Under the pieces are notes generated by a model. That model was not told the DNA's origin, ran no database searches, and saw only the letters and a list, made by a program, of their open reading frames with translations. From an uncultured bacterium (GTDB taxonomy: Bacteria > Planctomycetota > UBA1135 > GCA-002686595): a stretch of DNA of 64,000 nt. Shown one piece after another: positions 1 to 64,000 of this stretch. The translations under genes and the position numbers were made by a program. The stretch spans positions 1,326 through 65,325 of the forward strand of contig CALCXM010000039.1 in assembly GCA_937905825.1 (NCBI GenBank), read 5' to 3'. Within the stretch, counting starts at the first letter, position 1, and the number at the start of each line of letters is the position of its first letter.

Positions 1-402
1 CGCCGCTGCAGCGTGGGCCGCTTCATGGGCGCGCACCTCCGCGTCGCGGGCTTGCAATGCGCGCACCTCTTCCTGTTCGGCGCTGGTCAACTCCTGCTTC
101 CCGGACGCCGACTTGGCCTCGGAGTCCTTCGCCTCCAAGCCTTCCTGCGCCGCCGTCTCTTCCAGTGCTTGTCCCTGCACGGCGCGCTCCTCTTCGAGGG
201 CCTTCAGACTGGCTGCGGAGAAGCTCGCCGTGTCCGCCCGATCCGGACGAGTTCGGACCTCTGCCTCTTGCGCAAGAGGATCCACCGACGGCTTTCCATC
301 CACAACCCCCGGCGCCACCGGCTGCACGCGAAAATCCAAGGCACGCCCCGGGCGCATGCTCTGGATGAAGTGGTTGGCGGAACTGTTGGCGGGGACGTGC
401 AT
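1..402 (-). CDS. SprA-related family protein (putative metalloprotease-like), C-terminus runs off the window edge
   Basis: Not in the ORF track because it is open at the edge. Hand translation of the minus strand from ATG 402-400 gives MHVPANSSANHFIQSMRPGRALDF...KQELTSAEQEEVRALQARDAEVRAHEAAHAAAA. The E-rich segment followed by RDxEVRAHExAH is the signature I recall for the SprA-related family (PF12118). In-frame stop upstream at 517-519. Confidence 0.5.
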   Translation of the reverse strand, partial: MHVPANSSANHFIQSMRPGRALDFRVQPVAPGVVDGKPSVDPLAQEAEVRTRPDRADTASFSAASLKALEEERAVQGQALEETAAQEGLEAKDSEAKSASGKQELTSAEQEEVRALQARDAEVRAHEAAHAAAA

Positions 403-623
403 CGGTCTACCCACCCTTGTTCGGAGATTGCGATTCCCCAACTGGTCGCCAAATGCACGGAATGTGCTCGAAACAAGCGGAGTCGCCTCCAGTCGGAGCC
501 AACCCGCCTTTTTCGATCAGCAGGGTCCGCTTGATCTGCGATCAGAGGGCTCTGCCTGTCTGCGGGATCAGGCTGCGGAAGCTGGAGCCCCTGCCTGAAA
601 GGCCGGGACCCCAGCTCCTTTTC

Positions 624-1136
624 CTAGTAGTCGTCCGAGGCCTGGTCTGCCCGGAATTCGATCTCGTCTTCGGTGAGCGTCTTGCCCAGCTCTAGGCGAC
701 TCCCGACCAAGGAACGGATGTACTGCAACACGACTTTGGCTCTGCCTATGTTGTCTGGTTGCGAGGACCACTCCGCGCTGGCGGGATCCAAGGGCCGCGC
801 GAGGTTGTTGTTCGACTCTTGCTCAACGCGCACGTCCAAGAGCAGTTTGCCGGGAGTCTCAGCACGCTTGAAGCGGATGTAAACCCGCTCGCGAATGCCA
901 TGGCCCCGGAAGGGCTGCAGGTCCATGTCCCAGCCGCTGACCGCCACGTTGGTCTTCGGATCGAAGCCACGGTGGACAATCGGGAAGCCGTTCTTTTGCA
1001 AGGCCATGCGCGAGACCTCCCACAGTCGTTGATTGCTGCAAAGAGGAATCTCCTCCGGCGCCCAATTCTCCGTGAAGGTCTGGCAAGAGGACAGGAGCGG
1101 CACGCAAGCAAAGAGCAAGAGGATGATTCGATTCAT
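624..1136 (-). CDS. hypothetical lipoprotein
   Basis: Internal ATG (cat at 1134-1136) of ORF 624..1382 gives MNRIILLLFACVPLLSSCQ, a signal peptide with lipobox L-S-S-C. Lies directly downstream of der on the same strand. No recognisable domain. Confidence 0.6.
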   Translation of the reverse strand: MNRIILLLFACVPLLSSCQTFTENWAPEEIPLCSNQRLWEVSRMALQKNGFPIVHRGFDPKTNVAVSGWDMDLQPFRGHGIRERVYIRFKRAETPGKLLLDVRVEQESNNNLARPLDPASAEWSSQPDNIGRAKVVLQYIRSLVGSRLELGKTLTEDEIEFRADQASDDY

Positions 1137-1239
1137 GGACAGTCGCTTGTGGGGCTGTGGGAGAAACATGCGGGGCCTTGTGCGCTCAGGTCTGGAGGAT
1201 TCACAAAGGGCTGCAGAATGCACAGCGACCCCATCCCGG

Positions 1240-2592
1240 CTAGGCCTCTTCTTCGTCTCCGCGGTCACGCAGCACGATACGGACGGGGACCTCGTCGAAG
1301 CCCAGGTCCTGACGCAGACGGTTTTCGAGGTAGCGCATGTAGGCCTTACCGAACAAGCGCTTGTCGTTAACGAACAGAACAAAAGTAGGCGGAGAAGTTT
1401 CCACCTGGGTGGCGTACTTGATGTTGGCCCGGTACCCGCGGGAACTAGGGCTGCGGGCCTCCAGAGCGCTCTTCAGCACGCGGTTCAGTTCGCCGGTGCT
1501 CACTCGCCGCGAGGAGGCTTCGAACAGCTCCTCGGCCAGCTGCAGCAGCTCGTTGACCCCCTCGTTGTTCTTGGCGGACAGGAAGGCAACCGGTGCCCAA
1601 GCGAGACCTGGCAGTTGCTCGTCGATGTACTTCCGGAAGTCCTCGGGCTCAAAGCCATCGACCAAGTCCCACTTGTTCGCGGCCAGGATGACCGGCTTGT
1701 GATGGTCGATCACGTAACGCGCCAGGCGTTTTTCGATTCCGGAGAAACGTTCGGTCACATCGAACAAGAGCACCGTCACGTCTGCGCGGCGCACGCCCTT
1801 GTGGCTGCGCGCATCGCTGTAGAACTCGATGGCATCTGCCAGGCTCGACTTCTTGCGCAGGCCTGCTGTGTCAATCGCCACAAAGCGCCGACCGTCCCGT
1901 TCGAAGATCACGTCCACCGCGTCCCGGGTCGTTCCCGGAATCTCGGAGACGATCATGCGTTCTTCCCGGGCCAGGTTGTTGATCAAGGTCGACTTGCCCG
2001 CGTTGCGCCGGCCAACCACCGCCAGCTTCATCACCGCTTGAGTCACCGGACGTTCATCGAACTCGGTGCCGGGCAGCAGCTCGACGATCTTCTCGTAGAG
2101 CTCGGTCAAGCCTTCGCCGTTTTGTGCGCTGATGTAGAAGGCGTCTTCCCCCACTCCAAGAGCCAGGAACTCCTCCGCGCCCCAACGCAGCTTCTCGCCC
2201 TCGACCTTGTTGACCACCATCAAGACCGGAATCTTCACCGAACGCAAGCGCGAGGCGACTTCGCGATCCAAGGGGGTGATCCCATCGCGCACGTCGACCA
2301 CGAAGAGCACGAGCTCGGCCACGGCAAGGGCGCCTCTGATTTGCTCCTCCACGTGCGGACCCAGATCATCGCGGTCCACAATGCCGATGCCACCCGTGTC
2401 GATCACTTCGATCCAGTGCTCCGGCGATCCGTTGAACAGCCGAGCGGGAACGGAGATGCGGTCACGGGTCACCCCGGCGGTGGGCTCCACGATGGAGACC
2501 CGACTGCCGCACATGCGGTTCAGTAGGGTGGACTTGCCGACGTTCGGGCGGCCGACGATGGCGACGCGACGCAGTTTCGTTTCGGTGGTCAC
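1240..2592 (-). CDS. der: ribosome-associated GTPase Der/EngA (double GTPase domain)
   Basis: Two G domains: RRVAIVGRPNVGKSTLLNRM...DTGG and KLAVVGRRNAGKSTLINNL...DTAG, followed by a KH-like C-terminus. The 5' part of the track ORF (to 2784) overlaps queE and is not Der-like. GTG at 2592 (VTTETKLRRVAIVG) chosen as start; exact start uncertain. Confidence 0.9.
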   Translation of the reverse strand: MTTETKLRRVAIVGRPNVGKSTLLNRMCGSRVSIVEPTAGVTRDRISVPARLFNGSPEHWIEVIDTGGIGIVDRDDLGPHVEEQIRGALAVAELVLFVVDVRDGITPLDREVASRLRSVKIPVLMVVNKVEGEKLRWGAEEFLALGVGEDAFYISAQNGEGLTELYEKIVELLPGTEFDERPVTQAVMKLAVVGRRNAGKSTLINNLAREERMIVSEIPGTTRDAVDVIFERDGRRFVAIDTAGLRKKSSLADAIEFYSDARSHKGVRRADVTVLLFDVTERFSGIEKRLARYVIDHHKPVILAANKWDLVDGFEPEDFRKYIDEQLPGLAWAPVAFLSAKNNEGVNELLQLAEELFEASSRRVSTGELNRVLKSALEARSPSSRGYRANIKYATQVETSPPTFVLFVNDKRLFGKAYMRYLENRLRQDLGFDEVPVRIVLRDRGDEEEA

Positions 2593-2671
2593 TAGGAGAA
2601 TGGCGATGGGAGATCGGGGCCCACAAGAAGTTGCGGAACCCACGCAGAGTACGGGGGGAGGAAGAGCGGCG

Positions 2672-3457
2672 CTAGCGGAGCCCGAGTAGCGCGTGAACTT
2701 GGGGAAGGACCCGAGTCGAAAGGCCGCGGGATTGGGCCATTTCCACCAGAAGGTCGAGGGTTTTGCTGTCGGCAGCTTGGACATCGCGCAGGGGCGTGAC
2801 GGACTGCAAGTAAAGCGGCAGGTCCGCGGCTAACTCGCGCACATCGTCCAGCAGCTCGCTGTAGTCCTGGGCCTCGGGGCCAGCGGCCACCACCAACTTG
2901 AGGCAGGCATCACGGTCCGCCAAGAGCGCCAACACAGCGCGGCGCGCCAGGCGCCATTGGACCGCATCGCGCGGAGCTTCCTCGAAGTCACGCAAGGCGC
3001 TCTGCAAGGGCACCGGTGTCTGCATGTCTCCAGGCAGCTTGAGGTCTGCGCTGACGTGGTCGACCTGGTCCAAGAGGCGCTCCAGGGTGCGCGGGAAGGC
3101 CCCCGCCGTTTCCAAGTGCAGCCTAGCTCCGGGCAGTAGCTTGCGCAGCTGCTCCACCAGGCCCGGCCACATGAGCGGCTCGCCTCCGGTCAGGCTGACG
3201 CTGCGCCGGCCCAACGGATCGAGTTCGCGGACGCGCTCCGCCACCTCCTGGGCCGTGCACCAACTGCGCACGGGATCCGCGCTCCAATCCGTGCCCTGCT
3301 TGCTGTCGCTGGGCAGCCCCCAGGTTTGTGGGGTGTCGCACCAACGGCAGCGCAGGGGGCAACCATCCACCCGAACGAACACTTGAGGCTGCCCGACGAA
3401 CAGTCCTTCCCCTTGGATGGAGGCGAACACTTCGTGAATTGGGTAGCGGGAGTCCAT
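2672..3457 (-). CDS. queE: 7-carboxy-7-deazaguanine synthase QueE (radical SAM)
   Basis: MDSRYPIHEVFASIQGEGLFVGQPQVFVRVDGCPLRCRWCDTPQTW is the QueE N-terminal signature with the CxxxCxxC-type cluster motif. Start ATG confirmed at 3457-3455. Confidence 0.85.
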   Translation of the reverse strand: MDSRYPIHEVFASIQGEGLFVGQPQVFVRVDGCPLRCRWCDTPQTWGLPSDSKQGTDWSADPVRSWCTAQEVAERVRELDPLGRRSVSLTGGEPLMWPGLVEQLRKLLPGARLHLETAGAFPRTLERLLDQVDHVSADLKLPGDMQTPVPLQSALRDFEEAPRDAVQWRLARRAVLALLADRDACLKLVVAAGPEAQDYSELLDDVRELAADLPLYLQSVTPLRDVQAADSKTLDLLVEMAQSRGLSTRVLPQVHALLGLR

Positions 3458-3602
3458 GGTCGTTGGTGGGCGGGTGCAGTCTGGGCAAGCGAACGGTTTT
3501 GGTTCGTGCGCTGCGTGATCGGTTGCTGGGAGATGGATTCTTCGAGCACTGAGCGCGCGCGAGGCGCGGGCAAGTTCTGCGGATCTGGAAACGCCAAAGA
3601 CC

Positions 3603-3642
3603 CCGTCGTTTCCGTGGACCAACGGGTCCTCGGAAACGACGG
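3603..3642 (-). terminator. strong hairpin between the small-basic-protein gene and queE (terminator/attenuator-like, no U tract)
   Basis: CCGTCGTTTCCG (3603-3614) pairs perfectly with CGGAAACGACGG (3631-3642). The loop contains a further GGACC/GGTCC pairing, giving about 17 bp in total. No flanking T/A run, so not a canonical intrinsic terminator. Confidence 0.35.
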
Positions 3643-3696
3643 AGTCTGGCTAGTGCGCAGTGCCTGTTTGGGCCCGCAAGGGCCCGGACAGACGGA

Positions 3697-3951
3697 CTAC
3701 TTCTTGGCTCCCTTAGCGGGCTTCCCTTTCTTGGCTGCGAGCGCGTCTTCGCGCTCCTTCTCGAGGGCCTTGGCTTTCTTGCCGGAGGTCACCTTGAACT
3801 TGGTGCGGACTTTGGGCAGGCCGTAGGCAGAATCGGCCTGCGGGTCGAAGCGGCCGTCCTTCTTGAGCTTGGCGATGCGCTCGACGCGGGTAAGAACTGA
3901 ACGCTCACCGACGAGGGTGTTGACGCCGCGAAGACTGGAGTGAATGGTCAT
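3697..3951 (-). CDS. small basic protein (resembles the PVC-type 'small basic protein' family, TIGR04137 from memory)
   Basis: 84 aa, lysine/arginine-rich: MTIHSSLRGVNTLVGERSVLTRVERIAKLKKDGRF...KKGKPAKGAKK. Clean ORF with coding-like composition. Confidence 0.65.
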   Translation of the reverse strand: MTIHSSLRGVNTLVGERSVLTRVERIAKLKKDGRFDPQADSAYGLPKVRTKFKVTSGKKAKALEKEREDALAAKKGKPAKGAKK

Positions 3952-4061
3952 TGGAATCGAAAGGACTCGAAAAAAAGGAAAACGAAAGGAGCGCCCAGGT
4001 GGGCTGACGAATGCCCGAGAGGGGCGTTGGCAGCCGGGTCGGGCGTTGAATGGTTGGGTTG

Positions 4062-4931
4062 TTAGGGAGTGCCGAGGCGGTACTCGTCGTCAATCTGGGC
4101 TTCGATGTTCACGAAGTAGGCGGAGCTAAAGGCACCGACTTGGTTGCCCGGGGGCGGACCGGGCATGGCTTGCAAGGCGGCTTGAATGGCTTCGATCTCG
4201 GCATTGAGAGTCGGGGCGGCTCCCACGCAGATGAATTGGATCTCTCCTTGGGTGATCGGCGCGACCGCTGGCAAGCCCGAGGCGAGCAGGTACTCGTAGG
4301 TGATGTTCGCCAACTTGTTTCCACGCTCCGTCGCCGGAAACTCGATGGCTCGCACGGACAAGCGGCTCTTGCGATCGAGGAAGGCGCGATCCGCAGCGGT
4401 CAGGTTGGATTCATCCAGGGTCGGATCCTGGTAGGTCCGAACTGCGGCAAGAGCTCCATCCGGGTCCCCCGAATAGGCCATTTCGCCAATCCCTGGGCCA
4501 GAAGCCTGAGTCTCATTCGGAGAGGAGAACCAGCGACCGAGGAAGAACATGGCCAGCATGGCCACGAGCACCCCGAGGACCAAGACGGGCAGTTGAAGCT
4601 GGGAAAGCTTGACTCCTTTGCCTCCGCCGGAAAGCGCCCGACGCAAGGAAGAGTCGGAGGGCTCCGGGGAGCCGGACATCAGATCCTTGGGATGGATGTG
4701 CACGTCCGGGCGAACCGCCGGTTGAGCAGTGACCGGCTTGGTCGTTCCAGCGAAGGGTCCGCCAACGCCAACCGAATCGTCTGAATCCTCTGCCCCTGCA
4801 CCCGTCGCCCCCGGAGCGGCGGCCGCATAGGCGGTCGACCCTTCGGCAGCTTCAGCTGCGGCTTGCCTGGCCTTTTCGGCCTTTGCGGAGGCTTGGAAAG
4901 CCTCGAGCATGTTGGGTTTTCGAGGAGACAT
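4062..4931 (-). CDS. hypothetical single-pass membrane protein
   Basis: 289 aa. Ala/Glu-rich N-terminus, one TM segment (LPVLVLGVLVAMLAMFFLG), about 150-aa C-terminal extracytoplasmic domain. No motif recognised. Confidence 0.55.
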   Translation of the reverse strand: MSPRKPNMLEAFQASAKAEKARQAAAEAAEGSTAYAAAAPGATGAGAEDSDDSVGVGGPFAGTTKPVTAQPAVRPDVHIHPKDLMSGSPEPSDSSLRRALSGGGKGVKLSQLQLPVLVLGVLVAMLAMFFLGRWFSSPNETQASGPGIGEMAYSGDPDGALAAVRTYQDPTLDESNLTAADRAFLDRKSRLSVRAIEFPATERGNKLANITYEYLLASGLPAVAPITQGEIQFICVGAAPTLNAEIEAIQAALQAMPGPPPGNQVGAFSSAYFVNIEAQIDDEYRLGTP

Positions 4932-5171
4932 GGGAGATGGACGCTAGGAAGACGGGACAGTGCAGCGCGCGCGGCGCTAGGAAGAGAACCTAAAAGAGAC
5001 TGTCCGGGCTTGGGAGGGACCGCAGTGCATGTCGGGTTGTCAAGAACAAGCCGCGGGCGATGGGCCACCGTCCGGGCACAAACGGGCGCGTATCGTAGAC
5101 ATATCCGGGAGGTGGGTCAATGCGTCCAGTCTCGACTGGAAGCCGGGGATTTTCTAGGGGAGAATGGCCCC

Positions 5172-7025
5172 ATGCACATCCCCCCCTTCTGGTCCTGGTC
5201 TCTGCTCTTGCTCGTCGCCTGCTCCGACTCCAACTCCAAGGATTCGGCCCGACCCGGGACGGGCGCAAACTCCCCCACGAGCGCCCCTCAATCGGCCGAA
5301 ACCGCCACTCCAAGCCCCTGGAAGGGCCTCTGGCCCGATGAAGCGGCGGCACGCGGGCTCGACCACACGAACGCTTCCGGCGGTTCTCTGAAGGCCACGA
5401 TCCTGGAGGCCGGCGGCGCCGGGGTGGCCCTCCTGGACCTGCAGGACGACGGCGATTTGGACGTGGTTTTTGCCCAGGGATTGAACAGTTTGCGCCAGGC
5501 CACCGAGGGCCCCGGGGCGGATTTGGAAGTTTACCTGAACGACGGGACCGGAAAGTTCACCAGGGGCCCCGGCCCTGGTCTCAACGGATGGTGGACCGGA
5601 CTGGCCACCGGAGACATCAACGGCGACGGCCGCACGGACATGGTGGCGGGCGGACTCGGCGGTCTGGAGGTGCTGATCCAGAACGATCAGGGCTCCCTCG
5701 AGTCCTGGCAATCCCTGCTCTCCGTGGAAGACGCCGAAGTCCTGATCCCCGGAGAGGAGCGCCCCTTTGGGCTACCGCCGGAATGGATCACGAGCTTGGC
5801 GCTCTTCGACGCGGACGGCGACGGACAGCTCGACCTGTACGCGGGTCACTACCTTGACTTCGACCCGCTCAATCCGTCCATCGACGAGATCCACGACGGT
5901 TCACTCGCGGTCCCCTGCGAGTGGAAGGGGCACACGGTGTACTGCGGCCCACGGGGTTTGAAGCCTCAGGCGGATCGCTTCTACAAGGGCTCGGGCAAGG
6001 GCGGATTCGTGCAGAAGCTGGAGTGGCTGCCCGAGCATCAGGCGGGCTTCACCTTGGCCCTCTTGCCAACGGATGCAGATGGCGACGGAGACACGGATTT
6101 GTTGGTGGCCAATGACAGCTCCGCCAACTTGCTCTTGATCAACGACGGCACCGGCGTGTTGCGTGACCACGGCTACGAAGCGGGCATCGCTTTCTCCGCC
6201 GACGGAAACCCCGAAGCCGGCATGGGCCTCGCCGCAGGCGACGTCAACCGGGATGGTGTCTTTGACTACGCGGTCACCAACTTCAGCGAAGAACCAAGCG
6301 CCTTGTACTTCGGCTCCCCCATCGGCTTTAGCAACGAAACGTTCCGCTATGGCTTGGGACGTCAATCCCGTGAGCTGCTCTCTTGGAGCGTGCACCTCGA
6401 GGACTTCGACGGGGACGGCTGGCTCGAGCTGTTCACCGCCAACGGACACGTGTTCCCCCAAGCGGACGAAGAGCTGACGGGCACCTCCTACAAACAAGCG
6501 GACTCCCTGTGGAAGTTGGGCCCCGCCGCCCAAGCGATCCCCTACACAAGCGACAACCCCAAGTCGATCTTCGGCAGGCCTTCTGCAACTCGCGGAAGTG
6601 CGATCGGCGACGTGAACGGAGATGGACGGCCCGACTTGGTCTTGAACACCATCGATGGACCCTGCGTCTTGGGCATCAACGACACGGGCCAGGACAACCA
6701 TCGATTGCTGGTGGCCTTGGAAGGCCCGCCTAAATCCCTCGAGCGCAGCAAGACTCCGCGGGACGCCATGGGCGCGCGAGTCGTTGTGGTGATCGATCAA
6801 GGCGCTGGAGAGTTCGCGCTGATCAAGGAACTGCAAACCTGCCAGGGCTACCAGTCGAGCTCTAGCCCTGTCTTGCACTTTGGATTGGGACAGGTGGAAA
6901 GCTACAAGTCCTTGAAAGTGATCTGGCCCTCGGGGGAAGTCACGGAACTGCCGGCCGGCCCCGCGGATCGGACTTTGCACATCACGGAAGGCAAGGGAAT
7001 CACCAAGCAGGAGACTTGGAAGTGA
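5172..7025 (+). CDS. CRTAC1-family FG-GAP/VCBS repeat lipoprotein with ASPIC/UnbV C-terminal domain
   Basis: Start ATG 5172 gives MHIPPFWSWSLLLLVACSDS (lipobox LVAC). Repeated Ca-binding FG-GAP loops: DLQDDGDLDV, DINGDGRTDMV, DADGDGQLDLY, DADGDGDTDLLV, DVNRDGVFDY, DFDGDGWLELF, DVNGDGRPDLV. C-terminal UnbV/ASPIC signature: GARVVVV...QGYQSSSSPVLHFGLG...VIWPSG. Confidence 0.85.
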   Translation: MHIPPFWSWSLLLLVACSDSNSKDSARPGTGANSPTSAPQSAETATPSPWKGLWPDEAAARGLDHTNASGGSLKATILEAGGAGVALLDLQDDGDLDVVFAQGLNSLRQATEGPGADLEVYLNDGTGKFTRGPGPGLNGWWTGLATGDINGDGRTDMVAGGLGGLEVLIQNDQGSLESWQSLLSVEDAEVLIPGEERPFGLPPEWITSLALFDADGDGQLDLYAGHYLDFDPLNPSIDEIHDGSLAVPCEWKGHTVYCGPRGLKPQADRFYKGSGKGGFVQKLEWLPEHQAGFTLALLPTDADGDGDTDLLVANDSSANLLLINDGTGVLRDHGYEAGIAFSADGNPEAGMGLAAGDVNRDGVFDYAVTNFSEEPSALYFGSPIGFSNETFRYGLGRQSRELLSWSVHLEDFDGDGWLELFTANGHVFPQADEELTGTSYKQADSLWKLGPAAQAIPYTSDNPKSIFGRPSATRGSAIGDVNGDGRPDLVLNTIDGPCVLGINDTGQDNHRLLVALEGPPKSLERSKTPRDAMGARVVVVIDQGAGEFALIKELQTCQGYQSSSSPVLHFGLGQVESYKSLKVIWPSGEVTELPAGPADRTLHITEGKGITKQETWK

Positions 7026-8131
7026 ATCTCCTCCTCTATCTTTGCGCGTGGCTCGTGCTGCAAACTCCCGCGCAGACCCGCGCAGAAGTTCGCGAGCGCT
7101 GGCTCGAATCGATCGAACTCGACATGCCTTCCGACGTGGTACGCGAGGCCCGCGAGCGCATGGGGAAAGATGCCGAGTTCAAGCAGGATGGTCAGGCCTT
7201 GGCGCTCTACGCCCGCGCCCTCTCCGCCACCGGTGGCGAAGCACTGGCGTTTGAACTCTTGGACAAGGCCCAGGTTTCAAAAGCAGAAGAGCCCTACGTG
7301 CAGTTGGCCTTGGCTCGCTTGGAGTTGCTCAAGGACGACCTGGACGGACTGCTACGACGTTTGAGCACAGGCAAGCAGCTGAGCTCCAACCCGCCAGCGA
7401 GCGCCGCGGAGCAAGACGCCATCGTGCGTTATCCGCAACACGCGGACAGCTGGTGGCTGCTGGGCAAGGCACAAGCGCGCATGGGGCAAGCGGAGCGCGC
7501 CGCGCCTTACCTGCAACGCTTCGTTCAAACCTGGCGCATGCATCCCGAGGCCCCCGCCGCGTGGCACCAACTCTCCCAACTGGCTTTGGCACGCAGGGAT
7601 CTCGAGTCGGCCAAGAAGTACCGCGAGCAAGGACAGAACCTCTCCACGTGGCATGGCTACTACAAGACGCGGCGCTTGCAAGCCCAGCGCAATCCGCAAG
7701 ACGCCCTGCCGCGCTTCGGACTGGCGCAGCTTTGGTCCAGCGTCCAGGAGTATGCAAGAGCCAACCAGGAAATTGAACGCTGCCTTGCGCTGGACGCGGA
7801 GTTCGCGCGGGGTTGGGCTCTCAAGGGCGAGCTCGAACGCAAGCAGAACCGCATGGATTCCGCACGAGCTGCCTACACGCGCGCCTTGGAACTGGACGGG
7901 AGCTTGGGGGACGCGCGCTACAACCGAGCCTTGCTCGCTTTGCAAGCGGGCTTGAAAGAGCTCGCCGAACAAGACCTCAGCACCCTCGTCGACGGCCCCG
8001 AGTCAAGCGCTGAACGCTACCTCGGCGCGCACCTCAGCCTGGCTCGCCTGCTAGAGGACCTCGGTCGCCAAGCGGACGCCGAGGTTCGATTCGCGCGCTA
8101 TCGGCAACTGGGTGGGAAGGATGCCCTGTAG
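7022..8131 (+). CDS. TPR repeat protein, translationally coupled to the upstream CRTAC1 gene
   Basis: GTG 7022 overlaps stop TGA 7023-7025 (GTGA). N-terminal hydrophobic segment NLLLYLCAWLVLQTPAQ. TPR-like helices throughout (e.g. WWLLGKAQARMGQAERAAPYLQRFV, GWALKGELERKQNRMDSARAAYTRALELD). Confidence 0.75.
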   Translation: MNLLLYLCAWLVLQTPAQTRAEVRERWLESIELDMPSDVVREARERMGKDAEFKQDGQALALYARALSATGGEALAFELLDKAQVSKAEEPYVQLALARLELLKDDLDGLLRRLSTGKQLSSNPPASAAEQDAIVRYPQHADSWWLLGKAQARMGQAERAAPYLQRFVQTWRMHPEAPAAWHQLSQLALARRDLESAKKYREQGQNLSTWHGYYKTRRLQAQRNPQDALPRFGLAQLWSSVQEYARANQEIERCLALDAEFARGWALKGELERKQNRMDSARAAYTRALELDGSLGDARYNRALLALQAGLKELAEQDLSTLVDGPESSAERYLGAHLSLARLLEDLGRQADAEVRFARYRQLGGKDAL

Positions 8132-8144
8132 GGCATTCGGCTTC

Positions 8145-8311
8145 CTAGAGGTCTGGCCGACAAGGGGCGGTTTCTCGATCGGGTTCCACGGATCGACGGG
8201 CAAGGCGCCGGGTTCCCCACATAGTTGAAGCTATATGGGGGTTCAGGCAACGCAGCCGGGCGGTTCGTGGGAGCCGAGCGAGGGATCGCCCCTTGTCGGC
8301 CGGGCCTCTAG
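8145..8311. repeat. 25-nt imperfect inverted repeat enclosing about 117 nt, between convergent TPR genes
   Basis: CTAGAGGTCTGGCCGACAAGGGGCG (8145-8169) versus the reverse complement of 8287-8311 (CTAGAGGCCCGGCCGACAAGGGGCG), 23/25 identical. An inner near-palindrome CCCCACATAG/CTATATGGGG sits in the spacer. Confidence 0.6.
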
Positions 8312-8313
8312 CT

Positions 8314-9609
8314 CTACTTCAGCTCAGCTAGCAGCGCCCCCGTGGCGCTGACCCATTCCCCTTCGGGATCGCGCACGATGTAGGCCTCGAGGACCTGCTT
8401 CGCGGCATTTGCGTCCCCCGCCTTGTACAGTGCTTTGGCGAGGAAGATGTGAATCGGATCGGGCAGGGCCAGCTGCTCCGCGATGGCCACGTCGAGCACT
8501 TCGCGGTAGTGGGTCGCGGCGGGCAGGTACTTCTCTTGCTGGAAGAGCACCGCGGCCAGTTGGGTTTTGACCACGAGCGAGTCCGGGTCGTAGGACAAGG
8601 CCCGTTCGAATTGGATGCGCGCTAAATCCAAGTTTCCAGCGCGAAAGGATTCCACTCCCCCATTCATGGCGAGCTTGGCGGCGGCGGCCAGTTGATCCGC
8701 GCCGGAGCCCAGCTCGTCATCCGAAAGGCCCGCAGCGCGCGCCATGCGAAAGTAGTCGAGGGAAGCCTCCTTCCTACCGAGCACCAGCTCTCCGAGAGCG
8801 GCCCGCTTGTACATCAGGGACAACTCGCTCTTGCGGTCGAGTCCTTCGATTTGCAGCTCTTCAAGCACCTTAACCGCGTCCGGATATTCGCCGTTCGAGG
8901 CCAACACGTCGGCGAAGAAAAGGCGCGCGTCGATGTCCAATGAATCGAGTGAGAGCGACAGCTTGGCCAACTCGAGGGCCGCTTGGGGACGTTGCTCGGA
9001 GAGCGCGACCTTGGCCAACAACAGGTACCCCTGGGCCCGCGGGCGCACCGTGAACGGCAGGCTCTTGTCGTAGCTCAAAGCGCGCAGGAACAAGTCGATC
9101 CCCTGCTGGGCCCGGCCTTGCTTGCAGATCATCAGGACCCCTTGAGCCCGCAAGAGTTCCGGGGAGGCGCCGCAGGCCTCCAGTCCGCGGGTCAACTCGC
9201 TTGCTGCGGTCTCGAGGCGCCCGGAGGCCGCGTGCAATTCGGCGGCGGTGGCGTAGACCCGTGCATCCGTCGGGGCCGCCGCTCGCGCTTTCTCGATCAG
9301 GGGCGTGACGTCCACGTCGCGGCTCTCCAAGGTGGCCAGGCGCGCGAGCAAGAGAGGGTGCTCAATGCCCAACTCCAAGGGATCGACCTTCTCCAGCAGT
9401 TCGACGGCATCGCGGTGCAATCCAAGGTCCAGGGCCATGCGCAGGGCCTGCACGTCGGGGCTGCGAAAGCGTTGCACCGCTTGCTTGACCGGCGCGCCTC
9501 CAGCAGCGTGCGCGGAGGAAGTGCCGGTCTGGGCCTCTTCAGAGTCGCCCCCACAGGCGATCAGGAGGAATGGGAGCAGGCTGAGGAGGAGGCGGAGGCT
9601 GTGTCTCAT
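8314..9609 (-). CDS. TPR repeat lipoprotein
   Basis: Internal ATG (cat 9607-9609) gives MRHSLRLLLSLLPFLLIACGGD (lipobox LIAC). Multiple TPR-like repeats (e.g. YLLLAKVALSEQRPQAALELAKLSLSLD, FLAKALYKAGDANAAKQVLEAYI). Confidence 0.75.
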   Translation of the reverse strand: MRHSLRLLLSLLPFLLIACGGDSEEAQTGTSSAHAAGGAPVKQAVQRFRSPDVQALRMALDLGLHRDAVELLEKVDPLELGIEHPLLLARLATLESRDVDVTPLIEKARAAAPTDARVYATAAELHAASGRLETAASELTRGLEACGASPELLRAQGVLMICKQGRAQQGIDLFLRALSYDKSLPFTVRPRAQGYLLLAKVALSEQRPQAALELAKLSLSLDSLDIDARLFFADVLASNGEYPDAVKVLEELQIEGLDRKSELSLMYKRAALGELVLGRKEASLDYFRMARAAGLSDDELGSGADQLAAAAKLAMNGGVESFRAGNLDLARIQFERALSYDPDSLVVKTQLAAVLFQQEKYLPAATHYREVLDVAIAEQLALPDPIHIFLAKALYKAGDANAAKQVLEAYIVRDPEGEWVSATGALLAELK

Positions 9610-9685
9610 GAATGGCAGGGGGGAGCTCGAATCAGGGGCGCACAAGTTAGCGCGCCCGGGGCCCGCTGACGGTAAGATTCGCCCC

Positions 9686-11032
9686 ATGGGATCCGTTAGA
9701 TTTGTCACATTTGGCTGCAAGGCCAACCAATACGACACCCAGGTACTGCGCGAGGCCCTGGTGCGGCGAGGTTGGAGCGAAGAGTCCAAGGACGCCGACC
9801 TGGTGGTCATGAATACCTGCACGGTCACGGCCGAGGCTGGACGCAAGGCCCGCCAATTGGCCAGGCGCATTCACCGCGACACACCGGAGACCAAGATCTG
9901 CATGGTCGGATGCTTGGCGGAGAGCGAGCCCGAGGTGCTGCGCGAGCTGCCAGGAGTCGAATGGGTTTTGACCGGCGGCGAAGCCAAACGGCCTATCAAC
10001 TTCTTGCGCGAACTCGGCGAAGAACTCTCCCCCGAAGAACTCGGCATCCCCTACGGCATCACCGAGTTCCACGGTCACACGCGCGCCTTCTTGAAGATCC
10101 AAGACGGCTGCGACATGGCCTGCTCCTACTGCATCATTCCCAAGGTGCGCGGCAAGAGTCGTTCGCGTTCCATCGAGGAGTTGCGCAATGAGGTCACGCG
10201 CCTCGTGCAAGTCGGTCACGTGGAGATCGTGCTGTGCGGAATCCACATCGGACATTGGGGCCGCGACCTGGGAATGGAGTTCGCCCAACTCGTGCGCGCC
10301 TTGGCAGAGACGCAAGTTCATGACGACCAGGGACGAGCCCTCGAGTTCCGTCTGCGCTTGTCTTCGATCGAAGCGACGGAGGTCACCCGGGACCTCTCGA
10401 CTTTGATGAACGATCTGCCCCATCGCATCGCGCCGCACTTGCACATGCCCTTGCAATCGGGGGCCGATGAAGTGCTCGTCGGCATGAACCGTTGGTACAC
10501 GGGGAATGAATATCTGGAGCGCTGTTTGGCCCTGCGCGAGTTGCTCGAAGAACCCGCTTTCAGCACCGATGTGATCGTTGGCTTCCCGGGCGAAGAAGAG
10601 CGCCATTTTGAGGATAGCCTGCGAATTCTTAGCTCTGGAGGTTTCTCGAAGGTCCACGTTTTCCCCTTCAGCGCGCGCCCCGGCACCGCTTCCGCCGAGG
10701 CCAGCGGAATGGTTCCTTCGCAAGTCATGCGCGATCGCCGCATGCGACTTGGGGAGTTGTCGAACGAACTTGGCGAAGCGTTCCTGAGGCGCCTCGAAGG
10801 CAAGACGGAGTCCGTGGTTCCCGAGGGCACAGCAGGACTCTCAGGTCGTTACCAGCGAGTGCGCTTTGACCTGCAAAACTGGGTTGGCGTCTTGCCCAAG
10901 CTAGTGGACGTTCGCCTGGAAATCGAAGAGCGCGAAGAGGGCCCGCGACTGGTCGGACGCCCCTTGGAAGGGTCCCCCCTAGCCAGCACTTCGGCCAACT
11001 CCGCAAGCAGCCCAGCATTGGCAACCAACTGA
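9686..11032 (+). CDS. mtaB: MiaB-like tRNA methylthiotransferase (MtaB-type radical SAM)
   Basis: MGSVRFVTFGCKANQYDTQ...VVMNTCTVT (UPF0004 domain Cys triad) plus radical SAM motif IQDGCDMACSYCIIP and a TRAM-like C-terminus. ATG at 9686 is in frame with track ORF 9305..11032. Confidence 0.85.
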   Translation: MGSVRFVTFGCKANQYDTQVLREALVRRGWSEESKDADLVVMNTCTVTAEAGRKARQLARRIHRDTPETKICMVGCLAESEPEVLRELPGVEWVLTGGEAKRPINFLRELGEELSPEELGIPYGITEFHGHTRAFLKIQDGCDMACSYCIIPKVRGKSRSRSIEELRNEVTRLVQVGHVEIVLCGIHIGHWGRDLGMEFAQLVRALAETQVHDDQGRALEFRLRLSSIEATEVTRDLSTLMNDLPHRIAPHLHMPLQSGADEVLVGMNRWYTGNEYLERCLALRELLEEPAFSTDVIVGFPGEEERHFEDSLRILSSGGFSKVHVFPFSARPGTASAEASGMVPSQVMRDRRMRLGELSNELGEAFLRRLEGKTESVVPEGTAGLSGRYQRVRFDLQNWVGVLPKLVDVRLEIEEREEGPRLVGRPLEGSPLASTSANSASSPALATN

Positions 11033-11988
11033 TGGAGCCGGGCCTCAATCAAGAGTTCGCGGAGCTGACTTTCGCCGCGAGTTTGCACGCCCAACGTGAA
11101 GGCCGGCGTGGGCGACGTCGCACGCCAGCACCCGGAGTCGTGCCGCCCTTGCCGGCGAACGCGGAGGCCAGAACCTCCCCTTCCAACGCCCCAAGTTCGG
11201 CCGTTCCGAACTCCCCCGCGGCCCGTCCACAGCCTTCCGCGGAAGCTTCCGCCCGCGCTGCAACGGCGCCGCGCGCCGGCCAGGGCAAGGCCCCCGAACA
11301 GCCCACGCGCGAGCAGCTTTCACGGGCGCCGGTCTCGCCCAGCGGGAGGCCACAAACTTCTCCCGGCGAGAGCCCCCAAGCCCCTCCCAGCGGGGCTCCC
11401 GGGAGCCCCCTTCCGGCGGACCTCGCTCCGCGCGCGAACACCCTGGAAGAACTGCGGGTCTCCGTCGCGGCTTGCCAGGCCTGCGGCCTGTGCGAGACCC
11501 GCCAGCAGACCGTCTTTGCCGATGGCTCCGGCGCCGCGCGGGTGCTCTTCGTGGGCGAGGCTCCCGGGGTCGAAGAGGACGCCTCGGGCCTGCCGTTCGT
11601 GGGCAAGGCGGGCCAGCTGCTCACGGACATCATCACCAAGGGCATGCAGCTGCGCCGGGAGGACGTCTACATCGCCAATGTGCTGAAGTGCCGCCCCCCG
11701 GAAAACCGGGATCCGGAGCCCTCGCAGAAGAGCCTGTGCACCCCCTGGCTCGAGCGCCAAATCGAGCTGATTCGCCCCCAGGTCATCATTCCCCTTGGAG
11801 AGCACGCCAGCCAACACATGCTCAGGTGCCAAGATTCCATGGGCCGCATGCGCGGCCGGGTGCACCTGGTGCGCGGCCTGCAAATCGTGCCCACCTACGA
11901 TCCGGCCTTCCTGCTGCGCTCGCCGCACATGAAGAAGGACTGTTGGGCGGACATCAAGCTGGCCATGGGCGTCCTGGGCCTGGGCTAG
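11032..11988 (+). CDS. uracil-DNA glycosylase family 4 (Fe-S type) with about 115-aa Pro/Ala/Ser-rich N-terminal extension
   Basis: CQACGLCETRQQTVF, GEAPGVEEDASGLPFVGKAGQLL and NVLKCRPPENRDP are family-4 UDG motifs. ATG 11032 overlaps the mtaB stop (TGATG). Confidence 0.85.
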   Translation: MEPGLNQEFAELTFAASLHAQREGRRGRRRTPAPGVVPPLPANAEARTSPSNAPSSAVPNSPAARPQPSAEASARAATAPRAGQGKAPEQPTREQLSRAPVSPSGRPQTSPGESPQAPPSGAPGSPLPADLAPRANTLEELRVSVAACQACGLCETRQQTVFADGSGAARVLFVGEAPGVEEDASGLPFVGKAGQLLTDIITKGMQLRREDVYIANVLKCRPPENRDPEPSQKSLCTPWLERQIELIRPQVIIPLGEHASQHMLRCQDSMGRMRGRVHLVRGLQIVPTYDPAFLLRSPHMKKDCWADIKLAMGVLGLG

Positions 11989-12143
11989 GGTCGGGGAGCC
12001 CGGACGAGGGCTCGATGCGACTCCAAGCCCGTTCAGCGAAATAGCTTACACCGTTTGATGACTTCAAATCGCACACCCCGGGCCACCCGCGCCGCCAAGG
12101 GGTTCTTCCACCCCACCCCGCCAGCGGGGGATAGAGTGCCTGT

Positions 12144-13577
12144 ATGAGACGACAAGGTTCATGGATGGGGCTGCTCGCCAGCCTCCCCCTGGTGCTGGGC
12201 GCCTGCGGGGAAGACGCATCCCAAGGGGCGCAGGTGCCCCCCCTGCCCGACTACATCGAGAACTTTGACAGCCGCGTGCGCGACCTCCTGAGTGAGAATC
12301 ACCAACGCCTGACGGAGGACCCCGGGGACCCCGAGCGCTGGATGGATTTGGGCAAGGCCTACGAAGCCCACCGGGAAGCCGCTCAGGCAGAGATCTGCTA
12401 CCGCAGCGCCCTGCGCATCGAGGCCACCAACCCGCGCTGGTGGTATCGCCTCGCCATGGCCCAGGAGATCAACGACAAGGTCGAAGAGGCCCTCAGCTCC
12501 TTGGAATCCTCAATTGCTCTAAACGACCAATACCCCCCCTCCCACTGGCGCCGTGGGCAATGGAAGCTCTTGCTGGGCGACACGCATGAGGCACGCGCTT
12601 GCTTTGAGCGCGCTCTGGCCATCGACCCCAGCGTGGAAGCGGCGCAGGTTGGCCTGGGCCAGGTTCACATGTGGCTCGGGGAACACGCGCAGGCTATCGC
12701 GCTCTTCGAGTCGGGCAACCTCCTGCAAGGCCCCAATGCTGCCTTTGTCAGCCGCCAATTGGGGACCTGCTACCAACGCATGGGCGAGGTCGACAAGGCC
12801 CGCAGCCTGCTGGCCGGAGTGACCGATGCGGAGCCGCGCTTCCCCGACCCTTGGAAGGCCGAGGTCAACAGCCTGCAGCGTGGCATGGCCGCCATCAATC
12901 GCGAGGCCCGCCAACTGATCGCCTCCGGGGAAGCCCTGCGCGCCATCCAAGAGTTGCAGGCCGCCCACGAGCTGGAACCAAAGCACATTCCCATTCTGCG
13001 CACCTTGGGCGCGGCCTACTCCGCTGCCGGGCAATTCACGAAGGCCCAATCGGCCCTGGAGAAAGCGGTGGCCATGGACCCCACGGACCTAGAGCTCGCC
13101 GTGGACGCCATCTGGGCGCGGGCCATGACGGGAGATGCGGCCGGTGCGCTGCTGGAGGTCGACAAGGTCATCGAGCAAGAGTCCATGAACCACAAGGCCC
13201 ACGGCTTGCGCGCCCAAGTCCTTTTGGATCTCGGTCGCGGAGCGGAAGCCATCGAGGCCTTTGCGCTCGCCACGAAACATGGAAACAAGAACCCGAAGCT
13301 CTTGGTGGACATCGGCCGGGTTCAGCTGCAACTCGGACGTTTGGAGCCTGCCATGCAGAGCTTTGTGCTCGCTGCAAACCAGGACCCGGCCTTGCAGGTC
13401 GCATGGATCGGCCAGGCCATAGCGGGCATCGAATTGAAGCGCTTTGACGACGCCGAGACGGCGATCGAACGGGCGGCTAGCTTGACGCCCACGGGCGCCC
13501 CTGAGGATCCCCTGCTTGAAATCATCCGCGATCAAATCGCGACCCTGCGACAGCCCGCTACTGCGCCACCGAAGTAG
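12144..13577 (+). CDS. TPR repeat lipoprotein
   Basis: MRRQGSWMGLLASLPLVLGACGED (lipobox LGAC), then about 10 TPR-like units (WMDLGKAYEAHREAAQAEICYRSALRIE, WWYRLAMAQEINDKVEEALSSLESSIALN, and others). Confidence 0.8.
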   Translation: MRRQGSWMGLLASLPLVLGACGEDASQGAQVPPLPDYIENFDSRVRDLLSENHQRLTEDPGDPERWMDLGKAYEAHREAAQAEICYRSALRIEATNPRWWYRLAMAQEINDKVEEALSSLESSIALNDQYPPSHWRRGQWKLLLGDTHEARACFERALAIDPSVEAAQVGLGQVHMWLGEHAQAIALFESGNLLQGPNAAFVSRQLGTCYQRMGEVDKARSLLAGVTDAEPRFPDPWKAEVNSLQRGMAAINREARQLIASGEALRAIQELQAAHELEPKHIPILRTLGAAYSAAGQFTKAQSALEKAVAMDPTDLELAVDAIWARAMTGDAAGALLEVDKVIEQESMNHKAHGLRAQVLLDLGRGAEAIEAFALATKHGNKNPKLLVDIGRVQLQLGRLEPAMQSFVLAANQDPALQVAWIGQAIAGIELKRFDDAETAIERAASLTPTGAPEDPLLEIIRDQIATLRQPATAPPK

Positions 13578-13591
13578 CTCCATCTCCCTCT

Positions 13592-15280
13592 ATGCAAATG
13601 CTCGTCCCTGCCCGCACCCTTTGCCTGGGCCTCGCCCTGGCCTTCCTCTGCGCTTGCTCCCCTGACACCAAGGAGGAGCCTTCCGCACCGTCCGCGGGCA
13701 CTGTTTGGTTCCGTGAAGTGGGTGCCTCCGCGGGACTCACGTTCGTGCACAACTCGGGCGCCCGGGGTGAGTTCCTGTTCCCCGAGCAGAACGGTGGCGG
13801 CGTGGCCCTCTTGGACTTCGATGCGGACGGCTTCCTCGACATCTTCATGTTGCAAGGGGGACAGATCCAAACGGCCGCAACGGAACGCACGAGTCATGGA
13901 CTCTTCCGCAACCGAGGCGACGGAACCTTCGAAGACGTCAGCGCGGGAAGTGGCGTTCAAGTGAAGGGTTTCGGCATTGGCGTGGTTGCCGGGGATTACG
14001 ACAACGACGGATTGACCGACCTGTACCTGCTCAACGTGGGCCCCAATGTGCTGCTGCGCAACGCTGGCGATGGCAAGTTTGAAGACACGACAGAACGGGC
14101 TGGAGTCGGAGATAGAGTCTGGAGTTCGAGCGGTTGCTTCTCCGACTACGATGGCGATGGTGACTTGGATTTGTACGTGACGAACTACGTCTACTGGAGC
14201 CTCTCCACCGATCGCGAGTGCTACGAGCAAAGCGGTCGCCGCACCTACTGCGGCCCCCACAGCTACAACGCGCCAGTTCCCGATCACTTGTACCGCAACG
14301 AAGGCGACGGAACCTTCGTGGACGTGTCGTCGGAAGCGGGGCTCGCCACGCGCTATGGCAATGGCTTGGGAGTCGTCAGCGCAGATTTCAACGGAGACGG
14401 CAAGCTCGATTTCTTCGTGGCCAACGATCGCACGGAGGACCAACTCTGGATGAACCAAGGAGACGGAACCTTCAAAGATGAAGCGCGCGTCATCGGTTGC
14501 GCCGTGGATCGCAACGGCATGTCGCGGGCCGGCATGGGCGTGGACTGCGCGGACGTGGACGATGACGGGGATCCGGACTTGATCGTGGTCAACCTGCACG
14601 GGGAGCTGGACGGATTTTACCGCAACGAGGGCCACTACTTTTTCGAGCAAACCACCAGCGCGGGCATCGGCCTGGTGACGCGCAGCTACACACGCTTCGG
14701 CGTGGGCTTCGTGGACTTTGACAACGACGGGGACTTGGACATCTACCAAGCCAACGGGCGGGTCACGTTGGTCGGCGAGGCCCTAGCCGAGGACCCCTAC
14801 GCCGAACCCAACGTGCTCTTGATCCGCTCCGAGCAAGGCAAGTGGCGCAAGTCCAGCCTGCAGGGCGGCACCTCCCAGTCCCTCGTGCACACCAGCCGTG
14901 GGGCCGCCTTCGGCGACTTCGACAACGACGGCGGCATGGATGTGGTCGTCGCAAACGCCAATTCGAGCCCCTACCTGCTGCGCAACGAGCACAGCCAGCG
15001 CGGACACTGGCTGATTTTGGACGTGCTCACCCCAGGCGGCTCCCCAGCCATCGGCGCCTCGGTTTTTGCCCCCCTAGAGGGCCGCCAGATCCGTCGAGAT
15101 GTGCTCCCCGGACGGAGCTATGCCAGTAGCTCGGACCCCAGGGTCCACTTGGGCCTCGGAAAATTGGGAGAAATTCCCCGGCTCGAAGTGCTCTGGGTGG
15201 ACGGCAGGCGGGAGGCGTTTGGGCCCTTCCAGGCCGACCAGAAAGTCGCCTTGCGGCAGGGTCAGGGTCGGGCGCTCTAG
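13592..15280 (+). CDS. CRTAC1-family FG-GAP/VCBS repeat lipoprotein with ASPIC/UnbV domain (paralog of 5172..7025)
   Basis: MQMLVPARTLCLGLALAFLCACSPD (lipobox). FG-GAP loops DFDADGFLDIF, DYDNDGLTDLY, DYDGDGDLDLY, DFNGDGKLDFF, DVDDDGDPDLIV, DFDNDGDLDIY, DFDNDGGMDVV. C-terminal GASVFAP...RSYASSSDPRVHLGLG...VLWVDG. Confidence 0.85.
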   Translation: MQMLVPARTLCLGLALAFLCACSPDTKEEPSAPSAGTVWFREVGASAGLTFVHNSGARGEFLFPEQNGGGVALLDFDADGFLDIFMLQGGQIQTAATERTSHGLFRNRGDGTFEDVSAGSGVQVKGFGIGVVAGDYDNDGLTDLYLLNVGPNVLLRNAGDGKFEDTTERAGVGDRVWSSSGCFSDYDGDGDLDLYVTNYVYWSLSTDRECYEQSGRRTYCGPHSYNAPVPDHLYRNEGDGTFVDVSSEAGLATRYGNGLGVVSADFNGDGKLDFFVANDRTEDQLWMNQGDGTFKDEARVIGCAVDRNGMSRAGMGVDCADVDDDGDPDLIVVNLHGELDGFYRNEGHYFFEQTTSAGIGLVTRSYTRFGVGFVDFDNDGDLDIYQANGRVTLVGEALAEDPYAEPNVLLIRSEQGKWRKSSLQGGTSQSLVHTSRGAAFGDFDNDGGMDVVVANANSSPYLLRNEHSQRGHWLILDVLTPGGSPAIGASVFAPLEGRQIRRDVLPGRSYASSSDPRVHLGLGKLGEIPRLEVLWVDGRREAFGPFQADQKVALRQGQGRAL

Positions 15281-15963
15281 CCCAGCCAGAGAGCGGGCCT
15301 GCGCCGCAGACCTATATATATGAGTGCTTTGGGAGCACCGGCCCCCGCAGGCGCACGAGGAAATGCGGCCACGAGAAAGGCTTCATCCATTCGACTGGTA
15401 ACCGGCTCCCGATGCTCGGGTATCCGCGCCCGGACTCCTCGAGAGTCTGAAGAACAACGGTTTGGCAGCGGGGGTTCAGTTGACCACCCACTGCCCTGTC
15501 GGTATCCTTCCCGCCTCTTTGAAGGGTTCCCCATCCCCCTACAACGCCGAGACTCGTACCACGAGTCGTCTCCTTGCCTCTCCACCGCGCGTCGGTGTGG
15601 GTACGCGTTGCAGAGGATGGATCATGAATCCGATCCACAGACTTCTTCTGATCAGAAGGTTGAGTTCCTTCGCTCCGCGCGCCGGTGTGAGCTGCACTCC
15701 TCTTTCGCCTCCTAGGCTGCTTGAGCCAGAGGGTCAATCGTGCGTGCGTCCCATTTGTTCCGCCCTGTGCCGGAATGGGGATCTTCGCCCGACCGTCCCC
15801 TTCATTTCGAGCAGGCCCAAGCTGAACGTAGTTTCAGTGCCGGCCACGCCACCCCACTGACAATCCCGATCACCTGAAGCGATGGTTCGTTTCGGGGCAG
15901 CCTCGGCCTCACCGCCGGGAATGCAGTTTTCCTCCAAGGCCTCACCTTAAGGCTCGAGTACTC

Positions 15964-18645
15964 ATGCGTCTGAGATTCCTCTTCCTTCCGCTTCTAGCGG
16001 TGGCCCCTGTCGCCTGCAACTCCACCGACTCAACGGTTCCTTCGGAAACCGCCAACACTGAGACCGGTCTGTCTGCAGACTCCGAGTCAACGAGCGATGC
16101 CGCCAATGGCCCTGCGCTTGATGACGCTGACCAGGCCGGCACCTCAGAAGCCAGCTTCACCCTCGACCCTGCCTTGCAGGGAACGCAACTGGGCCAAGAC
16201 GCTGAGCGTTTGCAGCTCAAGCGTACCCAGCGCGCTTCCCTCGCGGGTGCGACGATCAAGGAGGGCAACATGCACTTCGAGCGCGGAGACCTCGAGTCCG
16301 CACTCGTCGCGTACGCCCAGGCCATCGCCGTCGACCCCAGCAACACGGAAGCCCGTGAGCGCATGCAGAAGGTCGAAGCAATGCTCGGTCACCGCTACGC
16401 CGTGATTGCCGATACGCTCAGCGACGAAGTCGAGCGCGCCATGGTCAAGCGAGCCCAGGCCCGGATCGAGGCAGAGCGCTTCACGATTCGCGGCAAGGCA
16501 GACCTGCGCAACGCTGACTACGACAGCGCCATTCAGAATTTCCGAAGCGCGGAGATGATCCTGCGCTTCAACCCTCTTATTGCTACCGACTCCCTCGACG
16601 AGCAAATCGTCACGGGCATGTTGAACGAAGCGGTCACCCTGCGCGAAGAGGCTCGCGTCCAGGACAAGCGCCTCGCCCAACAAGCTGCCCAGCGCGCCAG
16701 CCAAATGGCCGAGCAGCGCGAGCAGGAGTACCTCGAGCAGCGCCTCGTCGCGCTCTTCAACCAGGCCAACCAGGCCTTCTTGAACGAGAACTTCAAGCAA
16801 GCTGAAGAGTACTGCGACCTGATCCTTGTGGAGGACACCGGCAACGAAGCGGCCGTCGTGCTCAAGGAGAACGCTCAGGCCGCTCGTCACCTGACCACCG
16901 CCGAGCGCAACCGCCGCGACTACAAGGAGCAGTGGATACGCACCTTCGACGACCTCGATCATATGGGCGTCATCCAAACCGAGGCGGTGGTCTTCAACGA
17001 CCTCGACCGTTGGTTGAAGGTCACCCAGCGCAAGCCCCTCGAGTTCGGCACCAACGCGGCTGAGGACGACGCCGAGAACGCCAGCGTCCTGGCGCGCCTC
17101 GAGTCCCACCGCATCCCGGTTGAGTTCGTCAGCGAAGACGGCGAGGGCGCTCCCCTCGCCCAGGTCGCCAACTTCTTCCAGACCTTGACCGGCGTGAACT
17201 TCGTGATCAGCACGGCTGTCCGCGAAGAGCTCGGCGAAGACGAGACCTTGGTCAACCTTCAACTGCCCGAGTACAGCGTCAAGAAGATCCTCGACATCAT
17301 CGCCGAGACCAACGACTCCCTGCGCTGGAAGATCCAAGACGGTGTGGTCAAGTTCGTCACCTCCGCAGAACTGATCGGTGGTCAAGTCCTCGTCATGTAC
17401 GAGGTGCGCGACCTGATTCGCCCGATCGTCGACTTCCCCGGTGCCGAGATCAACATCGAGCCCTCCGGCGGCATCACCTACCCGGACGAAGAGTTGCCCG
17501 AGCGTGAGGCAGGCGTGGTCGACGGCGACCGCCTGGACGCCCTCATCCGCGGCAACATCGACGCAGAGTCCTGGGAAACCGACTCCGCCAACAACCTCAC
17601 CATCGACGAGAACGGTGTGATGATCGTCAACCAGACGCCAGGCGTTCACGACAAGATCAGCCAGCTCCTGGCCGACCTGCGTGAGGCCACCGGCATCATG
17701 GTCGACATCCAGTCGCGCTTCATCCGCGTCGAGGACAACTTCTTGGAAGACATCGGCGTGGACTTCCGCGGCCTGGGCCAGCCCGGCCTCGGTACCAACG
17801 AGTTCTTCGACGACTTCGGCGACGCCACCACCCAAGCCGAACTCGGCGCGGAGATCGGTGCGGACCCGAGCCTCGGTGCTTACCTTGACGAAGGCAACGA
17901 CGGCGACATTCGCGGCCGCGTGGAGAGTCTCTACGACAGCTCCCTCGGCGTGAACAATGGCCTCGGAACCGAAGGCAACAACGGTCCCGGCCTGAATGCA
18001 ACCGGCGGCCTCAGCTTCCAGTGGACCTACCTGAACGACATCGAGCTGGAACTCATCCTGCGCGCCGTCAGCAAGTCCGAGCGCGTCCAGTTGGTCTCCA
18101 ACCCGCGCATCCTGATCGCGAACACGGGCCGCTCCAACCTGACCGTGCTCAACCAGGTCACCTACGTGAAGGACTTCGACGTGGAGATCGCCCAGGCGGC
18201 ATCCATCGCCGACCCGATCGTCGACGTCATCCAAGACGGCGTGATCCTCGACGTGCGTCCGGTGGTTTCTGCGGACCGTCGCTTCATCACCTTGGAACTA
18301 CGCCCCACCATCGCCGAACTCAAGCGCCCGATTCGTCAGGTCACCACCACCCTGGGTTCCCAGGCTTCGGTGACCATCGAGTTGCCCGAGCTTGAGATCC
18401 AGCGCATTCGGACCTCGATCCCGATGCCCGACGGCGCGACCGTCATGCTCGGCGGCCTGAAGTCTTCGGACTCCAAGGACTACCGCAGTGGCGTCCCGAT
18501 CCTCAACAAGATCCCGCTGGTCTCGATGCTCTTCGAGCGCAAAGGCAAGTACGTTGCCCGTCGCAAGTTGATGGTGCTGCTGCGTGCCGACATCGTGATC
18601 CCTTCGGAGGCTGAGCCCACCGCTGCCCAGCTGGGCGTTCGCTAG
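15964..18645 (+). CDS. secretin-family outer-membrane channel protein with lipoprotein-type signal and about 330-aa TPR/coiled-coil N-terminal region (secretin-1)
   Basis: MRLRFLFLPLLAVAPVACNS (signal peptide + Cys). TPR-like units (ERGDLESALVAYAQAIAVDPSNTEARERM). N0-like domain (IPVEFVSEDGEGAPLAQVANFFQTLTGVNFVIS...VVKFVT). Secretin core (RFIRVEDNFLEDIGVDF...VSNPRILIANTGRS...LDVRPVVSADRRFITLEL). C-terminal signature GVPILNKIPLVSMLFERKGKYVARRKLMVLLRADIV. Confidence 0.85.
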   Translation: MRLRFLFLPLLAVAPVACNSTDSTVPSETANTETGLSADSESTSDAANGPALDDADQAGTSEASFTLDPALQGTQLGQDAERLQLKRTQRASLAGATIKEGNMHFERGDLESALVAYAQAIAVDPSNTEARERMQKVEAMLGHRYAVIADTLSDEVERAMVKRAQARIEAERFTIRGKADLRNADYDSAIQNFRSAEMILRFNPLIATDSLDEQIVTGMLNEAVTLREEARVQDKRLAQQAAQRASQMAEQREQEYLEQRLVALFNQANQAFLNENFKQAEEYCDLILVEDTGNEAAVVLKENAQAARHLTTAERNRRDYKEQWIRTFDDLDHMGVIQTEAVVFNDLDRWLKVTQRKPLEFGTNAAEDDAENASVLARLESHRIPVEFVSEDGEGAPLAQVANFFQTLTGVNFVISTAVREELGEDETLVNLQLPEYSVKKILDIIAETNDSLRWKIQDGVVKFVTSAELIGGQVLVMYEVRDLIRPIVDFPGAEINIEPSGGITYPDEELPEREAGVVDGDRLDALIRGNIDAESWETDSANNLTIDENGVMIVNQTPGVHDKISQLLADLREATGIMVDIQSRFIRVEDNFLEDIGVDFRGLGQPGLGTNEFFDDFGDATTQAELGAEIGADPSLGAYLDEGNDGDIRGRVESLYDSSLGVNNGLGTEGNNGPGLNATGGLSFQWTYLNDIELELILRAVSKSERVQLVSNPRILIANTGRSNLTVLNQVTYVKDFDVEIAQAASIADPIVDVIQDGVILDVRPVVSADRRFITLELRPTIAELKRPIRQVTTTLGSQASVTIELPELEIQRIRTSIPMPDGATVMLGGLKSSDSKDYRSGVPILNKIPLVSMLFERKGKYVARRKLMVLLRADIVIPSEAEPTAAQLGVR

Positions 18646-18744
18646 TCGGGGTCTTTTCCCGAACGCGCTCCCCCCTCCGAGACGCCCCCTACCGCCTACG
18701 CCCCCCGGGGCGTGAGCCGGAAAGGGACAGATCGAATCGACGGA

Positions 18745-18773
18745 GGGAGGTCCCGGCAAGGCCGGGGCCTCCC
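18745..18773 (+). terminator. GC-rich hairpin downstream of secretin-1 (possible terminator or processing site)
   Basis: GGGAGGTCCCGGC-AAG-GCCGGGGCCTCCC, a 13-bp stem (one G-U) with a 3-nt loop, followed only by TTC (weak U tract). Confidence 0.35.
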
Positions 18774-18986
18774 TTCGCATAGACCCCTTCCCCCCTTGGT
18801 CCCAACGGCTGCTGTCCTTATCGGCGCTGGTTTGGTGACGAGCGGGTGGGTGTACGAAAACTCTCATCGATCAGTGCGTTGCCGCACAACATGAGGCGGG
18901 TAGTCATCGGACCGAAGGTCCCGACTCACCTTGTCCTACCGCAACATCTCCTCCCTGCTTTGAAGCCGAGCGCCCCCACTAAAGCC

Positions 18987-21962
18987 ATGAAGAGCCTGCC
19001 CTCTGCTCTCTCACGCGCCTTGTCGACCCCCTTCACCGCGGCCATCGCCCTGGCCCTCGGTAGCGCCAGCGCATTCGCCGCGACGTGGACCCCCTCTGTG
19101 CTGAGCGTGGACAAGAGCCAGGCCGCCATTGCGGACGACATCGCCTTCGCCAAGGGCCTCGCAGCGGACTGGGGATTCGTCGACCTCGCCACCGGTCTCA
19201 TCAAGCGCATCGAGCAGGAGGGCGTCAATAGCGAAACCTCCATCCGCCTCGGCGTGGTCAAGTGCGAGATTTACGCCCAGGGCGCGCTCGCTGAACGGGA
19301 CCGAGACACCCGCAACGAACTCTTCGAGCAGACCCTGGCGGCCTACCAGGACTTCCTGGAGAAGAACCCGAACTCGGCCGCCGCCTCGGAAGCCCGCGCT
19401 GGTTTCATCAGCATGTCCTCCGCCTTCGCCATGTCGCTCCAGATCTCCATGGAGGACGCCATCGGCGAGACGGCCGAAAGCCTGCGCAGGCGTCGCGAAG
19501 AAGTCCTGCTGGCGGCCAACGATGGCACGGCCGGCCTGATTGAGGAGCTGAAAGGCCGCTACGAAGAGGAGCCCAGCGAGGGCCTCAAGCGCGAACTCGT
19601 CAAGGTCATGTTGATCCGCGCCAACCTCAACCTCGAGATTGGCAAGAGCAGCGAAGACGGCACCTTCAGTTTCGAGGAGTCCCGCAAGATTCTCGAAGAC
19701 GTGGTGTTCTTCGCGGGCGAAGGCACCCCGGACTCCCTGCGTGCCTACGACATGATCGGTCAAGTGCTCAGCGCTCAACAGCGCTGGCGCAACGCCGCCA
19801 TCTACTTCAGCGCCGTGGTCGATCAAGCCCTGCCGGCTGACCTGGCCGTCTGGAACCAAATCGTCGAAGAACTCGAGCTCACCCAAACGGACAAGGAGCA
19901 GCGCTGGTTGTTCCTCGAGCTCTCCATCGGCGGTCTGATGGATGCACACATTTCCAATGGAGATGTGACCAGCGCCACGCGCTATGCCCTGCACCTGTAC
20001 AACACCCAGCGCCGTGAGGGCTTCGAGTTCTCCACGGGTTTGGGTTACCCCTCCCTGTTGACGGCAGCCCGCGTGCTGCTCGATGCGGGCGGCGTGGTCG
20101 CTGGCAAGATTCAGAGTGGTGAAGGCGAGTGGTACGAGTCCGTCGACGCCGCTCAAGAGGCGGGCCACAAGATCGCCCGCAACCGCAAGACCACCACCGA
20201 CTTGGCCCTGGGCATCGCTCAACAGGTCATCAACGAAAACCCCAAGAGCATCCTGCGCCTGAAGGCTCAGAAGTTGATGTCGGAGATCACCTCGCGCCCC
20301 GGCGTCAAGGTGGACCCGGCTGTGCTCTACGAAGTAGCCGAAGGTCTGTACAACTCTGGCGATGATGACGACGGCGCACTGGCCGCCTTCAAGGTCGTGC
20401 TCAACGCCCTCGAAGCGGAAAGCGAATCGACCCGCATCGAACTCGGCGCGAAGACCTTCTTCCGCATGGGTCGCACGTACATCCGCAAGGAGCTGGTCTT
20501 CGAGGCCGCCATGGCTTTCCGTGAGGGTTGCACCACCTACCTCGGTGACCCGCAGTACGACAGCAACAACGCTGAGGGTTACTACAAGGCCATGCAGATT
20601 CTGCTGTCGCGTTCCAAGCAGGACCGCGCGATTCAGACCATGAACCTGGAGGCCGAGAACATCGTCGCCAAGGTCTCCACCAAAGATCAGGACTCGATCC
20701 TGATGGACCAGGGCGACCGCGCGCGACGCAAGGGCGACTTCGCCACGGCCATTAGCAAGTACGAAGGCATCCAGCGCTCGGCCAACGACTACGAGAAGGC
20801 TGTCGTCTACATCCAGATCTGCAAGAAGTTCCAAGGGGAAGAGGACACGGCCCTCGCTGCCCTGACGGAGTACATCGAGAACTACGTCGAGGACCCCCTC
20901 AACGGTGTGCAGGGCGGCAAGATCGCTGCTCGGCAAACCGCCTTGGGCGCCGCCCGCTACTTCCGCTGCGAGATGGAGTTCCAGAAGAAGATGTACGCGG
21001 AGGTCATCGCTTCTTCCGCGAGCTACTACCTGGATCATCCAGAGCAGACGAGCTTCGCGCCGCGCACTATGTACATGGTTGCCAACGCCTACTTGGAGCT
21101 GGGCAAGCTCAAGGAAGCGCGCGACCTGTTGCAGGAGATGCAGGGTCTCAGTCCCGAAGGCGACTTCACCATCAAGGTCGGCGTTGCGATCTACAACCAC
21201 CTCAAGGACAAGCGGGACGAACTGACTCCGGGATCCGAGGCCGACTTGGCTCTCGCCCTCGAGATGGCGACCCTGCTGGAGGCCAAAAACAAGAACGCCA
21301 GCAAGCCAGACTTCGGTGACCTGCGCTCCGAGTCCAAGCACTGGTCCGAGCTCGGCATGTGGGGCAAGGCCATTCCGGTTCTGGAAAAAATTCTGAGCAA
21401 GTTCAGCGCCCTCGACAAGCACGCGGACAGCATCGCGAACTACGTGAAGCCCGACTTGGGTCAGGCCCTCTTGGCTCTGAACCGCGTCAAGGAAGCCCAC
21501 GAACTGCTGGCCCCTCTGGTCCTGCCCGCGGACGCCAAGCCCTCCAAGGAGACCCTGCTCAACTTCATCCGCTCCACCATCGGCTGGGTGCAGGGCAACG
21601 CTTCCGACATCCAGGAAGTGCCCGGAGCCGGCTCCACCGAAGAGTCCTTCCAGGTCGCCACGGACAAGCTCAACAGCCTGGCCAACGCCTCCGACGACAA
21701 GTGGAAGGCCGAGTGGTACAACCTCAAATTCCAGCTGGCCTACGGCTACTACCGCTGGGCGACCGCCGAGGGCGGACCGAAGAACAGCAAGAAGATGGAC
21801 ACGGCCCAGTCCCAGTTGAACTCGATCGTTCAGGCTGTCGGAAACGACTTCAAAGGCAAGGACGGGGATCCGGGGGTCGACGACGCCTGCAAGGGTCACC
21901 CCGAATTCGGAGACGACGTCCTGCGGCGCCGCCTGGTGTGGCTCTGGGGCAAGGTCAAGTAG
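18987..21962 (+). CDS. large secreted all-alpha TPR-like repeat protein (991 aa)
   Basis: ATG 18987 gives MKSLPSALSRALSTPFTAAIALALGSASAFAATW (Sec signal, AFA-A cleavage-like). The rest is helical-repeat-like (e.g. YEKAVVYIQICKKFQGEEDTALAALTEYIE, YMVANAYLELGKLKEARDLLQEM, GQALLALNRVKEAHELL). No catalytic motif seen. An alternative upstream ATG at 18891 lacks a signal peptide. Confidence 0.7.
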   Translation: MKSLPSALSRALSTPFTAAIALALGSASAFAATWTPSVLSVDKSQAAIADDIAFAKGLAADWGFVDLATGLIKRIEQEGVNSETSIRLGVVKCEIYAQGALAERDRDTRNELFEQTLAAYQDFLEKNPNSAAASEARAGFISMSSAFAMSLQISMEDAIGETAESLRRRREEVLLAANDGTAGLIEELKGRYEEEPSEGLKRELVKVMLIRANLNLEIGKSSEDGTFSFEESRKILEDVVFFAGEGTPDSLRAYDMIGQVLSAQQRWRNAAIYFSAVVDQALPADLAVWNQIVEELELTQTDKEQRWLFLELSIGGLMDAHISNGDVTSATRYALHLYNTQRREGFEFSTGLGYPSLLTAARVLLDAGGVVAGKIQSGEGEWYESVDAAQEAGHKIARNRKTTTDLALGIAQQVINENPKSILRLKAQKLMSEITSRPGVKVDPAVLYEVAEGLYNSGDDDDGALAAFKVVLNALEAESESTRIELGAKTFFRMGRTYIRKELVFEAAMAFREGCTTYLGDPQYDSNNAEGYYKAMQILLSRSKQDRAIQTMNLEAENIVAKVSTKDQDSILMDQGDRARRKGDFATAISKYEGIQRSANDYEKAVVYIQICKKFQGEEDTALAALTEYIENYVEDPLNGVQGGKIAARQTALGAARYFRCEMEFQKKMYAEVIASSASYYLDHPEQTSFAPRTMYMVANAYLELGKLKEARDLLQEMQGLSPEGDFTIKVGVAIYNHLKDKRDELTPGSEADLALALEMATLLEAKNKNASKPDFGDLRSESKHWSELGMWGKAIPVLEKILSKFSALDKHADSIANYVKPDLGQALLALNRVKEAHELLAPLVLPADAKPSKETLLNFIRSTIGWVQGNASDIQEVPGAGSTEESFQVATDKLNSLANASDDKWKAEWYNLKFQLAYGYYRWATAEGGPKNSKKMDTAQSQLNSIVQAVGNDFKGKDGDPGVDDACKGHPEFGDDVLRRRLVWLWGKVK

Positions 21963-22046
21963 GCCCCCCTGGTTCTTCCCGCCTCCTGAATCTTAGTAGT
22001 TGTGACCCAGCCCCCCTTCCCTAGAATGTTTGCCCCGTCTCTCTCC

Positions 22047-23231
22047 ATGCGCAAGCCGATCCAAGCCCTCAAGACCTCTGCCACGACCCTCTTCCAGAGG
22101 AGCGCGTGGGGTGCCTTGCTGTGTGCTCCGGTCCTCTGCCTCAGCTCCCCCGCTGTGGCCCAGGGGCGTCCCGACCAGGTCTTCTACGATGGCGGCCGCC
22201 AGGACTCAGGAGTCGTCACCGAAAACGGTCTCTCGAACGTTTTGCTCGACCGCAGTGGCAAGGAAAAACGCATCGCCTCGGCGAACGTGGTGCGCATCAT
22301 CTGGGGTCAGGTTTCCAACGCGTACCGCGAAGGCGGCACCTACTTTGAGCGCGGCGACTACGAGAACGCAGCGGCCAAGTTTGGCTTGGCAGCCTCCGAC
22401 GACGCGCGCAACGTGATTCGCGCCGTAGCACGCATGAAGACCGGTGAGTCCCTGCTGATGCTAGGTGCCGGGGACGCATCCCAGTACGAAGCGGCCCTCG
22501 AGCAGTTTGCCACCTACGTCAAGGACTACCCCAACTCCCGGGATCTGCCAAACGTCTACGCCTTGCAAGCGCGCACCACCCTACTGCGCGGCAAGGAAGG
22601 AGACTCGGCGACTGCTGGCGCCATCTACCGCAAGATCTTCGAGTCCGGAACCGGCGCCACGCCGGCCGACGGCTACAACCGCCTCTTCTCCATGAAGGCG
22701 GGACTGGGCGCCATTCGCGCTCTGACCAGTGCGGGCGACACCCTTGGGGCCCGGGAAATCTCCGGCATCCTGACCGGTGAGATCACGCACATGCGCACCA
22801 CCCTGGAGGCAGACTCCAGCGACATCGCCGTCTTGGACGGACTCGCTAGCGAAGCGCAACTGTCCGAGGGCTTCGTGCTCCTGGCGGGCGATCAGGCCTC
22901 CAAAGCGGAGACCTTCTTCATGACGCAGCTCGCGGGCTCCCAAGGCAAGGCCTCGGCCCTGCGCTACGGCTCCATGTTCGGCTTGGGCCTCGCCCAGGTC
23001 GCTCAGAACAAACACCGCGAGGCGAGCGTGAACTTTGCCACCGTCGCGGCCACTGATTTCACTGATCGCGACCGTTCTGCGCTCGCTCTTCTGCATCTTG
23101 CAGAAACTATGATCAAGCTGGGGGATAATGGAGCCACTGCTGACGCGCGAGTGCGTTTGCGGACGGTTGCTGAGGCCTTCGGTGATACTCCTTCAGCGGC
23201 GGCAGCCAGGAAGCTCCTCGAGGAGCTGTAA
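22047..23231 (+). CDS. secreted/anchored TPR-like protein (about 394 aa)
   Basis: MRKPIQALKTSATTLFQRSAWGALLCAPVLCLSSPAVAQG (signal or signal-anchor), a short beta-like module (VFYDGGRQDSGVVTENGLSNVLLDRSGKEKRIASANVVRIIWG), then TPR-like helices (YFERGDYENAAAKFGLAA...). Start ambiguous: GTG 22002, ATG 22026 or ATG 22047. Confidence 0.65.
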   Translation: MRKPIQALKTSATTLFQRSAWGALLCAPVLCLSSPAVAQGRPDQVFYDGGRQDSGVVTENGLSNVLLDRSGKEKRIASANVVRIIWGQVSNAYREGGTYFERGDYENAAAKFGLAASDDARNVIRAVARMKTGESLLMLGAGDASQYEAALEQFATYVKDYPNSRDLPNVYALQARTTLLRGKEGDSATAGAIYRKIFESGTGATPADGYNRLFSMKAGLGAIRALTSAGDTLGAREISGILTGEITHMRTTLEADSSDIAVLDGLASEAQLSEGFVLLAGDQASKAETFFMTQLAGSQGKASALRYGSMFGLGLAQVAQNKHREASVNFATVAATDFTDRDRSALALLHLAETMIKLGDNGATADARVRLRTVAEAFGDTPSAAAARKLLEEL

Positions 23232-23398
23232 CCCGAACTGCCTTCGTCTCCCTCCACTTTCTACCCCATTGGGTTCCAGAGCTTGCTGAGTTCTAGGGCC
23301 TACAATCCGGCCAGCTGGCCTTCCTCGGAAGGATCTCTCGGCTGGAATGGATCCCCTCCCACCACCCTCACCTTCGACTCCAAAGGAGTTCCTCGGTC

Positions 23399-24127
23399 AT
23401 GATCCTTAGTCAGGCTTCGAGCCGTTTGGCGCACTTCGCCACCCGGACGCTCCCCATTGCCACTGCGGCAGCTCTTACTTCCACTCCCCTCTTCGCTCAA
23501 GACGGCGGAGGCAGTGCCCTCGATGTGTTCACCAAATCGGGAACCATCGGTATCCTCATCATCCTGCTCTCCGTGGTTGCCTTGGCGGTGATCATCGAGA
23601 ACACGGTGACCCTGAAGCGCGACAAGCTGGCTCCCCCGGAGCTGATCGACGAGGTCCAGGCCCTGTTTGACGAAGGTCAGTACCAGGAGGCCATGGAACT
23701 CTGCGAGAACGAGCCCTGCTTCTTCACCCGCATCGCTGGTGCTGGTATCGCCAAGATCGGTCACCCCTTCGAGGTCATCGAGCAGTCGATCGCCGAGATG
23801 GGCGACGAAGAGTCCATCCGCCTTCACCAGAAAATCGGTTGGCTTTCGCTGATCGCCAACGTGGCGCCCATGATGGGTCTGCTCGGTACTGTGGGTGGAA
23901 TGATCAAGGCGTTCGAGACGATCGCCTCCTCCCAAGGTCAGGCGAGCCCGGCTGAACTGGCCCTCGGTATTTCTGAGGCGCTGCTCACCACCATGCTCGG
24001 TCTTGTTGTGGCTATCCCCACCAGTGCTATGTTCGCGTTCCTGCGCAACCGCCTGGTGAAGACGGTCATCGAAGTTGGCGCGATCATCGAAGACCTCTTC
24101 GAGCGCTTCCGCCCCAACGCTGCCTAG
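23399..24127 (+). CDS. exbB: MotA/TolQ/ExbB-family proton channel protein
   Basis: LSLIANVAPMMGLLGTVGGMIKAF and ALGISEALLTTMLGLVVAIPTSAMFAFLRNR are the conserved TM2/TM3 ExbB signatures. AAAGGAG Shine-Dalgarno about 10 nt upstream of ATG 23399. N-terminal signal-like extension MILSQ...TSTPLFAQDGGG. Confidence 0.9.
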   Translation: MILSQASSRLAHFATRTLPIATAAALTSTPLFAQDGGGSALDVFTKSGTIGILIILLSVVALAVIIENTVTLKRDKLAPPELIDEVQALFDEGQYQEAMELCENEPCFFTRIAGAGIAKIGHPFEVIEQSIAEMGDEESIRLHQKIGWLSLIANVAPMMGLLGTVGGMIKAFETIASSQGQASPAELALGISEALLTTMLGLVVAIPTSAMFAFLRNRLVKTVIEVGAIIEDLFERFRPNAA

Positions 24128-24219
24128 TTTGATTCGATTGGGTGAACCTGTCGCGCACAGGTTCACCCGATCGGATAGGCCCCCCCCACGATCACGAAGG
24201 TCACCCACCCAACGACCCC

Positions 24220-24705
24220 ATGAACCTGAACAAGCACGACCCCGAGACCAATATGGACATGGACATGACGCCGATGATCGACGTCGTCTTCCTGCTCATC
24301 ATTTTCTTCATGGTCATCACCGACTTGACGCAGCAGGACCTCGAGGACTTGGTGCTCCCGGTGGCGAAAAACGCTGTCGCTGACAAAGTCGACCCGAACG
24401 CTTTCCGCCCGATCGTCAACATCAAGACGGACGGACAGATTCTGGTCAAACGCCAGGTCCTGTTCGATCCTGAGGCATCCGACGACTACAAGGGCCTTCG
24501 AATCTTCCTGGCCGACGTGGCCAAGAAGATGGAGAAGAGCAAGGACGCTCTGAAGCTTCCGGACCAGCCCCTTTTGATCCGTGCTGACCTGAACACCCCG
24601 TTCAAGTACATCCAAAAGGTCATGGAGCAGTGCGGCTACAAGGACGTCCAGATCTGGAAAATCCAGCTCGCGGCCTCCGAGGCTCCCGCCGAGGAAGAAC
24701 TCTAG
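24220..24705 (+). CDS. exbD: ExbD/TolR-family biopolymer transport protein (ExbD-1)
   Basis: ATG 24220 gives MNLNKHDPETNMDMDMTPMIDVVFLLIIFFMV, the canonical ExbD N-terminus/TM with conserved Asp, and a periplasmic domain ...LLIRADLNTPFKYIQKVMEQC. Confidence 0.85.
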   Translation: MNLNKHDPETNMDMDMTPMIDVVFLLIIFFMVITDLTQQDLEDLVLPVAKNAVADKVDPNAFRPIVNIKTDGQILVKRQVLFDPEASDDYKGLRIFLADVAKKMEKSKDALKLPDQPLLIRADLNTPFKYIQKVMEQCGYKDVQIWKIQLAASEAPAEEEL

Positions 24706-24744
24706 TTGCGGCCCCCCCGCCAAGACCTCTAGAAGAAAACAACC

Positions 24745-25260
24745 ATGTCTCAACTAGCTGATATTGCCAAAGAAGAATCCAAGCTCGAGATGACGCCGAT
24801 GATCGACGTCACCTTCTTGCTGCTGATCTTCTTCATGTGCACCCTGAAGTTCAAAAGCCTCGAGGGCAAGCTGGCTGCCTATCTCCCCAAGGATGTGGGA
24901 GTGAACAGCAGCGACGCCGAGCCTATCGAAAAGGTCGAAATCGTCTGCAAGGTCCTAAAAGAGGGTCGCCGAGTCGAGCCCCGAAAGGACAAGAGCGAAC
25001 CCGCTGTCGAATGGGACGGCGTGGCTGGCACCCGCTATGAGTACGAAGGTCGTGAGATGATCTACGGCATCGGCCCCAAGATCACCACGGACCTCGAAGA
25101 GATCGCGAGGACGCTGAAGCGGATTCACGAGAACGATCCTGAGCGCCCCGCAACCATCGATGCTCGCAAAGGTACGGTCTACGCCGACGTGGTGGGCCTC
25201 CTGGACGCGGCCATGAACGCGAATTTCACCGACGTGACCTTTGTCGGCTCTTACGAGTAA
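24745..25260 (+). CDS. exbD: ExbD/TolR-family biopolymer transport protein (ExbD-2)
   Basis: MSQLADIAKEESKLEMTPMIDVTFLLLIFFMCTLKF... and ATIDARKGTVYADVVGLLDAAMNANF. A second, diverged ExbD paralog. Confidence 0.85.
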   Translation: MSQLADIAKEESKLEMTPMIDVTFLLLIFFMCTLKFKSLEGKLAAYLPKDVGVNSSDAEPIEKVEIVCKVLKEGRRVEPRKDKSEPAVEWDGVAGTRYEYEGREMIYGIGPKITTDLEEIARTLKRIHENDPERPATIDARKGTVYADVVGLLDAAMNANFTDVTFVGSYE

Positions 25261-25284
25261 GGCCTGGCCGCAGATTGGAAGCGC

Positions 25285-25376
25285 CCCGGGACACAAAAAA
25301 GTGGCCCGGGACACAACGAACAACCAGAACAACCACGAGGCGGCCCCTTCAAAAGGCAAGAGCCCCCTCAAAAGGC
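25285..25376 (+). promoter_or_regulatory. cluster of three short direct-repeat pairs in the exbD-2/secretin-2 spacer
   Basis: CCCGGGACACAA at 25285-25296 and 25305-25316. Tandem GAACAACCA at 25318-25326 and 25327-25335. CCCCTTCAAAAGGC 25344-25357 and CCCCCTCAAAAGGC 25363-25376. Function unknown. Confidence 0.35.
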
Positions 25377-25632
25377 CACAGGGAGGCCTGATTCTCCCAT
25401 ACAGCCTTTGACCGCAGGACCCGCCTCCTGGTATGTTCTTCCCCGTTAGAGAGACCCCGCGCGCGCCGTTTGTGGTCCTTCTCACACCAAGTTTCAGCAC
25501 TAAGATCTAAGGCCTCAGGCAGAGGATTTCAGTGGATGGTTCACCCTTCTATCTCCCGCGTGGAGTTTGGGGGCAGACCGCAGCGATCTACCCCGTCCCA
25601 CAACCCGCATTCTCGAGAGATCCCCGCTCCTT

Positions 25633-28287
25633 ATGAGGAACTCCGATCTGAAGACTCCCATCCTCAAGCGCACGGCCGTTGCTTCCGCAACGCTCGTCTC
25701 CGCCTTGTTCTTCGCCGCATGTGTATCGACGCCTGGAATGGTGTCCGAGGGCAATGCTACTTGGGAGCCCGATCCCACGAGCGTCGCTCCTCCGGTGAAT
25801 GCCCCCACGGCCAATCCCCAGAGCGGCGACACCAGTGCCGACGAGATGCTGCGCAAAGACCGCCAGACGCTCGACCTCAAGGAGCAACGCCGCAAGTTTC
25901 TTGTGGACGAGCACCTGAAGGCTGCTGGCAACCTCCGTGGCCGCTTGCGTCTGCAGGAATGCCGTGACCAGCTCTTGGCTGCCCTGAGTCTCGACTCGGA
26001 CAACCTGGACGCCAAGCGCCAGCTGGCTGAGGTCAACGCTCTGCTCGGTGGCGACACCGGTTCCGTGGCCACCACGGTCACCGAGACGCTGCAGCAAACC
26101 ACCAAGATCAAGACCCAGCAGATGCGCGCGCAAGCTCGCGATCTCCTGCGAGAAGGCAAGGCTCTGCTGGCCAAAGGCAACTACGACGGGGCCATCGCCC
26201 AGTTGACGATCGCCTCCCAGACGGTGCACTACGCCCCCTACGCGATCGAGTGGGAAGGGGTCGACTCGGAAATCGAGAGCAACTTGGCCGCTGCTAAGAA
26301 GAGCCGGACGACCGCCCAGGCCGCCGCTCTTGAGCAACGCCAGCGTCTAGCCTTCGACCAGCTGCAGTCCCGCGAGGAAGCCGACGTCATGCAACGCCGC
26401 GCGCTCGTCGAGAACATGCTGACTCAGGCCATCGACGCCTTCGACAAAGCACGCTACGAGGATGCGATCTACTTCGCAGACCAAGCACTGCGTCGCGACC
26501 CCCGCAACGAGAAGGCTGAAGAACTGCGTGCTAGCGCTTTCAAGGCCAACCAAAAGCAGGCCCGCGCCGAATACGTGACCGCCAAGCGCGAGCAGTTCAA
26601 GCGTTGGAAGGAAGAGCTCAACAGCTACAAGATCGCCTGGTCCGACACCATCACCCTGCCCAGTGCAGAAGAGTGGGCGCAGCTAACGGAAACCCGCAAG
26701 GGACGTCGCGGCCTCGACCTGACCAAGACCCGCTCGGATGCAGACATTGCCCTGCGCAAGCGCCTTGCGGGCACGCACATCACTCTGCCCGAAATCGACG
26801 CAGTCGGTAGCATTCGCGAGCTGATGGACATGATCCGCCTCATGACGGCTCTGCCCCTCGTGGTGGACCCCTCCGCTGAGAACGAAGTCTTGGACGGCGG
26901 CATCGAGTTCACCTTCTCCTTCGAGAACCAACTGACCGTGGAGCAGGCCCTCAACCTGATCACGGACATGGCCGGCCCCGAGGTCACCTGGATCGTGCGT
27001 CACGACGCCGTGCTCGTCACGACCCGCGAAAAAGCCCGAGGCGAACCCGTTGTGGTTCACCACGACGTGGAAGACCTGGTCTTCGGCCTGACCGAGTTCA
27101 TCGGCCCGCGCATCAACCGCATCCGTCTGCTTGACGAGCTCGAGGACGAAGACGGCGGTGGCCCCTTCGGTTTCGTGGGCGAGCAGCAGAAGCTGATCGA
27201 CATCGACAACCTGGTCACCATGATCCAAGAGAACGTGGAAACGGCCTCTTGGGAAGAAGGCGGCAGCCTCGAGGGCTACGACGGTCACATCATCGTCGTC
27301 ACCACCCCCGAGATCCAAGCGAAGGTCAATGACTTCCTCGAGGACCTGCGCAACTTCAGCTCTTCGATGGTCACCATCGAGACCAAGTTCATGACCGTCG
27401 GCGACAACTGGATCCAAGAGATCGGTGTCGACTTCCGCGGCTTGGCGGACAACCCGCTTTCGGACATCACGAACGGACTCGAGGACATGGCTTCCCGTGG
27501 TTTGGACAACGGCGGTACAGGATCTGCTGGATCCAACGCTGCTGGTGCCCCCTCCTCCGGTTTCTACTACAACGACGAGGCGGATGGCGACATGCGCGGC
27601 CGGACCGAAAACTTCTTCGGCTCCGACCTCGGTGAAACCCTCTCCACCATGGGAGGCATGACCTTCCAGTACTCCTTGCTCAACGACCTGGAACTCGCCG
27701 CCGTCTTGCGCGCCGTCGAGAAGAGCCAGAACCTGGTGCTGATCAACGACCAGGTGCTCTCCGTGCACAACACGCAGCGCGCCTACGTCACGATCTTGAA
27801 CCAGCGGGCTTACATCCAGGACTTCGACGTGGAGGTCGCGACCTTCCAGGCCGTGGCTGACCCGCAGATCAACGTCCTCAACGAAGGCGTGGTTCTCGAC
27901 GTCCGTCCGACCATCCACCACGACCGGCGCTACGTGACCCTTGAGGTCCAGCCGACAGTGGCCAAGGTCGTCAACGTTCGCCGCTACTCCACCACCCTGG
28001 GCGGTAACACCTCCCCGGTGGAGTTCGAGCTTCCCGAACTGGAAGTCCAGAGCGTGTTCACCACGGCGCATATCCCGGACGGCGGTTCGATCCTGCTCGG
28101 CGGTTTGACCGACATCCGGAACGTGGAACGTCGCGCGGAAATCCCGTGGCTCGCCCGCATCCCGCTGGTCGGCTTCTTCTTCAAGTCTGAGGGTTACAAC
28201 GATGAGAACAAGTCGCTCATCATCCTGATCCAAGCGAAGATTACGGACGTCCGCGAGGAAGTCGCCCGCATCGAAGCCGCCTACTAG
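25633..28287 (+). CDS. secretin-family outer-membrane channel protein with lipoprotein-type signal and about 400-aa TPR/coiled-coil N-terminal region (secretin-2, paralog of 15964..18645)
   Basis: ATG 25633 gives MRNSDLKTPILKRTAVASATLVSALFFAACVS. TPR-like units (LLAKGNYDGAIAQLTIASQ, AIDAFDKARYEDAIYFADQALRRDPRNEKAEELR). N0-like domain (ITLPEIDAVGSIRELMDMIRLMTALPLVVD...VLVTT). Secretin core (KFMTVGDNWIQEIGVDF...LDVRPTIHHDRRYVTLEV). C-terminal EIPWLARIPLVGFFFKSEGYNDENKSLIILIQAKIT. Confidence 0.85.
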   Translation: MRNSDLKTPILKRTAVASATLVSALFFAACVSTPGMVSEGNATWEPDPTSVAPPVNAPTANPQSGDTSADEMLRKDRQTLDLKEQRRKFLVDEHLKAAGNLRGRLRLQECRDQLLAALSLDSDNLDAKRQLAEVNALLGGDTGSVATTVTETLQQTTKIKTQQMRAQARDLLREGKALLAKGNYDGAIAQLTIASQTVHYAPYAIEWEGVDSEIESNLAAAKKSRTTAQAAALEQRQRLAFDQLQSREEADVMQRRALVENMLTQAIDAFDKARYEDAIYFADQALRRDPRNEKAEELRASAFKANQKQARAEYVTAKREQFKRWKEELNSYKIAWSDTITLPSAEEWAQLTETRKGRRGLDLTKTRSDADIALRKRLAGTHITLPEIDAVGSIRELMDMIRLMTALPLVVDPSAENEVLDGGIEFTFSFENQLTVEQALNLITDMAGPEVTWIVRHDAVLVTTREKARGEPVVVHHDVEDLVFGLTEFIGPRINRIRLLDELEDEDGGGPFGFVGEQQKLIDIDNLVTMIQENVETASWEEGGSLEGYDGHIIVVTTPEIQAKVNDFLEDLRNFSSSMVTIETKFMTVGDNWIQEIGVDFRGLADNPLSDITNGLEDMASRGLDNGGTGSAGSNAAGAPSSGFYYNDEADGDMRGRTENFFGSDLGETLSTMGGMTFQYSLLNDLELAAVLRAVEKSQNLVLINDQVLSVHNTQRAYVTILNQRAYIQDFDVEVATFQAVADPQINVLNEGVVLDVRPTIHHDRRYVTLEVQPTVAKVVNVRRYSTTLGGNTSPVEFELPELEVQSVFTTAHIPDGGSILLGGLTDIRNVERRAEIPWLARIPLVGFFFKSEGYNDENKSLIILIQAKITDVREEVARIEAAY

Positions 28288-28309
28288 GGCTCCGAAAAAG
28301 CAATTCAAA

Positions 28310-28346
28310 GGGTCGTCCCGCTCAATAGCGGGACGGCCCTTTTTTT
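28310..28346 (+). terminator. rho-independent terminator closing the secretin/ExbBD block
   Basis: GGGTCGTCCCGC-TCAATA-GCGGGACGGCCC (12-bp stem, one mismatch) followed by TTTTTTT, 23 nt after the secretin-2 stop. Confidence 0.8.
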
Positions 28347-28435
28347 GCGTGAAGGGCTGATCCCCTCGGTCCTCTAGTATCTGTGACTTCCGGTCACTCC
28401 TGGGATCCAGCCCCACTAGCCCCACCCCCGCTTCC

Positions 28436-29158
28436 ATGTCTGGTCTCGACGCGATCTTCTTCGATATCGATGACACCCTGTTCCCCACCTCCGAGTTCGC
28501 CAAGCGCGCGCGCTGGAACGCGGTCAAAGCCATGGTGGCCGCAGGCCTGAACGCTTCGGAGAACACGGTCTACGCGGAGCTCTCCGAGGTCATCTCCGAG
28601 TTCACCTCGAACTACGGCCGGCACTTCGATCACTTGATGAAGCGCCTGGGGCCCGACCCCACACGGGGGACCAACCTGGCCCTGGTGATCGCTGCTGGTG
28701 TGGTGGCCTACCACGACACCAAGTTCCAGGAGATCGCCCCCTTCGACGACGTGATCCCGCTGCTCAAGGACTTGCAGGAACAAGACCTGCTGGTGGGCAT
28801 CATCACCCACGGCTGGACGGACAAGCAGGCGGAGAAGCTGGTGCGTTTGGGCCTGGTCCCCTATTTGGATGCCGACGCCATCTACATATCCGAGCAGGTT
28901 GGCATTTCGAAGCCCAACCCCAAGCTCTACTTGCACGCCCTCGCAAAACACAAGCTCGATCCCAAGCGCGTGATGTACGTGGGCGACAATCCCCTGCACG
29001 ACGTGGCCCCCGCGCGCTCCCTCGGCATGCCCACCGCCTGGGCCAGCCGCGCCGCCCGCAAATCCCCCGCCGAACTCGGGGTCGAGATCGACCACTCGAT
29101 CACGAACTTCGAACAGCTGCGGGTGGTCCTGCGCCAGCACTACGACGTGAAGGTGTAA
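28436..29158 (+). CDS. HAD-superfamily hydrolase (subfamily IA-like)
   Basis: DAIFFDIDDTLF (DxDxT motif I), ...GIITHG (motif II-like), VGDNPLHDV (motif IV). Confidence 0.8.
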   Translation: MSGLDAIFFDIDDTLFPTSEFAKRARWNAVKAMVAAGLNASENTVYAELSEVISEFTSNYGRHFDHLMKRLGPDPTRGTNLALVIAAGVVAYHDTKFQEIAPFDDVIPLLKDLQEQDLLVGIITHGWTDKQAEKLVRLGLVPYLDADAIYISEQVGISKPNPKLYLHALAKHKLDPKRVMYVGDNPLHDVAPARSLGMPTAWASRAARKSPAELGVEIDHSITNFEQLRVVLRQHYDVKV

Positions 29159-29224
29159 GGCGCTGGGAGGACCGAGCGAAGATGCGGCGCTTGCCGCGTC
29201 CCAGCGAGTCCCAGGAAGAACCCC

Positions 29225-29668
29225 ATGCCCAAGCCCATAACCCCGATGGTCGGATGCGACACGTTCGTCGTGAACGAGCGCGAGGAAGTCTGCCTGGTGC
29301 GCCGAGCTGACAACGGCCTGTGGGCCCTTCCGGGAGGCTACCAAGACCTAGGCGAGACCCCCGTGGAATGCGCCGCTCGTGAATTCCGTGAGGAAACCGG
29401 CCTCCTGATCAAAGTCACCCGGCTACTCGGGGTGTACAGCTCAACCAAGTACTCCGACCCGACGGGAGTCCTACGCGGCCACGAGGTCACCCACATCCTC
29501 TACCAAGGCGTGCAGGTTGGCGGTCAGGAACAGCCGTCGCCGGAAACTCCAGCGATCGGCTGGTACGCCTCCGAGGACCTCCCCGAGCTCTCCAGTGGCC
29601 ATGCCCGCATCATCCGGCAGGGCTTCCGCTCGCTCTCCGATTCCGACCTTGCCCCGCACATGGAGTAG
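29225..29668 (+). CDS. NUDIX hydrolase
   Basis: Nudix box GGYQDLGETPVECAAREFREETGL (GX5EX7REUXEEXGU). Confidence 0.8.
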   Translation: MPKPITPMVGCDTFVVNEREEVCLVRRADNGLWALPGGYQDLGETPVECAAREFREETGLLIKVTRLLGVYSSTKYSDPTGVLRGHEVTHILYQGVQVGGQEQPSPETPAIGWYASEDLPELSSGHARIIRQGFRSLSDSDLAPHME

Positions 29669-29713
29669 GGAACCCCGGGCCAGTGCAAATGTCCCACCCC
29701 GGGGAAGCTGTTC

Positions 29714-30742
29714 CTACAACAAGTGGCAAGCCGCCGCTTGGGTTGGGCTGAGTTGCTTGGTTTCGGGGTAGCTCTCGTGGCAGTGCTTTTCCGCCACGGG
29801 GCAACGGGGGGCGAAGTGGCAGCCGGGGGGCGGGTTCATGGGAGAGGGCACGTCGCCGGTGAGCGGGATGTGCTGCATCTTGCGCTTGGGGTCCGGGCGC
29901 GGGACGGCGGACAGCAAGGCCTGAGTGTAGGGATGCCGGGGGTTCTGGAAGACCTCCTGGCTGGTGCCCACCTCCACGATGCGGCCGAGGTACATCACGG
30001 CGATGCGGCTGGAGAGGTAGCGCACCACCGACAGGTCGTGGGCGATGAACAGGTAGGAGAGCTTGAGCTCGTCCTGCAAGTCCTTCAACAGGTTGATGAC
30101 CTGGGCTTGGATCGAAACGTCCAGGGCGCTGACCGCTTCGTCGCAGACGATGAAGCGCGGCTCGAGCGCCAGGGCCCGGGCAATGCCGATGCGTTGGCGT
30201 TGGCCGCCGGAGAACTCGTGAGCGAAACGGTTGAAGCTGTCGCTGCGCAAGCCAACGCGCACCAAAAGCTGCTCCACGCGATCCTCCAACTCCGCGCCCT
30301 TAGCGATGCCGTGCACGCGCAACGCTTCCCCCACGATGTTGCCCGCGGTCTTGCGCGGATTGAGGCTGGAGTAGGGATCCTGAAAGATCATCTGCAGGTC
30401 CCGGCGTGCGAGCTTCATCTTCTTGCCCGAGAGCTTGAACAGCTCGATCTCGCGACCATCCGGGCGATAGATGGCCTTGCCCGCGGTGGGTTCCAAGAGT
30501 CGCAGGAGCGTTCGGCCCGCGGTGGTCTTGCCGCAACCGGACTCGCCCACCAGGCTCAAGGTTTCCTTGTGCCCGACTTCAAAGGAGAGTCCGTCCACGG
30601 CCTTCACGTCCCCCACGTGACGGGAGAAGATCCCCTTGCGAATGGGGAAGTACTTCTTCATCCCCTCGACGCTGATCAGTGGGCCCGCGGCCGCGCTTGT
30701 CTTGTCCGTTGACATGTTTTGCTTCTCTGTGGCCAGGCTCAT
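29714..30742 (-). CDS. oligopeptide/dipeptide-type ABC transporter ATP-binding protein (OppF/DppF-like)
   Basis: Walker [10 protein letters not shown], signature [15 protein letters not shown], Walker [13 protein letters not shown], oligopeptide C-terminal domain ([14 protein letters not shown]...[12 protein letters not shown]). ATG 30742 overlaps the upstream stop (ATGA). Confidence 0.85.
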
Positions 30743-31776
30743 AGCTTCTCCGCCTCTTCCAAGTGGTGGCACGCCACCGTGTGTCCGGAACCCGATTCGG
30801 CTTCGACGAGCGCCGGCTCTTCGTTCACGCACTTGTCTGAGGCCAAGAGGCAGCGCGTGCGGAAACGGCAACCCGTAGGAAAATGGAACGCGCTGGGCAC
30901 GATGCCATCGATCGTCGCCAAGCGTTCCCCGGGTCCCGCCAAGTCCGGCAGGGAGTGGAACAGGCCGATGGTGTAGGGATGGCGTGGTTTGCCGAAGATC
31001 GATTCCACATCCCCATACTCGACTACCTTGCCCGCGTACATCACGGCCACGTGGTCGGTGGTTTGGGCGACGACGCCCAGGTCATGGGTGATCAGCACGA
31101 CGCTCATGCCTTCGCGTCTTTGCAAGTCCGTGATCAAGGCCAGCACCTGAGCTTGAATCGTCACGTCCAAGGCCGTGGTGGGCTCGTCGGCGATCAGGAG
31201 CTGAGGACTGCAAGCCATGGCCATGGCGATCATCACGCGCTGACGCATGCCCCCGGAAAGTTGGTGCGGGTACTCGTCCACCCGTTGCCGCGGACTCGGA
31301 ATGCCGACCTTCTCCAACATGGAGATCGCGTGATTGCGGGCCGCGTCCTTGTCGAAGCCCTGGTGCAACATCACGGTCTCCATGATTTGATTGCCCACGG
31401 TGAAGACCGGGTTGAGCGCGGTCATGGGCTCCTGGAAGATCATCGAGATGTCGTTGCCGCGCACCTGGCGCATGCGCGCTTCCGAAGCCTTGCATAGGTC
31501 CTCACCACGGAACAGGATCTCGCCGCCCGCGTGGAAGCCGGGAGGCATGGGCACCAGCCCGAGAATCGAGAGGGCGGTCACGCTCTTACCGCAACCGGAC
31601 TCCCCCACGATGCCCAGGGTTTGCCCGGCGAGCACGGAGTAGTTCACCCCGTCCACGGCCTTGGCGATGCCCTCGTCTCCGCGAAAGTGCGTCCTGAGAT
31701 TGCGCACCTCTAGCAGCACTTCGCCCTTCTTGATCTCGGCCCTTTGCGCGGACCTCGCTTGGTTGGAAGTGGCCAT
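30739..31776 (-). CDS. oligopeptide/dipeptide-type ABC transporter ATP-binding protein (OppD/DppD-like)
   Basis: [46 protein letters not shown]...[10 protein letters not shown]. Start ATG 31776 (MATSNQARS...). Confidence 0.85.
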
Positions 31777-31778
31777 GA

Positions 31779-33566
31779 CTAGTTCTTCTTCGCCTTGGGA
31801 TCGAGGGCGTCGCGGAAGGCGTCCCCCACTTGGTTGTAGCAGGTGATCGTGATGAAGATCAGAAGGCCCGGGAAGATCTGAATCCACCAGTTCTCGGCCA
31901 TCTTGGAGTCATTGATCAAGCTGCCCCAGGAGGGCATGGGACGTTGGATGCCGAAGCCCAAGTAGGACAAGGTCGACTCGGTGAGGATTCCCGAAGCCAC
32001 CGCGAAGGCGCCCGCCACGAGTACCGGCGCCATGGCGTTCGGCAGGATGTGCAGGAAGATCGTTCGACGCGAGGAGAAGCCGAGGGACTTGGCAGCCAAG
32101 GCGAACTCCGCTTCACGCAAGCGCAGGAACTCCCCACGCACCAAACGCGCAACTCCCGTCCAACGGATCAAGGCGATCAAGATCACGATCGAGAAGATCG
32201 GCGGGATGATCTTCGGATCGATGAAGGCCGAGACCATCAAGATCAAGAAGAAGGCCGGGATGCACAAAACGATCTCGATGAAGCGCGAGAGGATCAAGTC
32301 CACCATGCCACCGAAGTAACCCGCGATCGAACCGATGATGGTTCCGATGACCACGAGCAAGAAGGCGGAGATCAAGCCCACCGCCAAGCTCACGCGACCG
32401 CCCCACAGAAGCCGCGCCAGGAAGTCGCGACCGGCCGAGTCGGTGCCCAGGATGTGGCGCGTGCTGGCGTTCAGCTCGCTCTCCCCGTAACGCACTTCCA
32501 CGGGCAAGGGCGGAGGCAAGAAGCCCGTCACCGGATCCTTGAGAGGCACCCGCGCACCTCTCACGTAGTAGCCCTCTTCTGAAATCTCCGAAGAGGCAGC
32601 CCAGGTTGGCGGACGGAAGATCTCCGCCCCGTGGATCTCGGCGAAGCCGTAGGGCACCGGCGGCAGCACCGCCAGGGTCTGCACGATCTCGCCACTCGTT
32701 AGCGCGCTCTTGTAACCAGCCACTGTGAAGGTCGGGCTGCCACCGATCGTGGTTCCCCAGGAGATCCCCGCGAGCAGGGAGATGCCCAGGACCAGGCCCC
32801 ACTTGCGAGGACGGGCCTTGCGAATGCGGGTGCGATTGCCTTGCAAGAGCAGCTTGTTCCAGAGCCGGTTCCATAGGGGCCAACCCATGAGGAACAGCCA
32901 CAAGACCATGAAGAACATCTCGACGCCGCTGATGGTCTCGACGATCGGGTAGGAGCGTTGCCCCACTAGCTCCAATCCGCCTTCCTCGGGCTTTGCCGGA
33001 TCCAGCGGTTTGAACTCCACGCGGATGGCCTTGACCATGTCCTTGGTCGCGCTGGCCGCTGCAGCGAGTGCTTCCTTGTCCACCTCGGAGCGTTCGCCGG
33101 AAAGGGACAGAGCCTTGTCGCGCAGGTCCTTGATGGCTGCCGCGAAGGCGTCCATCTCGGTGCCCTTCACCGCTGGCAGGTAGTGCGACATGTCCGCTAC
33201 CTGAGTGAGCACCGCGCCCGCCTCCAGTTTCAAGGCATCCTGGTAGCTTTGGTCCGAGCCCTGGGTGCGTTTGGCGACGTATTCCTCGGGGGTTTGCTTG
33301 GCGATGCGCCCGACTCCCAAAGTGGCCGGGTACAAGGTGCGCAGAGCCTTGTTGTACTCCGCGTAGTTCGCCGCCTCCAACACGTAGGGCCGGTCGTTCG
33401 CGATGACCGGCGCGTAGATCGCCGAGGCGTACATGATCGTCAAGATCACCACCGCGATCTTGAACAACCCGTTGCGACCCAGCTGTTCAAAGACCAGGTC
33501 CCAGTAGTCCTTCGAGTACACCGGCGCGCCGTGGGTCTGCGCGTCTTCCTGATGTGGATTGCTCAT
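31779..33566 (-). CDS. ABC peptide-type permease (OppC/DppC-like) with about 300-aa N-terminal extension containing extra TM segments
   Basis: C-terminal half has the BPD-transport core and EAA-like loop (REAEFALAAKSLGFSSRRTIFLHILPN). Preceded by HILGTDSAGRDFLARLLWG, typical of OppC. The N-terminal 330 aa are unusual. ATG 33566 preferred over TTG 33596. Confidence 0.8.
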   Translation of the reverse strand: MSNPHQEDAQTHGAPVYSKDYWDLVFEQLGRNGLFKIAVVILTIMYASAIYAPVIANDRPYVLEAANYAEYNKALRTLYPATLGVGRIAKQTPEEYVAKRTQGSDQSYQDALKLEAGAVLTQVADMSHYLPAVKGTEMDAFAAAIKDLRDKALSLSGERSEVDKEALAAAASATKDMVKAIRVEFKPLDPAKPEEGGLELVGQRSYPIVETISGVEMFFMVLWLFLMGWPLWNRLWNKLLLQGNRTRIRKARPRKWGLVLGISLLAGISWGTTIGGSPTFTVAGYKSALTSGEIVQTLAVLPPVPYGFAEIHGAEIFRPPTWAASSEISEEGYYVRGARVPLKDPVTGFLPPPLPVEVRYGESELNASTRHILGTDSAGRDFLARLLWGGRVSLAVGLISAFLLVVIGTIIGSIAGYFGGMVDLILSRFIEIVLCIPAFFLILMVSAFIDPKIIPPIFSIVILIALIRWTGVARLVRGEFLRLREAEFALAAKSLGFSSRRTIFLHILPNAMAPVLVAGAFAVASGILTESTLSYLGFGIQRPMPSWGSLINDSKMAENWWIQIFPGLLIFITITCYNQVGDAFRDALDPKAKKN

Positions 33567-33570
33567 GGGA

Positions 33571-34647
33571 TCAGGAATACTTGATGCGTGGGTCAACGAT
33601 AGCGTAGGCGATGTCCGAGAGCAGGATGCCCATCAAGGTCATCACACCGGACAAGGTCATGGTCGCCATGATGATGTTGTAGTCACGTTTCAAGAGGCCC
33701 TTGAACATGTACTCCCCCATGCCGGGCAGGTCGAAGATGACCTCGATCACCAGGGAACCCCCGATCAAGATCGGCAGGATCGAAGCGAAGATCGTGATCA
33801 CCGGGATCATCGAGTTGCGCAGGGCGTGCTTGAAGATGATCGTCTTCTCGCTGAGACCCTTGGCGCGCGCCGTGCGGATGTAGTCCTGGTGAATGACTTC
33901 GATCATGCCCGTGCGCATCTGACGGGAGATGTAGGCCAAGCTGCCGTAGGTCATCACCGTGACGGGCATCAGGAAGTGCTTGAAGGCATCCCACAGGTAG
34001 GGAAGCATGTCCATGTCCGCCGCGTCGCGGCTGTGCAAGCCAATCACGGGCAACCAGCCCAAGCCCGTCTTGCCAAAGGCCAACTTCAGCATCAGTCCCG
34101 CCCAAAAGACGGGAATCGAGTACATGATGAAGAGCCCAACCGTGGTGATCTTGTCGATGGTCATTCCCGCTCGATTGGCTGAATAGATACCGATCGGCAG
34201 GGCCAAGAGGTACGTCAGCATGATCGAGATCAAGGCCAGGGGCAGAGTGGTCGAGAGCAAGCGCTTCTTGATCTCTTCCCCGATGTGCTTGTTCTTGTTC
34301 AGCAGTTCCTTGCCGAAGTCGAAGACCAGGAACCCGCCGTAGGGGTTGCGCCCATCCCCGCCGAACAACTCGTGTCCATCGGGCTTGACGTTGAACGGCC
34401 CAAGGACTCCCGCGTACTGAACGAGGAAGCTGCGGTCGAGGGCGTTCTCTTTCTTGAAGGCGTCGATGCGCGCTTGGTAATCGACGCCGTCCTGGCTGAC
34501 TTCCCCGCTGGAACCGCCCGAGCCGATCCCCATCATCATCATGGCGGGGTCACCGGGAGCTGCGTGCAATAGGCCGAGGATGATGAGGATGATTCCGAGC
34601 AGTGTCGGCACCATCCACATCAAACGGCGGATGAGATATTGAAGCAC
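33571..34647 (-). CDS. ABC peptide-type permease (OppB/DppB-like)
   Basis: MLQYLIRRLMWMVPTLLGIILIILGLLHAAPGDP is the classic OppB N-terminus. EAA loop QDYIRTARAKGLSEKTIIFKHALRN. Confidence 0.85.
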   Translation of the reverse strand: MLQYLIRRLMWMVPTLLGIILIILGLLHAAPGDPAMMMMGIGSGGSSGEVSQDGVDYQARIDAFKKENALDRSFLVQYAGVLGPFNVKPDGHELFGGDGRNPYGGFLVFDFGKELLNKNKHIGEEIKKRLLSTTLPLALISIMLTYLLALPIGIYSANRAGMTIDKITTVGLFIMYSIPVFWAGLMLKLAFGKTGLGWLPVIGLHSRDAADMDMLPYLWDAFKHFLMPVTVMTYGSLAYISRQMRTGMIEVIHQDYIRTARAKGLSEKTIIFKHALRNSMIPVITIFASILPILIGGSLVIEVIFDLPGMGEYMFKGLLKRDYNIIMATMTLSGVMTLMGILLSDIAYAIVDPRIKYS

Positions 34648-34672
34648 TTGTCTTTGCTTTTCCTAGTCGACC

Positions 34673-36757
34673 TTACTGGGCCGACTTCGCCAAGCTCGCC
34701 CGGGTGCCCGCCGTGCCCGCCGGGTAGAACCAGCGACGGATCGCGTAGCCCGGGGCAATCTTGAAGCTCTGGAAGCCGCGGATCTTCTTGTTCATCGCAA
34801 ACTTGCGCGGCGTGTTCATACCGAACATGTAGGGATGGACCTCCTCGTAGATGCGTCTGTGCAGGGATTGCCAGATCTTGTGGCGCTTGGTCTCGTCGAG
34901 TTCGATTTGTCCCGCCTCGATGAGCGCGTCGACCCCTTTGTCCATCACCCCGCACATGTTGGAACTCTTCTGATCCTTCGAACCCCACTTGGAATGGAAG
35001 AGTTGCTCCGGATCGCTTTCCACCGGGGGCACCCAGGCCAGGTTGACCAGGTCGTATTCGCGCTCGAGCATCCGATCGAGGAAGGTCGCCCACTCCAGAT
35101 TGCTCATGTTCACTTTGATCCCAAGCGGCGCGTAGGACTCCTGCAGCTTCAAGCCGAAACTGGAGGAGGCGTCGTTGCCCGTCGGATACAAGAAGTCCAA
35201 CTCTAGCTTGATGCCGTCCTTGTCGATGATGCCGTCCCCATCGCGGTCGTACCAACCGGCTTCGGCCAGAAGCTCTTCCGCGGCGTCCGGATCGTAGGGT
35301 AGAAACTCCACATCGCGGTTGTAGCCCCCGCCAAAGTAGTTCTGGGGGCCGTTGACGCGAGTCGCCAGGTTCTTGTACTTGGTGCGCTTGTACTCCTCCC
35401 AGTCAAAGGCCATGGTCAAGGCCTTGCGCACCTCCAGGTCTTTGAGCTGCGGCCGCAGCATGTTCATGCCGGTGAACCCGTAGGTGCCCGTGTAGAAGTA
35501 GCCCTTGTAGAAGGAGTCCGTGAAGGAGGAATCGGCGGTTGCTTCGCCAAAGTAGTCCTCCGGCTTGACCCGAGCAAAGTAGTCCAGCTCATCGTTCACG
35601 AGCGAATTGAAGGCCGTGTTGTCATCGCTGATGTGGCGCCAGATGATCTTGTCCACGTACCCAGCCTGCTCCGGCTTGTAGTAGCCCTCGAAGCGCTCGG
35701 CGACAATCGTGCGATCGTCCCAACTCACGATCTTGTAGGGCCCCAGACCAACCCAGTCCGTGTTGTGTGGATTCTCGTTGATGTAGGTCCCGAGTTCGGC
35801 CTGACTAAAGACGTGCCCCGCGCCGTGTAGTTTGGTGAACTCCGCGTGGGTCTCCGGGTCGTAGGTCTTGTTGTCCGGATCGTTCAGATCGAACAGGTGC
35901 CGGGGCAGGATGCACATGGAGCCTGGAACATCCAAGGCCTTGAAGTACTGCTTCTCGAAGACGAAGCGCACGGTCGTCGGATCGACCACTTCGCCAGCCA
36001 GGATCTGCTGGAAGGAGAAACGGGTCTCGTCCGCTTCCACGGACATGTTGCCGTAGATCTCCCAGCTGAACAGAACGTCGTCCGCGTCAAACAGGTGGCC
36101 GTCGTGCCACTTGCAGTTGTCCGGCAGGTAGTAGGTGAAGACCGTGCCCCGCTCGAGGGACTGCACGTCCTCAGCGGCAACCGTCATGGACTGGCCCTTG
36201 CCCAACATGGTGCCCTTGCTCGCGCCCGTCACCGTGTAGCCGCCGTCGGTTTCTAGGACGGTTCCATAGATGATGTGCCGGGCCTTCTCTCCCGCGCCAA
36301 TCGCCTTGGCCCCGGGGTACTTGGCGGCAGCTTCAGGCCTGAGGATCAGCTGGTCTTCGTTCTCAAAGCTCTCCGCCAAGCTCGGGCGGTAGTCCCACAT
36401 CTCCCAGTCTTGCAGCACGAGTTGGTCGTGGACTTCGTAGCGGATCCAGGTCGCAACCGCGGAGTTCCCCACCGCGTTGTTGAGCCCCTCCACCATCGAA
36501 GAGAGGTGCACGACCACTTCGCCGCCATAAGCCTTCTCAACCGCCACTCCCTTGTTTGGGTGGAATTCGTCCACCAGGGCCTCGTGGGGCCCCTCCACTT
36601 CGTCCGGCACACCCGTCGTCACCCCGGCGGCCAGGGCCAACCCTCCCAGCCCAGCGAGGGCGGGAAGGACCAACAATGCGGTCCGAGCCATCCGCTGCGG
36701 CCGGGCGATCCAAGGAAAGAGGGGGGATACGGCGCGGGTTTGGGGCTGACGAGTCAT
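34673..36757 (-). CDS. ABC transporter substrate-binding protein, family 5 (OppA/DppA-like)
   Basis: About 690 aa with signal-like N-terminus (MARTALLVLPALAGLGGLALAAG). SBP_bac_5-like regions (...GPYKIVSWDDRTIVAERFEGYY..., ...LAWVPPVESDPEQLFHS...). Alternative start ATG 36691. Confidence 0.8.
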   Translation of the reverse strand: MTRQPQTRAVSPLFPWIARPQRMARTALLVLPALAGLGGLALAAGVTTGVPDEVEGPHEALVDEFHPNKGVAVEKAYGGEVVVHLSSMVEGLNNAVGNSAVATWIRYEVHDQLVLQDWEMWDYRPSLAESFENEDQLILRPEAAAKYPGAKAIGAGEKARHIIYGTVLETDGGYTVTGASKGTMLGKGQSMTVAAEDVQSLERGTVFTYYLPDNCKWHDGHLFDADDVLFSWEIYGNMSVEADETRFSFQQILAGEVVDPTTVRFVFEKQYFKALDVPGSMCILPRHLFDLNDPDNKTYDPETHAEFTKLHGAGHVFSQAELGTYINENPHNTDWVGLGPYKIVSWDDRTIVAERFEGYYKPEQAGYVDKIIWRHISDDNTAFNSLVNDELDYFARVKPEDYFGEATADSSFTDSFYKGYFYTGTYGFTGMNMLRPQLKDLEVRKALTMAFDWEEYKRTKYKNLATRVNGPQNYFGGGYNRDVEFLPYDPDAAEELLAEAGWYDRDGDGIIDKDGIKLELDFLYPTGNDASSSFGLKLQESYAPLGIKVNMSNLEWATFLDRMLEREYDLVNLAWVPPVESDPEQLFHSKWGSKDQKSSNMCGVMDKGVDALIEAGQIELDETKRHKIWQSLHRRIYEEVHPYMFGMNTPRKFAMNKKIRGFQSFKIAPGYAIRRWFYPAGTAGTRASLAKSAQ

Positions 36758-36904
36758 CTAAAGCCTTTGGTTTGCGGTGATCAGTGCGCGGGGAGAGCCC
36801 CCACGGGGCCCGCAAGCTACCCGAATCGAGCCCCCAGGTCAAGGTCGTAAATCCTTGCCAAACAAAGGCTTGCGTCGGTCCTGCCGCGTCTGTAGCCTGC
36901 TTGG

Positions 36905-39103
36905 ATGCTGCATTCCCCTCCACGCTCGCGCTCTGGCACCATGCGGCAAACCCTGGCCTTCGTGCTGCTGGGGGGCCTGGGGGCTCTGGCACTGGCCATC
37001 GCTAGCTCCGCGCGCCTGGAGCGGGCCGATTTCACCTTCAACAACGGAGCCGAGGTCAGCACCTTGGACCCGGCCACGGTCAGCGGGGTGCCCGAGGGCC
37101 GGGTGGTCAGGCTGCTGTTTGAGGGGCTGTGCGTGAAGGATCCGAAGACCTTGGAGGCCCTGCCGGGGATGGCCGAGTCCTGGGATTTGAGCGAGGACGG
37201 CAAGACGTACACGTTTCATATTCGCAAGGAAGCGAAGTGGACGGACGGGACGCCGGTGACGGCCTATGACTTCGAGTATTCCTGGCGGCGCATGCTGAAC
37301 CCGTTGACGGCGGCGGAGTATGCGTACCAGCTTTGGTACATCGAAGGGGCGAAGCACTACACGATCTTCAACGATGAGTTGGAGTACATCGGCGACTCGG
37401 AAACAGGGCATGACTTCTGGATTCAAGAGCAGGCCAATGGCCGGGTGCGAGTCGGGTGCGTGCAGTCCCTGCTCACGTCCAACCTGGTCGGATCGTTTGC
37501 AGGCAATCGCTCGCCGAAGAGCCCCCTGAAGCACAACGTCAAAGAAGGAGCCGACTTCTTGCAGCACGGCACGCTCATGGCCACGCCCCTGGGCATCTGC
37601 GAACAAGAGCATTGGTTCCCTTTTGCTCTGCGCGACGCCAAGCTCAATCCGGATCTGCCGGAGACCATTGGCGCCCTGCTGGACGACCCCTACAACGAGA
37701 AGCATTGGTTTGCTGAGTTTGAGGTCGACGCGGGTGCCTTGGATGCCCAGCGCGAGTCCGGCATGATTCGTAACGGAAAGCAGTACCGCGAGGAGATTCT
37801 CGACGTCGCCGGCCTCGGCCTGCACGCCCTCGACGACACGCGCTTCGAAGTCACCCTCGAAGCCCCGACTCCCTACTTCCTCGACATCTGCGCCTTCTAC
37901 CCAGTCTTCCCGGTCTCGCGCAAGAACATCGAAGACGCCAAGGCCAAGTGGCCGAACAGTTGGGAACTGAAGTGGATGCGTTCCGAGAACATCGTCACCA
38001 ACGGCCCCTACGCCATCGAGTTCCGGCGCGTGAACGATCGCATCCGCGTGGTCAAGAACGAGCTCTACTGGGACGCGGACAACGTGGCCATGAACACGAT
38101 CGACGCCCTTGCCATCGATCACTTGGGCACGAGCTTGAACCTCTACTTGATGGGCGAGATCGACTGGATCGACCGGCCCATCACGAACGTCATTCCGCGC
38201 TTGATGCCGCGCGAGGACTTCAACCCGGCGCCCTACCTCGGCAGCTACTTCTACCGGGTCAACGTCACCAAGCCGCCCTTCGACGACCCGCGCGTGCGGC
38301 GCGCCTTGGCCCTATCGATCGATCGCCAGGCCATCGTCACGAGCATCACCAAAGCTGGCGAGCAGATCGCCTATGGCTTCGTGCCCCCTGGAATGCACGG
38401 GTATTCGCTGATTGAGATGGAGCACGGGCAAGACGAAGCGACTCCCGAGCTGACCTTCGCCCGCCATGTGGAAGAAGCCAAGGCCCTGCTCGCCGAGGCA
38501 GGCTTTGGGCCCGGCGGCAAGACCTTCCCCACCTTCGAAATCCACTACAACACCGACCAAACCCACAAGGACATCGCCGAAGTGGTGGCCGACGGTTGGA
38601 ACCGCAACTTGGGCCTCAACGTCAAGCTGCTCAACCAGGAGTGGAAGGTCTACTTGGACGCGCAGAACTCCCTCGACTTCCAAGTCTCGCGCTCCGCGTG
38701 GATTGGGGACTACTCCGATCCCAACACCTTCCTCGACATGTTCCTGACCGGCGGCGAGAACAACCGCACGGGCTGGGGCAACCCGGAGTACGACCGCTTG
38801 GTGGGCGAAGCGGCCTCCGTGTCCGACGACAAGACGCGCCTCTGGATGCTCGCCCAGGCGGAGAAGATCTTGATGGAGGAAATGCCCATCTTGCCCATCT
38901 ACTACTACGTCACGCGCAACCTCGTGAACCCGCGCCTCGGCGGCTTCCACGCCAACATCCAAGACGAGCACTTCGGCAAGTTCTGGTACTGGATGAGTGA
39001 CGAGCAGTTGGCCGAACGCCGTGCCAAACAACCCGCTGACTGGGAGCATGTATCCGCCCCCGGTCCCGCGGCCGGTCTCTACTCCCCCGCCTCCCAACGC
39101 TAG
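36905..39103 (+). CDS. ABC transporter substrate-binding protein, family 5 (OppA/DppA-like), divergent from the previous operon
   Basis: MRQTLAFVLLGGLGALALAIASS signal (ATG 36941 is a possible true start). ADFTFNNGAEVSTLDPATVSGVPEGRVVRLLFEGL, NGPYAIEFRRVNDRIRVVKNELYW, WIGDYSDPNTFLDMF are typical SBP-5 segments. Confidence 0.85.
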   Translation: MLHSPPRSRSGTMRQTLAFVLLGGLGALALAIASSARLERADFTFNNGAEVSTLDPATVSGVPEGRVVRLLFEGLCVKDPKTLEALPGMAESWDLSEDGKTYTFHIRKEAKWTDGTPVTAYDFEYSWRRMLNPLTAAEYAYQLWYIEGAKHYTIFNDELEYIGDSETGHDFWIQEQANGRVRVGCVQSLLTSNLVGSFAGNRSPKSPLKHNVKEGADFLQHGTLMATPLGICEQEHWFPFALRDAKLNPDLPETIGALLDDPYNEKHWFAEFEVDAGALDAQRESGMIRNGKQYREEILDVAGLGLHALDDTRFEVTLEAPTPYFLDICAFYPVFPVSRKNIEDAKAKWPNSWELKWMRSENIVTNGPYAIEFRRVNDRIRVVKNELYWDADNVAMNTIDALAIDHLGTSLNLYLMGEIDWIDRPITNVIPRLMPREDFNPAPYLGSYFYRVNVTKPPFDDPRVRRALALSIDRQAIVTSITKAGEQIAYGFVPPGMHGYSLIEMEHGQDEATPELTFARHVEEAKALLAEAGFGPGGKTFPTFEIHYNTDQTHKDIAEVVADGWNRNLGLNVKLLNQEWKVYLDAQNSLDFQVSRSAWIGDYSDPNTFLDMFLTGGENNRTGWGNPEYDRLVGEAASVSDDKTRLWMLAQAEKILMEEMPILPIYYYVTRNLVNPRLGGFHANIQDEHFGKFWYWMSDEQLAERRAKQPADWEHVSAPGPAAGLYSPASQR

Positions 39104-39115
39104 CCCAGACGAGCC

Positions 39116-40102
39116 TTGCTGCGATTCTTCTTCCAACGCTTGCTCTGGTTCGCCATCACCCTCTGGGTCGTGGTGACCGTCTCGTTCTTCTTGATGCGCC
39201 AGGTGCGCGGCGGGCCCTTTGACGGGGAACGCGCGCTCAACGAAGCCATCGAGCGCAACATCAAGGCGCGCTATCACTTGGATTGGCCCCAGTGGAAGCA
39301 GTACCTGCAGTACGTGGGTCCTCTAAACCTGGACGATCACGGGGCGCAGTTCCTGGGCGGCGACGGTACGGATGTCTTCACGGGAATTCTGGTGGGCGAC
39401 TTCGGCCCTTCCTTCAAGTACCGGGACTTCACGGTCAACGACATCATCGGGCAATCCCTACCGATCTCGATCTCCCTGGGCGTCATCTCGCTCATGTGGG
39501 CCTTGCTGCTGGGATTGAGCGCTGGCATCGCTTCCGCCCTTTGGCGAGGGTCCACCACGGACGTGGCTTTGCGACTTGTGGCGACCACGGGCATCGCCCT
39601 GCCCAACTTCACCGTGGCGGGCTTCCTGGTGATCTTCTTCGTGTTCACGATCCCGCTCTTGCCCGTGGCGGGCTACGGATCCTGGAGGCACTTGGTGCTG
39701 CCCGGCTTTGCCTTGGGAGCTCCTTTCGCGGCCTACATCGCGCGCCTCACGCGCACGGGCATGCTGGAAGTCCTCTCTCAAGACTACATCCGCACGGCCC
39801 ATGCCAAGGGCCTGCCCCCGCGGCTTGTGCTCTTGCGTCATGCGCTGAAGGGCGGCCTCTTGCCCGTGGTCAGTTACCTGGGCCCCGCGACCGCCGGCAT
39901 CCTGACCGGAAGCCTCGTGATCGAACGCATCTTCGCCATCCCCGGCACCGGATCGCACTTCGTCAACAGCGCTTTGAACCGCGACTACACCCTCGCCATG
40001 GGAGTCACGATTCTCTACACGGTGCTGGTCTACGCGCTCAACACCCTGGTGGACTTCGCCTACACCCTGCTCGATCCGCGCATCAAGCTGGAGGAGAGCT
40101 AG
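39116..40102 (+). CDS. ABC peptide-type permease (OppB-like)
   Basis: TTG start. LRFFFQRLLWFAITLWVVVTVSFFLM..., EAA loop QDYIRTAHAKGLPPRLVLLRHALK. Confidence 0.85.
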   Translation: MLRFFFQRLLWFAITLWVVVTVSFFLMRQVRGGPFDGERALNEAIERNIKARYHLDWPQWKQYLQYVGPLNLDDHGAQFLGGDGTDVFTGILVGDFGPSFKYRDFTVNDIIGQSLPISISLGVISLMWALLLGLSAGIASALWRGSTTDVALRLVATTGIALPNFTVAGFLVIFFVFTIPLLPVAGYGSWRHLVLPGFALGAPFAAYIARLTRTGMLEVLSQDYIRTAHAKGLPPRLVLLRHALKGGLLPVVSYLGPATAGILTGSLVIERIFAIPGTGSHFVNSALNRDYTLAMGVTILYTVLVYALNTLVDFAYTLLDPRIKLEES

Positions 40103-41187
40103 TGGCTGGCAAGAACCCAAAGAGCTGGGACCTCGGAGGCAAGAACTTCGAGGAGCTCGCCAGCGAAGCCGCCAAGTTCAAGGGCGAGAGCCTTTGGCAA
40201 GATGCCTGGCGGCGCTTGAAGGCCAACCGCACCGCTTGGTGGAGCTTGCTCTTCCTGGGCGTCTTCATGACGATCGCGATGATCGCGCCGCTCATGCCGA
40301 TTCCCTCGCCGGTCTTCCTGGACCTGCAACTGGAACCGCAGCCGCCGATTTGGCCCTGGACGAACTTCGGGACTGGCGGGTTTGAGCCGCAGTATTGGGA
40401 GCTGTCCGCCTTGGACAACTTCATGGTGGACACGCGCGTCGCGATCTTTGGGGACTGGCAAACTGGTCCTTGGCTGGGGACGGACGGCAAGGGCCGCGAC
40501 ATCCTTTCACGCATCATCTGGGGCAGCCGCACGTCGATTTTGGTGTCCCTAGCTGCGGCATTTTGCTCCCTCGCAATTGGCGTGTCCTACGGAGCCGTCG
40601 CCGGCTACCTGGGCGGGCGCATCGACAACTTGATGATGCGCGTGGTGGACATCCTCTACTCGATCCCCTTCATCTTCCTGGTGATCTTCCTGATCACGAT
40701 CGTCAACGAGTACCGCGCGGAATTGGAGGACAACTACGGCATCGACCGCGAGACGGTCTTCTACGTGGTGATCGGCGCGGTCTATTGGTTGACCATGGCG
40801 CGGGTCGTGCGTGGGCAAGTCTTGTCCCTGCGCAACCAAGAGTTCATCGAAGCCGCCCGCGTGCTCGGGGCCTCCACCGCGCGCATCGTCTTTGTGCATC
40901 TCGTGCCCAACGTGCTCTCGATCGTCATCGTCTACCTGACCCTGACGATCCCCGCGGTGATGCTCTTCGAAGCCTTCCTCTCTTTCCTCGGTTTGGGCAT
41001 CGAACCGCCCAAGGTTTCCTGGGGCATTCTGGCCGTGGACGGCAGCGAAATGGTGAATCCCGTGAAGCTCTATTGGTGGCTGGTGCTCTTCCCCGCGGGC
41101 GCCATGGGCACGACCCTGCTCGCTTTGAACTTGCTGGGTGACGGTTTGCGCGATGCCCTGGACCCCAAGATGCGAGGGCGCGACTAA
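40102..41187 (+). CDS. ABC peptide-type permease (OppC-like)
   Basis: GTG 40102 overlaps the oppB-like stop (TAGTG) and is in frame with track ORF 39283..41187. WLGTDGKGRDILSRIIWG and EFIEAARVLGASTARIVFVHLVPN motifs. Confidence 0.8.
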   Translation: MAGKNPKSWDLGGKNFEELASEAAKFKGESLWQDAWRRLKANRTAWWSLLFLGVFMTIAMIAPLMPIPSPVFLDLQLEPQPPIWPWTNFGTGGFEPQYWELSALDNFMVDTRVAIFGDWQTGPWLGTDGKGRDILSRIIWGSRTSILVSLAAAFCSLAIGVSYGAVAGYLGGRIDNLMMRVVDILYSIPFIFLVIFLITIVNEYRAELEDNYGIDRETVFYVVIGAVYWLTMARVVRGQVLSLRNQEFIEAARVLGASTARIVFVHLVPNVLSIVIVYLTLTIPAVMLFEAFLSFLGLGIEPPKVSWGILAVDGSEMVNPVKLYWWLVLFPAGAMGTTLLALNLLGDGLRDALDPKMRGRD

Positions 41188-42197
41188 TGGCCATGCTCTC
41201 TGTGCGTGACTTGACCGTGCGCTTCGACACGCACCATGGAAACGTGCGCGCCGTGGATGGCGTGTCGTTTGAATTGGAAGAAGGCGAGACCCTCGGGCTC
41301 GTGGGCGAATCGGGTTCCGGCAAGTCCGTGACGAACCTAGCGATGATGGGGCTGATCCCCCAGCCCCCCGGGGTGATCGAGAAGGGCGAAGTGCTCTACA
41401 ACGGCCGCGATCTCTTGAAGCTCGCTCCGAGAGAGTTGCAAGCCCTGCGCGGCAATGAGATCTCCATGATCTTCCAGGACCCGATGACGAGCTTGAACCC
41501 CTTGCTCACCATCGGACAGCAGCTGCGCGAAGTGCTCGAAATCCACAAGGGACAAAAGCGCCGGGAAGCGAGCAAGCATTGCGCCGAAGCCTTGGGGGAC
41601 GTGGGCATCCCCGCTCCCGAATCGCGCTTGGAGCAGTACCCCCACGAACTCTCCGGCGGCATGCGGCAACGGGTCATGATCGCCATGGCCTTGCTCTGCG
41701 ATCCGCGCGTGTTGATCGCGGACGAACCGACCACAGCCCTGGACGTGACGATTCAAGCGCAGATCCTGGAGCTGATGAAGGACCTGCAGAAGCGGCGCGG
41801 AACCGCGATCATCTTGATCACCCACGACTTGGGCGTCGTGGCGGGCATGAGCGATCGGGTGCACGTCATGTACGCGGGCAAGCTGGTGGAGACCGGCGGC
41901 GTCAGCGACCTCTTCCGCGCACCGGCGCATCCTTACACCGCGGGTCTCTTGGGCAGCGTGCCGCGACTGAACTCGGACACGTCGGAAAGCCTGCTCTCGA
42001 TTCCTGGAGCGCCCCCCGACTTAGCGGACCTGCCCCCGGGCTGCGCCTTCCAACCACGCTGCACGATCTCCACGGAAGCCTGCATGCACACCGAGCCCCC
42101 CTTGGAAACGGTCCTCGACTCGAACAGCAAGAGCGCGCGCTTCGTCGCCTGCCCGTCGAGCATGCGCCGCGACCCCGCCTTTGGAGGGAAGTCATGA
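41187..42197 (+). CDS. ABC peptide-type ATP-binding protein (OppD-like)
   Basis: [54 protein letters not shown] overlaps the upstream TAA (TAATG). Confidence 0.85.
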   Translation: MAMLSVRDLTVRFDTHHGNVRAVDGVSFELEEGETLGLVGESGSGKSVTNLAMMGLIPQPPGVIEKGEVLYNGRDLLKLAPRELQALRGNEISMIFQDPMTSLNPLLTIGQQLREVLEIHKGQKRREASKHCAEALGDVGIPAPESRLEQYPHELSGGMRQRVMIAMALLCDPRVLIADEPTTALDVTIQAQILELMKDLQKRRGTAIILITHDLGVVAGMSDRVHVMYAGKLVETGGVSDLFRAPAHPYTAGLLGSVPRLNSDTSESLLSIPGAPPDLADLPPGCAFQPRCTISTEACMHTEPPLETVLDSNSKSARFVACPSSMRRDPAFGGKS

Positions 42198-43189
42198 GTT
42201 CCGCTCCCCTGCTCGATGTGCGCGACTTGCACAAGCACTTCCCGGTTGGCGAGAAGGGTCTCTTCGGCGCGCACAAGCAACTGCTGAAAGCGGTCAACGG
42301 CGTCAGCTTCAGTTTGGAACGCGGTCAGTGCCTTGGGCTGGTGGGCGAATCAGGCTGCGGCAAGTCCACGGTGGCGCGCGCAGTGGTCGGCTTGCACCCG
42401 GCGACTTCGGGCTCCATTCGTTTCGATGGAAACGAACTGGTCGGCCTCTCCACCCGTGGCTGGCTGCCCTACCGGCGCAAGATTCAGATGATCTTCCAGG
42501 ACCCCTACGCGTCCTTGGATCCGCGCCAAACGGTCAGTTCGATCCTGACCGAGCCCAGCAAAATACACGGCCTGTCCAAGCCTCGCGAGCGCAAGCTACA
42601 CGCCATGCAACTCCTGGAAGCGGTGGGCCTCAACCCGCGCCACATCAACCGCTACCCCCACGAGTTCTCCGGTGGACAGCGCCAACGCATCGGCATCGCG
42701 CGCGCCTTGGCTCTCGAGCCCGAACTCTTGATTTGCGACGAGCCGGTCAGCGCCTTGGACGTTTCGATTCAAGCGCAGATCATCAACTTGATGGGTGAGC
42801 TGAAGGAGCGCTTCAACCTCTCCTACCTGTTCATCGCCCACGACCTAGCGGTGGTGCGGCACATCTGTGATTCGGTGGCGGTGATGTATTTGGGACGCGT
42901 GGTGGAGCAGGCATCGCGGGATGAGATCTTCAATGATCCGCGCCATCCGTACACCAAGTCGCTCTTGTCCGCCGTGCCCGTGCCCGATCCGGAATTGGAG
43001 CGCGCCCGCGAGCGCATCGTGTTGGAAGGGGACGTGCCTTCGCCCTTGGATCCCCCACCGGGTTGTTCCTTTGCGCCCCGTTGTCCTTGGCGGCACGAGG
43101 TGCCCGACGATCGCTGCAACCGAGAGATTCCGGAGCTGGTCGAGCGAGACGGGCGCAAGCGTTCCTGTTTCTTGCCCTTGGCTCACTGA
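42194..43189 (+). CDS. ABC peptide-type ATP-binding protein (OppF-like)
   Basis: ATG 42194 overlaps the oppD-like stop (ATGA). [51 protein letters not shown]. Confidence 0.85.
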   Translation: MSSAPLLDVRDLHKHFPVGEKGLFGAHKQLLKAVNGVSFSLERGQCLGLVGESGCGKSTVARAVVGLHPATSGSIRFDGNELVGLSTRGWLPYRRKIQMIFQDPYASLDPRQTVSSILTEPSKIHGLSKPRERKLHAMQLLEAVGLNPRHINRYPHEFSGGQRQRIGIARALALEPELLICDEPVSALDVSIQAQIINLMGELKERFNLSYLFIAHDLAVVRHICDSVAVMYLGRVVEQASRDEIFNDPRHPYTKSLLSAVPVPDPELERARERIVLEGDVPSPLDPPPGCSFAPRCPWRHEVPDDRCNREIPELVERDGRKRSCFLPLAH

Positions 43190-43551
43190 CGCAAAACGCC
43201 GCCGAAGGCGATGCGCCCAAGGGCGGCGGGTTCGAAGAGGATGTGGACTTGATCGGCGGGACGTTGGAAGCAGCGCGCCACCGCGTCCGCTAGCTGACGT
43301 GCCATGAGAATTCGCGCGGCAGCTTCCGGTGGCTGCGCGAGCAGGACGCGCACGAAGACTGGAGCTAGATCCTCTGCAAGCTCGGAACCGTTCTCCGCGT
43401 AGTCTTCCCGGGCCAGAGCGCGCAGCTTGACCCAAGTGCTTCCCGGCGCAGCTGCGAGCACCTCCCCTGCCGCGTCTGCCACCCGTTGCGCCAATCCTTG
43501 CCTTGGCGAGGAGTCAACGGTCTTGATGTAGTCCAGTTCGAGAATGGGCAT
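43183..43551 (-). CDS. tautomerase-superfamily protein (tandem 4-oxalocrotonate-tautomerase-like halves)
   Basis: Begins MPILELDY (Pro-1 after Met removal). Two beta-alpha-beta-like halves of about 60 aa (MPILELDYIK...YAENG and PVFVRVLLAQ...RIAFGG). Assignment by pattern only. Confidence 0.5.
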   Translation of the reverse strand: MPILELDYIKTVDSSPRQGLAQRVADAAGEVLAAAPGSTWVKLRALAREDYAENGSELAEDLAPVFVRVLLAQPPEAAARILMARQLADAVARCFQRPADQVHILFEPAALGRIAFGGVLRQ

Positions 43552-43733
43552 GTCTGTTCCCGTGTTTGAGGAGGCCTTCAGGGCGTCCGCTCAACCTAAC
43601 GCGCGGACCGCAAGCCTGTCCAGCCGAGCCCATCTCAGCAAAGTGCGCTGCGCGCGCATCAAGTGATGCAAAGCTCCAGCAAAGCGCCTCTCAAGTGGAG
43701 GATTCACGGGGAAATCGAGGTAGGATTCTGGCC

Positions 43734-44480
43734 ATGATTCGCGTTCAAGATGTGACCCGGGACTACGGGAATTTTCGGGCGGTGGACTCCGTCTCGTTCA
43801 GCATTGGCCCCGGCGAGATCGTCGGTTTCCTGGGACCCAACGGGGCGGGCAAGAGCACCCTGCTCAAGATGCTTTGCACTTACCTCCCGCCCAGCTCTGG
43901 CACCCTGGAGATTGTCGGCCATGACGTGGTCAAGGACTCCCTGACGGTGCGGTCTTTGATCGGGTACTTGCCGGAGCACAACGCGCTGTTCGAGACCATG
44001 CGCGTCAGCAAACTCTTGACCTTCATCGGCAAGGCCCGCGGGCTTTCCGGTGCTCTGCTCGAGGAACGCATCGCCTGGGTCACGCAAGCGATGACCCTCG
44101 GGGACGTGCTCAAGAACAAGGTCAAGGAGTGCTCGAAAGGCTTCCGCCAACGCATTGGATTGGCCTGCGCGCTGATTCACGATCCCCCCGTCATTCTCCT
44201 GGACGAACCCACCCACGGTCTCGACCCCTTGCAAGTGGTGGCCTTCCGGGACTTCATTCACGAGCTCTCCGAGGACCGCGCGATTCTCTTTTCGAGTCAC
44301 ATCCTGGCGGAGGTGGCGGAGATCTCTGATCGCCTGCTCGTCTTGCAAAAAGGGCGCCTGTGCATGGATGAAACCATGCAGGAACTCACCGCGCGAGGCA
44401 CAAAGGAAAACCTCAGCCTCGAACAACTGGTGATTCGCGCCCTCGAACAGAGCAGCCAAGCAAGGGAGGCAAAAGCGTGA
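43734..44480 (+). CDS. ABC-2-type transporter ATP-binding protein (GldA-like)
   Basis: MIRVQDVTRDYGNFRAVDSVSFSIGPGEIVGFLGPNGAGKSTLLKML, signature CSKGFRQRIGLACAL, Walker B VILLDEPTHGLD. Confidence 0.85.
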   Translation: MIRVQDVTRDYGNFRAVDSVSFSIGPGEIVGFLGPNGAGKSTLLKMLCTYLPPSSGTLEIVGHDVVKDSLTVRSLIGYLPEHNALFETMRVSKLLTFIGKARGLSGALLEERIAWVTQAMTLGDVLKNKVKECSKGFRQRIGLACALIHDPPVILLDEPTHGLDPLQVVAFRDFIHELSEDRAILFSSHILAEVAEISDRLLVLQKGRLCMDETMQELTARGTKENLSLEQLVIRALEQSSQAREAKA

Positions 44481-45247
44481 GTGCCCCCAGCAACATCCCC
44501 CGGCGCGCCGGTTTCCTGACCGGCATTCGCCTCGTCTGCGGGCGCGAGCTCTCCGCCTTCTTCGACTCGGCGATCGCCTACGTCTACCTGATCTCCGCCT
44601 TGGTGCTCTTGTCCTCGCTCTTCATGAACGAGTTCTTCCTGACCGGCCGGTTGGACATGACACCTTTCTTCGACTCCTTGGCTCCGATCAGCATCTTCCT
44701 CTTGCCCGCGGTCACCATGCGACTGTGGGCCGAGGACAAGAAGACGCGCACCTTTGAACTGTGGATGACCTTGCCCATGCGACCGGGCCAAGTGGTGCTG
44801 GGCAAGTTCGGCGCGGCCTTGGCGCTTTACGGCATGTTCCTGGCCGGCACCTTTCCGATCGTCATCATGCTGATGAACTTGGGGGATCCCGATCTCGGCT
44901 TGATCGCCTCGGGCTACTTGGGTGCACTGCTTTTGGGCGGGTTGTTCCTGGCCTTCGGCACGTTCTTGTCGGGGCTCACGGGGGACCAGATCGTCGCTTT
45001 CGTGAGCAGCGTGTTGTGCGGTTTCCTGTTCCTCTCCACGGGCCATCCCAAGGTCGTCGCCGTGATCGACGGCATGTCCCCGGAACTCGGCGCTGGCACC
45101 TGGTTGGCGGATCACGTGGCGGCCCTGCCGCACTACGAGAACTTCCTGCGCGGCCTGATCAAGCTCTCCTCGATCGTTTGGTTCGTGGGGCTCTCCAGCG
45201 TGTTCCTGTGGATGAACACGCTGTTCGTTGAAAAGGACCGTTCCTAG
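44477..45247 (+). CDS. ABC-2-type permease (GldF-like)
   Basis: GTG overlaps the ATPase stop (GTGA). Six predicted TM segments with the typical large first loop. Positioned between a GldA-like and a GldG-like gene. Confidence 0.7.
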   Translation: MSAPSNIPRRAGFLTGIRLVCGRELSAFFDSAIAYVYLISALVLLSSLFMNEFFLTGRLDMTPFFDSLAPISIFLLPAVTMRLWAEDKKTRTFELWMTLPMRPGQVVLGKFGAALALYGMFLAGTFPIVIMLMNLGDPDLGLIASGYLGALLLGGLFLAFGTFLSGLTGDQIVAFVSSVLCGFLFLSTGHPKVVAVIDGMSPELGAGTWLADHVAALPHYENFLRGLIKLSSIVWFVGLSSVFLWMNTLFVEKDRS

Positions 45248-45258
45248 TCCCCCGCGCG

Positions 45259-48200
45259 ATGACCTTTCAACGGACACTGATCCTGCTCTTCGGTTTGCTG
45301 GGGGCCCTTTGCACGGGGCAACTCGTAAACTTGACGGAGCAACTCACCGAGAGTCAACCGGCCCTGCGTTTCGAACCCAGCCGGCGCAAGCAAGCGACCC
45401 TTTCGCAGGCCAACAGGGAGCGCTTCCTGAGCTTTGACGAAGGCGTGCGGCTCACCTACTACTGCAGTCCGCGTGCCAAACTCCCTCCGCACTTGATGCA
45501 CCTGGAGAGCAACGTGCGCGACGTGTTGGGTGCCTTTGAGCTCGCCGCCACCTCCGCCGGACTCGAGTTCAGCCAGGCCCTGGTCTATCCCGCAGAGCAC
45601 CCGGATTGGGCGGATGCCCTGGCCTCCACGGGACTCGCTCCTTGGCGCGCGCGGCGCGTGGAAGGGGACGGGTACCGCGAGGACGAAGTTTGGTCGAGCT
45701 TGCGCATCGCCTACGGGGCACGACCGGCCGCGGTGATCAACGGAGTGGGCCCCGAACAGGTGCTCATGTTGCAGAACTTGGTGCTGGAACAGCTCGAGGA
45801 GCTGCGCACGCCGCGGCGTCCGCGCATCGCCCTTTCGATTCCGGAAGAAGGCTACGACCGCTGGCGCGAGCTGCTGCGCACGGGCGCGGATCTGGTGGAG
45901 GTCGACTTCGATCAAGATCCCAGTCTTCCCCCGGGCATCGACATGTTCTTCTGGTTTGATCCCAAGCAGGCGGACAACCGGCACCTGGCCGTTTTGGACG
46001 GACTGCGCACGCGCGGAGCTTCGGTGGTTCTGGCCGGACACGGCATCCAATCTAACGAAAGCGTCGCGGGCGAAAACATCGCCGTGGAATTCGAGCGCGG
46101 CTCCCCCGCCATGGACGCCTTGTTGCGTCACCATGGATTGATTCCCGTGGAGCAGCTCTTGCTCGATCCAGACGCGGGCGAGCGCGTGCTGACAGCGGCG
46201 AACGGCCCGGGAACGGTGCAGCAGTTCGTGCCCTGGTACGTGCGCTGCACCGCCAATCACCAGGACTTCCGCACCATGCGCGGGCAACCGAACGGCAGCC
46301 TGTTGTTTCGAACACCGAGCGCCTTCTTCCCGGACCCAGTGCGTCTCGATGAGTTGGGCTTGAACGCCACGGTGCTGGCCACCGCCGGCGATGGGGCCAG
46401 TCTGCATCCACTGCCCGCGCAAAGGCTCGACTCGGTCCAGATCGCGGAACTGCGCGGCCGCGCCCAACCCAATGCAGCCCTGGCCGCAGTACTGCGACCG
46501 GGCGATCCCTGGGGCGGACGGGTGATGGCTCTAGCGGACAGCGCCGTGTTTGGCGACGAGCATTGGGACCACGAACACTACGCCCATGTGGGCTTCGCCC
46601 AGGTGCTCCTGTCCAGCCTGCTGTCCGGGGAGCGTCTGGTCGCAGGGCGCATCGCCTTGCAGGCTCCCGCGCTGCTGCCGGAACTCGCCAGCTCCCAGCG
46701 ACTGGCCCTTCGCGCTGCGGTGGTGCTCTTGATTCCCGCGCTCTTGGGTCTCGCCTTCTTCCTGCGCCACGGTGGTCGAGGGGGGCGCACGCGCAAGGAT
46801 CGTTCCTGGCTTGTCCTCGCCGGAGGAGCTCTGGCCGGTGCTTTGGTGGTGCAAGCCATCGCGGCCCTCAGCACACCACTGGACGTGGACATGACGGCGG
46901 ATGGTCGCAACCGCATGACAAAGGAGGAGCAGGCCGTCTTCGAGGAGCTGCTGCAAGAGCCCTTGGAGATCGAGTTGATCTTCAGTGCACCCGCTCAACT
47001 GCCCCCGAGCTACAAACCCCTGGTGCGTGAGTTGCAGCGCAGTTGCCAGCGCCTGGCCAGCGAGTTTGACACACTGTCCGTGCAGAACCGTTGGACGGAG
47101 GGCCTGGACGAGGAACAACTCGCGGCCTTGGGGGCAGAAGGCATTCAACCCCTGGCGATCTCCTCGACCCAAGCGGAAGGCGCGCGCCTCTTTCGCATCT
47201 ACGCGGCCATGCGTCTGCGGCGTGGCGCGCAACAGGTGGTCCTGGAGTACCCGACCGAACGCTCCTTCCGCTACCACCACTTCCGCTTGGCTCACGCACT
47301 CGGGCGACTGGCCTCCGGCAATCAGACTGGAACTGAAGCGACTCGGCTTGCGCTGTTCGGCGAGCCCCCGCGCCTATCCCCCGCCGAAGCCAGCTTGGAG
47401 TACCAACGCAAGGGACTCTTTGCGCCGCGGGAAGGGGACGTCTACAGCGAACTCGAGGACCTCTTGAGCGAGTTCGACTTCGATGTAGTTCGCTTGGAAG
47501 CGGGCCGCGATGCACTGCCCGAAAAGGTGGCCGCTTTGCTTTGGATGCAACCGCGCCGGGATCTCCTGCCCATGGCCGAAGTGCTCGCCAACCACCTGGC
47601 CGCGGGCGGGGGCGCCCTGGTTGCGGGACAGCACTTCCGCATGATGTCGAGGCAGTTGGAAGGCAGCAGCCTGCAACAACGCTTCTGGCCCGAACCGCAG
47701 TTTTTCGATCTCGACAAGGTCTACCTGCCCGAGCTCGGCATTGAAGTACCACGCGTAGTTTGCTTCGATTCGCGCGCTGGTTCGATCGAGATGCAGAGCC
47801 GCGTGGATCTCGCTGAAGGTGGCGCGCGCTACACGAAGCTACCCACCACCAAAGCCTTCTTGATTCAGCCCGGTTCCGAGGAGCTGGGCAGCGTGCGCGG
47901 CCAATGGCTTTTCCCCTACGCCAATCAAGTGCGCTGGAATGAGTCACGCCTGGACCAAGCGGGCTTGCGCGTCACCCCCTGGATTCATGGGGGCATGAGC
48001 CCCTGGGCCTTTGCCTGGCAAGGAGGAGACTTGGATCCACAGCTGTTTGAAGGCAAGCAGGTGGAGCCTCCGGAATTGGAAGAAAGAGTTCGGCGGCAAT
48101 CGAGTCCCGCTTGCTACGCAGCCCTGTTCCAGGGACCCTTCCCCCCCGCGACCCTGATGGAAGAACCTGAACGGCAGTTCCTGGTGCAAGCGGCGGACGC

Positions 48201-48480
48201 CTCCGGTCCCGAAGGCAGCTTGTTGCTCTTCGGTGCCTCGGAACAATTCAAGAACGAGTTCCTGACTCACCCGGACTTTGATCACGAAAGCCTCGTGCTG
48301 CGCAGCGTCGCCAGTTTGGCTCTGCCCAAACACCTCGTGCCGCTTTTGAAAGAGCGCAAGCAAGAACCGGCCCTGGCTCCCCAGGACGAGGACATTCGTT
48401 CCCGTTGGAAATGGATCGTGCTCGGCGCGCCCTCCGGTCTGTTGCTCTTGTTCGGCCTCTTGCGCAGGCGCGTCGCATGA
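45259..48480 (+). CDS. GldG-family (ABC-type uncharacterized transport system) protein, tandemly duplicated, 1073 aa
   Basis: N-terminal TM (LILLFGLLGALCTG). First GldG-like module (LTYYCSP...VRDVLGAFE...), central TM pair (LRAAVVLLIPALLGLAFFL and WLVLAGGALAGALVVQAIAAL), second GldG-like module (LEIELIFSAPAQLPPSYKPLVRELQRSCQRLA...), C-terminal TM (WIVLGAPSGLLLLFGLL). Confidence 0.65.
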   Translation: MTFQRTLILLFGLLGALCTGQLVNLTEQLTESQPALRFEPSRRKQATLSQANRERFLSFDEGVRLTYYCSPRAKLPPHLMHLESNVRDVLGAFELAATSAGLEFSQALVYPAEHPDWADALASTGLAPWRARRVEGDGYREDEVWSSLRIAYGARPAAVINGVGPEQVLMLQNLVLEQLEELRTPRRPRIALSIPEEGYDRWRELLRTGADLVEVDFDQDPSLPPGIDMFFWFDPKQADNRHLAVLDGLRTRGASVVLAGHGIQSNESVAGENIAVEFERGSPAMDALLRHHGLIPVEQLLLDPDAGERVLTAANGPGTVQQFVPWYVRCTANHQDFRTMRGQPNGSLLFRTPSAFFPDPVRLDELGLNATVLATAGDGASLHPLPAQRLDSVQIAELRGRAQPNAALAAVLRPGDPWGGRVMALADSAVFGDEHWDHEHYAHVGFAQVLLSSLLSGERLVAGRIALQAPALLPELASSQRLALRAAVVLLIPALLGLAFFLRHGGRGGRTRKDRSWLVLAGGALAGALVVQAIAALSTPLDVDMTADGRNRMTKEEQAVFEELLQEPLEIELIFSAPAQLPPSYKPLVRELQRSCQRLASEFDTLSVQNRWTEGLDEEQLAALGAEGIQPLAISSTQAEGARLFRIYAAMRLRRGAQQVVLEYPTERSFRYHHFRLAHALGRLASGNQTGTEATRLALFGEPPRLSPAEASLEYQRKGLFAPREGDVYSELEDLLSEFDFDVVRLEAGRDALPEKVAALLWMQPRRDLLPMAEVLANHLAAGGGALVAGQHFRMMSRQLEGSSLQQRFWPEPQFFDLDKVYLPELGIEVPRVVCFDSRAGSIEMQSRVDLAEGGARYTKLPTTKAFLIQPGSEELGSVRGQWLFPYANQVRWNESRLDQAGLRVTPWIHGGMSPWAFAWQGGDLDPQLFEGKQVEPPELEERVRRQSSPACYAALFQGPFPPATLMEEPERQFLVQAADASGPEGSLLLFGASEQFKNEFLTHPDFDHESLVLRSVASLALPKHLVPLLKERKQEPALAPQDEDIRSRWKWIVLGAPSGLLLLFGLLRRRVA

Positions 48481-49538
48481 AGCGCTCAGCACTTTTCATC
48501 GGGCTCTTGTGCGGATTCGTTCTCCTCTTGCAAAGCCTCTTCGGCCAAGCACCGGCGCCCCGTTCGGACGGTGCGCACTTGCATCCGATCGTGTCCCTCG
48601 ATCGACGTGCCGAGCTTTCCATCACGGGCATCACGATCGAGGGACTGCCCCAGGGCGAACGCTTTGTGTTCGTGCGCAAGCGGTCGACCTGGACCTGCCC
48701 CACGGTCTACGGAGCCCTGGCTAGCGACCTTGAGATCGACGCCTTCCTTGGCGAACTCATCTTGGCTTGGGGCGAACGAGTCGCTGGGCCGCAGCGCAAG
48801 GCGGCCTACGGCTTCGACGCCAGCAGCCCCTTGCGAGTTCGCTTGCATGGGCCCGGGATGAGCAGTGACGCAGACCGTGATGTGCTGCTCGAGGTCGACC
48901 TCGGCAAGTCCCTGCCCGGGCTCGGCGAAGGCCGCGGTTACCTCTCCCCGGTGAACTCCCAGGAGCTCTACGAGATCGATCAAAACCCCCGCAAACGACT
49001 GCAACGAGCGGACGACAAGAAGCTCCTGCCGCCCCTGCTCGACGAACGCTTGCTAGCGGGCGAGTGGCCGCGTTTGGGGGAAGGCATCGAGCGCGCCTTC
49101 ATCGATTGGAGCGACGGTCGGTCTTTGGAAGTGCGCAGCCGAGTCCTCGGCCCCGCTCCGGACCGCAACACGCCCGCGCCGCGCGAGTGGGTTGCCATGG
49201 ACGGCGACAACACCGCGCGCATCCTGCCCTACCGCATCGGTGGGTGGCAGAGCCTCTTGTACCGAGTGAAGTACGAGGGCTTGGCGGACCCGGCCCTCGC
49301 CGAGCGCCGCGGACTCGACGAGCCCCAGGCCACCATCACTCTCGTGCAAGTGGGCGGCGACGCAATCGAGCTGGTGATTGGGCGCAGCGCCCCTTCTGGC
49401 CAGGCTTTCGTGCTGAACCGCAAGACGAACATGCTGTGCCTCTTGGCAGCGGCCGACTTGGAGTTGCTGGTGCCCACGGTGCAAGGCCTGTGCTCGGTCG
49501 ACATGGCGAATCCTTGGGAAGCCTGGCTCCCGAAGTAG
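48477..49538 (+). CDS. DUF4340-like protein, usual partner of GldG-type systems
   Basis: ATG 48477 overlaps the upstream stop (ATGA). MKRSALFIGLLCGFVLLLQSLFG anchor. The family assignment rests on gene context and general resemblance, not on a strict motif. Confidence 0.5.
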   Translation: MKRSALFIGLLCGFVLLLQSLFGQAPAPRSDGAHLHPIVSLDRRAELSITGITIEGLPQGERFVFVRKRSTWTCPTVYGALASDLEIDAFLGELILAWGERVAGPQRKAAYGFDASSPLRVRLHGPGMSSDADRDVLLEVDLGKSLPGLGEGRGYLSPVNSQELYEIDQNPRKRLQRADDKKLLPPLLDERLLAGEWPRLGEGIERAFIDWSDGRSLEVRSRVLGPAPDRNTPAPREWVAMDGDNTARILPYRIGGWQSLLYRVKYEGLADPALAERRGLDEPQATITLVQVGGDAIELVIGRSAPSGQAFVLNRKTNMLCLLAAADLELLVPTVQGLCSVDMANPWEAWLPK

Positions 49539-49752
49539 GCTCAGCACGCAGGAGCAGAAACTCTGCAGACTCAAGTGCAGGAACTCTGCAAGCGGGTCCT
49601 GCATCCGGGACTAGCGTCCTCTCGCGCTGGATGCAGCCTCAGCGAAAGCCGCCCGGAAAGCCCTGTAACCCTGCGTGCATCTTCGGCATGCTGTCGCCAC
49701 TTCCCCTGGCAACACGCCTCCCCACCTCGATTCTCGAATCCCTCTCTCGTCC

Positions 49753-50877
49753 ATGAGCGGATCTCCTGCAGGCCCAGTCAAAATCGCGATTCTCGGCGCT
49801 CGAGGCATCCCAGCACGCTACGGGGGATTCGAGACGTTTGTGGATGAGCTGTCCAGACGGCTGGTGACGCGCGGGGTGCACGTGACGGTTTACTGCGAGG
49901 CCGAGGAGTCCATCGGCATGCACGAGTACGAGGGCGTGCAGCTCGTGCACGTGCCCGCCAAAGCTCCTGGCCCGGCGCGCACGATTTGCTACGACGTCGC
50001 TTGCCTGTGGCGCGCACGCAAAGAGTTCGACGTGGTCTACATGCTCGGCTACGGGGCGAGCTTCGCCTGCTTTCTCCCCAGGCTCTGGGGTCGCCAGGTG
50101 TGGATCAACATGGACGGACTCGAGTGGCTGCGATCCAAATGGAATCCATTGGCGCGCTTCTGGTTGAAGACCATGGAAGCAGTCGCCATGCGCACCGCCA
50201 CCCGGGTGATCTACGACAACAGCGCTCTCGCCGAAGAGATTGAAGGGCGGCGACACAAGGTCAAAAGCTCCAGCGTGCTCGAGTACGGCGCTCCCCTGCT
50301 GCGCGAACAAACCTCCAGCGCGCGCCTAGCGGAACTCGGCGTCACCTCGGGCGAGTACTACCTCGTCGTCTGTCGCTTTGAGCCGGAGAACCACGTCATC
50401 GAGATCGCCCGGGCCTACGCTGCGTCCGGGCTCGAACGACCCTTGATCCTGGTGGCCAACAAGGACATCGGCACCTCCTATGCCGCCGAGACCCTACTCC
50501 ACGACAGCGAGCTGGTGCGCTTCGTCGGCACCGTCTACGACCAAGACTTGCTCTTGCCCCTGCGCCAGCATTGCCGGGCCTACATCCACGGACACAGCGT
50601 GGGCGGAACCAATCCCTCGCTCTTGGAAGCCATGGGCTGCGGCAACTACATCCTCTCCCATGACAACCCCTTCAATCGCGTAACTTTGGCAGACGCGGCG
50701 CAGTTCTGGTCAAGCGAGGCCGAACTCGCCGAGAGGCTGGTGGAGTGCGAGGCGAAGAGCGAGGAAGACCTGCAAAGCAAACGGCAAGCGGTTCTCGAGC
50801 GCGTCGCCGACCGTTACACCTGGGACAAGATCGCCGATCGCTACCACGAGTTGATTCAGAGTAGCGTCGGAGGCTAG
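49753..50877 (+). CDS. glycosyltransferase, GT4 family with DUF1972-type N-terminus
   Basis: KIAILGARGIPARYGGFETFVDELSRRLVTRGVHVTVY is the DUF1972 signature. C-terminal GT1/GT4 motif (HGHSVGGTNPSLLEAMGCGNYILSHDNPFN). Confidence 0.8.
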   Translation: MSGSPAGPVKIAILGARGIPARYGGFETFVDELSRRLVTRGVHVTVYCEAEESIGMHEYEGVQLVHVPAKAPGPARTICYDVACLWRARKEFDVVYMLGYGASFACFLPRLWGRQVWINMDGLEWLRSKWNPLARFWLKTMEAVAMRTATRVIYDNSALAEEIEGRRHKVKSSSVLEYGAPLLREQTSSARLAELGVTSGEYYLVVCRFEPENHVIEIARAYAASGLERPLILVANKDIGTSYAAETLLHDSELVRFVGTVYDQDLLLPLRQHCRAYIHGHSVGGTNPSLLEAMGCGNYILSHDNPFNRVTLADAAQFWSSEAELAERLVECEAKSEEDLQSKRQAVLERVADRYTWDKIADRYHELIQSSVGG

Positions 50878-50911
50878 CAGGCACTTCGCGGCGACTGGAG
50901 CTCCTCGTGGG

Positions 50912-52534
50912 CTAGGGCGTCTCGCTGATCGGATCGATCAGGACCTCGTAGGTGTGCTTGTCCAAGTGCTTGGCGATCGGTCGACAGTGAGCGTCAAACC
51001 ACGCGCGCTCCGTGTCATCCGCCCAAACCGTGCCCACGGAGGGGTACATGTTGAGCTCGAGGGCGCGGTTGGAGATCACGAAGAATCCCGCGTTGGCTTC
51101 CTGCACGATGCGCGTGAAGGAGTGTCCGGCGTTTTTCCAGGGCAAGACCTCGGGACTCACGAGCGCACCCACATCGACCACCGGGTGCTGACTCTTGAAG
51201 CCGAAGACGCCGATCTCACCGATGACCACTTTGTTCGTGGCCCGCAACGGGGACTCGCCGTAGCTCTCCAGGAAGTCCGCGCTAGCGCCATAGCCCTGCA
51301 CGTAGGAGTTCAAGAGCGGACCGCGCTTGATGCTGGCTGCGGCACTGGCCAAGACCAAGAATCCGATCAGCGCCCACTGGGGAGCGCGACGTTTGCCGTT
51401 GGAAAGCCAAACGGGAATCGCTGGGGCCGCGGCGCACAGCAAGGCCACAGAAGACGGCACCGCGTACCAGGAAGCTTCGGTCGCCCCTTTGCCCACGATG
51501 TAGAAGCCGAGGTACGTTAGGTAGAAGCCGAGCCAGGCCCGCGAGGCCGCGCTGCCCGAACGAATGTTGCAACGGATCACCCAACCGATGGCGGCCACCA
51601 GGCCCAGGCTCATCCCCCATTGGATCGACATGGGGAAGTAGTCCACGAAGGGCAGGAAGCTCAAGCGCGGAACCGTGAACAGAGCATTTTGAAAGGAGAC
51701 GAAGCCGTCGTAGTGCGTCGAGTTCCAGCCGGACTTGGCGAGCATGGATTGCGGAATGATCGAGCCGTAGGTCAGAATCGCGAAGGTGCCCCAAGCGAGT
51801 CCTGGACCGAGCAAGGCCAAGAGCGCTTTGGGTTGCGTCAAGCGCTTGAGCGCGCCAGGGACTCCGTGTTGACGGCTCACCCCGTAGAGCAGGAAGGGCA
51901 CCAGCAGCACAGCCTCGGGGCGGGTGATCAAGGCCGGGCCAAACCAGATGGCCGACTGCAGCACCTTGCCTTTGCGCGCGGCCTGGGCGGCTCCGACCAG
52001 CAACATCACGAAGAGCGGCGTTTCCATGCCGAGCAGTTGGTTGTCCACGAACACCGGAGCCAGCAGGAACAACCCCAGCAGCACCAAACGGGAACGGCGT
52101 GGCAATTCCTGCGCGAGCAAACAGCCAGTCACCGTCCACAGCAAGGAATTGAGAACGACGACCGCCACTTCCACGTGACCGCCAAAAATGCCGTAGAGGC
52201 CAGCGGTGACCAAACCATAGAGCGGTGAAGTCAGCCCGAAGACCGCCTCCCCAGCGTTGTAAGCAAAGAAGCCCTGCTCGATCAGGTTGCGCGCGTAGCG
52301 CAGGTGAATGTACGCATCGTCCACCAAGACGAAGTCCGTGGCGAAGACCGCCAGCAGCACGCGGTAGATGGCGGTCCCGGCGAGCAGTGCGAGAATAGAG
52401 CGTGTGAACACACGCTTCGGCGAATCTGTCGAACTCTTTTTGAAAGCGGGCTCCAAGCGTTCCGGAAGCGAATCTCCCAGACTGTCACTGAGCTTGCGAG
52501 ACTGCTTTTGGGGGCGGGGATGGGTCAACGTCAT
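50912..52534 (-). CDS. polytopic membrane protein, GT-C-like glycosyltransferase candidate
   Basis: About 12 TM segments. Acidic first-loop motif VLVDDAYIHLRYARNL, reminiscent of GT-C enzymes. About 130-aa C-terminal soluble domain. Start ATG 52534. Confidence 0.5.
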   Translation of the reverse strand: MTLTHPRPQKQSRKLSDSLGDSLPERLEPAFKKSSTDSPKRVFTRSILALLAGTAIYRVLLAVFATDFVLVDDAYIHLRYARNLIEQGFFAYNAGEAVFGLTSPLYGLVTAGLYGIFGGHVEVAVVVLNSLLWTVTGCLLAQELPRRSRLVLLGLFLLAPVFVDNQLLGMETPLFVMLLVGAAQAARKGKVLQSAIWFGPALITRPEAVLLVPFLLYGVSRQHGVPGALKRLTQPKALLALLGPGLAWGTFAILTYGSIIPQSMLAKSGWNSTHYDGFVSFQNALFTVPRLSFLPFVDYFPMSIQWGMSLGLVAAIGWVIRCNIRSGSAASRAWLGFYLTYLGFYIVGKGATEASWYAVPSSVALLCAAAPAIPVWLSNGKRRAPQWALIGFLVLASAAASIKRGPLLNSYVQGYGASADFLESYGESPLRATNKVVIGEIGVFGFKSQHPVVDVGALVSPEVLPWKNAGHSFTRIVQEANAGFFVISNRALELNMYPSVGTVWADDTERAWFDAHCRPIAKHLDKHTYEVLIDPISETP

Positions 52535-52592
52535 GGGACTAGGCAGAAGAGAAAGTGATTTTTGCTCGGATCGCGGTATTGGAGGGCGGCAG

Positions 52593-54974
52593 TCAGAACG
52601 AACAACCAACGCGCTCCCCGGGGGCGCTGCGCGTCGATGTGGAATGGGCTGCGGGTTCAGGCTCCGCCATTGCAATTCCATAGAGCCGGTAGGCCGCGAG
52701 GGGCTCCACCTGCTCCCAAGAGAAGCTATCGTTCACCATGCTACGCGCCTGTTCGCCCCAAGCCTGTAGCTGGGAAGCAGACGCGCCTTGCAGGGCGTGC
52801 AGAGTTTGCGCGATGCCTGGGGCATCCGTCGTCGCTAGGTCGGGACCCGCTTCGCAAGCGAGCACGATCCCCTGCAGCTGCGTGCCTTCACTCACCAGCA
52901 AGGGCAAGCCGATGGCGGCAGCTTCGAGCACGGCCATGGGCATGCCTTCATGCCGGGATGGATGCACGAAGGCGTCCAGAGCGCGCAGTCGATCAACTTT
53001 CGTTTGCTCGAAGAGAGCGCCAGCAAACTCGACCTTGCCAAGCAGATCCGGTTGCATGGCACGCGCTTCCAAGGCAGCTCGATCAGGACCGTCGCCGATC
53101 AGCAACAACTCGCCGCAACCCCCTTCGGACAGGAACTGCGAGAAGCCATCGAGCAAGAGGTCGAGCCCCTTGGTGTGCGCGTCGAGTCGACCGCAGAACC
53201 CAAACTGCATGGGACTGTTTGGGTCACTGGCGAGTGCTTGTTGCGGGTTCAAGCTCTGCCCATTGGGCACCACGGCAATGCGCCCCAAGGGCATCCAACG
53301 CGCGATGGCGTGGGACTCGGCCGCGGTGAAGGCCTGCACCCCGCGGGCGCGGCGCAGAATGACGCGGTCCACCAGGGCCATGCAAATTCGTTTGAGCCAA
53401 GGGCGTTTGGCCAGGGCGCGCGGATTGTAGGCACCGTGGGGCGTGAAGACCAAGGGGATCCCCGCGCGCTTCAAGAGGCGCGCGGCGGAAGCCATCTCAG
53501 GCAGCAGGCCACCGTGCAAGTGCACGACAGCGGGTGCTTGCAACGTGCGAATCGTCTCGCGCAGGTCCTTCGGCAAGAGGCCACGGATGGCGCCACGCTT
53601 GAACAAGCGCAAACAATAGGGACGTTCCCCTGCGGGAGCGTCCGGCGTAGGCGTCAAGCCCCAAACTTCCACGGCGCGTCCCGCACGCACTTGGGCGCTC
53701 GCGAGACTATGGACCGCGCGGTTGACTCCGTTCAGCCGGTTGGGATTGGCCTTGCCAAGAGCCAGATGGATAACGCGCGTTTCTGCGGGCAGCATTTCCG
53801 GACGTGAGTCCTTTGCGAGGGATTCGTAGTGGGCCTCGAACTCGGCGCAGTAGCGCTTCACGCTGAAGCACTCCAGTTGGCGCTGCCTGCCGGCCTCCCC
53901 CATGGAACGTGCGAGATCCTGGTCAGACAAGAGTTCGTCCAGGCACCCGGCCAGGGAAACGGGATTGCCTGGCTCAAAGAAAAAGCCTGTGCGCTCTTCT
54001 TCAACGATCTCCAGCAGACCGCCCTGGCGCGAAGCGACGACCGGATTCGCGGCGCGCATGGCCTCGATGGCCACCAAACCGAAGGGCTCCGGCCGAGTGG
54101 AAGGCACACAGCAAATGTTAGCGGCGGCGTACAGCAACTCCGCATCCTTTTGAAACGGAATGCGAAGCACCACGTGCTCGAGGCCAGCCGCTTTGATCTG
54201 CTGATCGAGGGTGGCTTCGAAGTGGGCTTGCCCCTGAGGTGCCGATCCCGCCAACAGGTAACGGGCCTCTGGGTGAGTCCCATGCAGCTGCGCCGCTGCT
54301 TGAACCAAGAGCCCCTGGCCTTTCCAGGAGTTGATGCGTCCCGCCAGCAGGACGAGCGGCTGTTGTTCGGAAACGCCAATGGAACGACGGAACTCTTCAG
54401 AACGCTCCGCACTGACTTCTTCCACCTTCTCGATGCCGTTGAGCACCACGCGATTCTTCTTCGCCAAGCGCTTGCACCAGCGATCAAAGCTGCGGCGCGT
54501 GGCATCCGAGTTGTTCACCACGCGCGAAGACAAGGTCGCGAGAATCTTGGAATAGGCCTTCGCCAACCACGTGGGACGTTCGAGGATTTCATGAACATGC
54601 CAGAGATGGGGCACACCGGAGAGTTTGGCCCCGATGGCTCCCCCAAGCACGATCATGGTGTTGGTGTGAATCAGGCTTGGCTGGTGACGACGGGCCAAAC
54701 GCAAAACATTCAGCGCTCCCATGGGAACTTGCCAAGCCAATTTGACGAGGCCCCGGGGACCCAAGCTGGCCCGTTCACCGAGCCCCAGTTCACAAGTCTC
54801 GACCAGCGCACCGGCTCGCTCCAAGAGTTCAGCTAGTTCGCCACGACGGGGCAAGACAACCACCGCGCGCCAACGATTAGCGTCCAAGCCTTCAACGAGT
54901 TGCAACAAGGTGCGGTCGGCTCCGTAGAGCTCCGCCGAGGGATGCACAAAGAGAATGGTGCGGGGACGGCTCAT
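52593..54974 (-). CDS. bifunctional glycosyltransferase, fusion of two GT4 (GT-B) modules
   Basis: Module 1: RTILFVHPSAELYGADRTLLQ...PSTRPEPFGLVAIEAMRAANPVVASRQGGLLEIV. Module 2: VIHLALGKANPNRLNGVNRAVHSL...PSRHEGMPMAVLEAAAIGLPLLVS. ATG 54974 overlaps the upstream stop (ATGA). Confidence 0.8.
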   Translation of the reverse strand: MSRPRTILFVHPSAELYGADRTLLQLVEGLDANRWRAVVVLPRRGELAELLERAGALVETCELGLGERASLGPRGLVKLAWQVPMGALNVLRLARRHQPSLIHTNTMIVLGGAIGAKLSGVPHLWHVHEILERPTWLAKAYSKILATLSSRVVNNSDATRRSFDRWCKRLAKKNRVVLNGIEKVEEVSAERSEEFRRSIGVSEQQPLVLLAGRINSWKGQGLLVQAAAQLHGTHPEARYLLAGSAPQGQAHFEATLDQQIKAAGLEHVVLRIPFQKDAELLYAAANICCVPSTRPEPFGLVAIEAMRAANPVVASRQGGLLEIVEEERTGFFFEPGNPVSLAGCLDELLSDQDLARSMGEAGRQRQLECFSVKRYCAEFEAHYESLAKDSRPEMLPAETRVIHLALGKANPNRLNGVNRAVHSLASAQVRAGRAVEVWGLTPTPDAPAGERPYCLRLFKRGAIRGLLPKDLRETIRTLQAPAVVHLHGGLLPEMASAARLLKRAGIPLVFTPHGAYNPRALAKRPWLKRICMALVDRVILRRARGVQAFTAAESHAIARWMPLGRIAVVPNGQSLNPQQALASDPNSPMQFGFCGRLDAHTKGLDLLLDGFSQFLSEGGCGELLLIGDGPDRAALEARAMQPDLLGKVEFAGALFEQTKVDRLRALDAFVHPSRHEGMPMAVLEAAAIGLPLLVSEGTQLQGIVLACEAGPDLATTDAPGIAQTLHALQGASASQLQAWGEQARSMVNDSFSWEQVEPLAAYRLYGIAMAEPEPAAHSTSTRSAPGERVGCSF

Positions 54975-55702
54975 GCCACACACAGCTCCTCATTCGCAGT
55001 CCGCTTGCGAATCAGTTTGGCGGGCACTCCGCCGACGATGGAGTAGGGTTCCACGTTCCCGCGCACCACGGCTCCGGCGGCCACGATCGAGCCGTGACCG
55101 ATGGTGACACCGGAGAGGATCGTTACATTGCAACCGATCCAGCAGTTGTCGCCGATCTCAATTCCAGCGCGCGTCACCCCTTGGCTTTTGATGGTTGCCT
55201 CCAAGTCATCGAAGTTGTGGTTCTCCGGAATCAGTACGACCCTTGGACCGAACAAAACGTCGCGTCCAATGCGCACGTGGCCGGAAGCGCCGATCCAACA
55301 GTAGGCGCCGATGGCGCTACCCTCCCCCACTTCGATGCCTTGGCCCGGATCCATGCCGTAGTAGGAACTCGGTCGAATGCAGGCCCCGCGACCGATGGTC
55401 ACGCCGTTGCCGAGAATCACTCCCTGGCGCGAGAGGCATTGCACTTCCGCGCCCTCTTCGATCTTCACGTTGTGTCCGACGGATAGGTACCAAGGGTTCA
55501 AGATACGCGCCCCGCGTCCGACAAGCAGCAGCCCGCTGGAGCTCTTGACCCGCAACTTCAACCAGCTACCGCGCAAGAGGTTCGTGCCCAAGCGCCAGAA
55601 GACCGCGAGCACATCCAAGTCGGAGAGCATGTGCTCATTCGCCGCTGTAACGCTCCCCGTGCTGCGCACCAGGCGCAGGTACAACTTCTGAAGGAGGCTC
55701 AT
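54971..55702 (-). CDS. hexapeptide-repeat (left-handed beta-helix) O-acetyltransferase
   Basis: Hexapeptide repeats IGDNCWIGCNVTILSGVTIGHGSIVAAGAVVRGNVEPYSIVGGVPAKLI. ATGA overlap with the upstream GT4 gene. Confidence 0.8.
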   Translation of the reverse strand: MSLLQKLYLRLVRSTGSVTAANEHMLSDLDVLAVFWRLGTNLLRGSWLKLRVKSSSGLLLVGRGARILNPWYLSVGHNVKIEEGAEVQCLSRQGVILGNGVTIGRGACIRPSSYYGMDPGQGIEVGEGSAIGAYCWIGASGHVRIGRDVLFGPRVVLIPENHNFDDLEATIKSQGVTRAGIEIGDNCWIGCNVTILSGVTIGHGSIVAAGAVVRGNVEPYSIVGGVPAKLIRKRTANEELCVA

Positions 55703-56946
55703 GCGCGTTGCTCAGTGTAGTGCTCGATAGCACCGTCGTAGATCGAGTCCAGGTTGTTGCCCTTGCTCTCCCAGGTGGTCTCCGTCGCTGCCCAGTGGGC
55801 CGCTTGACGGGCCAGGCGACGGCGGCCGTCTTCGTCGCTCGCGAGTTGTTCGAGGGCGAACGTCAGGTTAGCAACGGTCTCCACTAGGCTGCCCGCGACG
55901 GGCACGCGCAAGCCGCGATCTTCCCCAACCATCTCGCCTGGACCGCCGAAGTCCAAGCAGACCACCGGGTTCCCTGCGGCCATGGCTTCGGGAACAACCA
56001 TTCCGGCACCTTCAAAAGATGGAAACAGAAAGACATCCGAAGTGTGCATCAGCCCCAAGGTCCGCTCGTGGGACTGGTTGCCGTGCAAGGTCACCTTGTC
56101 CCCAAGTCCGAGTTGTGCCACCCGCCGCTCAATCCAAGGACGCAAGGGGCCGTCCCCAAGCAGCTCGAGTCGCGCTTCGGGTCGACTCAAAGAGAATCGT
56201 GCGAAGGCATCAATCACCAACCGAACGCCCTTGAGATCCACCAGGCGACCCGCGTACAGCACGCGAAACTGACCATTGCGGAAGAAGCGATTGGGAGCCA
56301 AGTTTTGCGGTTCTGTGCCACAGGCCAAACAAGGTTGCAACTTGTGGAGGATGTCCCCATCCAAGCGACCGGGAAATTCGGTACCGAGACTCAAAATGCG
56401 ATCGGCGTTCTGGTGGGTGCGCTTGACGAAGGGGTCCACCGCTAGCAGAGTCCGCTTGATGGCCGCCTTGCTGACTTCACTGAGTCGCGAACGCACGTCA
56501 TCGCGCATCAGAAAGCGATCAGGAACGCGTGGGTGCTGGCCGACGGGACCCCAGACGAAAGGCTTGTCCAAGGACGCTAGGCCAGACGGAATCCAGCTCG
56601 AGGCAAAGGTCAAGTGGTGCACCACGTCAAAGTCGAATTCACGATCCAGTTGACGAGCCCTGCGGCCCATGGCCAGTTGCCACAGGTAGAAGTAGAGCAT
56701 CGCCCCGCGCGAACCGCGTTTCCAGAAGCGCGCCCAGGGCGGTAAATCGAACCCGATCACGTGCAGACGCTCGAGGCCTTCCGCGCGCGCCGCCGCTTCG
56801 ACCTTCTCTACATTGTTCTCGCGGGTGATCAGCCAGGTGTCATAGCGTTGGCTCACCTGCCGCGTCCAGTTCCAACCGATGCCAGCCTCAGACCCTAGTC
56901 CTGGCTCGCAAGCGTAGGCACTGAGCAGAATTCGTTTGTCACTCAT
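55699..56946 (-). CDS. glycosyltransferase family 4
   Basis: MSDKRILLSAYACEPGLGSEAGIGWNW... and C-terminal FLFPSFEGAGMVVPEAMAAGNPVVCLDFGGPGEMV (EX7E-type motif). ATG 56946 overlaps the upstream stop (ATGA). Confidence 0.8.
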   Translation of the reverse strand: MSDKRILLSAYACEPGLGSEAGIGWNWTRQVSQRYDTWLITRENNVEKVEAAARAEGLERLHVIGFDLPPWARFWKRGSRGAMLYFYLWQLAMGRRARQLDREFDFDVVHHLTFASSWIPSGLASLDKPFVWGPVGQHPRVPDRFLMRDDVRSRLSEVSKAAIKRTLLAVDPFVKRTHQNADRILSLGTEFPGRLDGDILHKLQPCLACGTEPQNLAPNRFFRNGQFRVLYAGRLVDLKGVRLVIDAFARFSLSRPEARLELLGDGPLRPWIERRVAQLGLGDKVTLHGNQSHERTLGLMHTSDVFLFPSFEGAGMVVPEAMAAGNPVVCLDFGGPGEMVGEDRGLRVPVAGSLVETVANLTFALEQLASDEDGRRRLARQAAHWAATETTWESKGNNLDSIYDGAIEHYTEQRA

Positions 56947-58307
56947 AGGGCACCTCCAGCAATCAAGGACCGCCCAACCGGACGCAAGCGTGGCGTGCGA
57001 CGGGGAGCCAAGTGTGGCGATAGGGTCCAGGTGTACAAAGCGTAGTGGAATAGCATCACAGGATTCGGAAAGCCGCAGATGCCGAAACCGGTCACTCCGG
57101 AGATCACGACCACTGTTTGGCAGGCAAGGATCAGAGTCCATGAGGACCGATCTTCCTTGGCCGAATGCAGATAGCGTCTGAAGCTAGCACGCAGGGGTAG
57201 AATGGTGATCATCATGAGGAACATGAAGCCTGGCAAGCCGGTGGACACGAGGGAGAACATGTAGGTGTTGTGGGTGTTCGTCCACCAGGTGCCGTGATGA
57301 GCAAAGGGGCCTACGTCGCTCAGCATCAGGTAGCCCGCGCCCAAGATGGGTGCCTGGGGTACCTGCTCCTGAAGCAGAGCCGCCCACAGGCTGGTGCGCC
57401 CGGTTCCCGACATCAAGTCCGCAGAACTTCCATCCCGCAGCACCCAAGCGACGAGTTCATCGATTTGCGTAACGCCCAGCACCACCGTTGCAATCACCAG
57501 ACCAATACCGAACATACGGCGGCGCGGGTTGCCACGATCCACTGGAATCCAGAGCACGAGCTGTCCAGCGATCAAGGTCACGAGAGCCGTTCGTGAACGG
57601 GACATCACCATCACGGAAAGCGCCATCACCAAAACAACGAAGGGCAAGACACGCTCGCGGGCAAAGACTCGTTTCCCACCCCGCTCTTCGCGCAATTCAT
57701 GAGTCGCCCAGAGCGTCAAGACCACAGCGCCAAAGGCCAACACGTTGGCATTCAGCATCTTGTGCCCGAGACGGCCCTGCCCCATGTTGTTCACGTGAAA
57801 GGCCAACTCGGGACGATTGATGACACTCCAAAGCGCCATCAAGAGCAGGGGCAAGAGCGCTAGGCAATGCCAGCGAGCCACCTTGCGCGGGGAGGCGAAA
57901 CGATCGTCCTCAAGAAAGAGCGTGATTCCAAAGAGGAAGAACACCAATAGCTCCCCGAGGCGCATGAAGGAGACCATCGGCATTTGGCTCTGGGGAACAC
58001 CGATCAGCGCCCACAGGAAGAACCCGATGACCGGGACCGAGCGACTGTTCAGAATCGCGCTGGTGGCTTCGCGCCGGCGCAGCAGAACCAGCATCATGCC
58101 CGCCGTGGACACCAGCCGAATCGAGAGCTTAAAGAGTGCATTGGAGCTTCCCAACGCGTCCATTCCCGTCATCCCGCCCGCTTCCGCATCCATGGTCAGG
58201 AAGGGCACGTAGGCGATGAAGTACATCAAGTAGGCCATCGACTTGGCACCGGACAGGTACCAAGCGAGAATGGTGGAGAGCAGGGCCACAAGGATGAAAG
58301 CACTCAT
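56943..58307 (-). CDS. O-antigen ligase / Wzy-type polymerase family membrane protein
   Basis: About 11 TM segments with a central periplasmic loop (HVNNMGQGRLGHKMLNANVLA...) typical of Wzy_C/O-antigen-ligase proteins. Embedded in the polysaccharide operon. Confidence 0.7.
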   Translation of the reverse strand: MSAFILVALLSTILAWYLSGAKSMAYLMYFIAYVPFLTMDAEAGGMTGMDALGSSNALFKLSIRLVSTAGMMLVLLRRREATSAILNSRSVPVIGFFLWALIGVPQSQMPMVSFMRLGELLVFFLFGITLFLEDDRFASPRKVARWHCLALLPLLLMALWSVINRPELAFHVNNMGQGRLGHKMLNANVLAFGAVVLTLWATHELREERGGKRVFARERVLPFVVLVMALSVMVMSRSRTALVTLIAGQLVLWIPVDRGNPRRRMFGIGLVIATVVLGVTQIDELVAWVLRDGSSADLMSGTGRTSLWAALLQEQVPQAPILGAGYLMLSDVGPFAHHGTWWTNTHNTYMFSLVSTGLPGFMFLMMITILPLRASFRRYLHSAKEDRSSWTLILACQTVVVISGVTGFGICGFPNPVMLFHYALYTWTLSPHLAPRRTPRLRPVGRSLIAGGAL

Positions 58308-59716
58308 GCGGCGAGGACCTCCTTTCGCAATGGGGTCTGCGTCCTCGTCAGGCGCGGCAGCAAAAGCTCTGCCAGTTCTTGGCGCGTGTCCCGCAACCAG
58401 TCGACTTGTTCGAACCCCGGGTGTTCTTGGTGGTTCAAGGCCTCGTCATCCGTGGCCGCCCGCAGCACTTCCAAGGCGATGAAGGCAATGCCATCCGCAG
58501 CACAGAGTCCGTGTTGTGAGAGCAACCCACTAGCTTCGCTCGCGAGCAGCGCTTCCAGTTCCGCGAGCAACTCTTTGGCCCCCACCCGCCGGACGAGAAT
58601 GCCCGTCTGCAGATGAAAGTGAATGAGATCCGAAAGGATCGGAGACTGCCAATTGGCGAACTCCCAATCGAAGGCAGCCAGTCGGTCCCCTTGCACGGCC
58701 AGGTTCCAGGGGGTGAAGTCCCCATGGGCAAGAGCGCAGGGAACCTCGCGGGAGCCAAGGGCGTTGCTGAGCGCAGCGTGCAAGCGGGTCATGCTCTCAA
58801 TCCACGGGCCATCCACCCGCTGCGCAAGCGCGTCCAGGTGTTCCCGACTGCGCATCAGGGTGGGTAGCTCAGCCCCCATCACCCGCGAGCCGGTGCGCTT
58901 GGCGAGTGCTTCTAAGAAGCAAACGTGGGCTGGCGTGAGCACGTCCGTCGAGCGCGAGCCAGCGACTGGCGATTGCACCATCCAGGCATGGGCTGCATGG
59001 CAACCGCTATCGAGCAAGCGGGGTGCGTGCTCTGCGCCCCAATGCAGGCTCTCGAAGCGTTCTAGGGTGCTGGCCTCATGGGCAACGCGCGGGCTCGCGC
59101 CTGGACCCAGGGCCACTTTCAAGAAACCTTCCGCGCGCCCGAGGGGGTCGCAGATTCGTAGGGTCGCTTTGCGCAGGAAGCCCGGGACGCCGAGCGAGAT
59201 CGCCACGCGACTTCCGGGACGTTTGGCAAGCCATGCGCAGGCGGGACCAGTGTTCACTTCCCCTTTGATGGCCACGAGCAGGCCGCTGAAACCGAACCGA
59301 TTGGCGCAACCAAACGATGCAGCGACTTGCAGCAGACGGCGCGCCGCGCGCCACAGGCGGCGGCCAGCGGGCAGCAGGCAAACACCGGCACGGAATCCCT
59401 TCCCATCCGCAGGCAACAGAACGTGACTTCCTCCGGTGCTCGGCAGCACCAGCCAACGGTGAGCTTGACCTTCCTTTGACCAGGCGCGTTCCAAGCTTGC
59501 CGTGAGAGATCGTTTGCCGAAGCGAGCGAGCAGACCCTGCTTCAAACTCCCTTGGATCGCATCCACCACCACCAGCGCTTGACCGCGCTTGCAAGAGCGC
59601 CAGGCAGTCTGCAGCAATTCTTCGTCCAAGGGCCCAGGACCACCTAAAACGATGGGATCCTGCAGTTCCCCAATCGTCAAGGGGAACCAGGCGTCGAGGC
59701 CATAGGGCAAGCTCAT
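58304..59716 (-). CDS. protein-kinase-like fold phosphotransferase (APH/choline-kinase-like) with about 230-aa N-terminal domain of unknown function
   Basis: Catalytic-loop motif ALAHGDFTPWNL (HxDxxxxN) followed by AAFDWEFA (the metal-binding Asp position). ATGA overlaps on both sides. Confidence 0.55.
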   Translation of the reverse strand: MSLPYGLDAWFPLTIGELQDPIVLGGPGPLDEELLQTAWRSCKRGQALVVVDAIQGSLKQGLLARFGKRSLTASLERAWSKEGQAHRWLVLPSTGGSHVLLPADGKGFRAGVCLLPAGRRLWRAARRLLQVAASFGCANRFGFSGLLVAIKGEVNTGPACAWLAKRPGSRVAISLGVPGFLRKATLRICDPLGRAEGFLKVALGPGASPRVAHEASTLERFESLHWGAEHAPRLLDSGCHAAHAWMVQSPVAGSRSTDVLTPAHVCFLEALAKRTGSRVMGAELPTLMRSREHLDALAQRVDGPWIESMTRLHAALSNALGSREVPCALAHGDFTPWNLAVQGDRLAAFDWEFANWQSPILSDLIHFHLQTGILVRRVGAKELLAELEALLASEASGLLSQHGLCAADGIAFIALEVLRAATDDEALNHQEHPGFEQVDWLRDTRQELAELLLPRLTRTQTPLRKEVLAA

Positions 59717-61128
59717 TGCTCTTCTCCTCCGAAGACTGCATCCAGCACATCGTTCACGGCTTCCTCCACCGTTCCGTTGTTGTGTACCAGGACAAAGCCT
59801 GGTTCAGTCAGCCCAAGGGTTTCATAGGCGGCGATTTGGAACGCACTCTCCTCCACACTGAGCTCCTGTTTGCGAGCCCGAACGCGTTCGAGCTGTGCGC
59901 TGATCACCACCACCTTGTCCGGCTTGGGAACCCAAGGAGACAACCAGTGCACCATCTGGGTTCCACGGCGAACACGGCAGCGCAAGGGGTCGACTTTGTA
60001 GTCGTAGAAGTAGCGATCGAACAGAATCAGCGAAGGCCGGCGACGCCGGGGCGTGATCTTCAGAGCGAAGCCCACGATGTAGTCCAGCCAGTAGTAAGCC
60101 ACGCGTACGTTCGACAAAAAGGCGCCGGAAGGCTTCGCGCGATGCGGGCGATCCATGTCTGCAAGGCTGTAGGTCGAACGACCCAAGTGCAGGAGCGTGT
60201 CGAGCTGTGGGATGACCATGGGGCGCAGGTGCCAAGTTCCAGACTCTGCACTGCGAAAGGCCGGCGCAAGCTCGCGCTCGAGCGCCTCCATCACCGTGGT
60301 CTTGCCCGCGCCGTCGGTCCCTAGAAAAGCCAAGAAGAGCCCACGGGGCCGCCAAAGAGGCCTGATTCGCGCTCCGTAGGCGAAGCTCAACAAACCCCAG
60401 GTGGAGCGCAGGGGAGAGCGGAGGAAGCGACGTCCAATCAGTTTGAAGCGGAGCCCGCGTGCTTCGCCCGACAAGGCTTCGTACTCGCCCGCAGCCAACT
60501 GCGCGCAAAAGCGTGCCGCCGCGCCGGCTCCCAAGAGGGTTCCCAGCAAGCTGCGGACCTCGCCGGAGTCATGGGCCAAGTGTTCCTTCAGAGATTCGGC
60601 ATAGTCTTGGCGCACCACTCCTCCTGAAAGGAAGGGCCCCATGAAGTTGGCCAGGGCCCCCGGACCCGGTTGGACAATGCAAAGTTCTCTGCTGTCCGCC
60701 GTCGTCGGCATGAGCAACTTGGAGTCCAAAAACGGCACCCCAAAAACCGCCTCACTGCTGTGCAAGTCCACCGAGAGAAAGTGGTGGGTCCCGTCTGCCG
60801 AACGCGCATGAAGCTGATACTGGGTGAAGAACCCCGCTTCCGCCTTCTGCCAAACGCGTGCGCCAAAATCCTCACAGGTCTCCGTGAGTAGCTCCTCGAA
60901 CAAGGAGCGTTCAGAGGCCGGCAAGAGGATGTCCACGTCCGAGCCCCGACGAATCTTTGGCAGATTCTCGTGGCCACGGAGGAATGCGTAGGCGATCCCT
61001 AGGCGTCCCAGGTTCTTGGCCAGATCGAGAACCAATGAGCCCAAGACGTGCTTGCCCGACGCGTCCTTGAGGGGACGCGGGGTGTCCAAGTCGGCCATGG
61101 GCCAGGAGGCGAGTTCGGTCGGTCCCAT
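59713..61128 (-). CDS. fusion protein: nucleotidyltransferase-like N-domain + thymidylate-kinase-like P-loop C-domain
   Basis: N-terminal YAFLRGHENLPKIRRGSDVDILLP (GS...DxD NTase-fold motif, like the 'uncharacterised nucleotidyltransferase' family). C-terminal FLGTDGAGKTTV (Walker A as in dTMP kinase) and LILFDRYFYD (DRY motif). Alternative start ATG 61098. Confidence 0.55.
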   Translation of the reverse strand: MGPTELASWPMADLDTPRPLKDASGKHVLGSLVLDLAKNLGRLGIAYAFLRGHENLPKIRRGSDVDILLPASERSLFEELLTETCEDFGARVWQKAEAGFFTQYQLHARSADGTHHFLSVDLHSSEAVFGVPFLDSKLLMPTTADSRELCIVQPGPGALANFMGPFLSGGVVRQDYAESLKEHLAHDSGEVRSLLGTLLGAGAAARFCAQLAAGEYEALSGEARGLRFKLIGRRFLRSPLRSTWGLLSFAYGARIRPLWRPRGLFLAFLGTDGAGKTTVMEALERELAPAFRSAESGTWHLRPMVIPQLDTLLHLGRSTYSLADMDRPHRAKPSGAFLSNVRVAYYWLDYIVGFALKITPRRRRPSLILFDRYFYDYKVDPLRCRVRRGTQMVHWLSPWVPKPDKVVVISAQLERVRARKQELSVEESAFQIAAYETLGLTEPGFVLVHNNGTVEEAVNDVLDAVFGGEEQ

Positions 61129-61132
61129 TGAA

Positions 61133-63979
61133 TCAACCAGAGCGGCGGCTCAGGTTTTCGTTGCGATCTTCCCCATAGCCGTAGCCGTAGCCATAGCCAT
61201 AGCCGTAGTTGTCACTGCTGCTGGCGCGAACAAAGTTGAGCACCACGCCGGTCAGCTTCACGCCGGAGCGGCGCAGGCGTTGCACCGTGCGAATCAGCAT
61301 TCCGCGCGAGACGCCGCCTGAGCGGTAAACGACGGCCACCGAGTCGAACTTGTCCGCGAAGGTTTCCACGTCCGAGACGAGCATGGCCGGCGGCAAGTCG
61401 AAGACCACGTGATCGTAGCGCGACTTCAGCTCTTCGAGCAAAGCAACGGCGTCGTCGGTGCGCAGCAGATCGTTCGGCGAGTGCACCGCGTGGCCGGCGG
61501 GCAAGATGTCCAAGCCTTCCACTTCCGTGGGGTGCACGCTCTCCTCCCAGGGCTGCTTGCCCTCGAGAGCTTCGGCCAACCCAGTGCCGCGACAGACCTC
61601 GAAGTAATCCCCGAGGCTGGGACTGCGCATGTCCGCATCGACCAGTAGAACCCGGCGACCACCTCCAGCGAAGGCCAGGGCCATGTTGACGTTGGTCTGC
61701 GTTTTGCCTTCGTTCGCGACGCAGGAGGTCGCGGCAAAGGTTCGCACCGTTTCACCATTCTCCGCTGAGAAGCGCAAGGCCTCCCGAATCGAACGATAAC
61801 TCTCAGCAACCGCCCCCTGGGCGTCATCACGCATGGGCAAGAAGTCCTTGCCGGAGCAGCGCGCGCGCAGCTTGCCATGGCGGAAGTCCGGCACGGTACC
61901 GATTACGGGCAGGTCCGCAGCTTCTTCCACAGCCGCTTGGGTGTGCAGACTGTCGATCAAGGCGTTGCGCAACCAGGCCAAGCCGAGGCCGAGCAAAAGG
62001 CCCATCAAAATCGCCACACTGATGTTTGTCACGACTCGCGGGGAGCGGCGACGCAGAGGCGCGATCGCAGGATCGATCATGACCGCAGAGGGCATCGTGC
62101 CCGCGCGAGCCAATTGAGCTTGCTGTTGGCTTTCCAACAGGATGCGCGCGATGCCGTTGAAGGCCTCCCGGCGACGCATGGGGTCCGCTAGCTGACGTTC
62201 GTGCTCGGGCAGACTCGCCAGCTGCTCTTCTAGTTCAACGATGGCCAGGGACAGCGAAGACTCATGGATGTCGAAGCCCGACAGTTGACTGGTCAGGTTC
62301 TCGCGTACGAGACCCAACAACCGGTTGGCTGCAGCGTCAATTCGCCCGAGTTCTTCTGAAGACCAGCCTTCCACGGCGCGGTGGTGCGAGGCGATTAGCT
62401 CCTTTTGTTCTGCAATGCTACTCTCCAGAACGGCCAGTCGAGTTTGAGCGTGAATCACCAATCGATTGATCAGTGCCTTGCGAGCTAGAACCCGCGAATT
62501 GAGGTCCGGGTGCTTGGCGGTCACCGTTTGTTCGAGCCGCGCGGTCTCGTTGTCCAAGACGGCGATCTCGCTTAGGTACTTGAGGGCGATGGAGTCCACG
62601 TTCGGCTCGTTGCCTGCCAGCATCGTGAGGCTCGACTCATCCCCCTTGCCGATGGCGTCGACCGTGGTCTGCAGGGACTTCTGCTGGAGGTTCAAGGCTT
62701 CGAGCTGGGTGTTCAAGTCCGCCAGGTTGCGTTGCAACATCAACTTGTAAGCACCGGCATCTGAGCGATCGAAGCTGGCAGCGGCGGCCCGCAAGTTGCC
62801 AATGGCTTCCAAGTGACTGAGAGTCAGGGCATCGATCGTGCCGGGGCCCAGCAGTGCGAGTGCGTGAGTGTTGCCTTCCTCTAGCTGCGCCAATGCTTGC
62901 TTCACCGAGCGTCTGGCCAGTTGGACCCGTGTGCGCTCCTCTTCATAGCTAGCCAAGGCGCCGATCATCGTCTGCGAAGTCGCCGTGACGTTGATTGCCG
63001 TTGCGTGCTTGGCTGAGATCTCCACGACCTCGGACTCCGCCAATTGGAGTTGGTCGATCACCCGCTCGAGCTCCGCGTCCACGAAGCCAAGGGTACGGTC
63101 GGCCCGCAAGCTGCCCAGACGCACGCTGCGTGAGAAGTAGACTTGAGCCATAGCATTGACGGTCTCTGCAGCCCGGTGCGGATCCCCGTCCTCCACGGTC
63201 AGATGCAGCACGCCCGAGTTCCGGCTGGTCTCGCGGACCGTGGTGTGGGCCATCAGGCGCTCCACACAGTCCCGTTCGGTCAGGCGCCGCACGCTGTAGC
63301 TCTCCCCCGTGTAGCTGCCCGTGGCATGCAAGCGCAGCTGCATGCCGTTGTATTCGATCGGCGCACCGGCGAAGTAATCGTATTCGTCTTGTTCGTCGCC
63401 ACCACCCAACAGTCCTGGCCCGGAAACTCGCACGCGGTCTTCCGCGAGGAACTCGACGCGGAACTCATCCACGGCGCGCTCGTCCCCGGTGGCCATGGCA
63501 ACGAACAGGCGATGGGGACCGCTGGGACCGCCAAACAATGTTCGCTTGAAGGAGACGTAGGGTGACAGGGCTTCGGCCTGAACGAGAATGGTCCGGTCCC
63601 GAAACTCGGGGGAGATGTACGCGTAGGGCTCATCCTGGAACGAGTTGTCTTGAGCGCTTCCCGTGGCCGTAGACTTGATCACCTCCTCCGCCAAGGAGCG
63701 CGAACTCAAGAGCGCGATCTCGCTTTCCGCGGCCGGTGCGCTTGTGAGCACCGCCAAGTCCGCCAGGGCCCCCGAGCCCTTGCCTTCTTCTTCCAAGCGC
63801 AGGGTGGCAGAAGCTCGGTAGACCGGCGTGCGCGTCAGGGTGTAGACCGAGGCAAAACCCACGACGGCCAGGGCCGTAGCTAGAATCGTCAAGCGCCAGC
63901 GCTCTACGAACGCGAAGAACTCTCCGAGGGTGAGGAATTCCTCACGCCCCTCTTGCTGCGTTGTGTGCTCGTGCGGCAT
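61133..63979 (-). CDS. polysaccharide co-polymerase / tyrosine autokinase (Wzc/GumC/EpsB-type, PCP-2a)
   Basis: N-terminal Wzz-type TM (RWRLTILATALAVVGFASVY), long coiled-coil periplasmic region, second TM (ISVAILMGLLLGLGLAWL), CpsD-like kinase with Walker A SCVANEGKTQT, Walker A' LLVDADMR and Walker B VVFDLPP. C-terminal Tyr cluster DNYGYGYGYGYGYGED. Confidence 0.85.
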   Translation of the reverse strand: MPHEHTTQQEGREEFLTLGEFFAFVERWRLTILATALAVVGFASVYTLTRTPVYRASATLRLEEEGKGSGALADLAVLTSAPAAESEIALLSSRSLAEEVIKSTATGSAQDNSFQDEPYAYISPEFRDRTILVQAEALSPYVSFKRTLFGGPSGPHRLFVAMATGDERAVDEFRVEFLAEDRVRVSGPGLLGGGDEQDEYDYFAGAPIEYNGMQLRLHATGSYTGESYSVRRLTERDCVERLMAHTTVRETSRNSGVLHLTVEDGDPHRAAETVNAMAQVYFSRSVRLGSLRADRTLGFVDAELERVIDQLQLAESEVVEISAKHATAINVTATSQTMIGALASYEEERTRVQLARRSVKQALAQLEEGNTHALALLGPGTIDALTLSHLEAIGNLRAAAASFDRSDAGAYKLMLQRNLADLNTQLEALNLQQKSLQTTVDAIGKGDESSLTMLAGNEPNVDSIALKYLSEIAVLDNETARLEQTVTAKHPDLNSRVLARKALINRLVIHAQTRLAVLESSIAEQKELIASHHRAVEGWSSEELGRIDAAANRLLGLVRENLTSQLSGFDIHESSLSLAIVELEEQLASLPEHERQLADPMRRREAFNGIARILLESQQQAQLARAGTMPSAVMIDPAIAPLRRRSPRVVTNISVAILMGLLLGLGLAWLRNALIDSLHTQAAVEEAADLPVIGTVPDFRHGKLRARCSGKDFLPMRDDAQGAVAESYRSIREALRFSAENGETVRTFAATSCVANEGKTQTNVNMALAFAGGGRRVLLVDADMRSPSLGDYFEVCRGTGLAEALEGKQPWEESVHPTEVEGLDILPAGHAVHSPNDLLRTDDAVALLEELKSRYDHVVFDLPPAMLVSDVETFADKFDSVAVVYRSGGVSRGMLIRTVQRLRRSGVKLTGVVLNFVRASSSDNYGYGYGYGYGYGEDRNENLSRRSG
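61175..61208. repeat. hexanucleotide tandem repeat (RTAGCC)n encoding the (YG)n tail of the tyrosine kinase
   Basis: atagcc gtagcc gtagcc atagcc atagcc gtag on the + strand, which is (TAY GGY)n on the coding strand. Confidence 0.7.
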
Positions 63980-64000
63980 AAGGCTTAAAGCGCGTCAGCA

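Follow-up and report, generated by a model that had tools for sequence, protein, structure and literature searches.

The window analysed here, a 64,000-nucleotide stretch of contig CALCXM010000039.1 from an uncultured planctomycete, contains two full-length secretin genes, both on the forward strand. The first, Sec1 (15964..18645), encodes a predicted lipoprotein secretin of 893 aa with a helical, TPR-like head. Its translation has a Pfam Secretin domain at residues 702-878 and a single TPR match at residues 99-131, which is the only canonical TPR motif clearly recognised by sequence searches in the N-terminal region, and it has more than 120 orthologues. The second, Sec2 (25633..28287), encodes an 884-aa paralogue that is also predicted to be a lipoprotein; its ATG start at 25633 agrees with the orthologue N-termini, which read MRNSD. 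The two proteins are collinear from end to end, with 28% identity over their full length (BLASTP, E 3e-99). The translations and Secretin domains confirm both ORFs as the first-pass annotation had described them, and the relatedness that it saw in the cores extends well beyond them.

The genes between the two secretins (18846..25260, forward strand) were identified by Pfam and by Sec-type N-termini in the translations. They encode two secreted TPR proteins (ORFs 18846-21962 and 22002-23231), an ExbB (23399-24127), and two ExbD proteins (24142-24705 and 24745-25260). No vWA or TonB-like transducer was found with these motor genes. Just 3' of Sec2, a consensus scan located a strong terminator-like hairpin on the forward strand (28307..28342), with a 16-bp stem and a T-run, and this is the sole long stem within 15200-28600.

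The secretin core occupies residues 702-878 of Sec1 (18067..18597, forward strand) and 695-871 of Sec2 (27715..28245, forward strand), with PF00263 scores of 91.4 and 82.5 bits (cut-off 27.5). Scores above the gathering threshold, together with an N0 domain and ring-building N domain(s), place both proteins in the secretin superfamily. Their cores are divergent. The best solved relatives of the Sec1 core are phage pIV (7ofh, E 1.3e-12) and GspD (6i1x), and PilQ, RcpA, and MxiD are also matched in the PDB profile search. As AF2 monomers, the cores of both proteins were modelled poorly (pLDDT <50). Neither protein has a C-terminal S-domain, the PulS-type pilotin site; beyond the secretin domain the chain continues for just 13-15 residues.

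Two N-type domains precede the core, where a single N0-like domain had been proposed. In Sec1, residues 383-480 (17110..17403, forward strand) form an N0-like alpha/beta domain (AF2 pLDDT 81-87) that matches GspD N0-N1 (3ezj) in Foldseek. Residues 520-576 (17521..17691, forward strand) form an N1/N3-like ring domain (AF2 pLDDT 81-85), to which the PilQ, SctC, and Amuc_1098 profile matches map. The corresponding N0-like (380-478) and N1-like (516-578) domains of Sec2 (26770..27366, forward strand) have EscC (3gr5), InvG (6pem/4g08), and MxiD (6rwk) as their top Foldseek matches, and the liposecretin complex BfpB-BfpG (9u5s) is among the other matches for Sec2. The general plan, with an N0 domain and a ring-building N domain ahead of a C-terminal secretin core, is shared with GspD/PulD and PilQ, but Sec1 and Sec2 have two N domains rather than N0-N3, lack the S-domain, and contain no AMIN domains detectable by Pfam. 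Both proteins also score below the family cut-offs, at 88.8 (Sec1) and 65.8 bits (Sec2) for GspD (TIGR02517, cut-off 351) and at 80.9 and 56.3 bits for PilQ (TIGR02515, cut-off 284).

N-terminal to these domains, both mature proteins have a disordered linker of 40-55 residues followed by a helical module of about 260 residues. The Sec1 linker (residues 19-71; 16018..16176, forward strand) is rich in S, T, A, and D, is unconserved, and was modelled without secondary structure at pLDDT <50. The Sec1 module (residues 72-333; 16177..16962, forward strand) was modelled with pLDDT mostly of 82-96 per 10-residue block, with helices that include 72-106, 155-182, 211-273, and 295-333. In the Sec2 module (residues 69-332; 25837..26628, forward strand), the predicted helices span 69-103, 149-181, 210-271, and 293-332, so that two independent AF2 models have an identical layout with confident N-terminal helices. 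Within Sec1, residues 76-123 align with residues 152-199 as an internal repeat (hhalign probability 95%). As modelled, the module consists of three units of a long helix plus a TPR-like motif, with one helix of 63 residues. The region had been described as 330-400 aa of TPR-like or coiled-coil sequence; its helical, TPR-like character stands, but some 55 residues are disordered before the roughly 260 helical ones begin, and just the one canonical TPR motif is clearly recognised by sequence searches. The N-terminal regions had likewise been called divergent between the paralogues, yet the two modules are clearly homologous (hhalign probability 99.9%, E 4.5e-37, approximately 300 columns). Counted at 50% identity, 96 protein clusters carry the module at E <=1e-30.

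The signal peptide of Sec1 ends in APVAC at Cys18 (15964..16017, forward strand), and that of Sec2 in FFAAC at Cys30 (25633..25722, forward strand). Cys18 is invariant in an alignment of 38 orthologues despite the unconserved linker right after it, Cys30 is invariant in 42 orthologues, and the signal-peptide Cys is conserved over more than 100 orthologues in each family. A lipobox-like N-terminus is present in 105 of 120 Sec1-family and 96 of 109 Sec2-family proteins, with the others being mostly truncated gene calls. Nearly every full-length distant relative has one too, even where identity falls to about 25-30%. The strict PROSITE pattern PS00013 matches Sec2 and 94 of the 109 members of its family. 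In the Sec1 family it matches only 42 of 120 and misses Sec1 itself, which has Pro at -3; a pattern permitting Pro at -3/-4 or Trp at -2 recovers 106 of the 120. The term "relaxed lipobox" is thus apt for Sec1, whereas the Sec2 lipobox is canonical. Position +2 is R, Q, K, or N in the Sec1 family and A, S, V, or T in the Sec2 family, and never D. The genome encodes both Lgt (PF01790, 136.8 bits) and LspA (PF01252, 101.6 bits). Since both paralogue families, and more distant relatives too, retain the lipobox Cys, and both processing enzymes are present, Sec1 and Sec2 are very probably lipoproteins, in agreement with the first-pass reading of signal peptides that end in a lipid-anchor Cys. With lipidation very likely, self-piloting of the kind described for the liposecretin HxcQ becomes plausible; the sequence features that HxcQ-type piloting presupposes (a lipobox, a linker, and absence of an S-domain) are all found in both proteins. 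That the anchor would be directed to the outer membrane is an assumption, as sorting rules in Planctomycetota may differ.

The pairing of Sec1 and Sec2 is genuine and ancient. Sec1 comes first in all 80 of the related Planctomycetota loci that we compared, and Sec2 follows in essentially every one in which the contig is long enough. Two layouts occur, with Sec2 either beyond a TPR-TPR-ExbB-ExbD-ExbD insert, as in the window, or directly adjoining Sec1. The insert is present in about 40 of the 80 loci and looks ancestral; it is missing in a derived clade that keeps both secretins, which weakens the case for an obligatory link to the motor. In a reduced tree, whose topology is indicative only, the Sec1-like clade and the Sec2-like clade each branch deeply. 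The expectation of two related, paralogous secretins is thereby borne out as a conserved pair. A Sec1-type protein is encoded in at least 465 species-representative genomes.

A Pfam search of the larger ORFs of the window, which leaves several ORFs without a match and passes over short genes such as pilins by its size cut-offs, found no type II secretion or type IV pilus genes (PilM/N/O, pilins, ATPases). Near Sec1 and Sec2, the same larger ORFs include no ATPase, platform, pilin, or GspC/PilP-like gene. Elsewhere, the genome encodes four other secretins. For three of them a gene for a secretion ATPase is found on the same contig, at most a few kb away, so that the pair in the window is extra; the genome also has secretion-ATPase clusters without a secretin. 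No publication on the Sec1/Sec2 family came up when the literature was searched for secretins in connection with Planctomycetes, crateriform structures, ExbB, or Uabimicrobium.

The closest described design is that of Amuc_1098 (PilQ) from Akkermansia muciniphila, in which an N-terminal three-TPR domain "resembling the pilotin proteins" precedes a C-terminal secretin domain, and for which an outer-membrane location was shown experimentally (PMC4960237). Like Sec1 and Sec2, it is a protein of about 900 aa from the PVC superphylum with an N-terminal TPR-containing domain followed by a secretin domain. Its family profile, NF042912 (Amuc_1098 family type IV pilus outer membrane protein), aligns collinearly with both proteins (in Sec1, residues 81-140 with profile positions 28-87, 548-601 with 431-484, and 758-881 with 664-799), and the domain order of the family (TPR region, N domain, secretin core) is found in both Sec1 and Sec2. 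At 100.6 bits for Sec1 and 68.6 bits for Sec2 against a cut-off of 750, however, neither is a member of the Amuc_1098 family. The Amuc_1098 gene presumably lies within a pilus-type cluster. The planctomycete secretins differ in being a conserved paralogue pair, ancestrally arranged around TPR/ExbBD genes. Lipidation of Amuc_1098 is not stated in the text or supplement of PMC4960237, nor in a 2026 Nat Commun paper.

Other known systems share single elements with the locus. HxcQ of Pseudomonas aeruginosa (Viarre et al. 2009) is described in PMC12475490 as a self-piloted liposecretin, a known exception that has no pilotin. The resemblance of Sec1 and Sec2 to HxcQ and BfpB lies in an N-terminal lipid anchor of their own, predicted in the case of Sec1 and Sec2, and a linker, and, for Sec2, in the BfpB-BfpG match noted above. 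BfpB we take to be another outer-membrane liposecretin. To our knowledge, a helical TPR-like module is missing from HxcQ and BfpB, and their genes belong to complete T2SS or T4bP operons, whereas Sec1 and Sec2 have no ATPase, platform, or pilin gene among the larger ORFs nearby. [quoted passage not shown] The possibility that the architecture was already documented, which the first-pass annotation had itself raised, therefore applies in part, through the TPR-headed Amuc_1098 (PMC4960237) and the self-piloted HxcQ (cited in PMC12475490).

A true fusion, in which a TPR lipoprotein pilotin of the PilF/PilW/Tgl or TadD type has become part of the secretin and in cis serves its chaperoning, outer-membrane targeting, and oligomerisation, seems to us rather unlikely. 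It would fit the joint occurrence of an N-terminal lipobox and TPR-like motifs, and the pilotins (PDB 2ho1, 2fi7; for the RcpA-TadD secretin-pilotin system, PMC10499894) do combine a lipobox with TPR-type helices and association with a secretin; PilF is also among the Foldseek matches at a probability of 0.98-1.0, a weak BamD/YfiO profile match occurs in Sec2 (E 0.03), and the authors of the Amuc_1098 study drew the pilotin analogy as well (PMC4960237). The structural comparison argues the other way. PilF (2ho1/2fi7) ranks 22 for Sec1 and 14-16 for Sec2, with TM values of 0.21-0.23 and an rmsd of 28-35 Å, which is equal to or worse than the fit of designed TPRs and Hop/P58IPK. Pilotins are proteins in their own right that fold as compact TPR superhelices, of six TPRs in PilF, against the three long-helix units and 63-residue helix modelled here. 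With the module alignment as query, neither PilF nor TadD appears in the best 60 of 110 PDB profile matches, and specific homology to PilF, TadD, or BamD was rejected after both this search and Foldseek on the two AF2 models. As a Rosetta-stone test, 1.84 billion proteins were searched for a stand-alone module, and none was found among the 150 best of 9171 matches; every full-coverage match in these 150 is either fused to a secretin or a fragment left by truncation or a frameshift, and the short matches inspected are contig-end truncations or frameshifted tails. By sequence and model, then, the resemblance of the module to pilotins appears to be that of TPR proteins in general. Of the self-piloting TPR module that had been suggested, the lipidation is very likely while the pilotin-type, PilF/PilW/Tgl-like identity is not supported, and a pilotin fused to a secretin, an idea already voiced for Akkermansia PilQ, is not proven.

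Two further explanations concern the anchor itself. The proteins might be cleaved by signal peptidase I or left uncleaved, with the conserved Cys serving some other purpose, for instance in a disulphide bond. We regard this as very improbable, even with the Pro at -3 that takes Sec1 outside the strict pattern and with three orthologues (P0089, P0156, and P0209) that have plain type I signal peptides and no Cys, from which it follows that the lipid anchor can be dispensed with. The Cys always ends the hydrophobic region, with A, G, or S at -1, Sec2 and most of its relatives conform to PS00013, and in 34 Sec1-family and 38 Sec2-family proteins it is the sole Cys, making an intramolecular disulphide impossible there. 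Alternatively, the acylated N-terminus could be kept in the inner membrane, with the linker and long helices spanning the enlarged planctomycetal periplasm and standing in for a GspC/PilP-type connector, and with the module beside the ExbBD motor and TPR proteins. In solved secretins the N-terminal end is always nearest the inner membrane, and the predicted helices, 35-63 residues long, would extend the reach by several nanometres. An ancestral ExbB-ExbD-ExbD motor without TonB between the two genes and the lack of a GspC/PilP-like gene nearby also point towards such a tether. So does the failure to detect LolA with its Pfam model, which is weak evidence in a genome that is 88.6% complete and with a model that also misses a Bacteroides control. 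The Asp expected at +2 for retention is missing, though that rule is the one of E. coli, and Sec2 is matched by BfpB (9u5s), an outer-membrane liposecretin. The lipid anchor of HxcQ pilots its secretin to the outer membrane (Viarre et al. 2009, as cited in PMC12475490). On balance, we consider a trans-envelope tether unlikely.

The reading that we favour, and hold to be reasonably probable, is that Sec1 and Sec2 arose by an ancient duplication within a family of lipoprotein secretins that occurs throughout Planctomycetota and has the domain order of the PVC "TPR-secretin" (Akkermansia PilQ/Amuc_1098). In that order, a lipobox signal peptide is followed by a flexible linker, the helical module, N0, N1/N3, and the secretin core. 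After Sec export, the conserved Cys would be acylated through Lgt and LspA, as its conservation and the presence of both enzymes suggest. The lipid anchor may then take the protein to the outer membrane and make a separate pilotin unnecessary, as with HxcQ, which would be consistent with a +2 position that is never Asp, and the linker would allow the anchored N-terminus to reach the periplasmic end of the channel. There the helical module may form an extra periplasmic ring or a docking surface under the N0 ring rather than a PilF-type chaperone; its place in the assembled ring is a proposal drawn from monomer models. Sec1 and Sec2 would act jointly, whether in a mixed ring or as a pair of cooperating pores, and in the ancestral gene order they would surround the two periplasmic TPR proteins and the ExbB-ExbD-ExbD proton motor. 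A more speculative extension, which we think doubtful, is that the liposecretin pair forms a mixed ring or two-pore outer-membrane gate without a type II/IV filament ATPase, powered or gated by ExbB-ExbD-ExbD through the two TPR proteins and the helical heads. This would amount to a Planctomycetota-specific, PMF-coupled conduit, possibly for uptake or export of macromolecules.

Sec1 and Sec2 are a new branch of a known design, the TPR-headed secretin already reported in Akkermansia. Secretin biogenesis is usually ascribed to separate pilotins, and HxcQ is cited as the lone self-piloted exception (PMC12475490). The family described here is of phylum level, given its occurrence across species-representative genomes, and has its own predicted lipid anchor. 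If that lipidation is confirmed, secretins with an anchor of their own would be the norm among Planctomycetota rather than an oddity. Neither the conserved helical head nor the obligate paralogue pair is found in any solved secretin, and these features may offer a testable route to the docking of secretins in bacteria whose periplasm is enlarged.

Sec1 (15964-18645, + strand, 893 aa) and Sec2 (25633-28287, + strand, 884 aa) are real, intact ORFs, each with a C-terminal Pfam Secretin domain (91.4 and 82.5 bits, respectively, against a gathering score of 27.5), which confirms the two secretins called in the first-pass annotation. The ATG at 25633 is the correct Sec2 start because the same "MRNSD.." opens its orthologues. 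NCBIfam models of the MshL, GspD, PilQ, SctC, and Amuc_1098 families all match both proteins far under cut-off. The first-pass annotation had related the pair through the core and described the N-terminal regions as divergent. The two are in fact collinear paralogues from end to end (28% identity, E 3e-99), and homology remains clear even in the diverged N-terminal regions (hhalign probability 99.9%, E 4.5e-37). Non-coding gaps of unusual length lie upstream of Sec1 (15281-15963, ~680 nt) and Sec2 (25261-25632, 372 nt), with a sigma-70-like consensus match in each, at 15480 and 25408. A strong terminator-like hairpin lies 3' of Sec2.

The sequences establish a common domain order for both proteins: a Sec-type signal peptide with a conserved lipobox Cys, a flexible linker, a homologous module of helical repeats, N0, N1/N3, and the secretin core, with no S-domain, since just 13-15 residues extend beyond the secretin domain. 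AlphaFold2 models built on family alignments agree on this layout. The linker (residues 19-71 in Sec1, 31-68 in Sec2) is disordered and rich in Ser, Thr, Ala, Asp, and Pro, and the helical region that follows is predicted with confidence (pLDDT of 10-residue blocks mostly 82-96). Its long helices in Sec1 span residues 72-106, 155-182, 211-273, and 295-333 (35, 28, 63, and 39 residues), with short helix pairs between them. A conserved Trp-rich connector then leads to the N0-like and N1/N3-like domains and the core, the last modelled poorly as a monomer, as expected. The helical region is internally repeated (residues 76-123 versus 152-199, hhalign probability 95%), each unit being a long charged helix leading into one TPR-like motif; the in-register alignment of a third unit is weak (E 0.004, hhalign probability 8%). 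By Pfam and PDB profile searches, only one clear canonical TPR motif is present, at residues 99-131. With one such motif among long-helix repeats, the earlier description "TPR-like/coiled-coil" is fair, while "TPR domain" would be too strong. In two distant relatives from low-GC-type planctomycetes (P0334 and P0369), an additional domain of ~240 residues separates the lipobox from the helical module, and the C-terminal tail of another distant relative, P0300, is Cys-rich.

Conservation of the lipobox is the strongest result of this analysis, and it bears out the signal peptides ending in Cys that had been read from the sequence. Cys18 is invariant in an alignment of 38 Sec1 orthologues (52-79% identity to Sec1), in which the following ~55 residues are unconserved, and Cys30 is likewise present in all of 42 Sec2 orthologues. 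Among all retrieved relatives, the expected layout of a basic N-terminus, an uncharged hydrophobic stretch, and Ala, Gly, or Ser at -1 followed by Cys was found in 105/120 Sec1-type and 96/109 Sec2-type proteins. The exceptions are mostly truncated gene calls, several with the "..AC" motif still visible, and plain type I signal peptides occur in only three relatives (P0089, P0156, and P0209). The lipobox is also retained by nearly all distant relatives of full length. Asp never occurs at +2 in either type. The strict PROSITE PS00013 pattern matches Sec2 and 94 of 109 relatives; Sec1 fails it solely through a Pro at -3, a residue shared by about half of the Sec1 family (54/105) and replaced by Leu, Thr, or Ala in other orthologues. 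A structural role for this Cys in an intramolecular disulphide is excluded for 34 Sec1-type and 38 Sec2-type proteins, in which it is the sole cysteine. The genome encodes Lgt and LspA; the Pfam model for LolA, an insensitive one, found no match in this 88.6% complete assembly. Acylation of both Sec1 and Sec2 is thus well supported on sequence grounds, and they are very likely "liposecretins".

This lipoprotein half of the proposed pilotin-secretin fusion thus has good support; its other half, a PilF-type pilotin fused in cis, is not supported, as three tests returned nothing pilotin-specific. The 60 PDB matches listed for the module profile comprise only designed consensus TPRs, OGT, Hop/STI1, and RPAP3, with PilF, PilW, and TadD absent. 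Foldseek searches with the two models retrieved generic TPR proteins that superposed very poorly overall; PilF (2ho1, 2fi7) ranked only 14-22 with a TM of about 0.22 and an rmsd of 28-35 Å, only a generic TPR resemblance. The same searches matched the N0-N1 domains of GspD, EscC, InvG, and MxiD and the BfpB-BfpG complex, which supports the assignment of the secretin N domains. Finally, the module profile was run by exhaustive hmmsearch against 1.84 billion representative proteins and gave 96 matches at E of 1e-30 or better. The single-stretch, full-coverage matches examined were secretin fusions of ~850-1070 aa or else fragments with cut or frameshifted tails. No free-standing module was seen among the matches examined, so the Rosetta-stone argument lends no support to a fusion of two once-separate proteins.

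The two genes keep a conserved order in 80 related loci, with UDG and Sec1 at one end and Sec2 and a HAD hydrolase at the other wherever the contig reaches far enough. In about 40 of these, as in the window, two secreted TPR proteins and ExbB-ExbD-ExbD lie between Sec1 and Sec2 (18846-25260 here). Some related loci (L005, L006, L008, L015, L018, L029, and L071) have a third ExbD. Both TPR proteins start with what look like cleavable signal peptides and lack a TonB-type anchor, and no TonB, TolA, or vWA-type transducer lies within the insert. A "TPR-tolQ-tolR-tolR-vWA" module has been described in PVC bacteria (PMC12204202), but without secretins, whereas the insert here is bracketed by two. 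The secretins are adjacent in 18 loci by our classifier, a count that leaves out the unclassified L027, L031, and L032, whose order in the synteny table is also the adjacent one. Adjacent loci include L011, L012, L016, L020, L022, and L026; L051, L052, and L057 look intermediate, with only a weak TPR remnant. The large TPR protein had no match in four of the five adjacent-type genomes searched and a weak one (25% identity) in the fifth. In the Sec1 tree, adjacent loci fall in one main clade, apart from two isolated cases, and are nested among lineages of the bracketed type. The bracketed form therefore looks ancestral, with the insert lost repeatedly and both secretins retained. The Sec1-like and Sec2-like clades are both deep in the topology of the family tree, branch support aside.

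No T2SS or T4P genes were found among the larger ORFs scanned in the window. Elsewhere in the genome there are four further secretins (contigs C96, C67, C111, and C74), three of which have a secretion ATPase gene within a few kb on the same contig. Six PilB/GspE-like ATPases are encoded; no secretin is within reach of the ATPase clusters on C65, C83, and C39 (about 128 kb), and one such secretin-less cluster lies ~100 kb from Sec1 and Sec2 on the same contig. Within the window, pairs of FG-GAP/ASPIC (CRTAC1-like) and TPR proteins at 4863-8131 and 12144-15280, in opposite gene order, flank MiaB-like and UDG genes. An ABC ATPase and a 1073-aa ABC_transp_aux (GldG-like) protein at 43566-48480 are possibly a gliding-associated-type ABC transporter. 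An exopolysaccharide-type cluster (50912-63979, minus strand) contains a 948-aa Wzz/GNVR tyrosine-kinase-like protein, several GT4 glycosyltransferases, and a Wzy_C polymerase-like protein.

A Sec1-type protein is encoded in at least 465 species-representative genomes, and the named relatives are all Planctomycetota, mostly MAGs, including Candidatus Uabimicrobium helgolandensis. Among described proteins, Akkermansia muciniphila PilQ/Amuc_1098 comes closest. Ottman et al. 2016 (PMC4960237) found it to rank first in abundance among the outer-membrane proteins of its organism and reported that its N-terminus has a three-TPR "BAM" domain "resembling the pilotin proteins". Its NCBIfam profile (NF042912) is collinear with Sec1 across the helical N-terminus, the N domains, and the core, but Sec1 scores only about one seventh of the cut-off. 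HxcQ is established to pilot itself through an N-terminal lipid anchor, and PMC12475490 names it as the exception known among secretins. With both precedents, the fusion idea is not new in kind in either half. If the case of HxcQ carries over, the lipid anchor would substitute for a pilotin in delivery to the outer membrane. The helical heads might form an extra periplasmic ring or a docking surface, and the two paralogues could conceivably function as one apparatus. What is new is that the lipobox is conserved throughout a phylum-level family, that the head is built of repeats, and that the paralogues are paired.

Follow-up and report, generated by a model that had tools for sequence, protein, structure and literature searches.

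A recurring module of two predicted phosphotransfer proteins and one GT4 subfamily in bacterial surface-polysaccharide loci

Why two genes for predicted phosphotransfer proteins, here called A and B, should stand between those for a Wzc-type autokinase and a Wzy-type polymerase is the question raised by a locus in a 64,000-nucleotide stretch of DNA from an uncultured planctomycete (the window). A first-pass annotation had taken A for a nucleotidyltransferase (NTase) domain fused to a thymidylate-kinase-like one, B for an APH/choline-kinase-type protein, and the pair for a possible phospho-substituent decoration pathway. The two open reading frames, their sizes, the quoted motifs and the Wzc and Wzy neighbours were all confirmed on the reading frames, junction DNA and Pfam matches (Table 1). 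Read from the DNA, the Wzc stop codon TGA is followed by TTCA and then the ATG of A, a gap of 4 nt, and ATGA overlaps join A to B and B to Wzy. Full-length homologues, confident AlphaFold models and a gene order recurring in other genomes establish A and B as real genes rather than chance reading frames of a genome with 62% GC. The true start of A may be Met11 (61098); in one public gene call the protein has 461 aa, and over residues 1-23 there is no conservation and pLDDT is low.

Table 1. Positions of the features in the window.
Feature	Position	Strand	Basis and details
Wzc-type chain-length/tyrosine autokinase	61133..63979	-	948 aa; Wzz, GNVR, AAA_31; TIGR01007 above cut-off
Gene A	59713..61128	-	471 aa; ORF, homologues, AF2 pLDDT 84
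A N-domain, residues 28-259	60352..61047	-	NTP_transf_5-like polymerase-beta-type NTase core and helical bundle
A NTase signature G52-x11-D64-V-D66	60931-60975	-	motif verified
A third acidic residue D121 (with H123)	60760-60768	-	motif verified
A C-domain, residues 262-466	59731..60345	-	thymidylate-kinase-fold P-loop kinase
A Walker A, GTDGAGKTT (residues 270-278)	60295-60321	-	motif
A DRY (residues 371-373)	60010-60018	-	motif
Gene B	58304..59716	-	470 aa; ORF; AF2 pLDDT 90.5
B N-part, residues 1-168	59213..59716	-	hhalign, PDB search of P0082 segment, alignments
B kinase domain, residues 170-460	58337..59209	-	Foldseek; N-lobe K200, E214
B catalytic loop HGDFTPWN (residues 331-338)	58703-58726	-	motif verified
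B metal-binding DWE (within FDWE, residues 349-352)	58661-58669	-	motif verified
Wzy_C-family polymerase, between B and GT4	56943..58307	-	454 aa; PF04932 E 1e-13
GT4 glycosyltransferase, module-specific subfamily fam0	55699..56946	-	415 aa; start verified
Hexapeptide acyltransferase, downstream	54971-55702	-	Pfam
Double GT4, downstream	52593-54983	-	Pfam

Gene A encodes an NTase-like domain joined to a thymidylate-kinase-fold P-loop kinase, as first annotated. The N-domain consists of an NTase core (residues 28-135) and a helical bundle (residues 154-259), and the core carries a polymerase-beta-type signature that includes RGSDVDILL (residues 61-69). In an alignment of 106 diverse relatives D66 is invariant and R51, D64 and D121 are more than 90% conserved. 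The only recurrent Pfam match outside the P-loop domain is PF14907, found in 5 of the 106 (in P0158 at E 3e-4), a family to which we take the pseudomycoidin enzyme PsmN, discussed below, to belong. On its motifs, secondary structure and these weak family-level hits, the domain is distantly NTP_transf_5-like. For the C-domain, every one of the top 50 Foldseek matches in the PDB is a thymidylate kinase (E 8e-8, TM to target 0.6-0.73), PF02223 is found in 85 of the 106 relatives, and D272, G273, G275, K276 and R372 are invariant among them, so that the catalytic residues survive alignment. Homologues align over their full length at 36-64% identity (the distant P0013, at 27%, left aside), and the family is large and unnamed, with 2,325 cluster representatives at E<=1e-30.

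Gene A shares with thymidylate kinase (Tmk; PF02223, TIGR00041) the fold, an acidic Walker A (GTDGAGKT), the DRY motif and an arginine-rich lid (R383, R385 in A), but it differs in a conserved insertion some 60 residues long (R302-P303 ... R327-P328-H329 ... S334-G335), in its fusion to an NTase domain and in its fixed place in glycan loci. Assignment as a housekeeping Tmk was rejected, the scores being 20.4 bits in Pfam (cut-off 27) and 20.9 in TIGR00041 (cut-off 83.25); the first-pass domain call thus withstood the check for housekeeping homology. A reading of the two genes as mere passengers of the operon, one a housekeeping thymidylate kinase and the other an aminoglycoside-resistance kinase, would agree with their best database names, 'thymidylate kinase' and 'APH'. 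We regard this as hardly credible, since A falls under both curated cut-offs, the thymine-reading residues that follow DRY in S. aureus TMK are not conserved in it, and A and B are translationally coupled, keep their synteny from phylum to phylum and occur in fusions with glycan enzymes.

Gene B contains an APH/choline-kinase-fold kinase, again as annotated, preceded by a family-specific linker and by an N-part that looks like a vestigial methyltransferase. Its PF01636 score of 25.9 bits exceeds the cut-off of 23.2, and Foldseek places it closest to small-molecule kinases (APH, the choline-kinase family and MTR kinase), with APH(3')-IIa at E 6e-8, followed by APH(4)-Ia and the choline/ethanolamine-kinase family member 3dxq (TM 0.66). 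HGDxxxxN and DWE are invariant in the B-like proteins, H331, D333 and N338 being so in 13 of them from 8 phyla; full-length homologues show 35-61% identity (excluding the distant P0026 and P0027, at 26-27%). The N-domain had been put at 230 aa. As K200 and E214 of the kinase N-lobe fall within it and the kinase fold starts near residue 170, only about 165 aa are left unassigned. Residues 1-85 of this part align with the C-terminal half of a class I methyltransferase, with SAM-binding motif I absent, and residues 85-165 form a linker or extension common to all B-like proteins. When the B profile was compared by hhalign with P0082, a natural fusion of A with an intact methyltransferase and a kinase, residues 10-52 of B fell on the end of the Methyltransf_25 domain, and the matching P0082 segment finds only methyltransferases in the PDB. 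Judged from these alignments, the N-part looks like a truncated methyltransferase remnant.

Among the 25 loci with enough flanking DNA to judge, A and B occur together in 24. In 23 loci a B-like reading frame and a strong A match share a strand and are no more than 3 kb apart; in L004 the distance is about 4.4 kb. These loci span at least eight phyla (Planctomycetota, Acidobacteriota, Myxococcota, Bacteroidota, Verrucomicrobiota, Gamma-, Delta- and Alphaproteobacteria), and in all 24 a fam0 GT4 adjoins A/B. A, B and the fam0 GT4 are therefore one recurring three-gene module in surface-polysaccharide loci of many phyla. The first-pass annotation had proposed a survey for the pair in other Wzy-dependent loci, and the answer is a strong yes, the pair being present in other polysaccharide loci; the tie is to the GT4 subfamily and not to Wzc/Wzy, a neighbourhood that is the planctomycete arrangement. 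One Akkermansia genome has the triad by itself, in a locus with no Wzx, Wzy or Wzc, so that it is an autonomous cassette. This wider conservation of A/B and its tie to the fam0 GT4 add to what the first-pass annotation had described; of its reading, the domain calls stood, and the Wzc/Wzy tie and the size of the B N-domain did not.

Natural fusions join the same partners. A is fused to a full-length B in P0033 (38% identity over 457 aa), to an APH/ChoK-like kinase in P0088, P0144, P0172, P0095 and P0131, and to a fam0 GT4 in P0158 (31% identity to the window GT4 over 422 aa). In P0007 and P0035 it follows a membrane-embedded initiating phosphoglycosyl transferase, with B coming next, and is thereby tethered to the membrane on which lipid-linked intermediates are assembled. 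The 101 neighbour proteins of 13 loci comprise glycosyltransferases, Wzy, WecG, Wzx, acyltransferases and sugar-nucleotide enzymes. They include no cytidylyltransferase, no transporter, no hydrolase, no conserved lyase or substituting enzyme, and no choline, glycerol-phosphate, ribitol-phosphate or phosphonate pathway; a route to choline, glycerol, ribitol or a similar alcohol substituent is missing from every one of these neighbourhoods. ATP or another NTP and the glycan itself are thus the simplest substrates. The proposed phospho-substituent decoration remains a plausible hypothesis.

Building on what is shown, namely the folds, active sites that are intact and a three-gene linkage that is obligate and includes fusions, we tentatively favour phosphate-based tailoring of a lipid-linked repeat unit by A, B and the fam0 GT4; what we infer is the substrate, the sequence of the steps and the chemical group that results. 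The cassette would act at the cytoplasmic membrane face on the undecaprenyl-diphosphate-linked repeat unit, or in some bacteria on another surface glycan. The GT4 would attach one sugar, and B, in a WbdD-like domain order, would place an ATP-derived phosphate on a hydroxyl of that sugar. The thymidylate-kinase-fold domain of A, which retains the residues by which NMP kinases grip an acceptor phosphate (the acid of the P-loop and the arginines of DRY and of the lid), might then add a second phosphoryl group to this phosphate or act on a nucleotide by-product. Finally, the NTP_transf_5-like domain could add a nucleotidyl or other phosphate-linked group to the phosphate. Against this model, thymidylate-kinase-fold enzymes usually work on free nucleotides and not on glycans, and the Foldseek neighbours of B argue against a glycan kinase. 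We know of no carrier strain whose polysaccharide is known to be phosphorylated, and found no paper that characterises the module.

Three known systems offer partial parallels. WbdD of E. coli O9a (PDB 4azw/4uw0) combines methyltransferase and kinase in one bifunctional enzyme and caps the polymannose O antigen; its N-terminal methyltransferase is followed by a kinase that phosphorylates the terminal mannose of the lipid-linked glycan, after which the phosphate is methylated (PMC3482155). It thus provides a protein-kinase-like kinase for a sugar hydroxyl of a polyprenol-linked glycan, in the methyltransferase-then-kinase order seen intact in P0082 and as a vestige in B. However, its sequence match to B is weak (E 0.017 over about 50 residues), it is not in the top 50 Foldseek matches of B, and B lacks both the SAM-motif methyltransferase half and the C-terminal coiled coil. 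WbdD also has no NTase or P-loop-kinase partner, and serves an ABC-transporter-type pathway, whereas that of the window is of the Wzx/Wzy type. In the pseudomycoidin cluster the P-loop kinase PsmK places phosphate(s) to which the previously uncharacterised NTase-fold protein PsmN, with an essential two-Asp motif, adds hexose (PMC6993621). A is predicted to hold both activities in one polypeptide; there, however, the substrate is a lasso-peptide serine and not a glycan, PsmK is HPr-kinase-like and not thymidylate-kinase-like, and the system has neither an APH-fold kinase nor a GT4. The Lic pathway of Haemophilus and Streptococcus pneumoniae comprises the choline kinase LicA, the cytidylyltransferase LicC and the NTase-fold phosphocholine transferase LicD. 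There too an APH/ChoK-fold kinase acts together with nucleotide activation and a transferase of the NTase fold, and a surface glycan receives a phosphodiester-linked group, but the pathway has no thymidylate-kinase-fold enzyme, and A, B and the 101 neighbours gave no signal for a LicC-type cytidylyltransferase, a LicB transporter or LicD (PF04991).

The main alternative, possible though rather unlikely, is that the module makes a special donor for the GT4. B would phosphorylate a sugar at its anomeric carbon (C1), as the APH-fold enzymes NahK and AmgK do, the NTase of A would turn the sugar-1-phosphate into an NDP-sugar (or NDP-X) for transfer by the fam0 GT4, and the thymidylate-kinase-like domain would recycle an NMP or NDP by-product or give the donor a 3'-phosphate, for which PAPS, CoA and the MeOPN donor of Campylobacter are examples. 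Kinase-NTase fusions that make glycan donors are exemplified by HldE, Fkp, PAPS synthase, CoA synthase and Cj1415/Cj1416. The self-contained triad of a glycosyltransferase and three nucleotide-using domains, alone in Akkermansia, and the small-molecule kinases closest to B agree with this, as does the fusion of A to a UMP-releasing initiating transferase, which is consistent with an NMP-kinase role; a thymidylate kinase and PF14907 pair also lies beside PEP mutase in one family of phosphonate gene clusters (bioRxiv 10.1101/2021.04.07.438883). However, known sugar-1-phosphate nucleotidylyltransferases have the RmlA/GlmU fold and not the polymerase-beta NTase fold, GT4 enzymes release NDP and not NMP, and salvage requires free cytoplasmic sugar, for which no transporter or hydrolase is linked. 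The methyltransferase-kinase architecture of P0082, with its vestige in B, fits a modifier of glycan ends, not a precursor kinase.

The conservation together of two successive kinases of different folds might instead mean that the (pyro)phosphorylated hydroxyl is a mere leaving group or handle for the step that follows, whether by the GT4, by Wzy or through elimination or substitution, and that the finished polymer carries no phosphate. Glycan phosphates needed by a next transferase are known from the LPS core, where WaaP precedes WaaQ/WaaY, and from dystroglycan, where POMK precedes LARGE. Class III/IV lanthipeptide synthetases have kinase domains that first phosphorylate and afterwards eliminate, and phage 5-hmdU DNA kinases act similarly (in part from PMC10604976). 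We nevertheless judge this improbable, as no lyase or substituting enzyme is conserved alongside the module.

It is more doubtful still, and in our view very unlikely, that B acts as a protein kinase and A as a nucleotidylyl- or phosphotransferase, the two setting polymer output by modifying Wzc, Wzy, the initiating transferase or the GT4. The fold of B is protein-kinase-like, A/B directly follow the tyrosine autokinase in the window, and A is fused to pathway enzymes in some relatives; the module is, however, also present in loci without an adjacent Wzc and in one without any Wzx, Wzy or Wzc, the APH/ChoK-type motifs of B and its Pfam and PDB matches are those of small-molecule phosphotransferases, and the partner is one catalytic GT4 subfamily, not a regulator.

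The fam0 GT4 of the window, which starts at Met66 of a 480-aa reading frame in an ATGA overlap with Wzy, matches the A/B-adjacent GT4 of every other locus over its full length (88-481 bits), while other GT4s of these loci score at most 78 bits, over the C-terminal part only. Its tight linkage to A and B is accounted for equally well by donor synthesis. The nearest named relative is M. xanthus EpsH (NF041879), the best NCBIfam match for fam0 GT4s from three phyla; it aligns along the full GT4 length and adjoins Wzy in a Wzx/Wzy EPS locus (PMC7484181), but fam0 scores of 64-95 bits are far under the cut-off of 800. The M. xanthus eps locus contains neither A nor B, genes 7443 and 7444 encoding a Mg transporter and a histidine kinase. 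Placement of Wzy between B and the GT4 is a planctomycete arrangement with one alphaproteobacterial case; the Wzy_C polymerase holds this place in L001, L003 and L027, and the downstream acyltransferase and double GT4 (52593..55702) follow in the same order in L001 and L003.

Gene A, encoding a nucleotidyltransferase (NTase)-like N-domain and a thymidylate-kinase-fold C-domain, and gene B, encoding an N-terminal part and an APH/choline-kinase-fold kinase, lie in a tightly packed, minus-strand operon between the genes for a tyrosine autokinase and a polymerase; these are followed by a GT4 glycosyltransferase of the subfamily termed fam0 here, a hexapeptide acyltransferase and a double GT4. Reading of the DNA shows the Wzc stop codon TGA, then TTCA, then the ATG of A, while the A/B and B/Wzy junctions are both ATGA overlaps. 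The GC content is 0.60-0.65, and A and B are indistinguishable from the neighbouring genes in this respect. Full-length homologues, with the most distant sequences excluded, share 36-64% identity with A and 35-61% with B, the nearest coming from Planctomycetota MAGs, on which the assignment of the window to a planctomycete rests; AlphaFold also models both proteins with confidence (pLDDT 84 for A and 90.5 for B), and A and B are real genes. The start of A may instead be Met11, as in a public gene call. The motifs that the first-pass annotation had quoted from the two proteins are all present at the residues it named. About 200 nt of the longer GT4 ORF lie within the end of wzy. The protein conserved among homologues starts at the ATG at 56946, where start codon and stop of wzy share an ATGA, a junction also seen in the homologous loci.

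Features of the exopolysaccharide locus in the window
Feature	Position	Strand	Remarks
Wzc-type tyrosine autokinase	61133-63979	-	
Gene A	59713-61128	-	471 aa
Gene B	58304-59716	-	470 aa
Wzy_C polymerase	56943-58307	-	
fam0 GT4	55699-56946	-	415 aa, start = Met66 of longer ORF
Longer GT4 ORF	55699-57141	-	480 aa
Multi-pass membrane protein	50912-52681	-	589 aa
Divergent DUF1972-type GT4	49675-50877	+	

A word-indexed search returned only 14 and 18 relatives. A full profile search with A against 1.84 billion cluster representatives gave 9,105 matches, 2,325 of them at E<=1e-30, and among the best 150 of the 9,105 there are 136 proteins of 430-520 aa in which the match spans most of the profile; by these counts and lengths the A architecture is a large unnamed family. 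When loci were fetched from reference genomes and their ORFs scanned with HMMs of A and B, a B-like gene was found on the same strand, usually directly next to A, in 24 of the 25 loci with a strong A match and enough flanking DNA, the exception being a short contig (L021). Clustering of the neighbouring proteins identified fam0 as a third constant partner. The fam0 GT4 of the window aligns over its full length with the GT4 beside A and B in every locus (88-481 bits), whereas other GT4s in the same loci reach at most 78 bits, in the C-terminal domain only. This module of A, B and fam0 is carried by Planctomycetota, Acidobacteriota, Myxococcota, Flavobacterium, Bacteroides, Akkermansia, other Verrucomicrobiota, Halioglobus, and delta- and alphaproteobacterial MAGs; cultured, non-pathogenic carriers are Flavobacterium luteum NBRC 112527, Bacteroides rodentium JCM 16496 and Halioglobus sp.

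Its members are also found joined in single proteins. A is fused to full-length B in P0033, to an APH/ChoK-like kinase in P0088, P0144, P0172, P0095 and P0131, to a methyltransferase and a kinase in P0082, and to the fam0 GT4 in P0158; in P0007 and P0035 it follows a Bac_transf initiating phosphoglycosyl transferase, with B as the next gene. Three nucleotide-using active sites and one glycosyltransferase form an obligate, often fused unit within glycan assembly loci, and where A is fused with the initiating transferase, the module is tethered to the membrane enzyme with which synthesis of the lipid-linked repeat unit begins. More distant A-like proteins occur in L028-L041 (Actinoplanes and other Actinomycetota), where they measure ~470 aa (E 1e-22 to 1e-30), and in L040-L062 (Gastranaerophilales and others), where those of Gastranaerophilales and Muribaculaceae are stand-alone thymidylate-kinase-like proteins of ~220 aa. 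The B profile detected no B-like neighbour in either set, and each may represent a branch of the family with a function of its own.

The neighbours of the module are genes of Wzx/Wzy heteropolysaccharide synthesis, among them those for GT4 and GT2 glycosyltransferases, Wzy, Wzx, WecG/TagA, a WecA-type transferase, Wza, acyltransferases and GDP-mannose dehydratase. In an Akkermansia sp. MAG (L020:7729-11290), GT4, B and A form a stand-alone three-gene unit among housekeeping genes, flanked by succinate dehydrogenase, LolA-like, amidase and LysE genes; there is only one GT2 nearby, and no Wzx, Wzy, Wza or Wzc is encoded within 10 kb of the triad, whose acceptor may be LPS or another glycoconjugate. 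The position of A and B between Wzc and Wzy, which the first-pass annotation had emphasised, is real in the window and in the planctomycete arrangement, where A and B are split, Wzy is inserted before the fam0 GT4 and Wzc lies directly upstream. Since the triad stands alone in Akkermansia, however, this placement is a planctomycete feature and not one of the module, and a role specific to Wzc or Wzy was rejected because the module occurs without either.

Residues 262-466 of A adopt a thymidylate-kinase fold. The top 50 Foldseek matches in the PDB are thymidylate kinases throughout (best E 8e-8, TM to target 0.6-0.73), in agreement with the viral library, where the whole A model matched thymidylate or deoxynucleoside kinases only. 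The domain contains a Walker A motif (GTDGAGKT), a DRY motif, an arginine-rich lid with conserved R383 and R385, and a conserved insert of ~60 residues. Its scores fall below the curated cut-offs both for PF02223 (20.4 bits, or 23.9 bits for the isolated domain, against 27) and for TIGR00041 (20.9 bits against 83.25). In an HMM alignment with TMK the dTMP-specific base-binding residues after DRY are not kept, the segment FYDYLVDPL of A mismatching IDSSLAYQG of TMK. Fused to a second domain and placed in an operon with glycan genes, A is no stand-alone housekeeping gene. A is related to thymidylate kinases by fold while scoring too low for the Tmk family, and its reading as a housekeeping Tmk was rejected on cut-offs, fusion and synteny.

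The N-domain (residues 28-259) combines a helix/strand pattern with G-x11-DxD and a third aspartate, the signature of polymerase-beta-type nucleotidyltransferases; in A this reads L50-R51-G52-H53, ten residues, D64-V-D66 and later D121 (in D-L-H), and the AF2 secondary structure, which runs helix, strands 48-51 and 64-68, helix, sheet, is consistent with it. Across 106 diverse relatives of A, D66, D272, G273, G275, K276 and R372 are invariant, and R51, D64, D121, D371, Y373 and R383 are more than 90% conserved, a pattern of residue conservation by which both halves of A appear catalytically competent. Pfam and NCBIfam searches with whole proteins and separately cut domains gave no match for this domain or for the N-terminal part of B, and the isolated domain did not match PF14907 (NTP_transf_5) even at E<=10. 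A PDB profile search with the N-domain alone gave insignificant matches only (5uvd, 'nucleotidyltransferase-like', at E 1.2), and when the complete A model was compared with the PDB and the viral library by Foldseek, the matches were all kinases. PF14907 is nevertheless the only recurrent non-P-loop Pfam family among the 106 relatives, with weak matches in 5 of them (best E 0.0022), and the fusion P0158 scores 20.8 bits against its cut-off of 31.2. We describe the A N-domain as a putative distant relative of NTP_transf_5, a family for which our literature searches gave a passing mention beside PEP mutase only (bioRxiv 10.1101/2021.04.07.438883). The two domains of A are separable units, as in some Myxococcota, Bacteroidota and Verrucomicrobiota (L013, L021, L025, L026) they are encoded by separate genes, NTase-like of ~325 aa and thymidylate-kinase-like of ~215-230 aa. 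Duplication is also seen: Flavobacterium luteum carries two adjacent A-like genes (L014:9071-11998) and P0041 is a 910-aa A-A fusion. In both cases one copy has diverged far more than its partner, and this copy may be regulatory or inactive.

B is a member of the APH/ChoK superfamily, scoring 25.9 bits against PF01636 (cut-off 23.2). Residues ~170-460 form the kinase, for which Foldseek matches APH(3')-IIa, APH(4)-Ia and 3dxq, of the choline/ethanolamine-kinase family. The catalytic set is complete and conserved (K200, E214, HGDFTPWN with H331, D333 and N338, and DWE with D350 and E352), and a comparison of 13 B-like proteins from many phyla shows no variation in the HGD...N loop. Cut-offs, fusion and synteny led us to reject a resistance APH, and the reading of A and B as housekeeping or resistance genes is effectively excluded. 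The part preceding the kinase, previously annotated as a 230-aa N-domain, measures only ~165 residues. Of these, residues 85-165 are a linker common to all B-like proteins, including the 300-aa Bacteroidota versions, and residues 1-85 can be aligned to a class I methyltransferase, of which they match the C-terminal half. An intact methyltransferase (Methyltransf_25) occupies the position of the B N-terminus in P0082, and in the B-like proteins of Acidobacteria, Delta- and Gammaproteobacteria it survives at full length but in degenerate form. B lacks SAM-binding motif I, and the alignment reaches only the C-terminal half of the P0082 methyltransferase; planctomycete B has lost the SAM-binding half, and we read its N-terminus as a truncated methyltransferase. 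Stand-alone class I methyltransferase genes occur in several module loci (e.g. L001:967-2726 and L018:6946-7605), and may be relevant if the module phosphate is methylated as in WbdD products.

WbdD of E. coli O9a is a glycan-end kinase/methyltransferase whose kinase acts on the lipid-linked glycan, the phosphate then being modified (PMC3482155). The B-type N-terminus keeps the same methyltransferase-then-kinase order; B differs, however, in that it has no intact SAM-dependent methyltransferase domain and ends after the kinase C-lobe with no C-terminal coiled coil, and the WbdD locus is ABC-transporter-dependent whereas the present one contains Wzc and Wzy. In the PsmK/PsmN system a kinase acts first and an NTase-fold enzyme then adds a hexose onto the phosphate (PMC6993621). 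Among 101 neighbour proteins of 13 loci there was no cytidylyltransferase and no choline, glycerol-phosphate, ribitol-phosphate or phosphonate pathway, and, with A and B included, no LicC-type cytidylyltransferase or LicD (PF04991) of the Lic-type pathway. The nearest named relative of the fam0 GT4 is M. xanthus EpsH; the M. xanthus eps locus was examined for this reason and contains neither A nor B. WbdD, Lic, PsmK/PsmN and the MeOPN pathway each embody part of the logic of the module, but none has its composition. Literature searches on NTP_transf_5 and on kinase/polysaccharide combinations found no paper describing the module or the A architecture. Although its domains belong or relate to known superfamilies, we found no characterised counterpart of the module as a system.

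We tentatively favour a reading in which fam0, B and A tailor a lipid-linked glycan with a phosphate-based group. The fam0 GT4 would add a sugar to a lipid-linked intermediate and B would phosphorylate a hydroxyl. The thymidylate-kinase-fold domain of A, which keeps the features by which NMP kinases hold the acceptor phosphate, could then act on that phosphate or on a nucleotide, and the NTase-fold domain would attach a nucleotidyl moiety or some other group to the phosphate. Precedents are WbdD and PsmK/PsmN, described above, and WaaP and POMK, where the next transferase requires a glycan phosphate. In a variant that we regard as quite unlikely, B phosphorylates a sugar hydroxyl, the TMK-fold domain handles the sugar phosphate like an NMP and extends it to a diphosphate, and the NTase-fold domain either forms a phosphodiester from this nucleotide-like group or caps it with an NMP. 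If true, the exopolysaccharide would bear a pyrophosphate, nucleotide or phosphodiester, installed with no CDP- or UDP-activated substituent and by a linkage route without known counterpart in glycan synthesis. The main rival, which is possible but somewhat unlikely, has the three domains make a special donor for the fam0 GT4 through a sugar-1-kinase, an NTase and an NMP-kinase or 3'-kinase step, as in HldE, Fkp, PAPS synthase or the Campylobacter MeOPN donor; yet nothing in the loci supplies a free sugar, and we know of no polymerase-beta NTase fold that makes NDP-sugars. That the module serves transient activation rather than lasting decoration seems improbable to us, and a regulatory function very improbable.

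Wzx/Wzy assembly is commonly described as comprising an initiating transferase, glycosyltransferases, a flippase, a polymerase and export proteins, together with simple acyl or pyruvyl tailoring. Here a fixed set recurs from Planctomycetota to the human-gut Bacteroides and Akkermansia: two kinases of unlike folds, a dedicated GT4 and an NTase-fold domain. If the favoured phosphate-based decoration is correct, many exopolysaccharides from the environment and the gut bear a charged modification that has gone unrecognised, which would matter for the properties of biofilms, for recognition by phages and the immune system, and for the binding of minerals; donor synthesis would instead define a new activation route. 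As the module is present in cultured strains, its function is directly testable.

Two further genes of the window locus were noted. The multi-pass membrane protein has no Pfam match and has a homologue at the same position in locus L011; its similarity to NCBIfam NF046093 ('AZOBR_p60025 family cell surface glycopolymer formation protein') is weak (E 1e-6, below cut-off), and a role in this locus like that of a GT-C enzyme or a flippase is possible. The divergent DUF1972-type GT4 resembles the beta-1,4-rhamnosyltransferase Cps2T (E 1e-72, below cut-off) and is kept at the locus edge in four other loci (L001, L003, L004 and L009), which suggests the presence of rhamnose in the repeat unit.
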